Source of the DNA: an uncultured Verrucomicrobiae bacterium
Lineage (GTDB): Bacteria > Verrucomicrobiota > Verrucomicrobiia > Chthoniobacterales > UBA10450
Assembly: GCA_963756875.1 (NCBI GenBank)
Contig: CAVWPA010000001.1
Coordinates: 224,001-288,000 of the forward strand
Direction: 5' to 3'
Length of the DNA stretch: 64,000 nt
Shown: positions 1-64,000 of the stretch, piece by piece
Layout of the letters: the number at the start of each line of letters is the position of its first letter
Numbering within the stretch: the stretch's first letter is position 1
Translations under genes and position numbers: made by a program
Notes under the pieces: model-generated
The model's database searches: none
Seen by the model: only the letters and a program-made list of their open reading frames with translations
What the model was told of the DNA's origin: nothing

Positions 1-1
1 C

Positions 2-583
2 ATTAAGATCATGTTCCCGATGATCTCCGGTCTGGAAGAATTACGCCAGGCGAAGTCGGTCCTGAACGATTGCAGAAAGGAATTGCACGCCGCCGGGACC
101 AAAATGGGCGAAAAAATGGAGGTCGGCGCCATGATCGAAATCCCGAGCGCTGCCATTGCGTCGGACATACTTGCGCGCGAAGTCGATTTTTTCAGCATCG
201 GCACAAACGATTTGATTCAATACGTCATCGCGGTCGATCGCGTGAACGAGCGCATTGCGCATCTTTACGAGCCGACGCATCCGTCGGTTTTGCGCCTGTT
301 GAAGCTGACCACGGATGCCGCGCACGCGAGCAACATCTGGGTCGGTGTTTGCGGTGAGATGGCGAGCGATGTCGCCCTCACGCCACTTTTGCTTGGCTTT
401 GGCGTAGATGAATTGAGTGTGGGAGCGATGTCTGTGCCCCGGGTGAAACTGGCCGTGCAGAGCCTGGCCGTTCCGGAATGCAGGCAGCTTGTCGACGAAG
501 TGCTCAAGCTTGAGACAGCATCCGAAATTCTGGCGCGCTCCCTCGAGCTGGCCAACAAGCGTTACGGCGATTTGCTCGGGTGA
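2..583 (+). CDS. ptsI: Phosphoenolpyruvate-protein phosphotransferase (PTS enzyme I), C-terminal part; 5' truncated by window
   Basis: IMFPMI, MIEIPSAA, FFSIGTNDLIQY, VGVCGEMA motifs of the PEP-utilising C-terminal domain. Confidence 0.93.
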   Translation: MKIMFPMISGLEELRQAKSVLNDCRKELHAAGTKMGEKMEVGAMIEIPSAAIASDILAREVDFFSIGTNDLIQYVIAVDRVNERIAHLYEPTHPSVLRLLKLTTDAAHASNIWVGVCGEMASDVALTPLLLGFGVDELSVGAMSVPRVKLAVQSLAVPECRQLVDEVLKLETASEILARSLELANKRYGDLLG

Positions 584-592
584 TCAACCTGG

Positions 593-715
593 TGTCATCC
601 CGAGCTGCGCAGACGGCGAGGAACCTCACAACTGGCCGTCGATGCCCTCAACATTCAGCGTCCCCAAAAACACGAAGCGCGTGATGTGAGGTTCCTCGCT
701 ACGCTCGGAATGACA
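593..715. repeat. REP-like inverted doublet (TGTCATCCCGAGC...CGAGGAACCTCACA / TGTGAGGTTCCTCG...GCTCGGAATGACA)
   Basis: Long inverted arms between convergent genes; related half copy at 3341-3370. Confidence 0.8.
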
Positions 716-735
716 GGCCGTGTGCAGGCGCCGCG

Positions 736-1218
736 CTATTCTTCCTCGCTCGATCCCGCCTCGGGATCGGGCTTGAGCCCTTCCTCTTCCATCTTTCGCA
801 GCACGTCGCTCATGTCGTCCACTTCGTCCCAGACCTCCTGACTTACGTAAATCGGGGCTTTTTGCTGAGTGGCGATGGCAATGCAATCGCTCGGTCGCGC
901 ATCGAGCTCGATGATTTTTTTCTGCTGCAACTCGTTCTCGGCGCGAATGATCGCGCGCGCGTAATAAGTCGCGTTCTTGAGATCGTTGATGATCACGCGC
1001 TCAACTTTTGCGCCGAGAGCTGTCATCAGGTGCGCCATCAGGTCGTGAGTAAGGGGACGCTCCTTCGTGATCTCGCGCATAAACATGGTGATCGCGCTCC
1101 CGACGGTTTGATCCACGTAGATGATAAACACCTTGTCGTTGTTCCCTATGAAAACCGCGCACCCGCCGCTGGTCGGCAAAACGGCGCGCACCTGCACTTC
1201 GATCACCGTCTTATTCAT
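736..1218 (-). CDS. Bifunctional nuclease family protein (DUF151)
   Basis: RPLTHDL and LDARPSDCIAIA motifs. Confidence 0.9.
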   Translation of the reverse strand: MNKTVIEVQVRAVLPTSGGCAVFIGNNDKVFIIYVDQTVGSAITMFMREITKERPLTHDLMAHLMTALGAKVERVIINDLKNATYYARAIIRAENELQQKKIIELDARPSDCIAIATQQKAPIYVSQEVWDEVDDMSDVLRKMEEEGLKPDPEAGSSEEE

Positions 1219-1361
1219 CCCGGTGAACGTTATCCGCGCAGAGAGGAAAAACAAGCGGAGCGCTAGATGAAGCAGGCGTGAAATTTTTTTTTAAGCCGCT
1301 TGCATGTTTTGCGTGCTCATTGAAAATGCGCATGCGGCCGGCTGCCGCGCGATAAAGCGAA

Positions 1362-3318
1362 ATGAAAAGCGACTGGGACCTCGAGTCTGCGATCGCCACC
1401 TACAATGTGGATAGATGGGGCGGCGGTTATTTTACGATTAGTGCGAGCGGCAACGTCATCGCCAAACCGCTTCAAGAAAACGGCGGCTCAATCGATATTC
1501 TTGAAGTCGTCAACGAAGCGCGCAATCGCGGGCTGCCTTTCCCGCTGGTCATCCGCTTCCAGGATTTGCTGCGGCACCGTGTGGAATCGGTCAACCGCGC
1601 GTTTCAAGCGGCCATTACTGAGTTCGGTTACAAGAATCATTACCGCGGCGTCTTTCCGATCAAGGTCAACCAGTTGCGCGAAGTGATCGAGGAGATCGTC
1701 GACGCGGGGCGGCAATTTCATTTCGGGCTCGAAGCGGGCAGCAAGCCGGAACTGGTCGCCGCGCTCGCAATGCATAAGGACCCTGAGAGCCTGATTATTT
1801 GCAATGGCTACAAGGATCCCGCGTATATCCGGATTGCGTTACTTGGCCGCAAACTCGGCAAGTCGGTCGTTATTGTGGTCGAGAAGCTCGAAGAGTTGGA
1901 GCAAACGATTCGTGCGGCGAAGGAAGTCGGAATGGAACCGCTGATCGGCATTCGCGTTAGGCTTTACAGCAAAGGCGCGGGAAAATGGGCGCCGAGCGGC
2001 GGCGAGAACGCGAAGTTTGGTCTGGATACGACTGGGCTCGTGGCGGCAAGCGAGATGTTAAAAGCCGCCGGACTGGCGCACTGTCTGAAGCTCGTTCATT
2101 TCCATGTCGGCTCGCAGGTGCCGGACATTTCCAGGATCAAGCGCGCCGTGCGCGAGGCGTCACGATACTACGCAAAGCTGGCCAAACTCGGACACGAACT
2201 CGGCTATCTCGATGTGGGAGGCGGGCTGGGTGTCGATTATGACGGATCGCGCAGCGATTTTGACAGTTCGGCAAATTATTCGCTGCAGGAATACGCGAAC
2301 GACGTGGTCTGGAACATCATGGATGTTTGCGATTCCGAAGGGGTCCCGCACCCGGCCATCGTGAGCGAAGGGGGGCGGGCCATCGTTGCGCACCATTCCG
2401 TGCTGGTGGTGGAAGCCTTCAGTTCCATCGAAAAGACTGTGCCGAAAATAAAGGTCGAGGCGAACGAGAAGGACCACAAACTGGTGCACGATATTCTCGA
2501 CGTGAAAGCGCGGCTGAAACGCAGCAATCGCATCGAAAGTTTGCACGATATCCAGCAAATCAAGGAGGAATCCCAGCAGACGTTCGACCTCGGGCTGCTC
2601 GAGCTCGAATCGAAATCGAAGATCGACACGGTCTACTGGCAACTGGCACAGCAGATCGTCAATATGCACCGCGGTCTGCGTTATGTGCCCGATGAAGTGA
2701 AAGAACTGGAGACGTCGCTGGGCGATCAATACATCTGCAACTTCTCCGTGTTCCAATCGTTGCTCGATCACTGGGCGCTCGGCCAGCTCTTTCCCATTAT
2801 GCCGATCCATCGCCTGACCACTCCGCCCGACCGCCACGGAATGATCGTCGATATTACATGCGATTCAGACGGAAAAGTGTCGAAGTTCACCGACCTGCAG
2901 GATGTACGCGAAACGCTTCCCCTTCATCGCATCGTGCCCGGAGAGATGTATTACCTCGGCGTCTTCATGGTGGGCGCCTATCAGGACATCATGGGCGACC
3001 TGCACAACCTCTTCGGACGCGTCACCGAGGTGCACGTCTTTCTCGATCCCGACGAAGAATCGGGCTGGTACATCGAAGAGGTCATTGAAGGCAGTACCGA
3101 TCGGCGAAGTTCTTTCGATGACCCAATGGGACAAGGTCGAATTGATGCGCCTGCTCAAAACGCAGGTGGACGGGGCCATTAAGAGCGACCGGTTGAAGCC
3201 GAACGACGGGATGAGACTTCTTTCCGACTACGAACGGCTCCTTCAGGAATACACTTATCTGAGCCTCAACGGGACCAAGTCGCCACCCCCGCGCGGGAAC
3301 TGGCTGCCACTGAGCTAA
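1362..3318 (+). CDS. speA: Biosynthetic arginine decarboxylase; +1 frameshift at ~3097-3099
   Basis: FPIKVNQ, GLEAGSKPEL, HFHVGSQ, YLDVGGGLGVDYDGS, DITCDSDG; C-terminus (IGEVLSMTQWDK...) continues in next frame to 3318. Confidence 0.93.
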
Positions 3319-3340
3319 GCTGGCTTTTCCCGCGCGTGCT

Positions 3341-3370
3341 TGTCATTTCGAGCGAAGTCGAGAAATCTCT
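3341..3370. repeat. Single REP-like unit TGTCATTTCGAGCGAAGTCGAGAAATCTC
   Basis: Resembles the arms of the 593-715 element. Confidence 0.6.
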
Positions 3371-3380
3371 TACTGTTGGC

Positions 3381-4775
3381 ATGAAGCAAGTTTCCGCAAT
3401 CTCCGTCAAAAATGCACTGCAGAGTTCCGCGCCCATTCCGGAAATCGTGGTGCAGGGCTGGGTGCGAACACGGCGCGATTCGAAGGATTTTTCGTTTATC
3501 GAGCTGAGCGACGGCTCGTGTTTGCGCAATCTCCAGATCATCGCGAAAAGCACGCTGTCGAATTACCCGGCGGTGCAACGGTTGGCCACTGGCGCCTCCA
3601 TTATTGTGCACGGCGCGCTGGTCGCCTCGCAGGGCAAGGGACAAAACTGGGAAGTCGTTGCCGACAAGATCGACGTCGTTGGCAATACGGACGAATCCTA
3701 TCCGCTGCAGAAGAAAGGGCACACGCCGGAGTTTCTGCGCGAGATCGCGCATCTTCGTCCCCGCTCCAATCTGTTTGGCTGCGTCTTTCGTGTGCGCAGC
3801 CGGCTGGCATTTGCCATTCATCAATTCTTTCACGAGCGCGGCTTTGTTTACGTGCACACGCCGATCATTACCGGGAGCGATTGCGAAGGCGCGGGCGAAT
3901 TGTTTCGCGTGACCGCAATCGATTGCCAGCAGCCGCCGCGGACGAAAGAGGGCGCGATCGATTACACGAAAGATTTCTTTGCGCGCCAGACGTATCTGAC
4001 GGTAAGCGGTCAACTCGAGGCGGAGGCGTTCGCCTGCGCGCTGTCGAAAGTTTACACGTTCGGTCCGACGTTTCGTGCCGAGAACTCGAATACTTCACGG
4101 CACGCCAGCGAGTTCTGGATGATCGAGCCGGAAATGGCGTTCTGCGATCTTAACGGGGACATGGATCTCGCGGAAGAGATCGTGAAATATCTCATTGTCG
4201 ATGTCCGAGCAAACTGCGCGGAAGAACTCGAGTTGTTTGCCAAGTTCGTGGACAAGGAATTACTTTCACGACTCGATTTTGTGGTCGATCGGCCGTTTCA
4301 ACGGATCCCGTACACCGAGGCGGTCGATCTTCTGGCGAAGAGCGGCGAAAAATTCGAGTTCCCGATTTCGTACGGACTGAATCTGCAATCGGAACACGAG
4401 CGCTGGCTTACCGAGAAACATTTCAAATGTCCGGTCACGGTTTTCAATTATCCAAAAGAGATCAAACCGTTTTACATGCGTTTGAACGACGATGACAAAA
4501 CCGTGACAGCAATGGACCTGCTGGTTCCGGGCATTGGCGAAATCGTCGGTGGAAGCCAGCGCGAGGAACGGCTCGACGTGCTGGAAGCAAATATGCGCCG
4601 CCACAAAATGGATCCCGCCGATTACAAATGGTATCTCGATCTCCGCCGTTACGGAACGGTGCCGCATGCCGGTTTCGGTCTCGGCTTCGAGCGGATGCTC
4701 ATGTTTGTGACCGGCGTCTCAAACATTCGCGACGTGATTCCATTCGCGCGCACACCCGGCAGTGCGGAGTTCTAA
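3381..4775 (+). CDS. asnS: Asparagine--tRNA ligase
   Basis: [47 protein letters not shown]. Confidence 0.96.
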
Positions 4776-4777
4776 AT

Positions 4778-4848
4778 TGGTAGGATCGGCGCGCTGCGCC
4801 GACCGGACAGTCCGAGCCGGACTGGCACCACAGCGCGATGTCCCTACC
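4778..4848. repeat. GTAG-type REP doublet with nested 18-nt palindromic insert
   Basis: GGTAGG...CCTACC ends; matches reverse complement of 58985-59038 apart from insert AGTCCGAGCCGGACTGGC and a few substitutions. Confidence 0.8.
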
Positions 4849-5431
4849 CAACAAATTTTCGGATCGCGTCGAGGATACACCGATCGACGTCTTCCTGTGT
4901 CTGGCCGGCCTCTTGCAGATCGCGTTTTGTCACGCGTAGCGAATGGTCTCCGCCTTTCACGACATGCAAAATATTGAGAGTGTTCATCTGCGCGCGAACC
5001 TGTTCGAGAAGCTCCAGCGGACAGAGCGCGTCGCGCGTGCCCTGAACGAACAAAATAGGCGTTCGCAAGTCGCGCAAAACCTGGTCGCGCAACTTCGATC
5101 GATCGCCGCCGGCGCAAAGCGGGTATCCGAGGCAGATCACCCCCGCGACTCTTTCTTCAAGCGCGACATGGCATCCCACGCGGCCGCCCATGCTTTTGCC
5201 GATCAGAAAGATCGGACCGGACGCTTTTTTACGCCCGCCGTTCAGCGCCTGCCGATGTGCCGCGATAAGCCGCGGAAGAGGGTCGGGCCGTTTCCGTCCC
5301 TCCCGCATGTAATCGTAATCAAATGTTTCAATTTCGCCAATCTCGGCCAGGTAGTTCTTCCATTTCTGCATCCAGGGATGCGACGAAGGCGCACCCGCGC
5401 CGGGCGCAAAAAGAAAAAACGGTTTTGCCAT
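4844..5431 (-). CDS. Alpha/beta-fold hydrolase (KANL3/Tex30-like)
   Basis: PGAGA, GKSMGGR nucleophile elbow, LGYPL, QGTRD, GGDH. Confidence 0.85.
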   Translation of the reverse strand: MAKPFFLFAPGAGAPSSHPWMQKWKNYLAEIGEIETFDYDYMREGRKRPDPLPRLIAAHRQALNGGRKKASGPIFLIGKSMGGRVGCHVALEERVAGVICLGYPLCAGGDRSKLRDQVLRDLRTPILFVQGTRDALCPLELLEQVRAQMNTLNILHVVKGGDHSLRVTKRDLQEAGQTQEDVDRCILDAIRKFVG

Positions 5432-5922
5432 TATCCTCTCTCCAGCTTGCGCGCTCGGATCCAATCGATCAATCGATCGAGAAAAGCTGTTTGCGCCTGC
5501 TTCATTTTGCGTCTCGCCGAGTCAATCGAAAAGAAATCGGCCCGGTCAACTTCGGGAAACGTTTGTTTGCGACCGGAATGCGGCGGCCATTCCATTTCGA
5601 AGGTGTTTGATACCAGCTTAAAATTGCGCGGCAAATCGCCCTCGAACGCCCACGCATACACTATCTTGCCGCCTTTTTGTTTCACGCTTCCAAGGTTAGT
5701 CCAATCTTCCGAAGAGGGCGCAAAGCCCACTTCTTCTTCAAACTCAATTCGCGCGCGCGTTCGTAAATCTTCCGCTTCGCTGGCTTCGCCTTTTGGAATC
5801 GACCAAACGTCGTCATCCTTGTTTTGAAAAAATGGGCCGCCGGGGTGAACAAGAAGGACCTCAAGTTCCGCATTTTTCATCCGAAACATCAGGAGGCCAC
5901 TACTGATTCTTGAGCGTTTCAT
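5431..5922 (-). CDS. NUDIX hydrolase
   Basis: LLVHPGGPF, WSIPKGE...ARIEFEEEVG Nudix box, FPEVDRA. Confidence 0.88.
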   Translation of the reverse strand: MKRSRISSGLLMFRMKNAELEVLLVHPGGPFFQNKDDDVWSIPKGEASEAEDLRTRARIEFEEEVGFAPSSEDWTNLGSVKQKGGKIVYAWAFEGDLPRNFKLVSNTFEMEWPPHSGRKQTFPEVDRADFFSIDSARRKMKQAQTAFLDRLIDWIRARKLERG

Positions 5923-5969
5923 TTCTCTCCGCTCTCGCATTGTGCCAGCTCAACTTTTAGATTCAAACG

Positions 5970-8102
5970 ATGCTTGAAGGGGTTGAAGGATCTCGCGAAA
6001 TCGAGAAAGCGGATGTCCTGATCGTCGGAGTAGTCGGCTATTCAGATTTGCCCGGCGCCCGACGTCGGCAGGCACTGGATGAATTGGACCGGGTCGTGCG
6101 GAGCGGGGTGCGGTTCCGCGTGGCCGATGTTGCCGGTAAAGTTCTTTGTGGCCCGACCGGGGACGGCATGGCCCTCGCATTTTTCGGCGATGCGGAGGCG
6201 GCGATGGAATGCGCGATGGAAATTGCTGTTGCGATAAAGGACCATCCGGAAATCAAGCTCAGAATGGGTCTGCACAGCGGTCCGGTGAGCCGGGACGCCG
6301 ATGCTGAGGAGGGCGGGAGCCTCAGCGGAGCAGGGGTCGAACTCGCGCGCGATGTGACGGACTTTGGGGACGCCGGTCACATTCTGCTCTCGAAACGGAT
6401 TGCATATGGTCTCGCGGCGGTTCCGCGCTGGAATGTTCACTTATACGAACTCGGAGACTGCGAGACGGAGAGCCGCCGCCAGAACGTCGCACTGGTAAAT
6501 TTTTACAGCGAGGAAATTGGCAACCCGGAAACACCGACGAAGGTAAAGCGTGCGCGCGAGGAAGCGGCGCGGATCGCGAGGCTTCGCCGTTGGCGTCGGC
6601 CAGTCAGCATGACAGCGGCTGCTACGATTATTTTGGCGGTTGCCGTCACGGGAATTTTCTTTCTGCACAAACACCTGGCAAGAATCACTCCAGCGCGACT
6701 GCCGAGTCGGGTGTTGGAAAAAAGCGTTGCCGTCCTGCCCTTTGTCGATCTGAGTCCGGCGCGAGATCAGGAATATTTTTGTGACGGCGTCAGCGACGAA
6801 ATTCGCAGTTCGCTGGCGAAGGTCAAAGACCTGCGGGTGATCGGCCGCACGTCGTCGCTTGTCTTTAAAGGGAGTCACGCAGACCTGAGCGAAGCGGCGC
6901 AGAAGCTGGACGTGCAGAACCTTCTTAAAGGCAGTTTGCGCCGCGATGGGAGCTGGGTGCGCGTGAGCGCGCATTTGATCAACACTCGGAGTGGTATCGA
7001 GACCTGGTCGAAAACATCCGACAACCAGGTCTCTGAGCTGCTTGCAGTGGAGGACGAAATTGCGCGCTCCGTCGTTGATGTGTTGAAACTCAAGGCCCCC
7101 GTTGCGGCGCATCGGCTCCAGGCGCCTGATACATTGGCATACGACCTTTACCTGCAAGGGCTTTTCCTTTCTCGCAAAAACAGCGAAGAGGATTTGCGTG
7201 CCGGTCTCGATTTTTTCCGACTGGCGCTGGCCAAGGATCCGCAGCTGGGACCGGCTTTTATGGGCACTGCCGGGATTTGGTTGCGGCTGGCTGAAGCCTT
7301 GATTCCGCCACTCAATGCCTATCCTCAGGCTCAACTGGCGGCCGAAAAGGCGCTCGCGCTTAATGGAGACGACGCAGACGCGCACGTTTTTTTAGGGGAA
7401 ACCAAGCGCATCTTCGAGTGGGACCTGAAGAGCGAGGAAGCGGAGCTGGGGCGCGCACTTGAGATCGATCCCAACTCCGTACCGGCGCATTTAATTATGG
7501 CCAGACTGAAGACAGATCTCGGCGATTCCGAGGAGAGCTTTGCCCAGATGCGCCAAGCGGTTCGGCTCGATCCGCTTTCTCCGCTCGTCGGCCACTTTGA
7601 AGTGAGGGTGGACGTGGCAAACGATCGACTCAAGGAAGCACTTACCGCAACGAAGCGCACCATGGATATCGATCCCGATTACACCTACTTCGAGCCGGAC
7701 CTGGCGCTGGTTTATCGCGAGCAGGGGAGGTTGCGCGAAAGTCTCGAGATCTATTTACGGCTGGAGAAAACAAGACATCAAGCGTTGCCAGGGCTAGCCA
7801 TTACCTACGCGCGAATGGGCAAGAAAGACGAAGCGCGCAAAGCTCTCAACGCATTAATTCAAATGGCCGATAAACGATATATTCCAGCCGAACAGATCGC
7901 TTCCGTCTGCGTCGCGCTTGGCGAAAAAGAAGAAGCGTTTCGCTGGCTCGAGCGCGCCATTAACGAGCATTCCGCGACAATTCACGACATTGCTGTTGAC
8001 CGCGAATTTCAGTCTTTGCACTCGGATCCACGCTTTTCCGATCTCCTGCGCCGCATCGGGATCGATCCTGCGAGGTTCCAAAATCGTTCTCCTCATTCAT
8101 AA
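5970..8102 (+). CDS. Adenylate/guanylate cyclase-like + TM + TolB-like + TPR protein
   Basis: TGDGMAL, LRMGLHSGPV; TM; KSVAVLPFVDLS...QEYFCDG; TPRs; LHSDPRFSDLLRRIG tail. Confidence 0.85.
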   Translation: MLEGVEGSREIEKADVLIVGVVGYSDLPGARRRQALDELDRVVRSGVRFRVADVAGKVLCGPTGDGMALAFFGDAEAAMECAMEIAVAIKDHPEIKLRMGLHSGPVSRDADAEEGGSLSGAGVELARDVTDFGDAGHILLSKRIAYGLAAVPRWNVHLYELGDCETESRRQNVALVNFYSEEIGNPETPTKVKRAREEAARIARLRRWRRPVSMTAAATIILAVAVTGIFFLHKHLARITPARLPSRVLEKSVAVLPFVDLSPARDQEYFCDGVSDEIRSSLAKVKDLRVIGRTSSLVFKGSHADLSEAAQKLDVQNLLKGSLRRDGSWVRVSAHLINTRSGIETWSKTSDNQVSELLAVEDEIARSVVDVLKLKAPVAAHRLQAPDTLAYDLYLQGLFLSRKNSEEDLRAGLDFFRLALAKDPQLGPAFMGTAGIWLRLAEALIPPLNAYPQAQLAAEKALALNGDDADAHVFLGETKRIFEWDLKSEEAELGRALEIDPNSVPAHLIMARLKTDLGDSEESFAQMRQAVRLDPLSPLVGHFEVRVDVANDRLKEALTATKRTMDIDPDYTYFEPDLALVYREQGRLRESLEIYLRLEKTRHQALPGLAITYARMGKKDEARKALNALIQMADKRYIPAEQIASVCVALGEKEEAFRWLERAINEHSATIHDIAVDREFQSLHSDPRFSDLLRRIGIDPARFQNRSPHS

Positions 8103-8177
8103 TCGTTTTTGCTCTCAGCAAAGTCTCTCGCTACACCGGAGCTTTATGCGAAGATCGGGAATCTCTTCCTTTTTCGA

Positions 8178-9269
8178 ATGAAGACGAAAAGTTTCCAAAT
8201 TACCGCAGAGATCTCTCGCGCTGAAACACTCCCCGCGGAAGTATATTCCGATCAGGTCTGGTACGAGCGGGCCAGGGAAAAGATTTTCGCGTGCTCCTGG
8301 CAGTTGATTGGCGAAACCGCACAAGTGAAATCGTCCGGTCACGTGCGGCCGTTCACGCTGTTGGAAGGCTGTCTCGACGAGCCGTTGCTCTTGAGCGTCG
8401 ATGAAAAAATGTGCACGCATTGTTTGTCGAATGTCTGCACCCATCGCGGCGCGCTCGTTGTGGAAGGCGACGGGCACCTCAAAAATATGCGCTGCCGGTA
8501 TCATGGGCGGAAATTTGCGCTCGATGGTTCGTTTGCGTCGATGCCGGAATTCGACGGCGTGGCAAATTTCCCGAGTGAAAAAGAGAATCTTCCCCGCGTT
8601 GCGCTGGAGCGCTGGGGCCCGTTCCTCTTTTGTAACCTGCAACCGGCTTTCCCATTCGCCGAGCTGGTTACGCCGATGAATGAGCGCGTGAATTTTCTTC
8701 CGCTCGATCGCGCGGTATTCGACCTATCAACCTCGCGCGACTATTTCATCAACGCGAACTGGGCGCTGTACTGCGACAATTATTTGGAGGAATTTCATTT
8801 GCCTTATGTACACGGAACAAGTCTTGCCGGGCTGAATTACGGCGAATATCGCACCGAGCTTTATCCGTACGGGACGCTGCAGCTCGGCGTCGGCAAGTCG
8901 AAGGAGGATTCGTTCGCGTTGCCTAAAGGTCATCCGGACTTTGGAAGCAATATCGCCGCCCTCTACTACTGGCTTTTTCCGAACCTGATGTTGAATTTTT
9001 ATCCGTGGGGCTTGTCTCTCAATGTCGTCTCCCCGCTTGGCCCGGAGCGGACGAAAGTCTCGTTCCTGAGTTACGTCTGGGACGAAGCCAAACGCCGAAA
9101 TGGCGTCGGCGCCGATCTTCACCGCGTGGAAATGGAGGATGAGGAAATAGTCGAATCAGTCCAGCGCGGTGTCAGGTCGCGCCTGTACGATCGCGGCCGG
9201 TACTCCCCCCGGCGCGAAGCGGGGACACACCATTTTCACAAACTTCTCGCGAAGTTTTTGAACGACTGA
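8178..9269 (+). CDS. Rieske aromatic-ring-hydroxylating oxygenase alpha subunit (choline monooxygenase-like)
   Basis: CTHRG...CRYHG Rieske ligands; DNYLEEFHLPYVH; ED...VESVQRG. Confidence 0.85.
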   Translation: MKTKSFQITAEISRAETLPAEVYSDQVWYERAREKIFACSWQLIGETAQVKSSGHVRPFTLLEGCLDEPLLLSVDEKMCTHCLSNVCTHRGALVVEGDGHLKNMRCRYHGRKFALDGSFASMPEFDGVANFPSEKENLPRVALERWGPFLFCNLQPAFPFAELVTPMNERVNFLPLDRAVFDLSTSRDYFINANWALYCDNYLEEFHLPYVHGTSLAGLNYGEYRTELYPYGTLQLGVGKSKEDSFALPKGHPDFGSNIAALYYWLFPNLMLNFYPWGLSLNVVSPLGPERTKVSFLSYVWDEAKRRNGVGADLHRVEMEDEEIVESVQRGVRSRLYDRGRYSPRREAGTHHFHKLLAKFLND

Positions 9270-9343
9270 GGCTTCCGAATTGGCACCTGTCGCGGTCGAA
9301 TAATCCCATCCAGAGCGGCACTTACCTGCGTTCGTTTGATGTT

Positions 9344-9862
9344 ATGTACACGAAAACTTTTCTATTGGGTGCCGTTTGCGCGGCATTGCTGCTATTCCCG
9401 AGCCACGCTGCCTTTGCTGCAACGAAGGGTGAATCTTCGAGCGAATCCAAGGCCAACATCTCGTTTATGAAGAAGGCCGCCAACGCCAACATGACAGAAA
9501 TTCAACTTGGTAAAATCGCGCAGGAGAACGGACAAAAAGCAGATGTCAAAAGCTTTGGCGAGCGAATGGTAAAGGATCACGGGAACGCGAGCGACCAGTT
9601 AAAAACAGTCGCGGAGAAGCTCAATGTGCGGCTGCCGAAGAAAGTCAACGCAAAGCACCAGGCTCTGGTCGACAAGCTTTCAAAGCTCAAGGGCGCGAAC
9701 TTCGATAAGGCATACGCGAACGCAATGGTCGAAGACCACAGGAAAGTGATAAAACAATTCGAGAAGGCCCAGGGCGAAGTGACGCAACCCGATCTGAAGA
9801 AATTTATCGACGACACGATTCCAGTCTTGAAGACGCACCTCGAGCTGGCGAAAAAGTTATAA
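9344..9862 (+). CDS. DUF4142 domain secreted protein
   Basis: Signal peptide; FGERMVKDH, FDKAYANAMVEDH, HLELAKKL. Confidence 0.88.
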   Translation: MYTKTFLLGAVCAALLLFPSHAAFAATKGESSSESKANISFMKKAANANMTEIQLGKIAQENGQKADVKSFGERMVKDHGNASDQLKTVAEKLNVRLPKKVNAKHQALVDKLSKLKGANFDKAYANAMVEDHRKVIKQFEKAQGEVTQPDLKKFIDDTIPVLKTHLELAKKL

Positions 9863-9973
9863 AATCGCTACCGCAAACGTTTCTTTGCCGAGCTAGCTTG
9901 GTTTGATCCCGCGGCGTTGCGGCTCCATTCAACGTCGGCCCCCGTTTTCGCGGCTAATCCGTGCCGTCTGGCG

Positions 9974-10711
9974 TTATCGCTTGCGCGAACCAAGCGGCAA
10001 CAACATTGGGGTTTCCCGCCGATATTGCCGGTAGTCGTCGCCGTGAAAACGAATCAGATCGCGCTCCTCGAACTGGATGGCAACCAGCATGTAAGCGGTC
10101 GTCATCAATGCGAAGAAAAGATGGCCTACGGTCATGGACGGAATGCTCCAAAAAGCGATGATGAAACCCAAATAAATGGGGTGGCGAACGAACTTGTAAA
10201 GCGTCGGGGTCCTGAAAGCGGACGGCTCATGAGGCCGGCCCGCCAAGTAGTTGTAGACTTGTTTCATCCCGAACAGATCGAAATGATCGATGAGATAAGT
10301 TGAGACAAAGACGACGCCCCACCCGATCCAGAACAAAGCCAGTAGCAGAGTGCGGCCACCTGAATTTTGCACGTCCCACACGATCCCTTTCATCGGTAGC
10401 CATTGCCAGAAAAGGAGCAGCAAAATCAGACTCGCCATGAGCACGTAGGTGCTGCGCTCGACCGGCTTCGGAACGATTTTCGTCCAGACGCGTTTGAACC
10501 ATTGGCGTGCCATCACGCTGTGTTGAACCGCGAAAAGGCTCAGCAAAATGGCGTCAACGACGAATGCCTGCGCAAATGGCGCTTTCGGACCGGAATCGAT
10601 CGATTTGGGAACAATGAAATTGCCGACGAACCCGATTGCATACAAGAATGCGATTAGGAAGATGACGTAGCATACCAATCCGTAAAGAAACGCGATGATC
10701 CGGCCTAGCAT
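9974..10711 (-). CDS. mddA: Methanethiol S-methyltransferase (MddA-like, ICMT superfamily)
   Basis: [63 protein letters not shown]. Confidence 0.75.
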
Positions 10712-10778
10712 ATGAGCCTCCTTTGGTTTGCTTCGAACGCAGGGTAGTGTCCTACAACTGGAGGGCAAGCTTAAAGCA

Positions 10779-12200
10779 ATGGCAGAAAAGAGTACTCCGC
10801 GGTTGGAACGCGCACTGACCTTGCGCGACCTGGTGCTTTTCAATTTCGCTGCGGTGATCGGAATCACCTGGGTGGCTACGTCAGCCAAGGCCGGACCGAG
10901 TTCGTTGACCTTGTGGGTGCTGGCCGCGGTTTTCTTTTTCGTTCCGCTCGGTCTCGCCGTGATTCAACTCTCTTCAAGTTACCCGGACGAAGGCGGTATC
11001 TATGCCTGGACCAAGAAGGAGTTCGGCGAAGGTCACGGCTTTCTCTGCGGCTGGTGTTACTGGGTTAACAATGTTCTTTATTATCCAACCCTGCTCCTCT
11101 CGGCTGCTGTCATTGCGACTTACATTTTCGGCCTGGGCGAAAGTGGCCTGGCCGACAATTGGATTTACGTATTGCCATTCGCGCTCATCGCGCTTGCCCT
11201 GGCGGTTGTGCTCAACGTCATCGGGCTAGGCACCGGAAAATGGCTGCAAAACATCGGCGGTATCTGCGCCTACATCCCCGGGCTTGTTCTGATTTTGCTC
11301 GGCTTCTATGCCGCCCTGACGAAGGCCCCTGCAAATACCATGACTCTCTCGCAATTAAAGCCGAACCTCACGAACCTGCCCATGCTGAATCTCTGGGCGA
11401 CGATCGCCTTCGCTTTTTCGGGACTTGAACTTTCATCGACAATGGGCAACGAAATTCACAATCCGCGCCGCAATCTGCCGCGCTCGATTTACATCGCCGC
11501 GCCGTTGGTCGCGCTCATTTACATCTGCGGCACGGGCTCGATGCTTTGGCTCGTTCCTCAGAATGGCCTCAATATGGTGGCAGGCCCGCTTCAGGGAATC
11601 GCCAACGGCATGCGCGACTTCGGTACCACGTGGTTCTGGGTCGCGCCGGCTGCGGCATTCTGCCTTACTCTGGCAAGAATCGGCGGCCTCGGGGCGTGGC
11701 TCACCGGTTCGGCGCGTGTCGCATTCGTCGTTGGGCTCGATCACTATTTTCCGCCGGCTTTTGGCTGGGTTCATCCGCGCTGGCGCACGCCATATGTCGC
11801 GATCATCGTCCAGGCGCCGCTCGCTGTTTTATTTCTCCTACTCTCGGTGCTGGGCAAAGGAACGACTGTCGAACGGGCTTTTCTTATCTTGATCGACATG
11901 TCGCTGCTCATCTATTTCATCCCGTACGTTTATCTTTTTATCTGTTTCATCGTTCACTGTTGGAAAAACAGAACGGAAAAATCTCTCCTCGTTCCCGGCG
12001 GAGCAGGCGGCGCGCTGGCGGTGGGACTCTGCGGCCTGTCGATCACAGTTTTCGCGATGATCGTATCGATGATTCCGCCGCCTGGTACCTCAGGCATCTG
12101 GATTTACGAAACGAAGCTCGGCGGCGGCTCGCTCTTCCTCGTTCTCCTTGGTCTATTTATCTACTGGCGCGCAAAGAGACGTCTCACACGAACGAGCTGA
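10779..12200 (+). CDS. APC family amino acid permease
   Basis: ~12 [32 protein letters not shown]. Confidence 0.9.
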
Positions 12201-12852
12201 TCAAATCGACGTCCTTGCGGTGAATATCCGGAACCACGGTATTTTCGGCAGGATGGCCAACGACCAGAAGCAGAAAAGGCTTTTCATAGGCTGGTCGTTT
12301 TAAAATGCGATTTAGAAATGCCATCGGGCTGGGCGTGTGCGTAAGAGAAACGAGCCCGGCCTGATGGATCGCTGCGACTAAAAATCCCGTGGCGATGCCG
12401 ACCGATTCGGTTGCGTAGTAATGTTTCATTCGCCGGCCGTTTGGCAGAATTTTGTACGGTTGCGAAAAAATCGCGATCAACCAGGGCGCAGTTTCCAGGA
12501 ACGGCTTGCGCCAGTCGGTGCCGAGTGGCGCCAAAGCTTCGAGCCATTCTTTAGGAGCACGGTGCTCGTAGAATTCGCGCTCCTCTTTTTCGGCCTCGAT
12601 TCGGATCTCGTGTTTGACTGCCGGATCGCTGACGGCGACGAAATGCCACGGTTGCATGTTTGCTCCGCTCGGTGCGGTCCCCGCCACGCGCAGGCAATCT
12701 TGGATAAGCTCCCGTGCGACCGGGCGCTCCGAAAAATCGCGTACTGTCCGGCGCCGCATCATTGTCTCGCGAAACTCTGCGACCCTTTTCGCCAGATCGG
12801 CATCGGAGAGGTGAGGACCTTTGGGCAACGGGATGAAATGCGGCTCGGCCAT
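12184..12852 (-). CDS. Nitroreductase family, iodotyrosine deiodinase-like
   Basis: [44 protein letters not shown]. Confidence 0.82.
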
Positions 12853-12897
12853 GCCGCGCAATTTATCCAGCAACTTTCCGCGCGAAAGGGGGCGCCT

Positions 12898-14241
12898 CTA
12901 ATCGCCCTGGGCCACCGCGTCTGCAAAAGCGACGTCGCCCGATTTTAAATCAAGCTCGGCTTCCGCGGATGTGCCGAAGACGCGTGCGCGGTTCTCGTCG
13001 AATTCCTTTTCCCAGCGCGCGACGACCACGGTCGCGAGACAATTTCCAATCACGTTGACACAGGTGCGCCCCATATCCATCAATTCGTCCACGCCGAAAA
13101 TGACGGCGACACCGACGGCTCCGAGGCCTGCCGGCACAAATGAATTCAATGTGGCAAGCAAAATGACCAGCGACGCGCGCGGCACACCCGCTACTCCCTT
13201 GGACGTGAGCATTAACGTCAGCATCATCGTAATCTGCTGACCAATTCCCATGTGCCAGCCCATGGTCGTCTCGGCGGCCTGCGCAACGAACACGGACGCT
13301 GTCGCGAGATACAATGTCGATCCTGTAAGATTGAATGAATAGCCTGTCGGCATCACGAACCCGACAACGTGCGGAGGCACGCCGAATCGCTCCATGGCCT
13401 CCATCGCTTTTGGCAACGCGGACTCACTGCTTGTCGTCGCGAATGCGAGGGCGGCAGGCTCCCGCACCGCGCGCACGAATTGCCGCAACGGGACGCGTAC
13501 AATAAAAATGACCGCGCCAAAAACGAGCACGACCAAAATGACCAGAGCGATGTAAAGTGAGAGGATTAGCTCGCCGAGATTCTCGAGCACGCCAAGGCCG
13601 TGCGCCGCAACCGTGTGCGCCATGGCTGCCCCGACGCCGACCGGCGCGAACATCATCACGTAATTGGTGAATTTGAACATGATCTGCGAGAGGCTTTCCA
13701 TCGCGCGAACCATCGGCCTGCCTTTTTCTCCAATCGCGGATATGGCCAGCGCAAAAAGGACGGAGAAGGCAACGATCTGCAGCACGTCGCCGCGCACCAT
13801 GGAATCAATGACGCTGGACGGGAAGACGTGCACCAGCGTCTGAACAAAGCTGGCGGGATGAGTTTGGCCGATCGTTTTAATGGCGTCGGTGCTGCCGGCG
13901 GCGAGCGTGACGCCAACCCCCGGCTTCATAAAATTCACGACCGCCAGTCCAATGACGAGCGCCGCAGTCGTTACGAGCTCGAAATAGATCAACGCCTTCA
14001 GACCCATTCGGCCGATTTTTCGTAGCGCGCCCGCACCGGCGATTCCGACGACAATGGTTGAGAAGACGAGCGGCGCGATGATCGACTTGATTAGATTGAT
14101 GAAGATGTCGCGCAGGAAATAGACGGCGTTTCCCCAGTCGGGCCGAAGCCATCCAATCAGCGCGCCAGCGACAAGGCCGATCATGATCTGCGTGGTTAAC
14201 GACGGGCGATACCACGGTCGGCGGGTAGTCTTCGCAGTCAT
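12898..14241 (-). CDS. Dicarboxylate/amino acid:cation symporter (DAACS)
   Basis: AFATTSSESALP, TGYSFNL, TSKGVAGVPRAS, MDMGRTCVNVIGN. Confidence 0.92.
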   Translation of the reverse strand: MTAKTTRRPWYRPSLTTQIMIGLVAGALIGWLRPDWGNAVYFLRDIFINLIKSIIAPLVFSTIVVGIAGAGALRKIGRMGLKALIYFELVTTAALVIGLAVVNFMKPGVGVTLAAGSTDAIKTIGQTHPASFVQTLVHVFPSSVIDSMVRGDVLQIVAFSVLFALAISAIGEKGRPMVRAMESLSQIMFKFTNYVMMFAPVGVGAAMAHTVAAHGLGVLENLGELILSLYIALVILVVLVFGAVIFIVRVPLRQFVRAVREPAALAFATTSSESALPKAMEAMERFGVPPHVVGFVMPTGYSFNLTGSTLYLATASVFVAQAAETTMGWHMGIGQQITMMLTLMLTSKGVAGVPRASLVILLATLNSFVPAGLGAVGVAVIFGVDELMDMGRTCVNVIGNCLATVVVARWEKEFDENRARVFGTSAEAELDLKSGDVAFADAVAQGD

Positions 14242-14291
14242 CGCGTCGCTTTTAGCACAAAGCGCGAGAATAAAACAGCGTGTGTTTCTGA

Positions 14292-14428
14292 TCCGCGTAA
14301 CGCACGCGTCTCGCGTGCTGGTTTCGGCGCCCTCGCCGAAACAGGCTTTTCTTTGGCGCGCAACCGGAGGGAAAGTTCGCGATGGCGAGACGCCATCGCC
14401 AGCACGCGAGACGCGTGCGCTACCCGGA
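14292..14428. repeat. Long REP-like inverted element (CGCACGCGTCTCGCGTGCTGG family)
   Basis: Near-perfect inverted arms plus internal hairpins; relatives at 58261-58382 and (degenerate) 46010-46146. Confidence 0.85.
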
Positions 14429-14450
14429 AAGATGCGCTCAATTAGGCGTA

Positions 14451-15626
14451 ATGTTTCTGAGGGATCTCGAGTGCTCGTCCTGTGGGCTTCGGCACGAATG
14501 GGCGCGGTTGCAGAATGTTTGCACCGCGTGCGGCAAACCGCTTTTTGCCGTCGTTGATCTTGCCGCGGCAGGCAAACTTGACTGCTTAAAGCAGTCAAGT
14601 TTGCGCGAGGCTTTTAGAGCCCGCGAGAAATCGTTGTGGCGTTACCGTGAACTTCTGCCACTGCCGGCCGACGCCGAGCCGATTTCGTTAGGCGAAGGCG
14701 GAACACCACTGCTGCGCGCGAAGAAATTTGGCGAAGACATTGATCTTTGGATTAAGGACGAATCGCAAAATCCGACGCAAAGTTTCAAGGCGCGCGGCAT
14801 GTCCGTGGCCGTCTCAATGGCGAAATTTCTGGGGGCGACGAAGCTCGCTGTGCCGAGCGCGGGTAACGCCGGCGGCGCCCTTGCGGCTTACGCTGCTCGT
14901 GCAGGTGTCGAGAGTCACATCTTCATGCCGCGCGACACGCCGCGCGCAAACATCGTCGAATGCAGGGAGCTGGGCGCACATGTTACACTCATTGACGGAC
15001 TCATCACGGATTGCGGCGCAGAGATTGCGCGCCGCAAAACAGCCGAGGGCTGGTTCGATATGTCCACACTAAAGGAACCGTACCGTCTCGAGGGAAAAAA
15101 GACCCTCGGCTACGAATTGGCGGAGCAGCTCGATTGGAAACTGCCCGATGCGATTCTTTATCCAACCGGCGGCGGCACGGGCCTCATCGGAATGTGGAAG
15201 GCGTTCGACGAAATGGAAGCGCTCGGTTGGATCGATAAGAAGCGTCCGCGCATGTTTTCCGTGCAGGCAAGCGGATGCGCTCCAATCGTTCGCGCGTTTG
15301 AGGCCGGAGAAGAATTCGCTGCCGAGTTTCCAAACGCGCACACTTGCGCATCGGGTCTTCGCGTTCCGAAAGCGATCGGCGATTTCCTCATGCTCAAAAT
15401 TCTTCGCCAGTCCGATGGCGGCGCCGTGACTGTCGACGACGAGGAGATGATCCGCATGACCCGCGAGGTGGGATCAAGTGAGGGCGTGTTCGTCGCACCC
15501 GAGGGCGCAGCCTGCTTCGCGGCATTGAGGTCACTCCGTTCCGCTGGCAAAATCTCAGCCGGCGAAAAAGTGGTGATCTTCAACACCGGCTCGGGCATTA
15601 AATATCTCGACTGCTACGATTCGTAA
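14451..15626 (+). CDS. thrC: Threonine synthase
   Basis: [50 protein letters not shown]. Confidence 0.85.
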
Positions 15627-15729
15627 GCTGCGATACAGGCTTTCGGAGCTCGCTCGCGAAGGCTTTCGGAGTTGAGGATTGAGCCTTGAGTTGGCAAGCT
15701 TTGAAAAATCTCAACCACTAATCCACCGG

Positions 15730-17394
15730 ATGCCCGCTGTTCTAAATCTGCTCCGAATCAAGAATCTCGCCCTCGTTGAAGAGCTTGAGTGGCAGATCGC
15801 GCCCGGCTTTGTTGCAGTCACTGGCGAGACCGGCGCGGGGAAATCGATCATTATCGGGGCGCTGCAACTTTTACTCGGTGAACGAGCGGACAAATCGCTT
15901 ATCCGAACCGGGGCCGACATTTGCACCGTGGAAGCAATCTTCACGGGCGACGGTTTGCAGAAATTAAATTTGCAGCTGGTCGAGGCCGGCATTGAACCGT
16001 GCGAGAGCGATCTCATCATCAAGCGCACTTTGTCCGCCGCTGGAAGTAATCGCCAGTTCATCAACGGGTCGCCTACCACATTGTCCATTCTGAAAAGCCT
16101 GGGCGACGGTCTGGTGGACCTTCACGGACCGCACGACCATCAATCGCTGCTCTCGCCGGAGAAGCAGCTGGATCTGCTCGACTCCTTCGCAAGGGCCCGG
16201 GAACAGCTTGAACAGTATCAAAAGTATTTCCGGCAATTGCAGGCCCTGGTGGCGGAGCATGCCGCTCTTAATACCGCCGAAACGGCTCGTGAGCAGGAGC
16301 TCGATTTGCTGCGCCATCAAATCGCCGAAATTTCGGGAGCCAATCTCGTCGCGGGCGAAGAGGAAGAGATCGAAAGGCGTTACAAGCTCGCCAGCAATAG
16401 CAAGCGGTTGATCGAACTTGCCGGTGCGATCGCAGGCAAACTTTCGGAAGCGGACGGCTCTGTGCTTTCGCAACTCGCGGAAACACAGCGTCTGCTACGC
16501 GAGTTGGAAAAAATCGATCATTCCATTTCGCAATTTTCCACGACGCATGAAACGGCTGTGATCGAACTTTCCGAAACCGCGCGTTCTCTTTCCGATTACG
16601 CCGAAAAGCTCGATCTCGATCCAGCGCAGCTGGCCGCGCTCGAGGAACGCGTCTCGCTTTTTGAAACGTTGAAGCGCAAGTACGGCGGCTCGATCGCGGA
16701 AGTAATCGCATTTGGCGATCGGGCAGCCGAGCGCATGCGCAAAATCGAGGGACGCGACGTCGAACTGGAACGTCTGGCGAAAGAAATCGAAGAAACGCGC
16801 CGTCAAATGGATCGCGCCGGCGAAGCGTTGCGCAAACTGCGCGCCAGGGCCGCGCCGAAACTTTCTGAAATGATCCGAAAAAATTTGGCTGATCTCGGTT
16901 TTCGCCAGTCCGAGTTCGAAGCAAAGCTCAATGCTCTGGACGAGCCGCGCATAAACGGTTTCGATTCAGCCGAATTGCTATTTTCACCGAATCCCGGCGA
17001 ACCGCTGAAACCGCTTCGTGCAATCGCCTCCAGTGGTGAAATTTCTCGCGTGATGCTTGCGGTCAAATCCGCGCTCGCAGCACACGACGCGATTCCCTTG
17101 CTGGTGTTCGATGAGATCGATACGAATGTGGGAGGCGAAATTGCGCACGCGGTCGGCGCGAAAATGCGAACGCTGGCGAGCGAGCATCAGCTCATCTGCA
17201 TCACGCACCTCGCGCCGGTCGCAGCTGCTGCTTCTTCGCATTTTGTGGTGACAAAGGATGTGGTGCGCGGTCGCACGTTTTCGAATTTGTGCGAAGTGAG
17301 CGGCAAGGCGCGCCAGGAAGAAATCGCGCGCATGCTGGGCGGAAAAAGCGAATCGGCGTTGCAACTTGCCGCGACACTGCTGAAGGGCCGGTAG
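15730..17394 (+). CDS. recN: DNA repair protein RecN
   Basis: TGETGAGKS, IASSGEISR, LVFDEID, CITHL, EIARMLGG. Confidence 0.96.
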   Translation: MPAVLNLLRIKNLALVEELEWQIAPGFVAVTGETGAGKSIIIGALQLLLGERADKSLIRTGADICTVEAIFTGDGLQKLNLQLVEAGIEPCESDLIIKRTLSAAGSNRQFINGSPTTLSILKSLGDGLVDLHGPHDHQSLLSPEKQLDLLDSFARAREQLEQYQKYFRQLQALVAEHAALNTAETAREQELDLLRHQIAEISGANLVAGEEEEIERRYKLASNSKRLIELAGAIAGKLSEADGSVLSQLAETQRLLRELEKIDHSISQFSTTHETAVIELSETARSLSDYAEKLDLDPAQLAALEERVSLFETLKRKYGGSIAEVIAFGDRAAERMRKIEGRDVELERLAKEIEETRRQMDRAGEALRKLRARAAPKLSEMIRKNLADLGFRQSEFEAKLNALDEPRINGFDSAELLFSPNPGEPLKPLRAIASSGEISRVMLAVKSALAAHDAIPLLVFDEIDTNVGGEIAHAVGAKMRTLASEHQLICITHLAPVAAAASSHFVVTKDVVRGRTFSNLCEVSGKARQEEIARMLGGKSESALQLAATLLKGR

Positions 17395-17578
17395 GGATGG
17401 CTCTCAGAGCCGTCCGATGAATCCTTCGAGGGTCCCTCTTTATAAATTGTAGGGTGTTTGATTCGCTTTTTTCCAAAAAAGCTCGCCCTTTCTGCCCTTC
17501 CCGTCTATGTCGCTCGCGTCCCCGCGGCTCCATTCTGTGAACCCCGAAAGCCTTCGGGGCTGACACAGACGCCCTACA
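17390..17578. repeat. GTAG REP hairpin (17390-17416) plus REP doublet (17448-17578)
   Basis: GTAGGGATGGCTCTCAGAGCCGTCC; TGTAGGGTGTTTG...CAGACGCCCTACA. Confidence 0.7.
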
Positions 17579-17580
17579 AA

Positions 17581-18171
17581 TTATGTCGTCACAGGCCCAA
17601 GCGGCAACACCGTTTTGCCGTACAGTTCGTTCAGCACTTGCGCGAGCCCGGCGTAGATCGCGGAGAAACCGCAGAGAATCCCTTCATAGCCGGTGGCGTG
17701 TCTAAACCCTGCACTCGCGCCCGTGAAATCGCCGAATGCGAGCAGAAAGAACAGAATCGTCAGGGTCCCGAAAACAACCTGCAGCGCCCGGTTAAGTCGC
17801 AAAGTGCCGATAAACATGACGGCGGTGAAAAGTCCCCACATGGCGAGATAAGCAGCCATTGCCGTTTCATTGGACGGCGCTCCCCATCCCAGTTTTGCCA
17901 GGACAATCAGTGTGACGAGAGAGAGCCAAAACAGCCCGTAGGAGACGAACGCGGTCACGGCAAAAGTGTTTCCCTTTTTCCATTCCATGGCGCCGGCGAT
18001 GAGTTGCGCGGCGCCGCCGTAGCAAATGCCCATTGCCAGGATCATGCTGTTGAGCTCAAAAAAACCTGCGTTGTGAAAGTTGAGCAGGACGGTAGTCATG
18101 CCGAAGCCGAGCAACCCCAGCGGGGCGGGATTCCCCGTGGTGTCTTTGATTTGAATAGCCTCTCCGTTCAT
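17581..18171 (-). CDS. satP: Acetate/succinate uptake transporter (GPR1/FUN34/YaaH)
   Basis: [14 protein letters not shown] signature; 6 TM. Confidence 0.9.
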
Positions 18172-18280
18172 GAGAGCCAGTCTGTTGAGAAACGGTTCGA
18201 CAGCGCAATCACAATATTGGGTGATTGGCGCGATAAGCGGCAGTGATATTGATCAATCGCCAGTTTGAGGTTGAACAGCG

Positions 18281-18325
18281 CGCCCTGACCTCAGTCCCCT
18301 CCCTCAGGGAGAGAAGGTAAGGGCG
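18281..18325. repeat. Degenerate palindromic element (CCCTGACC...TCCC/GGGAGAG)
   Basis: CGCCC...GGGCG ends with inner TCCCT/AGGGA stem in intergenic region. Confidence 0.4.
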
Positions 18326-18392
18326 GTTTCACATCGATCCATCTGGTCGAACAGGCCTTGGCATAAGCGCTTCTACAATTTATTAAGAACGG

Positions 18393-19748
18393 GTGCTCAA
18401 TTTCATCTGGCTAGGGCTGGTCGTGCTGGCGGTCGCCATCGGCGGTTGGAACAACCGTTTCGCAGAAGTAACCGCTGGCGCGCTCGACGGAGCCAAGACG
18501 GCGGTCGTGATCGCGTTGGGACTGATCGGGATCATGGCGTTATGGCTCGGTGTGATGCGACTGGCGGAGCGCGCCGGTCTCGTCCAGCGAATGGCGCTTG
18601 GGCTGCGCCCGTTGCTAAGCCGCCTTTTCCCGGAAATTCCACCCGACCATCCCGCGATGGGTTCGATGTTGATGAACATGGCGGCAAACATGCTCGGCCT
18701 CGGCAATGCCGCGACGCCGCTCGGCCTGCGCGCGATGCGAGATCTGGAGGCGCTTAATCCGCGGCCGGGCGTAGCCAGTAACGCCATGTGCACGTTTCTG
18801 GCGATCAACACAAGCTCAGTGCAACTGATTCCGACCACGGCGATCGCGATCCTCGTCGCGGCGGGATCGGCCAGACCGACGGCGATTGTCGGCACCGCGC
18901 TCATCGCGACTCTTTGCGCGGCAACGGTGGCGATCGCTTCGGCCAAATTTTTGCAAGATCTGCCGATCTTCCGGGCCGTTGCCGTAAAGGATTCGAACGA
19001 ACCTGAGCCGAAAGTGCAAGCTCCAGCCAAGCCATCGACAGACCATCTTGCGTTCGATGACGAATCGCTCGCGCAACCGCCGGCCGTCCGGCCCGCGGCC
19101 TGGGGTTCGATCGCCATGGTGCTGCTGGGAGTCTTCTTCGGAATGGCTTTTCTTCGAATGGTGGCGCCGGGAGTTTTTCATCTTCCTCTTCCGGCGGAGG
19201 TGGCGAATCAGAATCTATTTGCGCGCTCGGTGAACGCACTGTCGATCCTGGCAATTCCGTTTTTGCTCAGCTTTTTTCCAATCTATGCGGCGGCGCGCGG
19301 CCTGAAGGTCTATGACGAGTTTGTGGAAGGAGCAAAGGAAGGGTTCAACGTTATTCTGAAAATTATCCCGTTCCTGGTGACGATGCTGGTGGCCATCGGC
19401 ATGTTCAAAGGCGCAGGCGGAATCGAATTGCTGACGCAGGCGCTCAGTCCCATTTTAACGCCGCTGCATTTTCCACCTCAACTGGTGCCCCTGGCGTTGA
19501 TGCGGCCGTTGAGTGGGAGCGCGACGCTGGCCCTGTTGACCGAGGTCGTTCATAACCTGGGGCCTGACAGCATCATTAGCCTGATGGCCGCCACGATCTA
19601 TGGAAGCACGGAGACGACATTTTATGTGGCAACGGTTTATTTTGGATCGGTCGGCATCCGGCAAACACGGCATGCGATTCCTGCGGGTTTGCTGGCCGAC
19701 CTGACTGGAGTGATTGCGTCCGTGATTATTTGCCGGGCGGTGTTGTAG
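18393..19748 (+). CDS. SpmA/SpmB fusion, nucleoside-recognition (Gate) membrane protein
   Basis: ANMLGLGNAATPLG, RPLSGS, GSTETTFY. Confidence 0.9.
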   Translation: MLNFIWLGLVVLAVAIGGWNNRFAEVTAGALDGAKTAVVIALGLIGIMALWLGVMRLAERAGLVQRMALGLRPLLSRLFPEIPPDHPAMGSMLMNMAANMLGLGNAATPLGLRAMRDLEALNPRPGVASNAMCTFLAINTSSVQLIPTTAIAILVAAGSARPTAIVGTALIATLCAATVAIASAKFLQDLPIFRAVAVKDSNEPEPKVQAPAKPSTDHLAFDDESLAQPPAVRPAAWGSIAMVLLGVFFGMAFLRMVAPGVFHLPLPAEVANQNLFARSVNALSILAIPFLLSFFPIYAAARGLKVYDEFVEGAKEGFNVILKIIPFLVTMLVAIGMFKGAGGIELLTQALSPILTPLHFPPQLVPLALMRPLSGSATLALLTEVVHNLGPDSIISLMAATIYGSTETTFYVATVYFGSVGIRQTRHAIPAGLLADLTGVIASVIICRAVL

Positions 19749-19796
19749 CGACCGGCGAGCGATAAAGGTCGAACGTGCCACAGACACATGGCTACA
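19744..19796. repeat. Degenerate GTAG REP doublet
   Basis: TGTAGC...GCTACA ends. Confidence 0.55.
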
Positions 19797-19908
19797 GCGC
19801 CGTTTCCGAAAGCAAAGGGTGCCTGGAAGAGTCGTAACAAGTTGCAAATGACACAATTTTTCCCTCGCCAGTTGCTGAATTGATTGCCTATCGTCACGTT
19901 CGTTAGAA

Positions 19909-21090
19909 ATGATTCAACGCGATTATCTCATCGTCGGCAGCGGGATCGGCGGCGCCAGTGCGTGCGAAGGAATTCGCAAGTACGACAAGCGCGGCACAAT
20001 CACGCTGGTTGGCGCGGAAATGTCTCCCACGTATAAGCGCTGGATTCTGTCGAAGAGTTTTTTGCGCGAAAAAAATCCGGACCTGAAGAAGCTGCAGGAG
20101 TTTGATGAACGCTGGTTTCGCGCGCACAAGGTCGAGACCCGGTTGGGGACAATTGTGACGCAATTTAACATCGACCGGCGCCTGGCCGTGCTGGCGAACG
20201 GCCAGAGCATCGAGTTTAAGAAGGCCTGCCTGGCGATGGGTAGCCGGCCGGTAAGGCCGCCGGTGGCGGGCGTGACCCTGGGGAACGTTATTTATTTGCG
20301 GACGGTTCGCGATGCGCTTGCCCTGCGCGAAATGGCAGGCCTTGAAAAGACAGTCACGGTGGTCGGCGGCGGTTTACTGGCCTGTGAAGCCGCGGCCAGT
20401 CTGCGAATGATGAAGCTGAAAGTAAGCATCATGCATCGAGACGCGTATTTGCTGAATCGGTACGTTGATTCGCAAACAGGCGCGTGGCTCACGGAGTATT
20501 TTATCAAACATGGCGTCACCATGCTGGTGGGAGAAAGCCTCAATGGTTTCGAAGGAAAGACGGTCTTGCGGAATATTCAGACAAAGAGCGGGAATCGTGT
20601 GCCCGCCGGACTGGCGGTGGTGGCGTGCGGCGCGGAACCGAACCTCGATCTGGTACGCAACACGCCGCTCTCAGGACCGCATGGCTCGCCGGTAACGGAA
20701 TATCTGGAGACGGAGGAAAAAGGAATTTACGCTATCGGCGACCTGGCGTTTTACCCGGACCGATTGATGGGTGGCGTGCGCCGACAGACGCACTGGGAAA
20801 ACGCGCGGGAACAAGGGTTAATCGCGGGGGCGAACATGACGGGTAAAAAGCGCATTCGCTACGAACAGATTCCCTACTTCTGGACTGAAATGTTCGATCT
20901 GACGATGCACTTCGTGGGCGACTTCAGCATACCTCCAACGCGGATCGACCTCCGCGGCACGCATGCCAAGAGAAAATTCGTTGCGCGCCATTACCAGGGA
21001 GAAAAATTGCGCGGCATTTTGCTTTGTAATCAAACGCGGCATGAAATCGATGTGGCGAAAAAGGAGGTGCGTCACGCCTTGGGGAAATGA
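19909..21090 (+). CDS. FAD/NAD(P)-dependent oxidoreductase (ferredoxin reductase-like)
   Basis: IVGSGIGG, VIYLRTVRDA, IYAIGD, PYFWTEMFD. Confidence 0.88.
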   Translation: MIQRDYLIVGSGIGGASACEGIRKYDKRGTITLVGAEMSPTYKRWILSKSFLREKNPDLKKLQEFDERWFRAHKVETRLGTIVTQFNIDRRLAVLANGQSIEFKKACLAMGSRPVRPPVAGVTLGNVIYLRTVRDALALREMAGLEKTVTVVGGGLLACEAAASLRMMKLKVSIMHRDAYLLNRYVDSQTGAWLTEYFIKHGVTMLVGESLNGFEGKTVLRNIQTKSGNRVPAGLAVVACGAEPNLDLVRNTPLSGPHGSPVTEYLETEEKGIYAIGDLAFYPDRLMGGVRRQTHWENAREQGLIAGANMTGKKRIRYEQIPYFWTEMFDLTMHFVGDFSIPPTRIDLRGTHAKRKFVARHYQGEKLRGILLCNQTRHEIDVAKKEVRHALGK

Positions 21091-21129
21091 ATCTGCAGTT
21101 GGCTTCGTTCTCGCGTCGTCGCGGTGCGT

Positions 21130-21621
21130 TCACTCGAAGCCCGGCGAAATTTCAAGCTCGGGATTGGTAACGTAAACGAGTCTCCAGTCCCACGGTTTGC
21201 TCGACATTCGACGCCACGTCAGTTCGAATGGTTTCGAGAGTGCATTGACGCGCTGTTTGACCAGAGCAGTTGCGTCGTCGGCACTGGCGCCATCCATTAC
21301 GATTCTGGCCCGCAAAATCCCCCGATGTCCGTCGATTTCCACCGTCGGATCAACCAACTGAATTTTCACGCGGCGCATGTAGCGAAAGACCTCTTGTGTC
21401 CGGGCCAGCACAAGCGAACGGTCGTCGCCCCATCGATCTTTGTAGTCGCTCCCGATGAAAGCGCCGACAGCAGCCCAGTTTTTTTTCTCCAGGTTTCGAA
21501 GAAGATTTTCCGTGTGACGATTCACCTGGCGTTGCGGTTGCCAAAGCCAGATCAGGAAGAGGCCGTTAACTAAAGCGAGCCCGAGCCCGGCGTAGAATCC
21601 CTCACGTAACCAGTTGCTCAT
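21130..21621 (-). CDS. Hypothetical membrane-anchored protein (possibly NTF2-like)
   Basis: N-terminal TM then DYKDRWGDDR...beta-rich domain. Confidence 0.6.
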   Translation of the reverse strand: MSNWLREGFYAGLGLALVNGLFLIWLWQPQRQVNRHTENLLRNLEKKNWAAVGAFIGSDYKDRWGDDRSLVLARTQEVFRYMRRVKIQLVDPTVEIDGHRGILRARIVMDGASADDATALVKQRVNALSKPFELTWRRMSSKPWDWRLVYVTNPELEISPGFE

Positions 21622-21797
21622 GTTGGCAAATCTAGTCCAACTGCCGAACGGTGCACCAGGCTGGGGCTGTCGCGCGGCGCACCCGCCAAAGTGCTTGTCC
21701 GATTTTCCATTGTCGATGCCGAGCCGGACGGAAAATTGCGTTGACGCGCCCCGGGTAAACGGGCATGAAGCGTGCTCACAAGAAGGAGCTTTGATTA

Positions 21798-21881
21798 ATG
21801 CTGACCCTCGGTGCTTTTGCGATTGCTGTCGTCGCTGTCCTTGCGTGCGTCTGGTGGGCATGTTTGGACGAGACCGACTAA
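21798..21881 (+). CDS. Putative 27-aa single-TM small protein
   Basis: AAGGAG 9 nt before ATG; MLTLGAFAIAVVAVLACVWWACLDETD. Confidence 0.4.
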   Translation: MLTLGAFAIAVVAVLACVWWACLDETD

Positions 21882-21899
21882 ACTTGGAAGGGGCGGCTT

Positions 21900-22724
21900 G
21901 TGCTTGATAACGAAGACGTGAAGTGGATCGCATCCACTTCCACGGAATTGAATTCAATGCTTCAGCAGATCGCGCGATATACCGATCTGGCCCGGGGACA
22001 TAAAGGCGAGCATGGCTATCTCGACCTGCTTGGTGAAAGGGTGGAGCTTGCTTCCAAAACGGCGCAGTCACTTTTTGATCAGGTGACGTCAAAGATTCTT
22101 ACCGGGGCTTCTCGAAGATCTGCCGCCGCGCGCGGAGTGTCAGGCGGATTTACAGTCGTTCCACCGCCCGGCATCCCGGAGAGGCCACTGGTTTCAGCCG
22201 ACCCTGAGACGCGACAAGTCGGACGACGTGCCTCGACCGAGCACTGGCGAGGGACCGGAAATGGCAAGACAGACAAAGCCAAAAATCCAAATGGTGCCGG
22301 GATCCCAGCCGACGCCCGGGTGAGAAACCCCAGGGGCAATCGAGAGTATATTCTGTTTATCGAAGACGAACCGGAGGTGGCCGAGGTAGCGGCAGATATG
22401 CTCGCCGAGGAAGGTTACAAGGTGATCCTTGCTCACGACGGATTTGAGGCACTTAAAATTTATGCCAAAGCGAGCAAACAGATTGGCCTGGTCATTCTCG
22501 ATTTTTTCCTGCCGGTCATGGATGGAGATGCCGTTTTCGATGAGTTGCGCGCCATCAACCCCAAAGTCAACGTTGTCCTAAGCAGCGGATTCGCCGAGCA
22601 AAACAAGATCGGCTCGATGCTTGCACAGGGCCTCCGCGGATTTATTCCCAAGCCGTATACCCGGGAGAAGTTGCTCGAACAGGTACGTTCCACTCTGGAC
22701 GCTGGCCGCCAGACGCAGCGCTAG
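21900..22724 (+). CDS. Response regulator with degenerate HisKA-like N-terminus
   Basis: Receiver: ILFIEDE, LVILDFFLP, LSSG, FIPKPY. Confidence 0.85.
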   Translation: MLDNEDVKWIASTSTELNSMLQQIARYTDLARGHKGEHGYLDLLGERVELASKTAQSLFDQVTSKILTGASRRSAAARGVSGGFTVVPPPGIPERPLVSADPETRQVGRRASTEHWRGTGNGKTDKAKNPNGAGIPADARVRNPRGNREYILFIEDEPEVAEVAADMLAEEGYKVILAHDGFEALKIYAKASKQIGLVILDFFLPVMDGDAVFDELRAINPKVNVVLSSGFAEQNKIGSMLAQGLRGFIPKPYTREKLLEQVRSTLDAGRQTQR

Positions 22725-22808
22725 TCCCGCCGGGAGACGGCGGCCTCGGCAGGGCTCCGGAATCGGTGCCTCATGGCATCAATTTAGCTTCTCTGGAAAG
22801 GGACGCTC

Positions 22809-23891
22809 ATGGCTCGCATTGACGCATTTTTCAAATTGATGGCCGAGCAAAAGGCCTCAGATCTGCACCTTTCCACCAACAATGCGCCCATGCTGCGCAT
22901 CAACGGCGACCTGGTGCGTGTCGATTTTCCTCCGCTGAAGAACGACGATTTGAAGGCGATGGTTTACGAAATCGCGCCCGAGGGAAAGATTAAGACCTTT
23001 GAAGAGACCCTCGACGTCGACTTCGGTTACGAGATTCCCGATGTCGCCCGCTACCGCGTAAATTTCTTCCAGCAAAAATATGGCATCTCGGCCGCGTTTC
23101 GCTCGATTCCATCGCAGGTTCTTACGATTGAGGAGCTGGGTCTCCCGCCGGTCTTGAAGCGATTCGCGATGTTGAAGAAAGGACTGGTCCTGGTGACCGG
23201 TCCGACTGGATCGGGTAAATCGACGACACTCGCGGCAATGGTGGATCATTCCAACCTGCATCGTCACGATCACATCATCACTGTTGAAGACCCGATCGAA
23301 TTCGTTCATCGCAGCCAAAACTGCCTGGTCCAACATCGAGAGGTAGGCGTTCATACTCGATCTTTCGCCGCCGCGCTGCGCGGTGCATTGCGCGAAGATC
23401 CCGACATCATTCTGGTGGGCGAAATGCGCGATCTCGAAACCATCGAGCTGGCGCTTACCGCGGCGGCCACCGGTCACCTCGTTTTCGGCACTTTGCATAC
23501 GTCCAGCGCGTCTAAAGCTGTTGACCGAATTATCGACGTCTTCCCGACCAACCAGCAGAACCAGGTCCGGGCGACCCTCGCCGAATCGCTCAAGGGCGTG
23601 ATCGCGCAAAACTTGTTCAAGCGAATCGACAAACCCGGGCGCCTCGCTGCGTTGGAGATTTTAGTCGTGGACGTGGCGATCGCCAATCTCGTGCGCGAAG
23701 GAAAAACCCACCAGATCCCGGGAATGATCCAAGTCGGCAAAAAGAAGGGGAATCAACCACTCGACGATGCCATCATGGAAAACCTGCGCCACGCTCGTAT
23801 CTCGCCGGAGGAAGCTTACGACAAGGCTCTCGACCGCAAAAGGTTTCGCCAATTCCTCAAAGAGCCACCGATGGATGGCACCGATGAATAG
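22809..23891 (+). CDS. pilT: Type IV pilus retraction ATPase PilT
   Basis: ASDLHL, GPTGSGKSTT, ALREDPD, GTLHT, AIANLVRE. Confidence 0.93.
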   Translation: MARIDAFFKLMAEQKASDLHLSTNNAPMLRINGDLVRVDFPPLKNDDLKAMVYEIAPEGKIKTFEETLDVDFGYEIPDVARYRVNFFQQKYGISAAFRSIPSQVLTIEELGLPPVLKRFAMLKKGLVLVTGPTGSGKSTTLAAMVDHSNLHRHDHIITVEDPIEFVHRSQNCLVQHREVGVHTRSFAAALRGALREDPDIILVGEMRDLETIELALTAAATGHLVFGTLHTSSASKAVDRIIDVFPTNQQNQVRATLAESLKGVIAQNLFKRIDKPGRLAALEILVVDVAIANLVREGKTHQIPGMIQVGKKKGNQPLDDAIMENLRHARISPEEAYDKALDRKRFRQFLKEPPMDGTDE

Positions 23892-23900
23892 CACACTGCG

Positions 23901-25067
23901 ATGAGAATTCCTGATCTGGACAAAATCCTGTCGGCGATGCTGAAGACCTATACCGGCATCTCCGATCTGAACTTTTCCGTTGGCCACCCGCTCCAGGTTG
24001 AGGACTGGGGAGAATTGAAACCGGTTTACGTGGATCCGCCCATCGAGGCGCTCACTCCCTATCAAACGGAGCAAATCGCCCTCACGCTCATGCAGGGTAA
24101 TCGGCGCCTCATTTACGATTACCTTACCGGTGGCTCCTGCGACTGTAGTTATTCGCTCGGCGACGAAGCGCGCTTCCGCGTCAACATTTTCCGGCAGCAG
24201 GGGCATTTCTCTGCTGTTCTCCGCAAGCTGGAAGGGGAAGTGCCGTCCGTCGAAAGCCTCGGCCTGCCGCCAATTTTTCACGACATCGCCAAGGAAAAAA
24301 CCGGCTTGGTTTTGGTAACCGGGGCGACCGGCAGCGGGAAGACGACCACGCTTGCCGCGCTCCTGAACGAGATAAACCAAACCCAGCCGGTGCACATCAT
24401 TACGCTGGAGGATCCGATCGAATTTGTTCATCCAAAGCGCAAAGCCACCTTTAACCAGCGCGAGCTCGGCCACGATTTCAACAATTACCCAAACGGGTTG
24501 CGCGCAGCCCTTCGCCAGGCCCCAAAGGTCATCCTGGTGGGCGAAATGCGCGACCGGGCGACGGTAGAGATCGCCTTGATGGCGGCGGAGACCGGCCACC
24601 TTGTTTTCAGCACGCTGCACACGGTTGATGCCGGCCAGTCGATCAACCGTATCCTCGGTCTGTTTTCCCTTGGCGAAGAGCAGCAATTACGCATCCGATT
24701 GGCCGACACGCTTCGTTACGTGGTGAGCCAGCGGCTGGCTCCAAAAGTCGGCGGCGGCCGCCATTTGCTTACGGAGATTCTCGGAAACAACCTCCGCACC
24801 AAGGAAACTGTCGCCCTTGGCGAAGGCGAGCACCGGAACTTTTATGAAATCATCGAGGCGAATTCTCCATTCGGCTGGATGACTTTCGATCAATCCGTTC
24901 TCAGCGCCTACGAAAACGATCTCATCACGGAGGAAACCGCCAGGCTTTTTGCCTCCAAGAAGGGACGCATCACGCGGGGGATCGATTTGATCCAGAAGTC
25001 GCGCGGCGTCGATAATGATCTCGATTCCGGTTTGCGCCTCGATATCCCTGAAAACGCATTTCGATAA
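23901..25067 (+). CDS. PilT/PilU family ATPase (second paralog)
   Basis: GATGSGKTTT, EDPIEF, ALRQAP, STLHT. Confidence 0.88.
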   Translation: MRIPDLDKILSAMLKTYTGISDLNFSVGHPLQVEDWGELKPVYVDPPIEALTPYQTEQIALTLMQGNRRLIYDYLTGGSCDCSYSLGDEARFRVNIFRQQGHFSAVLRKLEGEVPSVESLGLPPIFHDIAKEKTGLVLVTGATGSGKTTTLAALLNEINQTQPVHIITLEDPIEFVHPKRKATFNQRELGHDFNNYPNGLRAALRQAPKVILVGEMRDRATVEIALMAAETGHLVFSTLHTVDAGQSINRILGLFSLGEEQQLRIRLADTLRYVVSQRLAPKVGGGRHLLTEILGNNLRTKETVALGEGEHRNFYEIIEANSPFGWMTFDQSVLSAYENDLITEETARLFASKKGRITRGIDLIQKSRGVDNDLDSGLRLDIPENAFR

Positions 25068-25540
25068 TGGCTACGGAATCAGAACACGATTCGAAATTTT
25101 TCGACCTGGGCGATAACACCGCCCTGGTTTGCATCGATCATCAGCAATATCAAAAGGTCGTCGTTCCTCAGCTGATCGACATGACCTACAAAATACACCT
25201 CGGCTTGTTTGCCGAAGACGTGCTCCTCAAGCTTAAAACCTACAGCTACGACGTGGTCGTCATTTACGAAAACTTCAAGGGTTCCACGCTGGCGACGAAT
25301 CCGATTTTGGAGGAAATGGTCAAGCGCCCGGACACGCAACGGAGGGAACATTTCGTCATATTGCTCAGCCATCGCTACCCGACGAACGATGCCATGGGCG
25401 CGTTCGTGCATAGCGTCGATCTTGTCGTCAATATCGCCGACCTGGCAAACCTCAAGCCCGTGCTGAGACGCGGCGTGGGCCAGCATCGGGAGCTTTACGA
25501 GTCGTTTGACGAAATGATGAAGAGCGTTCAGGCGCTCTGA
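25067..25540 (+). CDS. Hypothetical protein, receiver-like fold
   Basis: Stop/start overlap with preceding ATPase; alternating beta/alpha pattern (ALVCIDH, YDVVVI, FVILLS, VDLVVN). Confidence 0.7.
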   Translation: MATESEHDSKFFDLGDNTALVCIDHQQYQKVVVPQLIDMTYKIHLGLFAEDVLLKLKTYSYDVVVIYENFKGSTLATNPILEEMVKRPDTQRREHFVILLSHRYPTNDAMGAFVHSVDLVVNIADLANLKPVLRRGVGQHRELYESFDEMMKSVQAL

Positions 25541-25692
25541 TTTTGTAAGGCCGCACCCGATGGCCAAAAATTTGCGTGCGTTCCTCGTTTAGGCGACGGT
25601 TCTTCAATCAGGGAGGAACTCAAAGGGAGTCATGTTTTCAAGGCGGCTCAACGTCTGCGATTCGCCATTTGTCTAAACCCATTTTACACGCC

Positions 25693-26214
25693 ATGAATCC
25701 GCTTAGCTGGGTCCGTTTTAGTTGGGACTTGGGACATCTTCCAGATGCCGAAATTATGTTGCCGACGCATTACAAGATCGCCCCTGCGAAAAAGGAGGAT
25801 GAAAAAGCGCTGCGAAAGTTATTCTCCAGCACATTCTTTCTCGATCCCGTCTGGAACCCGGCCATCGCCGAAACCATGCAAACGGTCCAATCGTGGCTGG
25901 ATGTCGCATTTACATCCGAGCAAAGCATTTGCCTGGCGCTTCGGCACGGTCTGCGCATTATCGGGGCAGCCGTGCTCTCAATCGATCCCGACGCCAGCAA
26001 TCACCTCGCGCCCGGGCCTTGTGTCCTGATGGAATACCGCAATCGCGGCTTCGGCACGCGTTTGCTCGAGAGTTCGCTCAAAGCTTTGCGCGATGCCGGG
26101 GTGCGGCGCGCGGTGACCATCACGAAACAAAATGCGCCGGTGGCCCGATTTCTCTATCCGAAATTCGATGGAGTGGCCGAGCCATTGCCCGGCCCGGCGT
26201 TGCTTGCCGCCTGA
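25693..26214 (+). CDS. GNAT family N-acetyltransferase
   Basis: VLMEYRNRGFGTRLL acetyl-CoA motif. Confidence 0.8.
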   Translation: MNPLSWVRFSWDLGHLPDAEIMLPTHYKIAPAKKEDEKALRKLFSSTFFLDPVWNPAIAETMQTVQSWLDVAFTSEQSICLALRHGLRIIGAAVLSIDPDASNHLAPGPCVLMEYRNRGFGTRLLESSLKALRDAGVRRAVTITKQNAPVARFLYPKFDGVAEPLPGPALLAA

Positions 26215-26316
26215 CCACTAACGACTCCAGCCGCCGGGAATTGGCGAAGTTGTACAGCAGGCCTTTCAGCGTGCGCCAATAGTAGGGCAACTGCGCGCGA
26301 AGGCGCATTCCCTTCC

Positions 26317-26922
26317 TTACGCCTTTAGATGACCGCTGCGGCGTCTGAAAATGACCGTTCCAATTCCACCGAGCAGTGCCGCGACGATCAAAAGCGAGCC
26401 GGTCGAAGCTTCGGGCACAGGTATCGGGATGGGGACAACGCCAACGTTATTTACGTGACTGCCCGCGTTCGCCCCGGTAACCAACGTCCCTTGTGCAGCA
26501 AAGTAGCCGTCGCGTGTTTGCGGCGCGGTATCCGGCGGAAGGGCTCCGGCCGTCTCGATCGTGAACGGCCCGATCGGTCCACCGCTCGGAAGCGCGCTGG
26601 CTCCGGTGTACGTCCAGGTCAGGTTAAATACGTTCGGGTCGTCCGGCGGATTCGTTTGCGACGGCGTTACGCCAGTCAATAGCGACGAAAACGTCCAATC
26701 GATCGGCTGTGTGTTTGAGCCGGGAACGATGGAACCAAAATCGTAAATGGTGAAGAAATCACTGGTCGTCGCGTTTTGGTCCGCCGTTATGTTGATCGTG
26801 TAGGTCCAGATGGTGTTATTCCCATCCGGAGTGCCCCCGACGAACGTCGGAATAATGTCCGCGCGAACGGATCCGATGACTGTAAGAAGGGCAATTGCGC
26901 CCAGCGCTAGTAATTTCCGCAT
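26317..26922 (-). CDS. PEP-CTERM sorting domain protein
   Basis: Signal peptide; C-terminal VPEAST + TM + RRR. Confidence 0.85.
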   Translation of the reverse strand: MRKLLALGAIALLTVIGSVRADIIPTFVGGTPDGNNTIWTYTINITADQNATTSDFFTIYDFGSIVPGSNTQPIDWTFSSLLTGVTPSQTNPPDDPNVFNLTWTYTGASALPSGGPIGPFTIETAGALPPDTAPQTRDGYFAAQGTLVTGANAGSHVNNVGVVPIPIPVPEASTGSLLIVAALLGGIGTVIFRRRSGHLKA

Positions 26923-27023
26923 AAAATTCCGTTCGCAATTTCTAGAAAATCGGAACACAAAAGTCAATCATATTATTGTGAAAAATAATGCCCGTCGGAC
27001 CATCCCTGGGCCTGTAAAATTGA

Positions 27024-28422
27024 TCACGCCACGTCCCGCGCGTACCAATCCACCTTGCGCGTGACGAACATCACAACCGCGAGCACCAGGAAGAGGGCGA
27101 TCGCCCCCATCAGCAGTGCGTAATCCTGTTGCCGCAAGGTGATGTAAAGGAACGTATAAACCCCCGCCAGCCCGGCCCCGATCATCAATGTCCTTACGCC
27201 GCCGCCCAGGAAAAATCGGCAATACCATGTGATCAGGGCGGTCGACGCAATCGTCGCGATCAGATACGACCAGCTGAATCCGACAAACTCCGAGACGGAG
27301 AGAAGAAGCAGGTAAAACAGGCAAAGCGCCGCGCCAACCATCAAATATTGGAACGGGTGGATTTTTTGCCGGGCAGTGACTTCAAAAAGAAAGAAGGTGG
27401 TGAAAACCAGCACCAGGAACAGGACGCCGTACTTAATTGAGCGTTCTACATAACGGTACGCGTCCAGGATCGATAGAAACTCCGCGCCGAAACTGGAATC
27501 GCTGACCGATTTTACGTTAAAGCGCTCGTTCCCGTTGAGACTTGTCCACGACTGTGGATAGTCGCGGCCGTAATACGAGATCTTCCATTTCGCGGCAAAA
27601 CCGTCCGCGCGCACGGAGCGTTCTGCCGGCAAAAACGCGCCGCGAAATGCCGGATCGGGCCAGTTCGATTTCAGGGTCGCTTCGTTTTGCACGCCAAACG
27701 GGGCGAAAAAAGACCGCTTCACTTCCGTTGAAATCCATGGGGATGGAAAATTCCATCTCCTGAGCGATCGGCTTGTCGCCTGCCAGCGAGGCCGTTGCAC
27801 CGGTCGTGTAGCCGGGCACCTGAGAGCCAGGCAAAAAAGGGCGCTTCGTTCCATTCCAATCGAGCACCAGCGCTTCTCGTGTCCCGCGAAGATCGTTGAT
27901 TGCAATCGTTACGAACGCATCCTTCCATTGCACGTTCTTAACGTCGACCTTGAGCGCGCCGAAATCGGGCGGCGAAAATTTCCCGGAGAGCGTCACCTGC
28001 GCGCGAAAAACCGCCGCGTTGTAAATGCCGCGGTGCAGCATTTCTGTCTGAACATTTCCGTCGATGTGCAGCGTTTGCGGTAAAAAATACGCATTCGCCG
28101 TGCCCGTTTCCTCCACCTCTCGCCGTTCCATTTTCCCGTCGGGCGCCGGCATTTCCTTCACCGTTTTGAATTTGTATTGATAGGGAACGCCAAGCACCGG
28201 CCCGATCACGTTCTGTTGCCTGCCCCACGACGAGGTAATGTCGGCCACCGCTTCGTTGCGTCGCATCAGGCGATCGTTCAAGACACCGTTGATCATCGCC
28301 AATGGAATCAATAAAACTAAAATTAGTGCGCCGACCCCCAGGAGCTTGATGATCGTGCTATGTCGTTTTCCAAACGAGGGTTGCGACTTGGGCAGCGGCG
28401 GCGGAGCTTGTGTTTCGGCCAT
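27024..28422 (-). CDS. creD: Inner membrane protein CreD; +1 frameshift in T6 run at 27706-27711
   Basis: HRGIY, SNWPDPAFRGAFLP, ERSIKYG, IHPFQYLMVG, TRKVDWY across two frames. Confidence 0.9.
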
Positions 28423-28551
28423 AAGCGATGGTGTTTAATCGATATACGGCGTCGATTTCAAAATCTTTCTCCTTTTGGGGAAGATTTCTTTCGCGGGCTT
28501 CCGCGGGGAGCCCAGGCGCCCCGCATCCTGGTTGCGGGGTTTTCGCGACGG

Positions 28552-28676
28552 TGTAGCCACGGCGCTGCTCTGCCTGCCGCGCCGGAGCCTTGGCGAAGGC
28601 TGGGTCGCCGTGATTCCGTGATGCAGCAGGACACTCTGTCGCCGTGGAGCGCCCCGACAGAGCGGGGCGGCTAACA
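28552..28676. repeat. Composite GTAG REP doublet with nested mini-element
   Basis: Same family as 38263-38321 with a 32-nt insert at 28573-28604. Confidence 0.75.
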
Positions 28677-28732
28677 AATCTGAATCCAAATTTGCCCCGT
28701 TCCGCATCTTAATAAAAACAACCGAGGTTTTT

Positions 28733-31276
28733 ATGATCCAGGATTTCAAGTTTGCAGTCCGACAGCTGGTCAAGGCGCCGGGATTCACGGCGGTGGCGGT
28801 GTTGACGCTGGCTCTGGCGATCGGGGTAAACTCGGCGATTTTTGCGCTGATCAATGGCGTGGTGTTGCGGCCGATGGTGCCGGTGCGACCGCAGGAAGTG
28901 GTAAACGTTTTCAATTGCCGTCAAAATGCGAACCACGATTATCGCCAGTTTTCCTACAATGAATTTCGCGAGTTGCGGGAAAGCGGCCATGACACGTTCG
29001 CCGATCTTGCCGCGTTCGAGTTCGCGGTCGCGGGCATCGGCCAGGATCATCAGATGCGGCGCAGCTTCGCTTTTCTGACTTCGGAGAATTTCTTTTCTCT
29101 GATGGGAGTGCGGCCGTTTCGCGGCCGGTTTTACACCGCGGACGAGTGCCGGCCGAACGCGAACGTTCCCGTGGTGGTGGCAAGCTACGGGTTCTGGAAA
29201 CGGATGGGCGGCCGCGAAGACTTTGTCGGCAGCGCGATTTACGTTAACGGCCAGCCTTACACGGTGATCGGCATTACACCCGATGGGTTCAGTGGCGTGA
29301 GCGCGTTGGTCGCCCCCGATGTATGGCTCCCACTCGGCATTTATTCCCAACTGGGGTCTGCATTTGCCGACGCCGAAAATTTGCACGATCTCGCCGCTCC
29401 GAAAAACTACGCGCTGAATCTTACCGCCCGATTGCGGCCCGGCCTGACGTTGGAAGCCGCGAAGGGGCGGCTGCCGGTTTTATCGCAACGATTCAATGCG
29501 ATTCAACCGACCGGTGCCGAGTTCGCGCGGGAGGTACAGATTCAAAAGCCGTCGCGATTCAGTTTGAGCACTTCGCCCGAGGACGACGGGCCAATCGCCC
29601 TGATCGGCACGTTGTTGATGTGCATGGCCGGCGCGGTCCTGCTCATCGCATGCCTGAACCTCGCCAATATGCTGCTGGCTCGCGGCACCGCGCGCTCCAA
29701 GGAAATCGCGCTCCGCCTGGCCCTCGGCGCGTCCCGTTGGCGGATTGTGCGCCAATTGCTCGCCGAAGGTTTGTTGCTCGCCATCTGCGGGGGCGTCGTC
29801 GGTCTCATCCTCAGCGTTTGGTGCAACAATCTCCTCCTACACTCGATGACAGCGCTGCTCGGTTCGGTGAATTTTTCGCTCGTTGTCGATTTTACCCCGA
29901 ACGCCGCCGTTCTCGCGGTGACTTTCCTGTTTTGCCTGATTGCGACGTTGTTTTTCAGTCTCGGCCCCGCTCTCAAGGCGACCCGGGTCGATCTGGTTAA
30001 CGATCTCAAACAACAGATTGGCGAACCGGCGCGCGCGGGGAGGTTCAGCCGCTTCTTTGCGCCCCGACATATTTCGGTCATGGCGCAAATCGCGCTTTCG
30101 CTGGTGTTGCTTTTCGCTGCCGGATTATTTTTCCGAGGCGCGTTGAAAGCCGCGGGGCTCAATCCCGGATTTGTCGCAGCGGGCGATCTTGTAAGCGAGA
30201 TCGATTTCTCGCTTGTGAAAAAAGATCCGGCCGACGCGCGTCGCCTTATCTTCAACATCTTGCAGCGCGTGCGAGAGTTACCGGGCGTGAAGGCTGCGGC
30301 TGTCGGAACGATGCTGCCTTACGGAAACTTCACAAACGTTCGTCGCATCATGTCGACACGCTCGACCCTTTCGAACGATCCCAAGGCGCCGGACCCGGGT
30401 GCGAGCGCGCTTTATACCGCCATCACGTCCGGATACTTCGATGCGATCGGAGTAAAAGTCCTGCGCGGCCGCGATTTCACGCAAGCTGAGTGCGAAAATA
30501 AAGACGGCCGGCAAATCGGCATCATCGACGAGGAAATGGCCAAAAAGCTTTTCCCGAACGAGGACGCGATCGGCCAGCACGTTCGCTATACCCAGCCGCC
30601 GCGCGATGGTTCGCCCAACGATATCGAAATCGTTGGCGTTGTGAATACGCATCGTCATGACGTGCAAAACGATACCATCCTGCGCCGTCTATTCGTGCCG
30701 CTCGCGCAGGGCTACAACGGTAATATTTTCCTGCATGTGCGTCTCGATCGACAAGATCGACAGGCGGTTGTGGGTATGATTCCCACCCTGCGGCAAACAT
30801 TGCGCGAGATCGATCCGGACCTTCCAATTCTGAGCATCGCGCCATTCGTCGATCTGATGCAGAATTGCGTCGGGCTTTGGGTCGTCAAACTAGGAGCGAC
30901 ACTCTTTGGCGCCTTCGGTGGAATTGCGCTCGTGCTGGCTGTGGTCGGTGTTTACGGCGTGAAAGCTTATGCCGTCGCCTGCCGGACACGCGAGATCGGC
31001 ATTCGCATGGCGCTCGGCGCGCATCGACGCGATGTTTTCGCATTGATCATGCGGCAGGGCGCAATGCAAACCGCCCTCGCAGTGGGCATCGGCCTTCTGA
31101 TTTCGTTTGCTGCCGGTCGCATCCTTGCCCAAATCTTGTACGACGTGAGCCCGACCGATCCGTTCGCGCTGATCGTATCCAGTCTCCTGCTCGCTGGGGC
31201 CACGCTTCTGGCCTGTTTTCTCCCGGCCCGCCGCGCCACGCGTGTGAACCCGCTCACTGCGCTGCGAACGGAGTGA
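28733..31276 (+). CDS. ABC transporter permease, duplicated orphan permease (ADOP/MacB-like)
   Basis: MIQDFKFAVRQL, LALAIGVNSAIF, LLIACLNLANMLLAR, EIGIRMALGA, PLTALRTE. Confidence 0.92.
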   Translation: MIQDFKFAVRQLVKAPGFTAVAVLTLALAIGVNSAIFALINGVVLRPMVPVRPQEVVNVFNCRQNANHDYRQFSYNEFRELRESGHDTFADLAAFEFAVAGIGQDHQMRRSFAFLTSENFFSLMGVRPFRGRFYTADECRPNANVPVVVASYGFWKRMGGREDFVGSAIYVNGQPYTVIGITPDGFSGVSALVAPDVWLPLGIYSQLGSAFADAENLHDLAAPKNYALNLTARLRPGLTLEAAKGRLPVLSQRFNAIQPTGAEFAREVQIQKPSRFSLSTSPEDDGPIALIGTLLMCMAGAVLLIACLNLANMLLARGTARSKEIALRLALGASRWRIVRQLLAEGLLLAICGGVVGLILSVWCNNLLLHSMTALLGSVNFSLVVDFTPNAAVLAVTFLFCLIATLFFSLGPALKATRVDLVNDLKQQIGEPARAGRFSRFFAPRHISVMAQIALSLVLLFAAGLFFRGALKAAGLNPGFVAAGDLVSEIDFSLVKKDPADARRLIFNILQRVRELPGVKAAAVGTMLPYGNFTNVRRIMSTRSTLSNDPKAPDPGASALYTAITSGYFDAIGVKVLRGRDFTQAECENKDGRQIGIIDEEMAKKLFPNEDAIGQHVRYTQPPRDGSPNDIEIVGVVNTHRHDVQNDTILRRLFVPLAQGYNGNIFLHVRLDRQDRQAVVGMIPTLRQTLREIDPDLPILSIAPFVDLMQNCVGLWVVKLGATLFGAFGGIALVLAVVGVYGVKAYAVACRTREIGIRMALGAHRRDVFALIMRQGAMQTALAVGIGLLISFAAGRILAQILYDVSPTDPFALIVSSLLLAGATLLACFLPARRATRVNPLTALRTE

Positions 31277-31309
31277 GATTTCGGCGTTCGGCCTTTTTTC
31301 TCAAAGAGG

Positions 31310-31382
31310 TGGCTGGGGCCGGAATCGAACCGGCGACACGTGGATTTTCAGTCCACTGCTCTGCCAACTGAGCTACCCAGCC
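31310..31382 (-). tRNA. tRNA-Phe(GAA)
   Basis: GGCTGGG/CCCAGCC acceptor stem, anticodon loop CTGAAAA, GGTTCGATTCC T-arm; CCA not encoded (ACCT). Confidence 0.95.
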
Positions 31383-31591
31383 GTTGATCGAACGCGGTCG
31401 TGTAAGCAGGAGCGGGTTATTAAAGCAGAAAACGCCCAACGCTCAACGTCCAACTCCGAATGGATTCGCGAGCAGGCGCCGAACCCAGAAACCGCTACAG
31501 AAATCGGCGCGGCGGACGAAAATCATCGGGGAGAGCCGATGCCGCGGGAACTCTCAGCTAAAGCAGGCGAAGTGAAGCGTTCTATCAACTC

Positions 31592-32161
31592 TCAACTAAA
31601 TTTCCGCGGTAATTCCACGGCGGCGCGCAGAAGACGCAGATAATGGTTCCGCGGAATCTCCACGCCGCCGAACTGTCGCAGGTGCGGCGTGAGCCATTGC
31701 GTGTCGAGCAGGGTAAACTTCGCAGCGCGCAACCGTTCGACCAGGGCGATAAGCGCGATCTTCGATGCATCGGTCACCCGATGGAACATCGATTCGCCGA
31801 AAAACGCGCCGCCAATGGCGACGCCGTAGAGTCCGCCTGCAAGTTGGCCTTCGCTCCAGGCCTCAATTGAATGCGCATGGCCCAATTCGTAAAGCCGCTC
31901 GTAACTGTCGATGATTTCCTCATTGATCCATGTGTCTTCCCGCTGCGCGCACGCCCGGATCACTTCGCCGAAACGATGGTCGATTTTAATCGCAAAAGTT
32001 TTCTTGCGCCATTCGCGTCGCAGCGCATGTGGCACATGGAAATCTTCCAGAGGAATAATCGCCCGGGGATCGGGAGAAAACCAGCCGATGGAATCGTCGG
32101 CCATGGCCATCGGAAAAACGCCGAGCCGATAACCTTGCAACAGGAGCTCCGGATCAATCAT
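31592..32161 (-). CDS. aat: Leucyl/phenylalanyl-tRNA--protein transferase
   Basis: GVFPMA, TWIN, AHSIEAW, GGLYGV, FFGESMF, LLDTQW. Confidence 0.93.
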   Translation of the reverse strand: MIDPELLLQGYRLGVFPMAMADDSIGWFSPDPRAIIPLEDFHVPHALRREWRKKTFAIKIDHRFGEVIRACAQREDTWINEEIIDSYERLYELGHAHSIEAWSEGQLAGGLYGVAIGGAFFGESMFHRVTDASKIALIALVERLRAAKFTLLDTQWLTPHLRQFGGVEIPRNHYLRLLRAAVELPRKFS

Positions 32162-32274
32162 GTGATCGCAGTTTAGCCAGTTCCCTTCTGTTGTAGAGCA
32201 CTCGCCGCGGCGAACGCCCTCTTCAATCTTGGCTTCAACCTTGCAATGGGGTGTCTCTTTTCTAAAATAAGCAG

Positions 32275-32490
32275 ATGAAGCGCATTCCAATCCTGTGCGC
32301 GATTGCGATCGCTTTCGCGTTGCTTGCCGGTGGGTGCGCGGATCCGCTCGAGCAAAACGACATGCAAGATGCGGGCAACCGCCTCCAGCGCGGCCTTTCC
32401 GGCCAGGGCCATTTGACCCAGGACGAATCAACGAATAATCCGACCGGTGCACCCTCCGAATCGGAAACGCCTCCCCAGTATCCGCAGTAG
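32275..32490 (+). CDS. Small lipoprotein
   Basis: MKR + hydrophobic core + lipobox LAGGC; overlaps guaA start. Confidence 0.7.
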
Positions 32491-34086
32491 TGAAAACAGC
32501 CGCTCCTCCCGCGCATTCGAGAATTCTCATCCTCGATTTCGGTTCGCAGTACACTCAGGTAATCGCGCGCCGTATTCGCGAGTTGCAGGTTTACTCTGAA
32601 ATTGTCCGTTTCGACATCCCGGCGGACGAAATCGCGGAGTTGAAGCCGAACGGCATCATCCTTTCGGGAGGCCCATCCAGCGTTTACGACAAAGGGGCAC
32701 CACATCCCGATCCGCGGATTCTTGCACTGGGTATCCCCGTGCTTGGAATCTGTTACGGCATGCAATTGATGGCGCATCATCTTGGCGGGCAAGTCGAGTA
32801 CAGCGCGCATCGGGAGGTACGGGCCGGGAATGCTGCACGTGACCGACAGCTCGGAATTGTTCGAGGGGATTGCGGACCAGCTCGATATCTGGAGCAGCCA
32901 TGGAGACAGGCTTACCAAGTTGCCGGCAGGGTTTCAAAGCGCCGGACGCACTGAAAATTCTCCTTTCGCCGCAATTGAAGACCAGAAACGGAAACTTTAC
33001 GCGTTGCAATTTCATCCCGAGGTGTCGCACACGCCGCGCGGCAAAGAGATCCTGCAGAATTTTGTCTATCACATCTGCCACTGCGCGATGGATTGGACCA
33101 TGGGTTCCTTTATTGAGGAAGCGTGCGAGCGCATTCGAAAACAAGTCGGTGATGAAAAAGTCGTCCTCGGGTTAAGCGGCGGAGTCGACTCGTCGGTGAC
33201 TGCCGCGCTTTTGCACAAGGCGATTGGCGACCAGCTCACCTGCATCTTTGTGAACAACGGTTTGTTGCGTGCCCGCGAAGAAGAGATGGTGCAACGCGTT
33301 TTCGGCGAGAATTTCCATGTGCGTCTGAAATACGTCGATGCCAGCGAGCGTTTTCTCCGCGCGCTGGAAGGTGTTACCGATCCCGAACAAAAGCGCAAAA
33401 TTATCGGCAACCAATTCATCGAGGTCTTTCAGCACGCGACCGAAGAATTGCTGGCTGAAGATCGGAAGGGCAAGGCGGGCGGACACGGCGGCTACAAATT
33501 TCTCGCGCAGGGAACGCTTTATCCGGATGTGATCGAGAGCATTTCCATTGAGGGCAACCCGTCACAGGTGATCAAAAGTCACCACAACGTCGGCGGATTG
33601 CCGGAGAAGATGCACTTCGAGCTGGTCGAACCTGTGCGACAACTGTTCAAAGACGAGGTGCGGCAACTCGGTTTGCAGCTCGGTTTACCCAGGGAAATCG
33701 TTTACCGGCAACCATTTCCCGGCCCCGGCCTTGCTGTGCGGATCCTCGGCGAAGTCACGCCCGGAAGATTATCAATCCTGCGAGAAGCCGACACCATCGT
33801 TCAAAGCGAAATGGAAGCGGCCGATTGGTATTACAAGGTCTGGCAATCATTCGCCGTGCTGCTTCCGGTGCGTTCTGTCGGTGTAATGGGCGATCAGCGC
33901 ACGTACGAGAACACGGTCGTTCTGCGCATCGTCGAAAGCCAGGATGGAATGACCGCGGACTGGGTGCGGCTCCCGTTTGAACTGCTGGCGCGTATTTCCG
34001 CGCGCGTCAGCAACGAAGTCAAAGGGGTCAACCGCGTCTGCTACGACATCTCGAGCAAACCGCCCAGCACGATCGAGTGGGAATGA
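32490..34086 (+). CDS. guaA: GMP synthase (glutamine-hydrolysing); +1 frameshift at ~32816
   Basis: [38 protein letters not shown]. Confidence 0.95.
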
Positions 34087-34148
34087 GAAGAATTGCGGAT
34101 TTTCGATTTCGGATTGCGGATTAAGAGAAGACCATCGCCGTAAAATCC

Positions 34149-34619
34149 GTGAGCAAGAGCACGCGAGGAAAATCTGCGAGTCGCAAAAAAGCGCGCCCGC
34201 TCTGGAAATGCCCGAAGTGCGGGGAACAATTCACCGGACGAAACGTGTGGCACTCGTGCGGGAAATTTTCGCTCGATGATCTTTTCACGCGCAGGGATCC
34301 ACACGTTCGGAGAATTTTCCACAAGTTTGCGGGGATGGTGCGCGCCTGCGGTCGTTCGCGGACGATTCCGCAAAAGACGCGCGTCGTCTTCCAAACGCGA
34401 GTTCGGTTTGCCGGCGCCACGCCCCGGAAATCCTACCTGATTTGTCATTTTATCCTGCCGCGCAAGGTTAGCTACTCGCGCTTTCACAAGATTGAAACGT
34501 TCAATCCGCGCTGTCACGCGCATTACTTGCGGATCGATTCTGAAAAAGATTTGAATCGCGACGTCGCGCGCTGCCTAAGAGAAGCTTACGCCGTCGGTCA
34601 GCAGAAGCATTTATTGTAG
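34149..34619 (+). CDS. DUF5655-like protein with N-terminal CxxC
   Basis: WKCPKCG...HSC, QKTRVVF, LREAYAVG. Confidence 0.7.
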   Translation: MSKSTRGKSASRKKARPLWKCPKCGEQFTGRNVWHSCGKFSLDDLFTRRDPHVRRIFHKFAGMVRACGRSRTIPQKTRVVFQTRVRFAGATPRKSYLICHFILPRKVSYSRFHKIETFNPRCHAHYLRIDSEKDLNRDVARCLREAYAVGQQKHLL

Positions 34620-34675
34620 GGCGTCTGTGCCAGACGCCATTTTAAAAGCGGCGTTTGGCACAAAACGCCCTACAA
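34614..34675. repeat. GTAG REP doublet
   Basis: TTGTAGGGCGTCTGTGCCAGACGCC...GGCGTTTGGCACAAAACGCCCTACAA. Confidence 0.85.
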
Positions 34676-34722
34676 CTTCGTATTCGACAGAGCATCGGCA
34701 CCTATTTCAGGATTGAATGTGC

Positions 34723-37395
34723 ATGAACGCTGAGCAAGCCCGTCTTCAGGAAAATAGTTCGCCAGAAGAGCCCTGGTATTTTTGGGGCCCGTACCTGGCG
34801 GAACGAGGGTGGGCTACGGTGCGCGAAGATTACAGCGCCAACGGCGACGCCTGGAATTATTTTCCGCACGACCACGCCCGTTCGCGCGTCTACCGCTGGA
34901 ATGAAGACGGAATTGGCGGGATCTGCGACCATAAGCAGCATCTTTGCTTTAGCTTCGCCTTTTGGAACGAGCGCGACCCGTTTCTAAAAGAGCGCCTCTT
35001 TGGCGTAACCGGACCCCAGGGGAACCATGGCGAAGACGTGAAGGAGCTTTACTTCTATACCGACTCGACGCCGTCGCACAGCTACATGTCGATGTCGTAC
35101 CGCTATCCGCACAATGAGTTTCCTTACGGCGAACTCCTCAGGCAAAGCGCTGAGCGCGGTAAACTCGATCGCGAGTTTGAAATTTGGGACACCGGCATTT
35201 TCGCCGACAACCGTTTTTTTGATATCGAGATCGAGTACGCGAAGGCCGGTCCCCACGACATCCTGATTCGCGCGACGGCCACCAATTGCGGACCCGATGT
35301 CGCGGTGTTGCATCTGCTTCCGACCATCTGGTTTCGCAATACCTGGAGCTGGGGCCGGGACAACTGCAAACCCAGTCTGCAGGAGACGGCGCAAAGCGAC
35401 GCGCAGATCGGCGTCATCGATGCGGTTCACGAGGTGCTGGGCAAGTATTGTTTGTTCTGCGAAGACGCTGCCGATCTTTTTTTCACTGAGAATGAAAGCA
35501 ATCTCGAGCGCCTGTGGGGTGTGGCTAATTCAACGCCGTTCCTTAAAGACTCAATCAACGACCATGTTGTTCACGGCAGGATCGACGCTCTCAATCCGCA
35601 GCGTGTCGGCACAAAGGCAGCCGCGCACTACAAATTTGAAATTCCACCTAACGAATCGCGCACGATTCGCCTGCGATTGAAGCGGGGCGACGGGTGGGGG
35701 AAGACACGCGAAGCGTTTCGCGACTTCGACAACCTTTTCGACAAGCGTCGCGAGGAAGCAGACCAATTCTATTCGGATCTCGCGCCCGCGTCCCTGAACG
35801 GCGAGCAGTCCGCGATCCAACGGCAGGCTTTTGCAGGCCTCCTTTGGAACAAGCAGTTTTATCATTACATCGTGGAGCAATGGCTCGACGGCGATCCGGG
35901 CCAGCCCGTCCCGCCGGAAGAGCGCCAATTCGGCCGCAACTCGGAATGGCGCCATCTTTATAACGAACGCGTCATGTCGATGCCGGACAAATGGGAATAC
36001 CCATGGTACGCCTCGTGGGACCTGGCGTTCCATTGCCTCCCGCTGGCGCTGGTCGACGTAAACTTTGCCAAGTCGCAGCTCGATCTCATCGTGCGCGAGT
36101 GGTACCAGCATCCCAACGGCCAGATTCCCGCTTACGAGTGGAACTTTAACGACGTAAACCCTCCCGTGCTGGCCTGGGCGGCGTGGCGCGTTTACCAGAT
36201 CGAGCGCAAACAAAAGGGCAAAGGCGACCGCGCATTTCTGGAAACGATCTTCCACAAAATGCTTCTCACCTTTACCTGGTGGGTGAACCGCAAGGACTCA
36301 GAGGGTAACAATATTTTCCAGGGGGGCTTTCTGGGCCTCGACAACATCGGCGTTTTCGATCGGAACACCTCTTTTTCGGATGGCAGCCGTCTTGAGCAAA
36401 GCGACGGCACCAGTTGGATGGGAATGTTTTCTCTCAATCTGATGCGAATCGCGATCGAGCTGGCGCGTGAGAACCCGGTTTACGAAAATATCGCCACAAA
36501 GTTTTTCGAACACTTCCTTGGGATCGCAGCCGCCATGAACAATCTCGGCGGCAAAGGCGTCGGGCTCTGGAATGAGGAAGACGAATTCTACTACGATATG
36601 CTGCGCACTCCGGGCGGCCGGTATTTGCCGCTTAAGGTGCGCTCGGTAGTGGGACTGATGCCGTTGCTGGCGGTCGAAACCATCCAACCGCAGTTGATCG
36701 ACATGCTGCCTGGGTTCAAAGCGCGATTGGAATGGTATTTGAGACATCGACCCGATCTTGCCAGCCTGGTCTCACGCTGGCAGGAACCGGGCATGGGCGA
36801 ACGCCGGCTCGTTGCGCTCACCCGGGGGCATCGCATGAAATGTTTGCTGCGGCGCATGCTCGATCCCGACGAATTTCTGAGTGACTACGGCGTGCGTTCG
36901 GTGAGCAAGTATCACAAGGACCATCCTTATGTGCTGACCGTGCGCGGCGAAGAAAGAGTGGTCAATTATGAGCCGGCCGAATCGCAGACCGGAATTTTCG
37001 GCGGCAACTCAAACTGGCGCGGACCGGTCTGGTTTCCCATCAATTACCTGCTGATCGAATCGCTCCAGCAATTTCATCATTACTATGGCGATGATTTCAA
37101 AGTGGAATGTCCCACCGGCTCGGGACAGTTCCTGCATCTGAACGAGGTGGCCAACCATCTCTCCAATCGGCTCATCAAACTCTGGATGCGCGACAATATG
37201 GGAGAGCGACCGTGCGAACGCGCATCGCGATATCAAACGGCGCGTGAGGAGGACCGGCAACACCGGTACCTTTTCCACGAATATTTTCACGGCGACACGG
37301 GCGCAGGCCTTGGCGCCTCCCATCAAACCGGCTGGACCGCTCTGGTCGCCAAACTCATTCAGCAGCAAGGCGAATTCGGCACAATCACAAAATAA
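34723..37395 (+). CDS. MGH1-like glucosidase (GH63 family)
   Basis: [44 protein letters not shown]. Confidence 0.9.
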
Positions 37396-37431
37396 TCGAC
37401 TCAGTTCCGAATCGGCTATTAATTTCGGAAA

Positions 37432-37743
37432 GTGATTTTCCACGCCTGCAGAGTGGACGGAACCAAGCTGGGTGAATTCGAGGAACCGGAATTTCAGTCC
37501 AGGCTTTTCGCCGGCGAATTAACCGCGGCCGATTACTACTGGCATGAAGGAATGGAGGATTGGAAGCCGATTTCCGAGTATCGCTTGCTCGCCAAGACCC
37601 AGAAAATCTCGTTCGCTCCGCCGATGCGCGCCACAGTCAAGATCGACATGGACGCCGCCTCGCGCTCCGATCCGCCATCGCGCAAATCGAAACCTCAAAG
37701 CTTTGTTTCTCGTCTTATCGAGCGAATCAAGGGCCGGAACTAG
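37432..37743 (+). CDS. GYF_2/DUF4339 domain protein
   Basis: G.F...GEL...YYWHEGMEDWKPI. Confidence 0.75.
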   Translation: MIFHACRVDGTKLGEFEEPEFQSRLFAGELTAADYYWHEGMEDWKPISEYRLLAKTQKISFAPPMRATVKIDMDAASRSDPPSRKSKPQSFVSRLIERIKGRN

Positions 37744-37867
37744 CTTGCCGCCGCATACGACAGCGAAGAGCGCGAATCTTTAATTCTACTCGTTCACATT
37801 CACATGCTCTCAGTTGGTATTCAGTCAGCAGCCGAGTAAGAGCACGTGTAAGAGCAAGACTAAAGAA

Positions 37868-38194
37868 TCACCGCCGCATAATGTGGATGGCGAGAATTCG
37901 GGCTTGATGACGGGCCAGCAGATAATCGACGAAATCGCCGATGATCGAGTTTGGCTTGTGCCCAAGCTTCGTGACAACGCGGCAAATCAATGTGCCGCTG
38001 CGCGCGTGCCACTCCAGGTTGATCGCGCCGTGAAGATCGCGAGCGCTATGTATTTTCGCCCAGCCATGCGGCCTGCCAGGCTGCTTGGCCCAGACCTTGA
38101 TGAAGCCGAATTTTTTCTCCAACTGCGGGTCGTTCATGATCTTATTGCGCAACGACCCGCGCCCGGTTGTGATCACCTGAATCACCGTTTGCAT
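37868..38194 (-). CDS. Conserved hypothetical protein
   Basis: Clean ORF filling gap; GWAKIHS, GAINLEW. Confidence 0.65.
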   Translation of the reverse strand: MQTVIQVITTGRGSLRNKIMNDPQLEKKFGFIKVWAKQPGRPHGWAKIHSARDLHGAINLEWHARSGTLICRVVTKLGHKPNSIIGDFVDYLLARHQARILAIHIMRR

Positions 38195-38262
38195 CTGGTC
38201 GTTAGGTTCGATCCGTAACGGCGTTTTGCAACGACAAGAATTGCGACGCAACGGCGCCCATG

Positions 38263-38321
38263 TTGTAGCCACGGCGCTCTGTCGCCGTGTCCCGCGCCTC
38301 GACAGAACGGGGCGACTACAA
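38263..38321. repeat. GTAG REP doublet
   Basis: TTGTAGCCACGGCGCTCTGTCGCCGTG...GGCGACTACAA. Confidence 0.8.
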
Positions 38322-38813
38322 TAACGAACGGAACATCACATAAACATCGACATAACCTCTGGCCGGATGCCGAAAGGCTCCCGGTAAAGTGCCCACGATC
38401 TCGAATCCGAACTCCTTCCAGAGGTGCACGGCAGATTCATTGGCGGAAACGACAAAATTGAATTGCATGGCGCGGAAGCCTAGCCGGTGCGCTTCCTGGA
38501 GAGAATGCTCACACATCGCGCGCCCAATGTGGTGTCCACGCGCAGGAGACGAAACCATATAACCTGCATTGGCCACGTGAGCGCCCCCGCCCTCGTGATT
38601 TCTAGCGAGATAATAGCTACCCGTTACACGCCCATTTTGTTCCGCAACGTAGGTGTGTTTGTCCGATCCACACCAGAAAGCCATCGCATCTTTACGCGAC
38701 ATTTGCGCATCAAAGGCAAAAACGTTTTTCTCGGAAATGATCTCACGAAACATCTCCCAGATCGCATTCCGGTCCCCATGGGTCGCCTCGCGAATCGATA
38801 AGGTGGCGTTCAT
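38316..38813 (-). CDS. GNAT family N-acetyltransferase
   Basis: HVANAGYMV, RGHHIGR, AMQFNFVV, GAFRHP. Confidence 0.9.
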   Translation of the reverse strand: MNATLSIREATHGDRNAIWEMFREIISEKNVFAFDAQMSRKDAMAFWCGSDKHTYVAEQNGRVTGSYYLARNHEGGGAHVANAGYMVSSPARGHHIGRAMCEHSLQEAHRLGFRAMQFNFVVSANESAVHLWKEFGFEIVGTLPGAFRHPARGYVDVYVMFRSLL

Positions 38814-38824
38814 TATGGTCTGTG

Positions 38825-38966
38825 TTTGCCCGCGAATTACGCGAATCAGGAGAATAAAATTTCAGTCATGTCTGTAGGTGAAGCTGCTTCTTCCAAAGTC
38901 GCAGTATTCGCGTCTATTCGCGCTTGCCACGCCGTAGCAAGCGAAGGCGGGTGTTTCGCGGGCTAA
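38825..38966. repeat. ATTCGCG 9-10-nt-period inverted repeat with nested mini-element
   Basis: GCCCGCGAA...TTCGCGGGC ends; half copy at 52350-52382. Confidence 0.65.
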
Positions 38967-39415
38967 ATTTTCGAAGGTGCGCCTCGCAGCAAAAGGACGG
39001 CGAGCGCCGCCAGAATCCCAAGATCGAGCGCAAGATGACCCGTAAAACTCCAGCTTTTGCTGGCGTGACCGAAGCAGCCGCACGTGATGTCGAGTCCACG
39101 CGCTTTTGCGACGATCGTCGCGCCGATGAAAATCAACGTGAGCGCGGTCAGGATCGATAGTCCGCCGCGATAAAGAACCCGAACGATCAGTGCGATGCCG
39201 CACAGAATTTCCAGCCACGGCAGATAAAACGCGAGACGAACGCCAATCGCCCATGGCAAAATCTTGTAATTATCGATGTCGTTGGCAAACCCGATGGGAT
39301 CGAGCGCCTTGATCGCGCCGGCATAGATGAAAATGCCGCCGACGATGATATCCACAATTCGCCAGACGAATTGCGGAACAGTTGAAAGTTGAGAGTTGAG
39401 AGTTGAAGAATTCAC
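38963..39415 (-). CDS. MauE/DoxX family redox-associated membrane protein
   Basis: FIYAGAIK, LPWLEI, RGLDITCGCFG. Confidence 0.85.
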   Translation of the reverse strand: MNSSTLNSQLSTVPQFVWRIVDIIVGGIFIYAGAIKALDPIGFANDIDNYKILPWAIGVRLAFYLPWLEILCGIALIVRVLYRGGLSILTALTLIFIGATIVAKARGLDITCGCFGHASKSWSFTGHLALDLGILAALAVLLLRGAPSKI

Positions 39416-39425
39416 GGCGCGGGAG

Positions 39426-39505
39426 GCCGCGGTCAGCGACCGCGGCTACAACATCTGAGTTCGACATTGGGCGTTGGACGTTGGGCGTTGGGCGTTCGGC
39501 GTTTG
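39426..39505. repeat. GTAG REP hairpin plus heptamer (GTTGGRC) tandem array
   Basis: CCGCGGTCAGCGACCGCGGCTACA; TTGGGCG/TTGGACG repeats, complementary to array near 31430-31456. Confidence 0.7.
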
Positions 39506-39507
39506 TT

Positions 39508-39936
39508 TCATCTCTTCTCTTTAAGCCATTCTTCCCAGCCGCCCGCGAGCACATAGACATTTTTTAGCTCCGCTTCGTCACGCAATCGTTTCGCGACTTC
39601 CAGGGCCGCGTTGCAACTCAGGCTGCTGCAGTAAACCACCACCTTTTTTTCCGGCGACCAGCGAGCCAGGAATTGCGGCAGCAATTCGTTCCAGCGGTCT
39701 TCGTTAAGTGAAATCGCTCCGGGAACATGGGCGCGCGCGAACTCGTCGTCCGGCCGCGCGTCGACCCACATGGCGTTGCCGCCCCAGGCCTCTGCCTGCG
39801 CGACTGTTACCAGGTCGGACGCTCGAACCGGTGATTGCCACGAAACCCTGTCCCGAAAATGAATCGCTTCGCCAATGGCCGGCAGGAACGCCAGCGTGAC
39901 GAGCAGCAGTGCCTGTCGGATTGCGCGCGACTTCAC
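39508..39936 (-). CDS. Rhodanese-like domain protein
   Basis: VDAR...HVPGA, VVYCSSLSC, LAGGWEEW; N-terminal anchor. Confidence 0.88.
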   Translation of the reverse strand: MKSRAIRQALLLVTLAFLPAIGEAIHFRDRVSWQSPVRASDLVTVAQAEAWGGNAMWVDARPDDEFARAHVPGAISLNEDRWNELLPQFLARWSPEKKVVVYCSSLSCNAALEVAKRLRDEAELKNVYVLAGGWEEWLKEKR

Positions 39937-39941
39937 ACCGG

Positions 39942-40682
39942 CTAGCGGCTTATCGACGACGAAGGTTTCGCAACTGGGGTCGCGGCGGGGTGCTGTTTGG
40001 CCGCGGACGACATCGCTGGTGCCGGCATTATGCGAGCCGTCGCGTAGAACACGTTGGACGGATAGTTGGGATAATTCGGTCTGATCGTTATCGCCCCGAA
40101 AGCCGCGCGGTTGGTGTCGTGCGGTTGGACAGTAATCAGAAACTCTCCCGAGGCGGGTCCCCGCTGTACCTTTGTCGTAAAATCCGGGTTGGAAGAGGTA
40201 ACATTGAGTTCCGTGATCGCGACCCCTTGATTCGTTTTGACCGTGATCGTCTTGGGTTTTGGTTCTTCTCCGCCCTGCCAGTAAACGAGTACCGGTTTCA
40301 TGGTGAGCAGCTGCGGAATTTCCGTTTTGAGGGTCAGAATCGTAGTAGCACTCTTGGGATCGGGATCGTCGGTTTGGACGGTAACCGTCTTCACCTGTGT
40401 GCCGTTGCGGCCGCCGATGTTGAACGTCGCGGTGATCTCGCCTTTTTCGCCAGGATCAACCTGTTTTTTTTGCGTTCGCGCCGCGGTGCAACCGCAGGAA
40501 GCGCGGACCATCTTAAAATGCAACGGCGTCTTCCCGACGTTTTCATATTTAAAGTGGGCGACGGCTTGCTTGTCGCCAATGGCCGGATGCAGATCGACGG
40601 TGGTCTGTTCCCATTTCAATTCGGCCTGCGCGGCCGCGGCAAGCAGGATCGATAACGCGAGAGGAAGAATGCAGGTTTTCAT
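39942..40682 (-). CDS. DUF1573 domain secreted protein
   Basis: Signal peptide; F.YENVG..PL...ASCGCT. Confidence 0.85.
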   Translation of the reverse strand: MKTCILPLALSILLAAAAQAELKWEQTTVDLHPAIGDKQAVAHFKYENVGKTPLHFKMVRASCGCTAARTQKKQVDPGEKGEITATFNIGGRNGTQVKTVTVQTDDPDPKSATTILTLKTEIPQLLTMKPVLVYWQGGEEPKPKTITVKTNQGVAITELNVTSSNPDFTTKVQRGPASGEFLITVQPHDTNRAAFGAITIRPNYPNYPSNVFYATARIMPAPAMSSAAKQHPAATPVAKPSSSISR

Positions 40683-41603
40683 TTTTTCGAATAGAAACGC
40701 TCAATATAATCAGCCACGGCGTCACGCCAAGTGCGGGGCGGTGTGCCAGTGAGAGATGCGAATTTTGCGGTGGAAAGGACGGAGTACACCGGGCGGCGCG
40801 CGATCCAATCTTTCATCTCGCGAAGTTTCAATGCGCCAACTTTCTTCGCTTTCAGCGGAATGCCTGACGAATGGCAACAATCGAGCGCAAATTGGGCGTA
40901 CTCCTGCCAGCTGCACTCGCCGGTATTCGCAAAATGCAGAATGCCGCGGTAATCAGCGGCGATGTTGGTAGGGACGCCGCGCTGCGGCGTCCGCGGACGG
41001 TGCTCATGGGCATTGAGAAATATCAGCAACATTTCGGCGATATCGTGCGTGTATGTAGGCGTGGAAAATTTGTCTGCGATCGCTTCGACATGCTCTTCTT
41101 TGCGCGCCCGCTCGATGATCGCGTCCACAAAGCTCGGCCGATCCGGACCAAAGACCCACGAGACGCGCACGACGAGGTGCTGCGGTCCAGCGTCCAAAAC
41201 ATTCTTTTCTCCCGCGCGTTTCGATTCGCCGTAAACATTAACCGGGTTTGCCGGATCTTCTTCCGTGTACGGTTCGCGTTTCTCGCCGTCGAAAACGTAG
41301 TCAGTACTGAAATGGATAAGCTTTGCGTTCTTTTGCGTGCAGATTTCGGCAAAGAGCTTTGGCGCTTGCGCATTAATTCGAAGAGCCTGGTCGCGTTGCG
41401 TCTCGCAGAGATCGACATTCGTAAACGCAGCGGTATTGATCAGCACGTCAAAATCGAGCGGCGAGATCCAATCGGTGATTTGTTTTTCATCGCTCAGATC
41501 GAGTTGTTCGTGATCGAAACCCAGGATCTCGAATTTATCGCGATAGGCGCGCATGAGCGCGCCGCCGAGACGGCCGCCTGCACCGATGATGACAATTTTG
41601 CAT
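40679..41603 (-). CDS. rfbD: dTDP-4-dehydrorhamnose reductase; ATG one base out of frame with KIVIIGAGGRLG
   Basis: GAGGRLG, NTAAFTNVD, HFSTDYVFDG, YGESK, RPVYSVL. Confidence 0.92.
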
Positions 41604-41608
41604 TCTTG

Positions 41609-41687
41609 TGTAGCGGCGCTCTATGAGCGGCGCATTATTCTACAAAGTGAACTTCGAGCGACCCCGAACGCTTTCGGGGCCGCTACA
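41609..41687. repeat. GTAG REP doublet containing CCCCGAACGCTTTCGGGG
   Basis: TGTAGCGGC...GCCGCTACA ends. Confidence 0.75.
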
Positions 41688-41689
41688 AG

Positions 41690-41760
41690 TCAATATCTGC
41701 CCGTGAGCTCCAGTAATCGGTTGCCACCAAGCTTCATTGTCGATGTACCACTGAACGGCT
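41690..41760 (-). pseudogene. Relic copy 2 of rfbB 3' end
   Basis: VQWYIDNEAWWQP / LLELTGRY* vs rfbB IEWYMDHPDWWQPLLERAGRY. Confidence 0.75.
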
Positions 41761-41863
41761 CGCATAGAGCGCGGGCCAGGTGGATCGACCGCTCCGCGGG
41801 CGATGCTAGATGTGGCGCCGAAGGCGCACTGCCCAACATCGAGCAAAGGACTGCTCGATCCGC

Positions 41864-42003
41864 CTAGTACCTTCCCGTTCGCTCGAGCAGCGGTTGGCCA
41901 CCAAGACTTGATGATCGATGTACGATTGAATTGTTTCCAGGAGGGCGTGCTCAAAGTTGCGCCGCGGTTTCCATTTCGGTTCGCGCAGCGCGAAAGAAGA
42001 ATC
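41864..42003 (-). pseudogene. Relic copy 1 of rfbB 3' end
   Basis: DSSFALREPKWKPRRNFEHALLETIQSYIDHQ / WW / QPLLERTGRY* vs rfbB 46151-46289. Confidence 0.85.
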
Positions 42004-42006
42004 ATT

Positions 42007-45000
42007 CTACGGGTAGGTCGCTTTGTAGAACAGTTTCGTTGGGCCAACCGCCCCCGTGTCTATAAACTGCCAATTGCCGAACGGATCGGAAGTGGTCAGA
42101 CCAATCATCCCGAAAGTGCCGGCCGTCAGATCGGGCGACGAGAGAATGCTGAAGTTTGCATTCACTACTCCTCTGCCTTCCAACTGAACGCTGCCATCGG
42201 ACAATCGCTGAATCGATGTGATGCTGAGACCGAAGCTGCCGAATTCAAAAGCGCCAATGTCAGTCATTCCGATTCGGGGATAACCGCGCTGGTCGCCGGG
42301 CGCGCCTGTTTGACCGGTGTTGATTGCGGGACTTCCCGCGAGTAATGCAAACGTTTGCGTCGGTCCTCCATTGAACGCGAGCGGGCCGAGCATTGGATCG
42401 GTGTTAATCATGTCGCCGGGCGCGGTGAGAAAACCGCCGCCGTTATCGCTGCTCAGATTGTAGCCGCCCGACACGGGCGCGCCGGAGAAGGTGTGGAGGT
42501 TGGCGTTGGTATTGTTGAAAATGTCATTATCGATGAAAATGCCTTGGCCGTAAAATGTGCTGATTCCGCCGCCGTGATTACTCGCGGTATTACCACTGAG
42601 AGTTGAACTCTCGAGGATAAGTTGGGGGGAGATGGGCGAGGAGGCGTTAGTGCCGGTAAAGACTGCGCCTCCGTTCACTGCGTTGTTCCCGCTGAACGTG
42701 CAATTGATGATGATCGCTGCAGCGGAATTTACACAAACACCGCCTCCCGCGCCGCCGCTCGCATTGTTTCCGCTAAACGTGCAATTGAAAATCTGCGACG
42801 GCTCGGCCGTGCTGCGCTCGCTGATGAGAATTCCGCCGCCGTGGCTGTTCGCCAGATTCCCCGTGATCGCGCAGTATTCAAGATCGACAACGCTTCGATC
42901 GACAAGAATTCCACCGCCAGTGTCTAAGACCATTGAACTGCCAACTTTGCCATTGGCGATGGTTAGGCCGCGAATGCTGACGAACGGACCGTTAGCCGTG
43001 CCGTTGCCGACGGTGAAAATGCGATAGTCGCCGCCGACATTTCGTCGCACCGTCAAAAGATCGGCGCCGGGACCTTGCAGGAAAATCGGCGTGGTCATCG
43101 ACGGTAGCGCGCTGTTTAAATGAATGATGCCGCTGAGAAGCGGATAGAATTTGATAAACTGATCGCCAGCTTGCGCATTCGCCGCATTGATCGCTTCGCG
43201 CAGGGAACAATCGATCGCGTCGCAAGTCCCATCGTTATGATCGTCGAGCGTGTTAACGAGCAACACCGCCCCAAATTCGAACGCGCCGATGTCCGCACCG
43301 TCGCCGCCGGATGCGTTTGGAATTTGCGGGTGGTCGTTAGGCCGCGGCTGCGACCTTTGATCGACAGTCAACCCGAACGAATTGCCGGCATCGATGGCCG
43401 GACTGCCAGTGAGTAAAGCCATCGTATCCGTCTTGCCACCGTTATCCTGGAGCGCTCCGAGATTGGGATTGATCGGGTTAGCGATTGTTCCTTTGAGATC
43501 ACTCATCGAATTGAAACCGCTGCCGAAATCGACCTTCCCGATAAAGTTGTAGCCTTGCGAAGAAAAGTTGCCGGACACATCTGGAACAGCGCTGCCGATA
43601 TTAGTGGCAACGATCGTGTTCGCGATAATTGCCGTGCCTGCAATCCGCTTGAATCCGCCGGTACTAGAACCGGGTGCGCCATTGTTAGGCAATGAACTCC
43701 CCGTTCCGCCGCTGCCGCCTGTTCCCGTATTGCCCGCGATCGTGCAGCCGGTCATGGCGAGCGAGCCATTGGTGAAGAGCCCACCGGCGTCACCGGTGCC
43801 GCCGGTGCCACCGATCCCTCCCGGATTGTTGCCCCCCGCGCCACCGGCCGCGGTGTTGTTCGCGATGGTGCAATTCGTCAGCGTCAAGGTGGCGCCGGAT
43901 TCGTTAAACACGCCGCCGCCTTCGGCCGCTCCACCATTGCCCGCCGCTGAAGTCGAACTGGGATTACGCGAACGATGGCGTTGCGCGAAAAATGAACTGC
44001 TATTTGCACCATGACCGCCGATCGCCTGGTTTCCGGCGATCGTGCAGCGATTCAACGTAAGCACGCCGCCCGTGGCGTTGTAAACGCCGGCGCCTTGAGC
44101 CGCACCGCCATTGGCCCCGCCAGTCGCTTGATCGTTTAAAAACATGCAGTCATGCACGGTGAGTGTGCCGCTGTTGAAAAGACCGGCGCCAACAGCCGAC
44201 CCTCCTGTTCCAGCATTGACGGCACCGTCGCGAATCGTCACGCCTAAGAGAAAATTAGGACTTCCGCTGAAGCTGAACACGCGCGTTTGGCCTGCGCCGC
44301 TTATGATTGTCGATCTTGCACCAAAGCCGGCGAGCGTGAGCGGATCGGTCACATTGAGAGGACCAAGCGCGGGATTCAAATCAATCGTGCCGCCAACCAG
44401 AAACAGAATCGTGTTCGCGCCGGAGATGAAGTTGGCGCGGTTGATCGCTTCGCGCAGGCTGCAATCGACGACCCCGCAAAGTCCGTCATCCGCGTCGCCG
44501 GTGGTTGTAACATTGAACTGCGGCGAACCGCTTTGGAGCACATCGGGCGCTCCTTCATACGCACCGACATCGGTGCCGTCGGTGCCCGGACCGTTGTTGA
44601 AATACGGATGATCGTAGACGCGTTGCTGTCCGCGCTGGTCGGTCGCCGCGCCGGACAAATTTTTCCCGTGATCGACGGCCGGCCCTTGCACCAAGGCGAC
44701 GGTTTGAGTCGGCCCGCCGTTATCCTTCAAGCCTGCCGGATCGAGCATCGGATCGGTAAAGAGCTGATCGGTCGGAGCAGGCCCAAAATTACTGTAGCCG
44801 TTATCAGTAAAAATATTGAAACCAGCGGACGTAACGCCCGAACTTAACGAAGAAGAGGCCAGATCGGGCGCCTTGATAATGCTGCTCCCGATCGTTGCGT
44901 TGGACGCGGCTATGGTTGAGCCAGGCTCCAGCCCGCCGAACCCAGCATCGCTGTCGTTGCCACTAAATGTGCAGTTCCGGATTGTCGTTGGACCGACAGA

Positions 45001-45861
45001 GGAAATTGCTCCGCCCTCGCCGGCTACACTAGAGCAACCATTATTTGAAGTTTGATAACCCAAGGCCCGGTTATTCACGAACGTGCTGTTGTCCACTACC
45101 AGGTCATTGCCGTCGTGATAAATTGCGCCTCCGAGCGCAGCAGAGTTACCGCTGAAAGTGCATGCACTGACGTAGAGAGATGCGGATGCAGAAACGTTGT
45201 CTTTATGATTGTTGATCGCACCGCCGACCTCAGGATCCTCGTTCGACGCATCAATACAGCCAAAGGGCAAGGAATCACCCGTGAACGTGCAGTTTGTCAC
45301 CGTCGTCGTGGCAGACGCTACGTAGCTGCCATAATCCTGAGCATACTGCTCGATCGCCCCTTTCGCGTTACCGCTAAGGGTACAGCCAATCGCCGTTAGG
45401 GTGACGCCGGAATTACCTTGTGCGTAATTAGAGATACCCATCCCGCTATTCTGGAACACACAATTCTGCACCGTCAGGTTGCCGCCATTGCTTATGCCCA
45501 GTCCTCCACTGGAAATGGTGACCCCGGAAATATTGACGGTGTATTTCGGATTGCCGATCAGGAGTGGCCCGATCCTGAAAACGAGCTGATTGGCATTCTG
45601 GGCAAAGGCAAGACTGGCCGCGCCCGGGCCGCTGATCGTCAGATCCTTGTCAATGAGCATTTGACCACTAGTCACCGTGATCGTGCCCGTGACGGAGAAA
45701 TTGATCGTGTCGCCAGATGCGGCCGCGGCGATCGTGTCGCGTAACGATCCCGCGCCGCTGTCATTCAGATTTGTGACGGTGAGGGTCGTGGCCGGGGCGC
45801 TCGAAGCGAGGGCGATTGCCCCCGCAATGGCGACCAGCCGGTGTCGGGTAGAAACGGTCAC
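42007..45861 (-). CDS. Large secreted beta-helix protein with CSLREA and choice-of-anchor Q-like repeats
   Basis: Signal peptide; DSGAGSLR, two CSLREAI, three NGG.T.T.AL...DQR...D[IV]GA[FY]E units. Confidence 0.88.
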   Translation of the reverse strand: MTVSTRHRLVAIAGAIALASSAPATTLTVTNLNDSGAGSLRDTIAAAASGDTINFSVTGTITVTSGQMLIDKDLTISGPGAASLAFAQNANQLVFRIGPLLIGNPKYTVNISGVTISSGGLGISNGGNLTVQNCVFQNSGMGISNYAQGNSGVTLTAIGCTLSGNAKGAIEQYAQDYGSYVASATTTVTNCTFTGDSLPFGCIDASNEDPEVGGAINNHKDNVSASASLYVSACTFSGNSAALGGAIYHDGNDLVVDNSTFVNNRALGYQTSNNGCSSVAGEGGAISSVGPTTIRNCTFSGNDSDAGFGGLEPGSTIAASNATIGSSIIKAPDLASSSLSSGVTSAGFNIFTDNGYSNFGPAPTDQLFTDPMLDPAGLKDNGGPTQTVALVQGPAVDHGKNLSGAATDQRGQQRVYDHPYFNNGPGTDGTDVGAYEGAPDVLQSGSPQFNVTTTGDADDGLCGVVDCSLREAINRANFISGANTILFLVGGTIDLNPALGPLNVTDPLTLAGFGARSTIISGAGQTRVFSFSGSPNFLLGVTIRDGAVNAGTGGSAVGAGLFNSGTLTVHDCMFLNDQATGGANGGAAQGAGVYNATGGVLTLNRCTIAGNQAIGGHGANSSSFFAQRHRSRNPSSTSAAGNGGAAEGGGVFNESGATLTLTNCTIANNTAAGGAGGNNPGGIGGTGGTGDAGGLFTNGSLAMTGCTIAGNTGTGGSGGTGSSLPNNGAPGSSTGGFKRIAGTAIIANTIVATNIGSAVPDVSGNFSSQGYNFIGKVDFGSGFNSMSDLKGTIANPINPNLGALQDNGGKTDTMALLTGSPAIDAGNSFGLTVDQRSQPRPNDHPQIPNASGGDGADIGAFEFGAVLLVNTLDDHNDGTCDAIDCSLREAINAANAQAGDQFIKFYPLLSGIIHLNSALPSMTTPIFLQGPGADLLTVRRNVGGDYRIFTVGNGTANGPFVSIRGLTIANGKVGSSMVLDTGGGILVDRSVVDLEYCAITGNLANSHGGGILISERSTAEPSQIFNCTFSGNNASGGAGGGVCVNSAAAIIINCTFSGNNAVNGGAVFTGTNASSPISPQLILESSTLSGNTASNHGGGISTFYGQGIFIDNDIFNNTNANLHTFSGAPVSGGYNLSSDNGGGFLTAPGDMINTDPMLGPLAFNGGPTQTFALLAGSPAINTGQTGAPGDQRGYPRIGMTDIGAFEFGSFGLSITSIQRLSDGSVQLEGRGVVNANFSILSSPDLTAGTFGMIGLTTSDPFGNWQFIDTGAVGPTKLFYKATYP

Positions 45862-46009
45862 AATTAAGAGGCCTTACCTTACCAATAACGCAGTTTGCGG
45901 ACAAGCTTTTTGCCGTGAACTCGTCCATATCTTCCCACGATCGTGGCCTAAGGGTGGGTCACGAAACTGATCAGGCTCTTGACCGGCGTGGTCGCGGCGT
46001 TGGCTGTCT

Positions 46010-46146
46010 GGGGGAGTACGCCGCCCGTCCCGGGTGTTGGAAAATGCCGGTACGACTCGGACCGTCTCGCCGAAACGATCTTTATTCTGTGAACACTTGC
46101 GAAACCGAGACGGTTTCGCCAACGCTCGAGACGAGCGTGCTCCCCG
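46010..46146. repeat. Degenerate long inverted element (GGGGAG...CTCCCC)
   Basis: Architecture similar to 14292-14428 and 58261-58382. Confidence 0.55.
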
Positions 46147-46150
46147 ATCC

Positions 46151-47141
46151 TTAGGTACCGCCCGGCGCGCTCGAGCAGTGGCTGCCACCAATCCGGGTGG
46201 TCCATGTACCACTCGATCGTTTCGGACAGGCCGTGCTCGAAATTCCGGTGCGGTTTCCATTTCAATTCGCGCTGCGCAAATGAGGAATCGATTGCGTACC
46301 GGCGATCATGCCCAAGCCGATCTTCCACGAACGAGATCAGTTTCTCGGGTTTGCCGAGTTTTTTCAGGATCATTTTCACCAGATCGAGATTCGTCAACTC
46401 GTTGCCGCCGCCGAAATTGTAAATCGCTCCCGGTTTTCCCTCGAAAAGCGCATCCACGATTCCTGCGCAGTGGTCCTCCACGTGGATCCAGTCCCGGACA
46501 TTCATCCCGTCGCCATAAACCGGCAACGGCTCGTCGCGCAGCGCCTTGATGATCATGAGCGGAATCAATTTCTCGGGAAATTGGTACGGCCCGTAATTGT
46601 TCGAGCAGCGCGTGATGACGACTTCCTGGGCGTAGGTTTTGTGGCAGGCGAGCGCCAGGAGATCGGCGCCGGCTTTGCTGGCGGAGTAGGGCGAGCTCGG
46701 GTCGAGTGGGCTTTGTTCGTTGAATTTCCCCGTTGCGCCTAACGACCCGTAAACCTCGTCCGTGGAAATTTGAATGAAGCGCTGAACGCCATGTCTTCGT
46801 GCGGCATTCAGGAGGACGCTGGTGCCGATGACGTTGGTATGGATGAAATTCTCCGGCGAATTGATGCTGCGATCGACATGCGATTCGGCCGCAAAATTGA
46901 TCGCGGCAAAAAACTGGTGCTCGACCATCAGCTCGTCGATTTGATCTACATTAGCGATGTCAGCTTTGAAAAATTCGTAGCGTTCGCCATGTTCTTCGAC
47001 CACACCATCGAGATTGGCCAGGTTGCCGGCGTAGGTAAGAATGTCGACGTTGGTGACCAAGGCCGGCTTGTAATGTTGCAGAATGTAGCGAATAAAATTG
47101 CTCCCGATGAATCCGCAGCCACCGGTCACGAGAATGCGCAC
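46151..47141 (-). CDS. rfbB: dTDP-glucose 4,6-dehydratase; extra C before the likely TAA stop
   Basis: ILVTGGCGFIGSNF, AAESHVDRS, STDEVYG, YSASK, DRLGHDRRY. Confidence 0.95.
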
Positions 47142-48765
47142 AGCGCGTACTAGCAGCGGCGGCGCAGGCGCGCTAGCGGATTTTCCCGCGCTGCGCGACC
47201 TCCTCGAAACGTGGAGGGCCGGCTTCGCCAAAACCGGCTGGACGCCGTGGCTTATCCTCGGGCTGGCGCTCTTTCTTCGTTTCTTTCTGCTCGACATCAA
47301 ACCGCTCCATTTCGACGAGGGGATCAATGGGTGGTTCGTCGATCAAATGGTCAAAAACGGGTTCTACAAATACGACCCGACCAATTACCACGGCCCGCTT
47401 CATTTCTACGTGCTCCTTATCTCGCAAACATTGTTCGGACGACACGTCTGGGCGCTGCGGCTCCCTGTGGTCCTGGTCAGCACCGGAGCCGTTTGGCTGA
47501 CAATGAAATTCGAGCCGCTCGTTGGAAGAACCGCGAGCCGGATGGCCGCACTGGCCATGGCCGTGTCGCCGGGATTCGTGTTTTACGGGCGCTATTCGAT
47601 CCACGAGGTCTGGTTGCTTCTTTTTTCGATGATGTTCATTCTCGGGCTGCTCGGCCTCTGGAAATTCGGCACGCGAGGTTATCTCTGGTACGCGGGAATG
47701 GGGTTGAGCGGGATGATTTTGTCGAAGGAGACCTATGTCATCCATGTGGGATGTGCTGCCGTCGCTGTCGGCGTTTGCTACATTTCGAACTGGTTGAAAC
47801 CGGCCGCGGACGCGCGTCCGGCGAAACAAACATGGGACTACGTCGATCTGGCAATCGTGATTGCGACGGGAATTGCGCTGATCGTGTTTTTCTACTCAGG
47901 CACGTTTTTCCACTGGAGCGGGGTAAAGGGAATCTTCAAGGCATACGCCGCGTGGTTCGAAACCGGCAAGGAAGGTCATGGGCACGAAAAGCCATGGTAC
48001 TACTGGCTGACGCTGATGGCGCCCTCATTTCATTTCAATCGGGCGGATTGCCTTGGTTACGAATTGCCCGCCCTGGCCGGCTTGGTCCTCTGCGCGTTTT
48101 GCCAGTTCTTCAAGAACCTGAGCCTGCGGTACCTCGCTATCTATGGAGTGGGGACGCTGATGGTTTATAGCTACATCAACTACAAGACGCCATGGTGCAT
48201 CATCAGCATCGTCTGGCCGTTTCTGATTATCTTTGGCGTGGCATCTCTGATTACACCGGCGGCCTATAAAAAAATCGTGCAGGGCGTGTGCGCGGCTATG
48301 TTGACCATCTCGCTCGTATCGACCATCTGGCTCAATTATTTTCATTGTACGACCGACACGGAGCCGTACGTGTATGTCCAAACGTATAACGACATCTACC
48401 GGCTAACCCGGCCCGTGCTGGCGCTCGCGCATCGCGATCCCATCTTTTATGAGCTGACCGGTTACATCATCCGCGCCAGTCCTTATCCGCTTCCATGGAT
48501 TCTCGACGATTTTCCTCGTGTCGGCTATTACGAGCACGAAAATCTCCCGCCTGATCTGGATGCGGATTTTCTGCTCGTGCAGGAAGACAAAATCAAGGAG
48601 GTCGAAGCCAAGCTGCACAGCTCCTATTACACCGAGCCGCTGCGCCTTCGAGCGTACCAGGATACGTCCAAACTTTATCTCAGCGCCCGGATCTTCAAAG
48701 GCTTCTTCCCGGGACGCGTGCCTGACTTTACCGGTCACGCAAAGGGCGGCCCGCATTCTCAATGA
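47134..48765 (+). CDS. TIGR03663/Agl23-like GT-C fold membrane protein (start uncertain)
   Basis: LHFDEG...YDPTNYHGP, SKE, GHEKPWYY, YKTPW, YVYVQT. Confidence 0.8.
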   Translation: MRTARTSSGGAGALADFPALRDLLETWRAGFAKTGWTPWLILGLALFLRFFLLDIKPLHFDEGINGWFVDQMVKNGFYKYDPTNYHGPLHFYVLLISQTLFGRHVWALRLPVVLVSTGAVWLTMKFEPLVGRTASRMAALAMAVSPGFVFYGRYSIHEVWLLLFSMMFILGLLGLWKFGTRGYLWYAGMGLSGMILSKETYVIHVGCAAVAVGVCYISNWLKPAADARPAKQTWDYVDLAIVIATGIALIVFFYSGTFFHWSGVKGIFKAYAAWFETGKEGHGHEKPWYYWLTLMAPSFHFNRADCLGYELPALAGLVLCAFCQFFKNLSLRYLAIYGVGTLMVYSYINYKTPWCIISIVWPFLIIFGVASLITPAAYKKIVQGVCAAMLTISLVSTIWLNYFHCTTDTEPYVYVQTYNDIYRLTRPVLALAHRDPIFYELTGYIIRASPYPLPWILDDFPRVGYYEHENLPPDLDADFLLVQEDKIKEVEAKLHSSYYTEPLRLRAYQDTSKLYLSARIFKGFFPGRVPDFTGHAKGGPHSQ

Positions 48766-50687
48766 AGTGGCTTTGTGCCGGACTGACGTTCGTCAATTTC
48801 GCAACCATTGGCGGCCTCATCCTTGGGATCGTCGGTCGCGGACTGGAGGAATTTAGCGCTTTAACTGCTCTTTTTTTTGGCGCTTTCGCTTCTGTTCTGG
48901 CCTACCTCTGGACTTCCGATCCAAAGCCGAAGTCAGGCTCTCCGGATTCGCGACAGTCGGAAGAGGCTGAGCGCTTGAAAGCCTCGCCGCGCTTCTGGCA
49001 ACGTGCTGCCGGATCGCTTTTGGCGGCCTTCACGTCAAAAAGATATCGTCATCTTTGGAAGTGGCTGGTTGCGGCCTGTTTCGCCCTTTTCGCCCTGCGC
49101 TCATTTCTCTGGCTGGTTTACATCGATGGCGACCAATTAAGAATCCAATCGCCAAATAATCTCGGCGATCTTGCGTTGCACATCACTTTTATCAAAAACT
49201 TTGCAAACGGCGTCCCGCTTTGGCCGGACAATCCGATTTTTGTCGGCAGTAAGCTGAGATACCCGGCGGGCACCGATTTGTTTAACGCGCTGCTCTGTCT
49301 GGTTCACGTCGATCTGATTCGCGGCCTTGTGTGGGCGGGTCTGCTTGGCTGCCTCGCGACTTTCTACGCCTTCTATCGCTGGGGCGGCACTTTCGGTGTC
49401 GCCGGATTTCTCTTCAATGGAGGTGTCGCCGGTTATGAATTCCTGCGGACCTGGCAATTCCGCGATTACCAGGGAGTAAGCAACATCGCCTGGAAAAGCA
49501 TTCCACTCTCCATGTTCCTGACGCAGCGCGGTTTCCTGTACGCCATTCCAGCCGGGCTTCTCTTGCTTTGGCACTGGCGGGAAATGTACCGCGGGACCGC
49601 CGCCTCGGAGCCCGCGAAGAAAGCCGGCGAAAGCAGTTCGGAAATCGTCCGTCCCTGGATCCGCGGACCGCTCCCATTTTGGGTGGAGCTTTCTCTGTAC
49701 GCGTCCATGCCTCTTTTTCATGTGCACACATTTCTGGCGCTGAGCGGCGTGTTGGTTTTTCTATTCATCTTGGGGAATGGCCCGCTGCGCTGGCGCGTCG
49801 CGTTTCTGATCGCCAGCGCCCTGGTGCCCGCCAGTCTTCTTGTCTGGCTGATCACGGACCATTTTCACGCCGGCTCAATACTCTCGTGGCATCCGGGATG
49901 GGTTCAGAACGAAGGCGATTTCGCCGCCCCGTTTTTCCAATTCTGGCTGAACAACTTCGGCCTCTGGGTCCCGCTGATCCTTCTCCTGTTCGGTTGGTGC
50001 GCCTGGCGCGCCTGGGAATCCGGTTGGCGCTGGGGCAAAAGACTTCCGGAAGATCTCGCGTTCCTGCTGCCGGCCGCGGCGATCTTTGTTTTCGCCTTCT
50101 TTGTCAAAACTGCCCCGTGGGGTTGGGACAATCTCAAGCTGATGATTTGGTCCTACTTTCTCGTGCTGCCTTTTTTATGGAGCCGCCTGATTGCGCATTG
50201 GTCGCTGCCGGTTCGCGCAGCCGCCTGTGTCGCTCTCTTTGGCTCGGGGTTTGTGACTTTGTTTGGCGGTCTGGCGGCTGGCCGCCCCGGATTTGGGCTG
50301 ATCGACCGCGCTGAGCTCGATGGAGTTGGTCACGCCATTCGCAATTTGTCTGTGGAAGCCAGGTTTGCCACTTATCCCACTTACAATCATCCACTGTTGC
50401 TTCAGGGCCGGGATGTTGTCCTTGGATATCCGGGCCATCTCTGGACAGAGGGATTTGAATACGGCGAGACGTTCCAACAGTTAAACCAGCTGATGCAGGG
50501 AGCGGAAAATTGGCGTGAGATCGCCCGCCGCTTGCACGTTCGCTATATTTTTTGGGGGCCGGAGGAAGTAATGAATTACTCGGAGAGCAAACGGCCGTGG
50601 GAAAGAACGGCGTTGCTGGTCACGTCCGGTAGTTGGGGAGCAATCTACGACGCTCAAAAAAGGAGTTCATCGCCGATCGTTCACTGA
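48762..50687 (+). CDS. Polytopic membrane protein, putative GT-C glycosyltransferase
   Basis: Many TM; NLGDLALH...WPDNP...LRYP; C-terminal GYPGHLW; ATGA overlap with upstream gene. Confidence 0.65.
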   Translation: MKWLCAGLTFVNFATIGGLILGIVGRGLEEFSALTALFFGAFASVLAYLWTSDPKPKSGSPDSRQSEEAERLKASPRFWQRAAGSLLAAFTSKRYRHLWKWLVAACFALFALRSFLWLVYIDGDQLRIQSPNNLGDLALHITFIKNFANGVPLWPDNPIFVGSKLRYPAGTDLFNALLCLVHVDLIRGLVWAGLLGCLATFYAFYRWGGTFGVAGFLFNGGVAGYEFLRTWQFRDYQGVSNIAWKSIPLSMFLTQRGFLYAIPAGLLLLWHWREMYRGTAASEPAKKAGESSSEIVRPWIRGPLPFWVELSLYASMPLFHVHTFLALSGVLVFLFILGNGPLRWRVAFLIASALVPASLLVWLITDHFHAGSILSWHPGWVQNEGDFAAPFFQFWLNNFGLWVPLILLLFGWCAWRAWESGWRWGKRLPEDLAFLLPAAAIFVFAFFVKTAPWGWDNLKLMIWSYFLVLPFLWSRLIAHWSLPVRAAACVALFGSGFVTLFGGLAAGRPGFGLIDRAELDGVGHAIRNLSVEARFATYPTYNHPLLLQGRDVVLGYPGHLWTEGFEYGETFQQLNQLMQGAENWREIARRLHVRYIFWGPEEVMNYSESKRPWERTALLVTSGSWGAIYDAQKRSSSPIVH

Positions 50688-50694
50688 TCCGTCT

Positions 50695-51177
50695 TTAACT
50701 GCTGCCATTGACAAAGTAGGCGAACTTCCAACTGCCGTTCACACGAGTGATGCCCGCACGATAGGCATCGTAGTTCAGTGACGGATCGGCAAACTGCGGC
50801 GGCGCCACCATGTATCCCTTATACTTGACGAATTTTTCGCTCAAAATGCCGTCGACCTCGGGCCAAAGATCTTGATCGTCCCAGTATTGGAACACGCCAG
50901 GGCCGGAGGCGTTCGGTCCGATACCTTGCATCGCCGGACCCAGCTTGTAGCCGAAATTATCGGTCATCATCGATTTGAGTGTCTCTTTATCGCGCGCTGC
51001 CACGGCCTTGCGCAGACGCCCGAGGAACGCGTAGAAGTCCACGTCGCTGCTCTCGCGCAGGTTAACCTTGGCCTTTTTATTCAGTTCGGCCTGCTTCAGT
51101 TTTTCCTTTTTCGACAGGGTATTGCAGCCGCTCAACGCCACGGCGAACAACAGCATGATCGAAGCGATTGTCTTCAT
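50695..51177 (-). CDS. Hypothetical lipoprotein
   Basis: Lipobox LSGC after hydrophobic stretch. Confidence 0.75.
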   Translation of the reverse strand: MKTIASIMLLFAVALSGCNTLSKKEKLKQAELNKKAKVNLRESSDVDFYAFLGRLRKAVAARDKETLKSMMTDNFGYKLGPAMQGIGPNASGPGVFQYWDDQDLWPEVDGILSEKFVKYKGYMVAPPQFADPSLNYDAYRAGITRVNGSWKFAYFVNGSS

Positions 51178-51183
51178 CGAGTT

Positions 51184-51265
51184 AAGAGACTGTTGAAATA
51201 CTGGAGTGGGGCGCGTTGCTGTCAATATCTACGCGCGACTTGCTCCGGTATTTGATCAGTCTCTT
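51184..51265. mobile_element. MITE-like imperfect inverted repeat
   Basis: AAGAGACTGTTGAAATACTGGAG...CTCCGGTATTTGATCAGTCTCTT. Confidence 0.5.
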
Positions 51266-51330
51266 GAACGTCTGTCATGTTTATCGTTAGAATTCAAGTC
51301 TGCCAGCTGTGGTCTCGTCGCAAGGCGAGA

Positions 51331-52176
51331 TCAAGCGTGCGGCCGCAACGGTTGCGATCTGCCGCTGCTTTGAACTGTAGTGGCAGGCGTGCCGCCTGCG
51401 GGATCAGGTATTTCATCCGTGCAGTCGCAGCCGGCACGGCTGCCGCCACAGGATCGATGGCGCAGCCGCCGAACCGGGTGCGCCAGGAAAATCCAATAAA
51501 TCGCTCCGGCCAGATCGTTGATGGATGCCGATGGACTTGTTAGGCGCAGTGAACCGGTGCGCAACGTTGCGAAGACGCTCTCAACCGTGAGATCGGCCGG
51601 CCGCGGCAAACTCGTATAATGACGGCCGAAAGCTTCAAGCCGGTGCGCGTCCGAGGTGGCAATCAGCGGCTTTTTGAATTTTCTCGCCACCCGGGCCGCT
51701 CGCCGGTTCGGGTTAAGCAAACCTTTGTGAAAATGGCAGATCTCGATCGCATCAAAGCAGTCGATTTCATCGAAAAGGCGGCGGCCGATCGAGCCGCCAA
51801 GAACGTAAAACGGATGTGGCGCGATGGTAAAAATGGAATCGCCCCGTCGCGCCCGCAGCGCCCTGAGATCGGCAAACGTTTTTAAATCGGCCACTTCATC
51901 CGGGCTCACGTTGAGCACGATGACGTCCGCGCCTTCCAGACGCATTTCCACCGCCGGAATCAGCAAAATTCCCATGGCCGCCGCATCGGCAAAGACTTCC
52001 GGTCGATCGAAGACGGTGTCGTGCAAAGTAATGGCCAGCACGCCGAACCCGAGCGCCTTGGCGCGCTCGAGCAACTGGTGCGCCGAATAATCGATCACGT
52101 CTTTCGGGTCGTCGAGTGTGTGAATGTGCAGATCGATCTTGATCCAACCGCTGTTTTCGACCTTTCTCTCACTCAT
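51331..52176 (-). CDS. PHP domain metal-dependent phosphoesterase; C-terminus runs through a REP doublet
   Basis: IDLHIHT, AITLHD, IAPHP, SDAH. Confidence 0.85.
   Translation of the reverse strand: MSERKVENSGWIKIDLHIHTLDDPKDVIDYSAHQLLERAKALGFGVLAITLHDTVFDRPEVFADAAAMGILLIPAVEMRLEGADVIVLNVSPDEVADLKTFADLRALRARRGDSIFTIAPHPFYVLGGSIGRRLFDEIDCFDAIEICHFHKGLLNPNRRAARVARKFKKPLIATSDAHRLEAFGRHYTSLPRPADLTVESVFATLRTGSLRLTSPSASINDLAGAIYWIFLAHPVRRLRHRSCGGSRAGCDCTDEIPDPAGGTPATTVQSSGRSQPLRPHA
51375..51451. repeat. GTAG REP doublet (GGCAGGCGTG family)
   Basis: Close relative of 61023-61083. Confidence 0.8.
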
Positions 52177-52508
52177 CTTAATGCTCACTTGTCACGCCGT
52201 AGCCCGGCGTAGGCGGATGCTCTTGCTCCTGCTTTCCCCACAGGATAAGCAGGAATCTAACCGCGGATTACCCGCCTTCATTGAAAATTACGGCGTAACG
52301 CGAAAGGGAGGCCGGCCAGGACAGGCCGGGGCCCGAAAGACATTTCCGCTTATTCGCGTTCATTCGCGTATTTCGCGGGTAACTCTGCCTGCTTTCTTCT
52401 AATCGTAATCGTGCTCGCTCGATCAAGATCAAGAGCAGGATCAAGATCAGGAAATGAACAAGACTTGCGGGAACCGATCCCCGATTTACCATCTTCAAAT
52501 AACTCCCC

Positions 52509-52592
52509 GCTCGGGTGGTGGAATGGCAGACACGTACGTTTGAGGGGCGTATGCCGAAAGGCATGCGGGTTCAAGTCCCGCCCCGAGCACCA
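52509..52592 (+). tRNA. tRNA-Leu(GAG)
   Basis: GCTCGGG/CCCGAGC acceptor stem, anticodon loop TTGAGGG, long variable arm, GGTTCAAGTCC, encoded CCA. Confidence 0.95.
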
Positions 52593-52886
52593 CCGCCGCC
52601 GCAGCTTCGCGGCGGAAATTCCAAATTCCAAGCTCCAACCTCCAATAGGAGCGGCGGCCTGTTCCGGAGGATTTCGGCCACCGAATGGTGATTTACAGCA
52701 TCTGCGCAAACTGCAAACCCAGCCCGACGGGTCCATATCCGCAGTGGGTGATCAAACTGGTCTGTTTCCCAGAGGAAGTGCAGGATTGATTTCTTCCATA
52801 AACTGAGCGAAAAAGAGGCCCGGAGAGCCTCTCAAAACACCCAGACAAACAGCCCGAAAATATTTTATGAAAAACGACGAATTTTC

Positions 52887-52915
52887 TTGCCTTTTTCGGA
52901 CGGACTTCATACGAT
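52887..52915 (+). promoter_or_regulatory. Putative sigma70 promoter
   Basis: TTGCCT-17nt-TACGAT with AT-rich upstream tract, 26 nt before ATG. Confidence 0.55.
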
Positions 52916-52941
52916 CCGCGCCACTGGTTAAACGGGTTCTC

Positions 52942-54036
52942 ATGCGGCGCTTTCTCACGGCTTTTCTCGTACTTGCGGCTGGCATTACTGTCGCCTCCGC
53001 CCAGACCGTTACCACCGATCCGGTGGGATTCGTCACGCCGTTTACCACAATGCCGAATCAGATTAACATGCTCGCGAATTCCGACACGCTGGTTTCGGTG
53101 CCTTTCACCCGAATCCCGGCATTCACGGGCGCCATTTCATCCGTTGCAGGGAATGTGATCACCGTGTCGGGCTCGCCGGGGTGGACGACCAGTCCCCAGC
53201 AATTTGTTTACGCTCAGGGCACTCAGCCGAATCATTATTATGTGCTGATTGGGCCCAGCGGAACGGCAGATCCCAAGGAGGGCCATACCTACATGGTCAC
53301 GGCCAACGGTTCCGATACGCTCACCGTCAACACGACTGGCGATGATTTGAGCGGAATCCCGGCAAACACGCAGCTACTGATTATTCCGTACTGGACACTT
53401 GGAACTGTTTTCCCGGCCAGTGACGCTGGGGTGTCCTTCATTGCGTCGCCTAACGCCTTAAGCCGACAAACGCAGATTCTCATCCCGAACTATTCTGGAA
53501 CTGGTATCAACTTATCGGCCGCCGCCACCTATTTCTTCTCTAACGGTGTTTGGCACACAACCGCGGATCCAGGTGGAGATCATGGTGACGATATTTTGGT
53601 CACTGACGGTTATTTTATTGTCAGAAATGCCGGCACCGGTACTACCCTCACCATGCTCGGTAGCGTCCTGACCAAAAAGGAGGCGACCCCGCTGTTCACG
53701 CGCACCAGTGGTCCGCAGGACAACTTCGTTTCCGTGATCCGGCCGGTTGATGTCAGTCTCAACGATCTCGGTCTCATCAGTAGTGGCGCGTTTGCTTCGA
53801 GTCCCAACGCATTGAATCGAACCGATCAACTTTTCGTGTTTAACAACGCTGCCACTGGAATTAACAAATCTGCTGCCACGACGTACTTCTATTCTAACGG
53901 CGCTTGGCACACGACCGCAGACACTAGCGGAGACCACGGCTCGGACCTAATTAAGGCAGGGGCTGGATTTATCATCCGGAAAGCCGCTACCGGTAATGGT
54001 GCCGCGCAGTATTGGACCAATGCTCCGACCTACTAA
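52942..54036 (+). CDS. TIGR02597-like verrucomicrobial surface protein
   Basis: Signal peptide; TDPVGFV, SDT.VSVPF, IPYWTLGTVFP; internal duplication (GIN.SAA.TYF twice). Confidence 0.8.
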   Translation: MRRFLTAFLVLAAGITVASAQTVTTDPVGFVTPFTTMPNQINMLANSDTLVSVPFTRIPAFTGAISSVAGNVITVSGSPGWTTSPQQFVYAQGTQPNHYYVLIGPSGTADPKEGHTYMVTANGSDTLTVNTTGDDLSGIPANTQLLIIPYWTLGTVFPASDAGVSFIASPNALSRQTQILIPNYSGTGINLSAAATYFFSNGVWHTTADPGGDHGDDILVTDGYFIVRNAGTGTTLTMLGSVLTKKEATPLFTRTSGPQDNFVSVIRPVDVSLNDLGLISSGAFASSPNALNRTDQLFVFNNAATGINKSAATTYFYSNGAWHTTADTSGDHGSDLIKAGAGFIIRKAATGNGAAQYWTNAPTY

Positions 54037-54073
54037 ACAAATTTGCCAAAACAGAGAACTGCACATTCACAAT

Positions 54074-54697
54074 ATGAAACTCAAAGGTATCCTCGCTATC
54101 GTAACATTAGTGGTCAGCTCGCTTGCCGCTTCCGCTAGTGTAACGATCAATCTTGGCGGCGCCGAACTGTTCCAAACTGACGGCAGTACGCCGATTCCGA
54201 CTGGATCATTAATTCAGCTGGTCGCTAGCACAACAGACAATACTTTCACGTCTCCCTCACCCGCCAGCTTCACGGGCGGTTCTGCGGATGACATCGTCCT
54301 CGCGAGCTTCGGCAGTAACGATCCTGCCGGTCCGGGCAGCTTCTTGAACTCCATCACGTTCGATTTGAGCGGCAACCTTAATGCTGGAGATCAGCTACTG
54401 CTCCGGTGGTGGCCGACATTGACCACGGCTTCTTCAAGCCCCGGTTTTAGCACTCCTTTTGGACAGTTCCGCACGGATGCGGTGGGAAGCGGCTCCGACA
54501 TCGCTTGGGTTGTGCCTACCGACGGGTCGACGGTCCAACTGAACTTTTTCGATCAAGCTTTCGGCGGCACCGAGCTTAATTCCGCCGGCACGGCCAGCCT
54601 TATGACGGCAGCGGCCATTCCGGAACCTTCTTCACTCGCTTTGCTGGGGTTTGGCATGCTACTGGTTCTAACTCGCCGTCGTGCTCAAAAAAGATAA
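54074..54697 (+). CDS. PEP-CTERM protein
   Basis: Signal peptide; IPEPSSLALLG + RRR. Confidence 0.9.
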   Translation: MKLKGILAIVTLVVSSLAASASVTINLGGAELFQTDGSTPIPTGSLIQLVASTTDNTFTSPSPASFTGGSADDIVLASFGSNDPAGPGSFLNSITFDLSGNLNAGDQLLLRWWPTLTTASSSPGFSTPFGQFRTDAVGSGSDIAWVVPTDGSTVQLNFFDQAFGGTELNSAGTASLMTAAAIPEPSSLALLGFGMLLVLTRRRAQKR

Positions 54698-55352
54698 ACC
54701 AACCGTTATCTCAAGAGTCGCCGGGGCATTGCTCGGTTTTACGGCCCTGCTGATGACTGCGGCACCGGTGGGGGCGACTGTCACGATCAACTTGGAGGCG
54801 GCAGTGCTGTTCCAGAGCGATGGCACTACTGCAATTCCGATGGATTCGTTGATTCAGCTAGTAGCCAGCACAACGGATAGCGCGGTTACACTTCCGTCGA
54901 CAACAAGCTTCACCGGCGGTTCAGCCGATGATGTCATCCTTGCCAGCTTCGGAAGCAACAATGCCGGTGGACCTGGAAGTTTCCTTCAGCCCATCATCTT
55001 TAGCCTTACTGGAAACCTCAATACTGGTGACGAACTGATGTTGCGCTGGTGGCCTTCGTTGACCGTTAGCTCATCGACCCCCGGAACGGGCGCCACCTTC
55101 GGACAGTTTAGGACTGACGCCGTGGAAAACGGTTCCAACATTGCTTGGGTTGTGCCCGCCGATGGCTCGACCGTGGACCTGAATTTCAAGGACTTGGCTT
55201 TTGGCGGCACGGAACCAAATTCGGCGGGCACAGCCAGCTTCAGCACGACGGCGGTTCCAGAGACGTCCACGGTCTTGTGCGCAGGCCTTTGCGCAGTGCT
55301 TCTGCTCGCTCACGCGGCGCGCCGCCGTCTAGTCGCTGCGAAGAAAACGTAA
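54681..55352 (+). CDS. PEP-CTERM-variant protein, tandem paralog of preceding gene
   Basis: Shared SLIQLVASTTD, LRWWP, FGQFRTDAV; tail VPETST + TM + RRR. Confidence 0.85.
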   Translation: MLKKDKPTVISRVAGALLGFTALLMTAAPVGATVTINLEAAVLFQSDGTTAIPMDSLIQLVASTTDSAVTLPSTTSFTGGSADDVILASFGSNNAGGPGSFLQPIIFSLTGNLNTGDELMLRWWPSLTVSSSTPGTGATFGQFRTDAVENGSNIAWVVPADGSTVDLNFKDLAFGGTEPNSAGTASFSTTAVPETSTVLCAGLCAVLLLAHAARRRLVAAKKT

Positions 55353-55462
55353 GCCCGCTCGATTCTGGCCCCGGCGACTTTTCACGCGTTAATCTTGTAG
55401 CCTGGCCCGTTCCTGCTTGCCTGTTTTTGTGACTGCGTGATCGGCGGACCCAGAGTCAGGAT

Positions 55463-56243
55463 ATGAATATCAAAATTTCTCTCCTTGTCCTTTCTCTTGG
55501 AGCAGCGCTTGCCGGCGCGATCTTCGCCGAATCCAACATCGTCGCCGAAGACGACGCCAGCGACTCCGCTTACAAGCGGCGGCTGGGACAATAGTAAGAA
55601 TGGCGGACACGGCTTCAGTAACTGGACGCTCACCACCGACGGCAACGACAACGAACGCCATTCCGGTTTTTACATTGCCGACGTCAAAAACAACGCGGAC
55701 CTGAACAGGGTCGCAAAAAATGACAAGGCATTCGGCGTTTTTGCCAACGGTTTCGGCTTCGAACAGGCCGTTGGTTATCGTGGCTTCGAAAAACCGCTCC
55801 AGGTCGGCGATTCTTTTTCGTTCATGATGGAGAACGGAACTTTCGTGAAAAAGTTCGACCAGGATGACCCGACGCCGGGATCAATCGGCCTCACTCTCCG
55901 CAGCGGCAACGCGAATTCGTCCGTCGCCGATTACAACAAGGACGTGATCCTTGAGTTCGGTTATTACCAGGGCAAAAATAATTACCAAATCTACGATGGG
56001 ACCGAAAATGCAGATTCGGGCGTCGCTTTTGTCGATTCGGGCATTTCGGTGACCGTGACGATTACCGGCCCCGATACCTACGACCTCGAAATACAAACGA
56101 TGGGCGACAAAAAAGTGACCAAGCTTCCGGGACGGAAATTGAAAAGCAGCTCGCCCATCGAAAGCTTCGCCATCTTCGACCGCAACGGAGAAAGATACGA
56201 CGCCTTCTTCAACCAATTTCAGGTCAGCCATGAATCAAAATGA
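55463..56243 (+). CDS. Secreted hypothetical protein; +1 frameshift at ~55574
   Basis: MNIKISLLVLSLGAALAG signal, AEDDASDSAY joins SGGWDNSKNGGHGF after removing one A. Confidence 0.7.
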
Positions 56244-56252
56244 TTCGTGGCT

Positions 56253-56677
56253 GAAAGCGCCAAATCCCAAAACCCAAATTCCAGGGAAGCTCCAACAATC
56301 CAAACCTCAAAAAGCGCGCGATGCTGTCGTTGCTATTGGACATTGAAGTTTGGAACTTTCTTGGGGCTTGGCGCTTGGAACATGGAGCATTTTCACGCCG
56401 GCGTGACCCAGGTTTAGAGCGCAAATGTTGTAGCCACGGCCCTGCGGGCCGTCTTCGCATGTGCGACTATCAGGAACAGACCGGCCACAGGCCGGTGGCT
56501 ACAGCGGCATTTTCACACCGGCGTGAAAAGCTCCGAGTTCCAAATCCCAAGCACCAAGTCCCAAGGAAGCACTAAGCTTCAAACATCAAGCGCCAATCAG
56601 ATGGGCGCCGGCTGCTGGATTTTGCTGATTGGAATTTGAAGCTTCCCTGGTGCTTGGTGGTTGGAACTTGGAGCTTT
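56253..56677. repeat. Composite repeat cluster: two heptamer-period inverted elements flanking a REP doublet
   Basis: CCAA/TTGG 7-nt periodicity; REP 56429-56503; 20-bp direct repeat at 56387 and 56507. Confidence 0.75.
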
Positions 56678-56745
56678 AGCTGAGGCGGCACACGAATCGA
56701 ATTTCGCTTCAAAATAAGCGACGACTGTGAGCTAATACTACTAGT

Positions 56746-58141
56746 GTGATTAAACCGCGCCTCAGCTTCTGGCAGATCTGGAACATGAGTTTCGGATTCC
56801 TCGGCATCCAGTTCGGCTGGGGTTTGCAGATGGCTAACATGAGTCCCATCTACAAATACCTCGGCGCAAGTGACGAGCAGATCCCTCTTCTTTGGCTCGC
56901 TGCGCCGCTCACCGGATTCATCGTGCAACCGATCATCGGCGCGATGAGCGATCGCACCTGGGGACCGCTCGGCCGGCGGCGGCCATACTTCCTCGCAGGC
57001 GCAATTCTCAGCTCGCTTGCCCTGGTCCTCATGCCGAACTCGGGCACGCTCTGGATGGCAGCCGGTCTTCTCTGGATCCTCGACGCTTCCATCAACATTT
57101 CGATGGAACCGTTCCGCGCGTTTGTGGCCGATAATCTGAACGAACACCAGCGCGCCACCGGGTTCACCATGCAAAGTTTTTTCATCGGAGTCGGTGCGGT
57201 AATCGCAGGCATCCTTCCATGGGTTCTGAAACATTGGTTTGCAGTAAGCAACGAAACTGGTGGCACGACGGCCATCCCGCCCAACGTGAAGATCGCGTTC
57301 TATGCCGGTGCAGCCGCTTTTTTCGGCGCGGTGCTTTGGACCATTTGCACCTCGGGTGAGTATCCTCCGGAGGATTTGGCTGCGTTCCGTCGCAAACGAT
57401 CGGAACGCAGCGGGCTCGCCCATCTGGTTCGGGAAATTCCCGATGCGTTGCGCGAGATGCCGCGAACGATGAAGTGGCTGGCCCTCGTCCAGTTCTTCAC
57501 ATGGCTGGGGTTATTTTGCATGTGGCTCCATTTTTCAAACGCTGTTCCCGTCGTCTTCGGCGCTACCGACACGAATTCGCCGCTTTTTAAGGCCGGCGCG
57601 GAATGGGCCGGCGTTTGTTACGCGCTCAAAGATGGCGTCACGTTTGTTGCGGCATTCGCGCTGATGGCTTCGAGCGTACCGTTTCGACCGCCGGCATATT
57701 CATTCTATTTGCCTGACGCTCGGAGCTCTCGGCCTTCTCAGTATCGGTTTCATCCACGGCGAATCGCAGAAGGATTGGTTGTTAGGCTCGCTAGCCCTCG
57801 GCGGCGTCGCATGGGCCTCGATTCTCTCGATGCCTTACGCCATGCTCGCCAGTGCGCTTCCGCCTCAGCGCATGGGCGTTTACATGGGCATTTTTAACTT
57901 CTTCATTGTTCTGCCCGAAATTATCGCCGCGCTGACTTTCGGTCCGCTGGTGAAAAATTTCCTGGGCGGCAATCTCGTTCATGCGGTCATGGCCGGCGGC
58001 GTCTTCATGCTGCTGGCGGCAGTCATCACCCTTTTTGTTCCTTACACTCAGCTGGCAACAGAGCGGCTGGAGGAAGTCGCGGAAGAAGAAGGCATGTTGC
58101 CGACCGCCACCCCGCCCGAAACCCCGATCGTTTCCGAGTAG
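56746..58141 (+). CDS. MFS sugar transporter (maltose/SLC45-like); +1 frameshift at ~57670-57685
   Basis: [19 protein letters not shown]...[30 protein letters not shown]. Confidence 0.88.
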
Positions 58142-58217
58142 TCACTGCTAACGTGGCATGATCGTCCCTCCTCGGCCTGCCGCCCCAGGCATTTGCAAAC
58201 GTAAACCCAAGGGTAAT

Positions 58218-61028
58218 ATGGAACGCGCCACTACCGCGATGGCATGTAATGTGACCGATGTTCCGTGGGGCGCACGCGCCCTCGCGTGCTCGTTTCGGCG
58301 CCCTGGCCGAAACGTCTCCCTGCAAAGTTCGCAATGGCGGGGGCGCCATTGCCAGCACGCGAGGCGCGTGCGCTCCCCGGAATTCGCGGCGAGGGCAGGC
58401 GCCGGTGCCACACGCGTTGCTGGATTTATCGGTATTGTTCTGTTTGCATCGGTGGGCATGTCTGCTGGCGAGAGCTTGCACACACAAATCATTTCCGGAT
58501 CGGCCGGCGCGAAAATCACGCTTTCCGTCTCCGATGCCGATTTTTCGATCGAATATCGAGCGCCGTATTTGGTTACGGGCAAGAGCGCTGTTTATGTCGC
58601 GCTTGGAACGCATCGCGAGATTGGCTCCGCAGTGATTCCATTTCAACGCAATCAGGAGGGTTCGACCGTTTTTCTTCCGTTCAAAGCCGATTTGCTTGCT
58701 TATGCGAGGTCGGGTTCCTGTCTCGAGCGAAAATGGGAAAAATGGAAATGGAACGAGGCTAAAAGTTCGACCGCTAACCACGTCGAGACCGGAGAGGGAA
58801 CATGTACATTGCGACTTCCACGCTCTCAATTTGGCGACGCGAAAACGGTCGATTGCGCGATCTACGCAAAGGACCTCTCTCAAAACGATGGCTGGGGAAC
58901 ATTTCTGGGCTGCAGCGATCCCGCTGTCGAGCCGGGAACGGGCGACAGATACATTCCGCACTATCTCGAGATCAATCTCGATCCTGGTAGGGACGCCGCG
59001 CTGCGGGGTCCGGTCGGCGCAGCGCGCCGACCCTACCAATTCGCGGTGCAACGAGCGCGTCTTGGCGGGACGAAGCTCAGGATTTATCAATTGTTCGTCC
59101 GTTTGTTCGGAAATACGAACGAGAACAGAAAAGAAGACGGCACCATCGCGGAGAACGGTGTTGGGAAATTCAACGATATCAATGACGCGGCGCTAAGATC
59201 GTTGCACGATTTGGGCTTCAGCTGCATCTGGCTGACCGGAGTTTTGCAGCAAGCCACCGCCACGGATTACTCGAGCATCGGTCAACCGGCGGACGATCCC
59301 GATCTGCTCAAAGGACTGGCCGGAAGTCCGTATGCCATCAAGGACTACTTCGACGTGTGCCCGGATTACGCGCGGGACCCGGCGAAACGTCTTGATGAAT
59401 TCAAGGCGCTCCTGAACCGCATCCACAAGCACGGCATGAAAGCGGTGATCGATTTCGTTCCGAATCATGTGGCGCGCAGCTACAGTTCCGATGTAAAGCC
59501 GGAGCTAAACTTCGGCACGAAAGGCAATAACGGCGCGGGCGACGACACTTCGATTTTTTTCGCGCCTCAGAACAATTTCTTCTATTTGAAACCGGATGCG
59601 AGCGGCCCTCCGCTTCACCTGCCGAGTTGCAAAAACGGCGAGCCGATCAGCCCAACCTGCAAAGCAATCGCGAAGCTTGGAGGGACGACCGAAGCCAGCC
59701 CGCCGGGGCGGGTGTCGTCCCAAGATTTGGGACGGGACAGCGCCCGTCCCTCCACGTGTGACGGCTTGTTCGATGGCGAAATGAAATTTGGCCGCGTAAC
59801 AGGCAACAACGTCGTGAGTTGGACGCCGTCGATCAACGATTGGTACGAAACTGTTAAACTCAATTACGGTTACGATTTCACCGGTGGCTCAAACGGCGCG
59901 CGCGAATATCCAAACGCGGTCACACCCGACAAAGCGGTTCCCGATACCTGGAAAAAAATGGACCAAGTCCTTGCGCATTGGCAATCAATGGGGGTCGACG
60001 GATTTCGCTGCGACATGTCGCACATGGTTCCCCCCGCGTTTTGGAACTGGGCGATCGCCAAGGCGCGCGCGCGGAATCCCGATGTGATCTTTATCGGGGA
60101 GGCTTACGACAACGACCCGGCCAAGGTTCCGGGCGTCGATCCGGTCATTTCCCAACTTCAGGGCGGGAAATCGAACGTCATGTTCTATTTGCTCGATGCG
60201 GGATTTAACGGCGTCTACGACGATCCAACTTATCGCGCGATCAAGAAAATCTATGAAGGTCCGGGATGGGCGAACGATATCGATGCAGCGCGTCCGGACG
60301 ACTTCATTTTCGAGAACTCGATACGTTACGCCGAAAACCATGATGAAGTTCGGCTGGCGGCCAAGTCGCAATGGGGCGGAGTTGGGAGACAAGCGGGCCC
60401 GGCGATTTGCGCAATCCTTTATGGACTCTCGCGAGGGCCGGTCATGCTTTACAACGGCCAGGAAGTGGGCGAGCCGGGCGAGGGGATCGAAGGCTTCGGC
60501 AGCAGCGACGCGCGCACTTCCATTTTCGATTATTGGTCGATGCCGGAAATGGTGAAATGGGTGAACGATCACAAATACGACGGAGGCCGCCTCTCGCAGG
60601 AACAGAAACAACTTCGCTCTGCTTATGGTCGTTTGATGAATCTGCTAAGCCAGCCGGCGTTCCGCAATGGCATCTGTATTCCGCTGAATGCGACCAATCG
60701 GGACAATCCGGATTACGGCCGGTTGCCTAACGAACAACCAAGCGGTCACTGGTTATACAGTTTTCTGCGATACGATGTGCAAAGTGGCCAGAGGTTTTTA
60801 GTCGCAGTCAATCTTCATCCCACGACTGCGCTCAAAGACATTCATGTCCGTCTTCCGGACACGATATTTGCCAAACAAGACCGGCAAACGCATGTCCGGG
60901 TGGTGGACCGTTTGAATCCCACTCCGCTTGCCGACATCATATCGACGATCGGATTTTTGCAGGATTCAGGAGTTCCCATTGCAGAGCTGCCCCCTCTGAG
61001 CGTAGCGTATCTCGAGTTGAAGCTGTAG
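58218..61028 (+). CDS. Alpha-amylase family (GH13) protein with in-frame palindromic insertions; start uncertain
   Basis: IYQLFVRLFGN, GSPYAIKDY, DFVPNHV, DGFRCDM, IGEAY, ENHDE. Confidence 0.88.
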   Translation: MERATTAMACNVTDVPWGARALACSFRRPGRNVSLQSSQWRGRHCQHARRVRSPEFAARAGAGATRVAGFIGIVLFASVGMSAGESLHTQIISGSAGAKITLSVSDADFSIEYRAPYLVTGKSAVYVALGTHREIGSAVIPFQRNQEGSTVFLPFKADLLAYARSGSCLERKWEKWKWNEAKSSTANHVETGEGTCTLRLPRSQFGDAKTVDCAIYAKDLSQNDGWGTFLGCSDPAVEPGTGDRYIPHYLEINLDPGRDAALRGPVGAARRPYQFAVQRARLGGTKLRIYQLFVRLFGNTNENRKEDGTIAENGVGKFNDINDAALRSLHDLGFSCIWLTGVLQQATATDYSSIGQPADDPDLLKGLAGSPYAIKDYFDVCPDYARDPAKRLDEFKALLNRIHKHGMKAVIDFVPNHVARSYSSDVKPELNFGTKGNNGAGDDTSIFFAPQNNFFYLKPDASGPPLHLPSCKNGEPISPTCKAIAKLGGTTEASPPGRVSSQDLGRDSARPSTCDGLFDGEMKFGRVTGNNVVSWTPSINDWYETVKLNYGYDFTGGSNGAREYPNAVTPDKAVPDTWKKMDQVLAHWQSMGVDGFRCDMSHMVPPAFWNWAIAKARARNPDVIFIGEAYDNDPAKVPGVDPVISQLQGGKSNVMFYLLDAGFNGVYDDPTYRAIKKIYEGPGWANDIDAARPDDFIFENSIRYAENHDEVRLAAKSQWGGVGRQAGPAICAILYGLSRGPVMLYNGQEVGEPGEGIEGFGSSDARTSIFDYWSMPEMVKWVNDHKYDGGRLSQEQKQLRSAYGRLMNLLSQPAFRNGICIPLNATNRDNPDYGRLPNEQPSGHWLYSFLRYDVQSGQRFLVAVNLHPTTALKDIHVRLPDTIFAKQDRQTHVRVVDRLNPTPLADIISTIGFLQDSGVPIAELPPLSVAYLELKL
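58261..58382. repeat. Long REP-like inverted element (14292-14428 family)
   Basis: TTCCG...GCGCACGCG...CGCGTGCGC...CGGAA arms. Confidence 0.8.
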
Positions 61029-61083
61029 AGGCAGGCGTGTCGCCTGCATCTTCGGCTCGCAGCCGACACGGCTGCCGCTACAG
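61023..61083. repeat. GTAG REP doublet
   Basis: CTGTAG...CTACAG with two hairpins between convergent genes. Confidence 0.85.
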
Positions 61084-61091
61084 AAGAATGC

Positions 61092-62921
61092 TTATTTCAC
61101 GCGAAACACCGTGCCGGTCAGCGCCGGGAGAACCAGTTCGGTTCCATTTTTAGCCACTTGTGTCTTTACCGCTCCCGTTTCGCCGCGGGTGATAAAGATG
61201 GGAATAAGATGTTTTGCGGCGATCTGAAGCTGCATTCGGGCCGCGTTGTCACTGCGGTTGAAAGCGATAATTAATCTCTCTTTGCTCGATTTTCGGCTGA
61301 TAACGATTGTGCGCTGGTCGTCGTCCGTGGCCAAAACCGTAAAATCGCCGTGATTGAGCGCGTCGTGCTTATGTCGCAACGCGATCGCCCGTTTGTAGAA
61401 TTGGAACAGGTCGTCATCGAATTTTACTTCGTCTGCGTCGCGCTCGCGACCGCGCGGATCGATCGTCTGCGCCTCATACGTTTTGTCTCGCCAGACCATC
61501 GGCATCCGGTCGTCCGGATCGCCCCCGCCCCACATGCCGGCTTCGTCTCCGTAATAAATCATCGGCGCACCGACGTACGTCATTTGCAGCAACACAACCA
61601 GTCGCTGGATGTTTCGTTCGCGCTCGTTTGGCTTGCGAATGTCATACGTCGGCGACGAAGCCGGGCTGTTGTGTTGATTAAAATCAAATTCCTGGTTGCC
61701 GCTGTAGACCGTGCCTGCGCCATTCACGATCATCGATGCCAGGCGATCGGTATCGTGCGAGTCGACCAGGTTTTGCATCACGGCGGCAGTGGATGGAGGG
61801 AATTGTTTTCGCCGGTCATCGAGAAGGCGCGCAAATGTCGATGGCGAAATGTTGTTGTCGATCAGGAATCCCTTCACCGGGACGGCAAATGCGTTGTAAT
61901 TCATCGACGCGGAGAATCCGCATTTTTTTACAAAGCCTGTCGCGTTTTTCCAAACTTCCGCCGTGGTATAAACGTTTGGATTTAGTTTTCGAACAAACGC
62001 GTTCCAATCCGACCAAAATTTGGCCGGCCGCTCGTCCGCGGCGTCGAGCCGCCATCCATCGATTCCGTCTGCGCGATTGCCGTTGGGTCGCATCCAGCGC
62101 CGGGTCGCCTGGAAAATGTAAGCTTTCGGTCCCGGGGCCATGTCTTTTCCGTCGGCCGAGGCGGCGAAGATCGGCAGCGTCATGTGTCCCCACCAGCCCT
62201 TGTAACTGAATTCATTTCGCTTCGTGTTCGGATCGTCGAAACTCGTGATCGCGTACCAGCTTTTATAGCGGGAATGCGCCTGATTTGTGCGGATGTCCTT
62301 GAACGCAAAGAAATCGCGGCCGGTATGGTTAAAAACGCCGTCGATAATCACGTGAATGCCGCGGGCGTGACATTGTTTGAGTAGCTCCAGGAACAGTTTG
62401 TCCGCGGCAGTCCATTGCCATGCTTTGGGATCTTCGGTTTCGCTGTTGATGATTTTGAGGTCGCCCTGCGGATCCGGCCCAAAATACGGGTCGATGTGGT
62501 GGTATGTGTTGCCGTCGTATTTATGCAGCGATTCCGAGTAGAAAAGCGGATTGAAATAGATGGCGTTGATCCCGAGGTCGGTCAGATAATCCAGCTTGTC
62601 GATTACGCCCTTGAGATCGCCCCCATAGCGCCGATCGAGCACGCCATCCTTGTAGAAATCAGGTCCGAGTTCCTTTTCCCACTCGTCGCGCGAATACCAG
62701 TCCGCTATCCAGGATGAAATGCGCCACTCGGGGCCGGGCTTGATCGGATACTCGAGCGAATCACGCGTCGGATCGTTGGTTGGATCGCCGTTGCAGAAGC
62801 GTTCCGGGAAAATCTGGTAAAAGACCGCTTCGGCCGCCCAGGGCGGCGAGCCCGCCGTGTCGGCCCTGCCCGAAAGCGTGAAGAGGCAGAGTGCCGCTAA
62901 AACGTAGAAATAGATGCGCAT
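61092..62921 (-). CDS. Secreted GH13 glycosidase (neopullulanase/cyclomaltodextrinase-like)
   Basis: FYQIFPERF, GGDL.G, DGVFNH, DGWRLD, SHDTDR, YYGDEAG. Confidence 0.9.
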   Translation of the reverse strand: MRIYFYVLAALCLFTLSGRADTAGSPPWAAEAVFYQIFPERFCNGDPTNDPTRDSLEYPIKPGPEWRISSWIADWYSRDEWEKELGPDFYKDGVLDRRYGGDLKGVIDKLDYLTDLGINAIYFNPLFYSESLHKYDGNTYHHIDPYFGPDPQGDLKIINSETEDPKAWQWTAADKLFLELLKQCHARGIHVIIDGVFNHTGRDFFAFKDIRTNQAHSRYKSWYAITSFDDPNTKRNEFSYKGWWGHMTLPIFAASADGKDMAPGPKAYIFQATRRWMRPNGNRADGIDGWRLDAADERPAKFWSDWNAFVRKLNPNVYTTAEVWKNATGFVKKCGFSASMNYNAFAVPVKGFLIDNNISPSTFARLLDDRRKQFPPSTAAVMQNLVDSHDTDRLASMIVNGAGTVYSGNQEFDFNQHNSPASSPTYDIRKPNERERNIQRLVVLLQMTYVGAPMIYYGDEAGMWGGGDPDDRMPMVWRDKTYEAQTIDPRGRERDADEVKFDDDLFQFYKRAIALRHKHDALNHGDFTVLATDDDQRTIVISRKSSKERLIIAFNRSDNAARMQLQIAAKHLIPIFITRGETGAVKTQVAKNGTELVLPALTGTVFRVK

Positions 62922-62941
62922 TGCAACGGGTAATGTTGAGT

Positions 62942-63009
62942 TGTAGAGGCGCTCGCAGCGGCGAGCGCCTGTTTACTCTGGTGCGGCGCTTCACACAAAC
63001 GCCGCTAAA
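62942..63009. repeat. GTAG REP doublet
   Basis: TGTAGAGGCGCTCGCAGCGGCGAGCGCCT plus second hairpin GCGGCG...CGCCGC. Confidence 0.7.
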
Positions 63010-63011
63010 CT

Positions 63012-63998
63012 CTACGGCACCACACGCACGTGGTAAAAGGCCGGGGTTGTCGCAGTAACGGATTCGTTGGTTGTCGAACCGTTCGCTGTGATCTGATTAC
63101 CAATAGACACGTAAGTTCCATTAGGAGCCGGCGCGGATTCCAGTTGATAATGTTTTCCGGAGACGCTGCTCCACGTTACTGAGACCGTATTGGCATCCGG
63201 CCGAGTAATGTTCATCACTTTAAAGATGGATTTTGGATCAAATGGATTGGTACCCGCCACGTCCTCCGCTGCGTTATCCATTCCGTCGCCATCATCATCT
63301 CCGTTCGGATCCAGGTACTTGATCGTCGTCGGCGAGCTGGATGGTCCGGTAATGCTGTTGTCACTCGGATTCACGACCTGAATCGTGACGACAACAGTTT
63401 GGCCGGGCGCAGCGTTGATTGTGTACTGAGTCGAGCAAGTGATGACAGTCGGCTGCTGTAGTCCATCGATCGTGTAGTCGACCCTGTAACATGGGGTAAC
63501 GCCTTCCCCGTCTGCGGGCGCAGCGTTCCAGGTCACGGTCACGCTGGTGCCGATGGCGTAGGAATATGCATTCGGTGTGCTGGCAGATCCCGGTGTCGTG
63601 CTTGGCGCAGTCACGTCGTAAACCTTCAAATACTGCGTCTCGTAGGGACTCGTCGTCCAAGATGCATTATCAGTGGGCACTTTATTCAGCGAAACGAAAA
63701 CCCCATTGGTTAACACATCGGTCCCGGTCCGGCCGCCACCCCAGAGCAAATAATTTCGGCGGCTCGGATCCTGCCCGGTGTAGGCCGCAATGTTGCGCAC
63801 ATTGTAGGTCCGGCTCGTTTTAATCCCGAACAGATTCGATCCGTTCTGCGTGATGTTCACGTTGAAATTGCCGGACTGATTGTTGCCTCGATCCAGGTTT
63901 ACAAAGGCAAATATGACATCGGTCGTGGCGGGCGAGCCGTTTGGCGTTTCGTATTTTGCGACCGAGAAGATGCTCGGCTGAATGTGCCATCGGTCTGG
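63012..63998 (-). CDS. C-terminal part of a large secreted protein (possibly GH13), FN3-like + Ca-binding repeat + C-terminal domain; truncated by window
   Basis: Open to window edge; IFSVAKY...FAFVNLD, DDDGDGMDNAAEDVAGTNP, ends FYHVRVVP. Confidence 0.7.
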   Translation of the reverse strand, partial: PDRWHIQPSIFSVAKYETPNGSPATTDVIFAFVNLDRGNNQSGNFNVNITQNGSNLFGIKTSRTYNVRNIAAYTGQDPSRRNYLLWGGGRTGTDVLTNGVFVSLNKVPTDNASWTTSPYETQYLKVYDVTAPSTTPGSASTPNAYSYAIGTSVTVTWNAAPADGEGVTPCYRVDYTIDGLQQPTVITCSTQYTINAAPGQTVVVTIQVVNPSDNSITGPSSSPTTIKYLDPNGDDDGDGMDNAAEDVAGTNPFDPKSIFKVMNITRPDANTVSVTWSSVSGKHYQLESAPAPNGTYVSIGNQITANGSTTNESVTATTPAFYHVRVVP

Positions 63999-64000
63999 TT

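Follow-up and report, generated by a model that had tools for sequence, protein, structure and literature searches.

Integrative islands whose target is the 3′ end of a gene bring a substitute for that end with them. Minimal mobile elements, known from Neisseria, are loci that lie between two conserved genes, differ in gene content from strain to strain and are swapped through recombination in the flanking DNA. Homology-facilitated illegitimate recombination (HFIR) is well documented in laboratory transformation and has been invoked for toxin-gene arrays. In T6SS effector arrays and rhs genes, sequential displacement is proposed to proceed by HFIR (Kirchberger et al. 2017, PMC5361080). Salmonella O-antigen (rfb) clusters, with the map order rmlBDAC, undergo block replacement and carry gene remnants at the junctions (Reeves et al. 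2013, PMC3715488).

How does the interval between rfbB and rfbD in an uncultured soil bacterium compare with these systems? The DNA analysed, here called the window, is a stretch of 64,000 nt from an uncultured Verrucomicrobiae bacterium (assembly GCA_963756875.1, contig CAVWPA010000001.1, positions 224,001-288,000) of the Chthoniobacterales (GTDB UBA10450), whose relatives are Udaeobacter-like soil Verrucomicrobia. All genes at the locus lie on the minus strand, and the interval contains four rfbB-derived pieces in collinear order, namely the complete gene and the remnants R0, R1 and R2 (Table 1). The interval is probably, though far from certainly, a stack of fossils left by at least two successive replacements of rfbB by diverged alleles and by a separate insertion of cargo.

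Table 1. Features of the rfbB-rfbD interval, in window coordinates and in the order of transcription.
Feature	Position	Strand	Remarks
Complete rfbB/rmlB (dTDP-glucose 4,6-dehydratase), allele 'c'	46155..47141	-	GTG to GRY codons
Spacer A, 3′ flank of complete rfbB	45980..46154	-	two stable hairpins
R0, decayed rfbB fragment, codons ~267-281	45935..45979	-	left half of remnant 'b'
Inserted segment, ~3.93 kb	42006..45934	-	73 nt upstream + CSLREA ORF + 1-3 nt
CSLREA ORF, 1284 aa	45861..42007	-	stop TAG 42009..42007
R1, rfbB codons 285-330 + stop	41864..42005	-	right half of remnant 'b'; stop TAG 41866..41864
X, 92-nt flank after R1	41772..41863	-	two small stems
R2, rfbB codons ~308-330 + stop, allele 'a'	41690..41771	-	stop TGA 41692..41690; nhmmer envelope from 41771
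Native rfbB-rfbD intergenic spacer	41604..41689	-	12-bp-stem hairpin
rfbD/rmlD (dTDP-4-dehydrorhamnose reductase)	40679..41603	-	ATG 41603..41601

The locus resembles the T6SS, rhs and CDI arrays in that the complete gene has displaced older 3′ ends behind it, ordered from the newest, closest to it, to the oldest, farthest away, with no integrase, and in the proposed combination of a conserved 5′ anchor with an illegitimate downstream join. Unlike those arrays, it involves a housekeeping sugar-nucleotide enzyme rather than a polymorphic toxin, its displaced ends are dead (frameshifted) and have no immunity gene or selectable module, there is no sign of selection for their retention, and the host belongs to the uncultured soil Verrucomicrobia. 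In orphan modules the displaced ends stay potentially functional and have cognate immunity genes, whereas R0, R1 and R2 are fragments with frameshifts and have no ORF next to them. (For rhs that paper cites Jackson et al. 2009, and for HFIR de Vries & Wackernagel 2002, Prudhomme et al. 2002 and Meier & Wackernagel 2003.) With minimal mobile elements the locus shares conserved flanks (rfbB and rfbD), a site that is mostly empty in relatives, unrelated cargo elsewhere and the lack of mobility genes; however, two-sided exchange leaves no remnant, and the remnants in the window point to one-sided events. Transformation is putative in the lineage. A complete target gene upstream and a displaced 3′ end downstream are also what an integrative island leaves, but here a recombinase and a conserved att core are lacking, each remnant begins at a codon of its own, and the cargo sits inside a remnant. 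The Salmonella rfb clusters likewise consist of polysaccharide-precursor genes in which rmlB adjoins rmlD, but the remnants described there are of wzy or of IS and H-repeat sequences at cluster-internal junctions, not stacked rmlB ends (PMC3715488).

The initial annotation had reported a copy of the rfbB end 3 bp past the CSLREA stop, and this holds. R1 begins after three bases (AAT) and spans the part of rfbB that runs from the DSSF codons through GRY to the stop; with 141 nt it corresponds to the last 45 codons plus stop. By blastn it is 73.7% identical to the intact gene over 137 nt (E 1.6e-16), and nhmmer with a profile of the rfbB ends of 22 relatives places it at 42005..41865 (E 3.9e-25; best unrelated match in the window, E 0.16). 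Close to the WW motif it has suffered two +1 frameshifts, and it also has a W-to-S change. Of the hairpin annotated behind R1, two small stems exist that fold no better than shuffles (z -1.4); the strong hairpin follows R2 instead, in the native spacer (-34.3 kcal/mol, z -3.5).

Two further remnants had been missed. R2 was found by nhmmer at 41758..41690 (E 5.1e-13) and carries one +1 frameshift; it is 85% identical to the rfbB of one relative (L009), 77% to R1 and 66% to the intact copy. It runs on into the native spacer and an rfbD start homologous to those of three relatives (L001, L002 and L006), with whose spacers the native spacer aligns. On the best reading R2 is the oldest remnant, from an allele 'a'. 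An extension of R2 to codon ~283 was rejected: the tblastn match is weak (36% over 47 aa, E 0.001) and receives no support from nhmmer, whose alignment starts at 41758.

R0 reads KSLISFVT, followed in a neighbouring frame by LGHDR. With a 30-sequence profile, nhmmer matches it to profile positions 207-252 (E 0.0029, 10.3 bits; next match, E 0.34), and its Smith-Waterman score of 41 was reached by none of 200 shuffles and by none of 400 dinucleotide shuffles. A narrower 22-sequence profile did not report R0 in a run over the whole window and gave no match in a run over the spacer. At 45 nt and 10.3 bits the fragment is a short one, and it is the broader profile and the shuffle tests that find it. 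The eight rfbB sequences that match it best do not include the window's own intact gene. R0 ends at profile position 252 and R1 resumes ~8-10 nt later in rfbB coordinates, so that the two are nearly continuous and the CSLREA segment splits what is a single remnant.

The sequences behind the gene ends are of different kinds. The three downstream flanks are mutually non-homologous (their alignment scores are reached by 344, 23 and 162 of 500 shuffles, the first two for spacer A against the flanks of R1 and R2), and only that of R2 matches native spacers. Spacer A folds stably (46155..46060, -36.4 kcal/mol, z -2.7, none of 200 shuffles as good). A 58-nt piece of it is 81% like an unrelated place in the locus of another relative (L045). 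X shows no rfbB homology in a Smith-Waterman comparison of 41862..41772 with 31 rfbB sequences (377 of 400 shuffles reach the score) and no match in the loci of relatives; it is presumably the 3′ flank brought in with an allele 'b'. A search of X and spacer A for remains of the relatives' toxin-antitoxin genes gave matches at chance level. Scans for sigma-70 promoters and terminators gave the same counts as in shuffles, and no Rfam family or tRNA gene lies near the site, the only matches being two tRNAs at 31.3 kb and 52.5 kb.

Did the copies diverge as genes or as debris? Between the intact end and R1 there are 35 differences in 135 aligned coding positions, 6, 8 and 21 of them at codon positions 1, 2 and 3 (chi-square p 0.0034), an excess at third positions that the initial annotation had noticed, taking it to mean that the ends diverged as coding alleles. 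At 74% identity the two are as close to each other as either is to other species (66-77%). If a duplicate had decayed neutrally, at least 26 differences would be expected in 90 first and second positions, against 14 seen (P 0.0024), and for R2 15.7 in 41, against 9 seen (P 0.02), under the assumption of equal neutral rates at all positions and with third positions saturated (~0.47 among relatives). These figures bear out the earlier suggestion and support a divergence mainly of the coding kind. The derived changes K>E, E>H and N>H are common to the intact copy and R1 and absent from 17-22 of 22 relatives; R2 retains the ancestral N.

The rfbB product covers model positions 1-321 of 321 of TIGR01181 with 450 bits (cutoff 365), and there is no in-frame stop after GRY: an extra C at 46154 throws the expected TAA (46153..46151) out of frame and makes the ORF 67 codons longer (end at 45948). 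In 22 of 23 Udaeobacter-type relatives the stop directly follows ...RY, and the missing stop in the window may be an assembly error. The rfbD product scores 257 bits against TIGR01214 (cutoff 224) from an internal ATG at 41554, covering only model positions 23-283; the KIVIIGAGG Rossmann start lies upstream in frame, and the ATG, which in 16 of 17 relatives opens an ATG-AAA/CGN-ATT... start, is shifted out of frame by an extra C at 41600. These insertions, like another in guaA, are possibly indel errors of the assembly. A sliding comparison along intact rfbB gave no breakpoint or mosaic signal, the divergence being uniform and slightly raised, with distant relatives and saturated third positions. 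The trees built from the left and the right flank show no conflict (AU p 0.43), although they are unresolved around the window, whose relatives are distant; the nearest ones reach ~69% RfbD identity at best.

The inserted segment holds one gene only, predicted from its sequence to encode a secreted beta-helix protein of the CSLREA/choice-of-anchor-Q kind. All its domain matches exceed the cutoffs (NF041518 choice-of-anchor Q, 182 bits in three stretches; TIGR04214, 64.6 bits in two stretches; PF13229 beta-helix, 42 bits), its C-terminus FYKATYP* matches those of its four best homologues, the best of which is 54% identical, and 2925 of 8000 scored sequences are homologues at E<=0.001. BLAST found no paralogue of it in the window and no internal long repeats. 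The insertion point lacks ~8-10 nt of the rfbB target, and the segment has no terminal repeats and no mobility gene. The absence of an integrase stated in the initial annotation agrees with a scan of 48 window ORFs, none of which matched an integrase or transposase family; 7 of 52 ORFs of at least 120 aa lay outside the scan, and none is a plausible gene inside 41500-47400 (the one at 41643-42047 overlaps R1, X and the end of the CSLREA gene). Read from their alignment, the intact end and R1 share exact matches of at most 14 nt, so that no att-like core is evident. An identical att core is not seen at both ends; it may have eroded with age.

The comparison set comprised 80 loci, in 34 of which (Chthoniobacterales, Udaeobacter-like) rfbB and rfbD are adjacent. 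Synteny in the window is as in relatives on both sides, with P641, Agl23 and rfbB on one and rfbD, DUF1573 and rhodanese genes on the other. As the initial annotation had anticipated, the interval varies among relatives: it is empty in 28 of the 34 and holds cargo in 6, consisting of Phd/YefM-PIN pairs, a second PIN pair, and dockerin and S8 protease genes. On a tree of 24 rows the 7 occupied ones (the window included) are scattered and need 7 changes, which supports the gap as a recurrent insertion site, patchy on the tree. The annotation had also suggested a site for swapping surface genes, which as its main use is not supported. Secreted proteins are found as cargo in the window and one relative (L022) only, and the relatives' cargo is mostly toxin-antitoxin pairs. 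Nor are remnants a general companion of insertions, since none of the 80 loci, the 6 with cargo among them, carries one (tblastn with 15 RfbB queries; nhmmer at E<=0.01). Events that leave remnants are not the usual route by which the site is filled.

The favoured history of serial replacement would begin with rfbB directly before rfbD, separated by a spacer of 3-90 nt as in most relatives. A diverged allele 'b', bringing X (~90 nt) along as its own 3′ flank, would then have replaced the resident gene to codon ~308, leaving its last ~22 codons as R2. Later allele 'c', today's gene, with ~170 nt of 3′ flank, would have replaced allele 'b' to codon ~267, leaving codons ~267-330 as R0 and R1. In each case the left join would have been made by homology in or upstream of rfbB, and the right join illegitimately, inside the resident 3′ end, where the incoming flank had no counterpart; the mechanism would be HFIR. 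In keeping with HFIR, resident sequence is kept past a non-homologous flank, R0 and R1 behind spacer A and R2 behind X. In a separate event the 3.93-kb segment would have entered the dead R0/R1 remnant at codon ~282-285, both of its joins being illegitimate. We infer the recombination mechanism, the order of events and the origin of the alleles in other lineages. Among Udaeobacter-type loci RfbB is the best-conserved product of the neighborhood (82-88% amino-acid identity vs 49-73% for its neighbors) and hence the best anchor on offer. The ~74% nucleotide identity among the sampled alleles is low for RecA-type anchoring, and it follows that the donors would have been closer relatives than any sampled.

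Could the same interval have arisen in other ways? The initial annotation had the replacement rfbB end and the CSLREA gene arrive as a unit, on a single foreign segment that integrated like an island and whose integrase was lost or never present. A complete rfbB upstream with a displaced, diverged end right after the cargo, divergence of the coding kind and empty sites in relatives are all in line with such a segment. R0, however, separates the cargo from the new rfbB end; rfbB-derived sequence on both sides of the CSLREA gene means that the cargo interrupts an already displaced remnant and did not come as one unit with the new end. R2, a third and older remnant that starts elsewhere (codon ~308 vs ~267/285), means at least two displacements in place of the single event proposed. 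With neither an att-like core nor a recombinase family among the scanned ORFs, an island of this kind is quite improbable. The cargo might alternatively have come first, the CSLREA segment breaking a functional rfbB (allele 'b') at codon ~285 and the import of allele 'c' later restoring function with a right join ~20 codons upstream. The final structure would be the same as under serial replacement, and cargo and replacement would be causally tied, but this sequence of events requires a deleterious intermediate and a rescue join that lands within the last ~20 of ~281 codons (~7%, an estimate from the coordinates); by contrast, there is nothing remarkable in an insertion that hits a ~200-nt remnant where ~600 nt of DNA are dispensable. 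We consider this order unlikely.

In-place tandem duplication of the rfbB 3′ end, by slippage or unequal crossing-over, would leave only the cargo as foreign. It would account for the derived residues (FEH, DH) that make the intact copy and R1 each other's closest kin and for the progression from ancestral-like to derived along R2, R1 and the intact gene. What makes it very improbable is that both remnants have too few first- and second-position differences for decay, and that the flanks of the three gene ends are unrelated. An assembly artefact, with allelic variants or contigs of different populations strung together, would be in line with the single extra bases in guaA, by the rfbB stop and by the rfbD start and with the fact that the relatives are all metagenome-assembled genomes. 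Against it stand the conserved synteny on both flanks, the partial and frameshifted state of the remnants, which at 66-77% identity share no long words to misguide an assembler, and the run of R1, X, R2 and rfbD, in which two remnants already stand to the same side of the suspect junction; such an artefact is extremely improbable. Phase variation from silent cassettes would be ruled out by the frameshifts in all the remnants and by the housekeeping nature of the enzyme.

What, then, does the interval represent? The type of process, sequential 3′-end displacement, is known and the setting is new, so that this is a tidy example and not a new principle. To our knowledge, clear natural footprints of HFIR in ordinary metabolic genes of uncultured bacteria have rarely been pointed out. 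The three decayed gene ends are nested, and from them one can read the relative order of one gene insertion and at least two allele replacements; in relatives the same gap has been filled and emptied time and again. More tentatively, and with considerable doubt on our part, the highly conserved rfbB of Udaeobacter-like soil Verrucomicrobia might act as a standing homology anchor for integrase-free exchange between quite divergent lineages, each one-sided event leaving a datable fossil of the allele before it, with accessory genes (toxin-antitoxin pairs, secreted proteins) repeatedly gained and lost there. If the history is upheld with closer relatives, the interval would offer a definite place for measuring the frequency of DNA import without mobile-element machinery in soil Verrucomicrobia, and the distance from which the DNA comes. 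If rfbB does act as such an anchor, the locus would be a natural record of HFIR in an abundant uncultured soil group.

Between the complete rfbB gene and rfbD lie three decayed pieces of rfbB 3' ends, designated R0, R1 and R2. All genes of the interval are on the minus strand, and the protein encoded by the CSLREA ORF has a predicted N-terminal signal peptide (identified by eye). The initial annotation had reported a diverged rfbB end 3 bases past the CSLREA stop codon (TAG, 42009..42007), and this observation is real: the match, R1, starts at the DSSF codons, ends with GRY plus a TAG stop (41866..41864) and is 73.7% identical to rfbB over 137 nt (blastn, E 1.6e-16). A DNA profile made from the last 300 nt of rfbB in 22 relatives and searched against the 64-kb window recovers R1 with an E value of 3.9e-25, the best unrelated match in the window having an E value of 0.16. 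Near its WW motif R1 is frameshifted twice (+1 each), and one W has changed to S. The reported excess of third-position differences is also there: the 35 differences from intact rfbB in 135 aligned coding positions comprise 6 at first, 8 at second and 21 at third codon positions (chi-square p 0.0034). The hairpin said to follow the copy is weak: shuffled sequences fold as well as the stems behind R1 (z -1.4). (At 42004-42009, R1 is in frame with the CSLREA ORF, with TAG and AAT followed by the rfbB codons GAT TCT; the chance of a shared frame is one in three, and there is no sign of readthrough.)

Features of the rfbB-rfbD interval and cargo in the corresponding gap of relatives (loci with an L prefix)
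Feature	Position	Strand	Remarks
Agl23-like membrane protein and 641-aa membrane protein			upstream of rfbB, divergent
rfbB	47141..46155	-	TIGR01181, 450 bits (cutoff 365)
Non-coding stretch	46154..45862		between rfbB and CSLREA ORF
R0	45979..45935		rfbB codons ~267-281
CSLREA ORF, 1284 aa	45861..42007	-	three choice-of-anchor-Q stretches, two CSLREA motifs, beta-helix region
Non-coding DNA, ~400 nt			between CSLREA ORF and rfbD
R1	42005..41865		rfbB 3' end
R2	41758..41690		rfbB codons ~308-330 and TGA stop
rfbD	from 41603	-	TIGR01214, 257 bits (cutoff 224)
DUF1573 protein, then rhodanese		-	after rfbD
Phd/YefM-PIN toxin-antitoxin pair	L007:9258-9928, L013:5786-6456, L048:3631-4295		rfbB-rfbD gap
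Phd/YefM antitoxin of that pair alone	L011:7406-7660		rfbB-rfbD gap
Different PIN pair	L047	other strand	rfbB-rfbD gap
L047-type PIN pair, dockerin protein, S8 protease with dockerin	L022		rfbB-rfbD gap

The further pieces extend the observation. R2 was detected with the 22-relative profile (E 5.1e-13); it has one +1 frameshift and is directly followed by a spacer that folds into a strong hairpin (z -3.5) and then by the start of rfbD. This spacer and the rfbD start align with the native rfbB stop, spacer and rfbD start of three relatives (L001, L002 and L006). R0, upstream of the CSLREA gene, reads KSLISFVT and then, one frame over, LGHDR. Its Smith-Waterman score of 41 against 31 rfbB sequences was reached by none of 200 mononucleotide shuffles and none of 400 dinucleotide-preserving shuffles (null maximum 38). 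A 30-sequence profile found it with E 0.0029 over the whole window, where the next match had 0.34; it was not picked up by the narrower 22-sequence profile. The last profile position covered by R0 is 252, and R1 resumes about 8–10 nt further in rfbB coordinates; the two are therefore halves of one rfbB fragment, split by a 3.93-kb segment (45934..42006) made up of the CSLREA ORF, 73 nt upstream of it and 1–3 further nt. The ORF has its native end, FYKATYP*, also found in its four best homologues, and no terminal repeats were found in the segment. (The hairpin region just past complete rfbB, at 46095-46146, shares 81% identity over 58 nt with L045:66-123, which is not beside rfbB, and 76% over 41 nt with window positions 14386-14426; the region may represent a small hairpin element present in dispersed copies.)

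Are these pieces the remains of a duplicated gene, or the ends of different alleles? The intact rfbB end and R1 are 74% identical, a distance like that between either of them and other species of the clade (66–77%). R2 is 85% identical to a relative (L009) and 66% to the intact copy, and the eight best rfbB matches to R0 do not include the window's own intact gene. From relatives, R1 differs at 0.21 of first, 0.17 of second and 0.49 of third codon positions, compared with 0.15, 0.09 and 0.47 among functional rfbB genes. Neutral decay of a spare copy over half the path that third positions imply should change 26 or more of 90 first- and second-position sites in R1, and 14 differ (P 0.0024); for R2, 15.7 of 41 would be expected and 9 were observed (P 0.02). 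The derived changes K>E, E>H and N>H are common to the intact copy and R1 and absent from 17–22 of 22 relatives, while R2 keeps the ancestral N. We read these sequence comparisons as three rfbB alleles (a, now R2; b, now R0 and R1; and c, today's complete gene) that would have diverged while functional, as the initial annotation had proposed for the copies it saw, with b and c coming from sister lineages. Each would have been displaced fairly recently relative to that divergence. This reading is limited by the saturation of third positions and by the shortness of the fragments.

The most likely history has four steps. From a starting arrangement of rfbB(a), spacer and rfbD, allele b, along with about 90 nt of flanking DNA of its own (X, which follows R1), would have replaced a up to codon ~308, leaving R2. 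Allele c, with about 170 nt of its own flank, would then have replaced b up to codon ~267, leaving R0 and R1 as one remnant. Finally, the CSLREA segment would have entered this dead remnant at codon ~282-285, with a loss of about 8–10 nt and no duplication. Alternatively, the CSLREA insertion might have come before the replacement by allele c, disrupting a gene that was then rescued; however, this order requires an intermediate that is harmful and a junction that lies close by coincidence. The CSLREA segment splits the R0/R1 remnant, so the earlier idea that the cargo travelled with a replacement rfbB end is not borne out. A site-specific island was rejected as well: no att core is evident, the remnants begin at different codons, and no recombinase family was found among the 48 window ORFs scanned, in agreement with the integrase-free insertion originally described.

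As for the mechanism of recombination at rfbB, we infer that both allele replacements would fit homology-facilitated illegitimate recombination, anchored within rfbB or upstream of it. Of the gene products nearby, RfbB is the most conserved, with 82–88% amino-acid identity versus 49–73% for its neighbours in Udaeobacter-type loci. The right-hand join would be illegitimate because the incoming flank had no counterpart, and the three downstream flanks have no homology to one another. No breakpoint was found within intact rfbB, nor any discordance between the flank trees. DNA uptake usually relies on type IV pilus motors. Two adjacent genes for T2SSE-family (PilT/PilB-like) ATPases lie at 22809-25064, and these could be relevant to the entry of foreign alleles.

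Some of the frameshifts in the region may have a more mundane origin. The rfbB stop is missing through an extra C (TAC-C-TAA at 46151-46157, where relatives have TAY and a TRR stop), which adds a 67-codon tail through R0 to 45948; in 22 of 23 relatives the stop directly follows RY (...GRY*). Similarly, rfbD starts as ATG-C-AAA-ATT-GTC (41598-41603), and the extra C shifts its ATG out of the Rossmann-strand frame, whereas in 16 of 17 relatives the ATG directly precedes the AAA/CGN-ATT codons of that strand. There is no in-frame ATG, GTG or TTG upstream of KIVIIGAGG. In guaA (GMP synthase), 9 kb away, a one-base insertion (GAG-G-TAC, ~32810-32818) splits the gene into two frames, which hints at assembly indel errors or fresh pseudogenes in this genome. 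The extra bases in rfbB, rfbD and guaA may be assembly errors, and nothing here is built on them. At 3–4 in about 260 nt of remnant sequence, frameshifts are by our estimate much too frequent for errors of the same kind. (In a CreD-family ORF at 27520-28422 the Pfam match is confined to the first half of the model (2-215 of 428), which may reflect truncation or a frameshift. Elsewhere in the window, a run of four ORFs without Pfam match at 52867-56243, just downstream of a tRNA-Leu at 52509-52592, includes two clearly paralogous neighbours at 53996-54697 and 54681-55352, of which at least the former ends in a PEP-CTERM-like tail, IPEPSS..., seen by eye.)

The suggestion that the rfbB-rfbD gap is a hotspot is supported by relatives. 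A scan with RfbD gave 80 loci, the best 64–69% identical and belonging to metagenome-assembled Chthoniobacterales, 'Candidatus Udaeobacter' and Verrucomicrobiota, with the conserved order P641 (the 641-aa membrane protein), Agl23, rfbB, rfbD, DUF1573, rhodanese. Where rfbB and rfbD are adjacent (34 loci), the gap is a short spacer in 28 (3–90 nt where read) and holds varied cargo in 6. On a 24-row tree of RfbB, Agl23 and RfbD, the seven occupied rows, window included, need seven changes; four of them, again including the window, have empty sister rows (SH-aLRT 97–100), and the other three are in unresolved groups with empty rows. The same Phd/YefM-PIN pair occurs in four lineages, either by repeated transfer or through many losses: L007 and L048 are each paired with an empty sister locus, and L011 and L013 lie in unresolved groups with empty loci. 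In L016, a 1226-aa CSLREA-family beta-helix gene, its product 36–44% identical to that in the window, occupies the rfbD-DUF1573 gap (10810-14490), and therefore a second gap of the gene row also takes cargo. A second rfbB-end match was found in none of the 80 loci. About 20 further loci have other neighbours upstream of rfbD. (An HNH endonuclease gene takes the place of rfbB directly upstream of rfbD at L019:9234-9845 and L023:9235-9846, and no rfbB was found in the 10 kb upstream.) Conserved flanks with varied cargo between them are also characteristic of the minimal mobile elements of Neisseria, which the rfbB-rfbD gap resembles.

The interpretation first placed on the locus is partly supported, and the processes have parallels elsewhere. 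As in T6SS effector-immunity arrays and rhs genes, a full gene precedes a series of older displaced 3' ends, the most recent lying closest to it, and there is no integrase. For those systems, PMC5361080 describes "sequential displacement" or "C-terminal displacement", with homology-facilitated illegitimate recombination as the proposed mechanism. Unlike them, rfbB encodes a housekeeping enzyme, and its displaced ends no longer function and hold no module worth retaining. Remnants at junctions are familiar from Salmonella rfb clusters (PMC3715488). In the literature on rmlB remnant junctions and Udaeobacter horizontal gene transfer, no description of this locus was found, and one may exist. The rfbB locus would add a new instance to a process that is already known.
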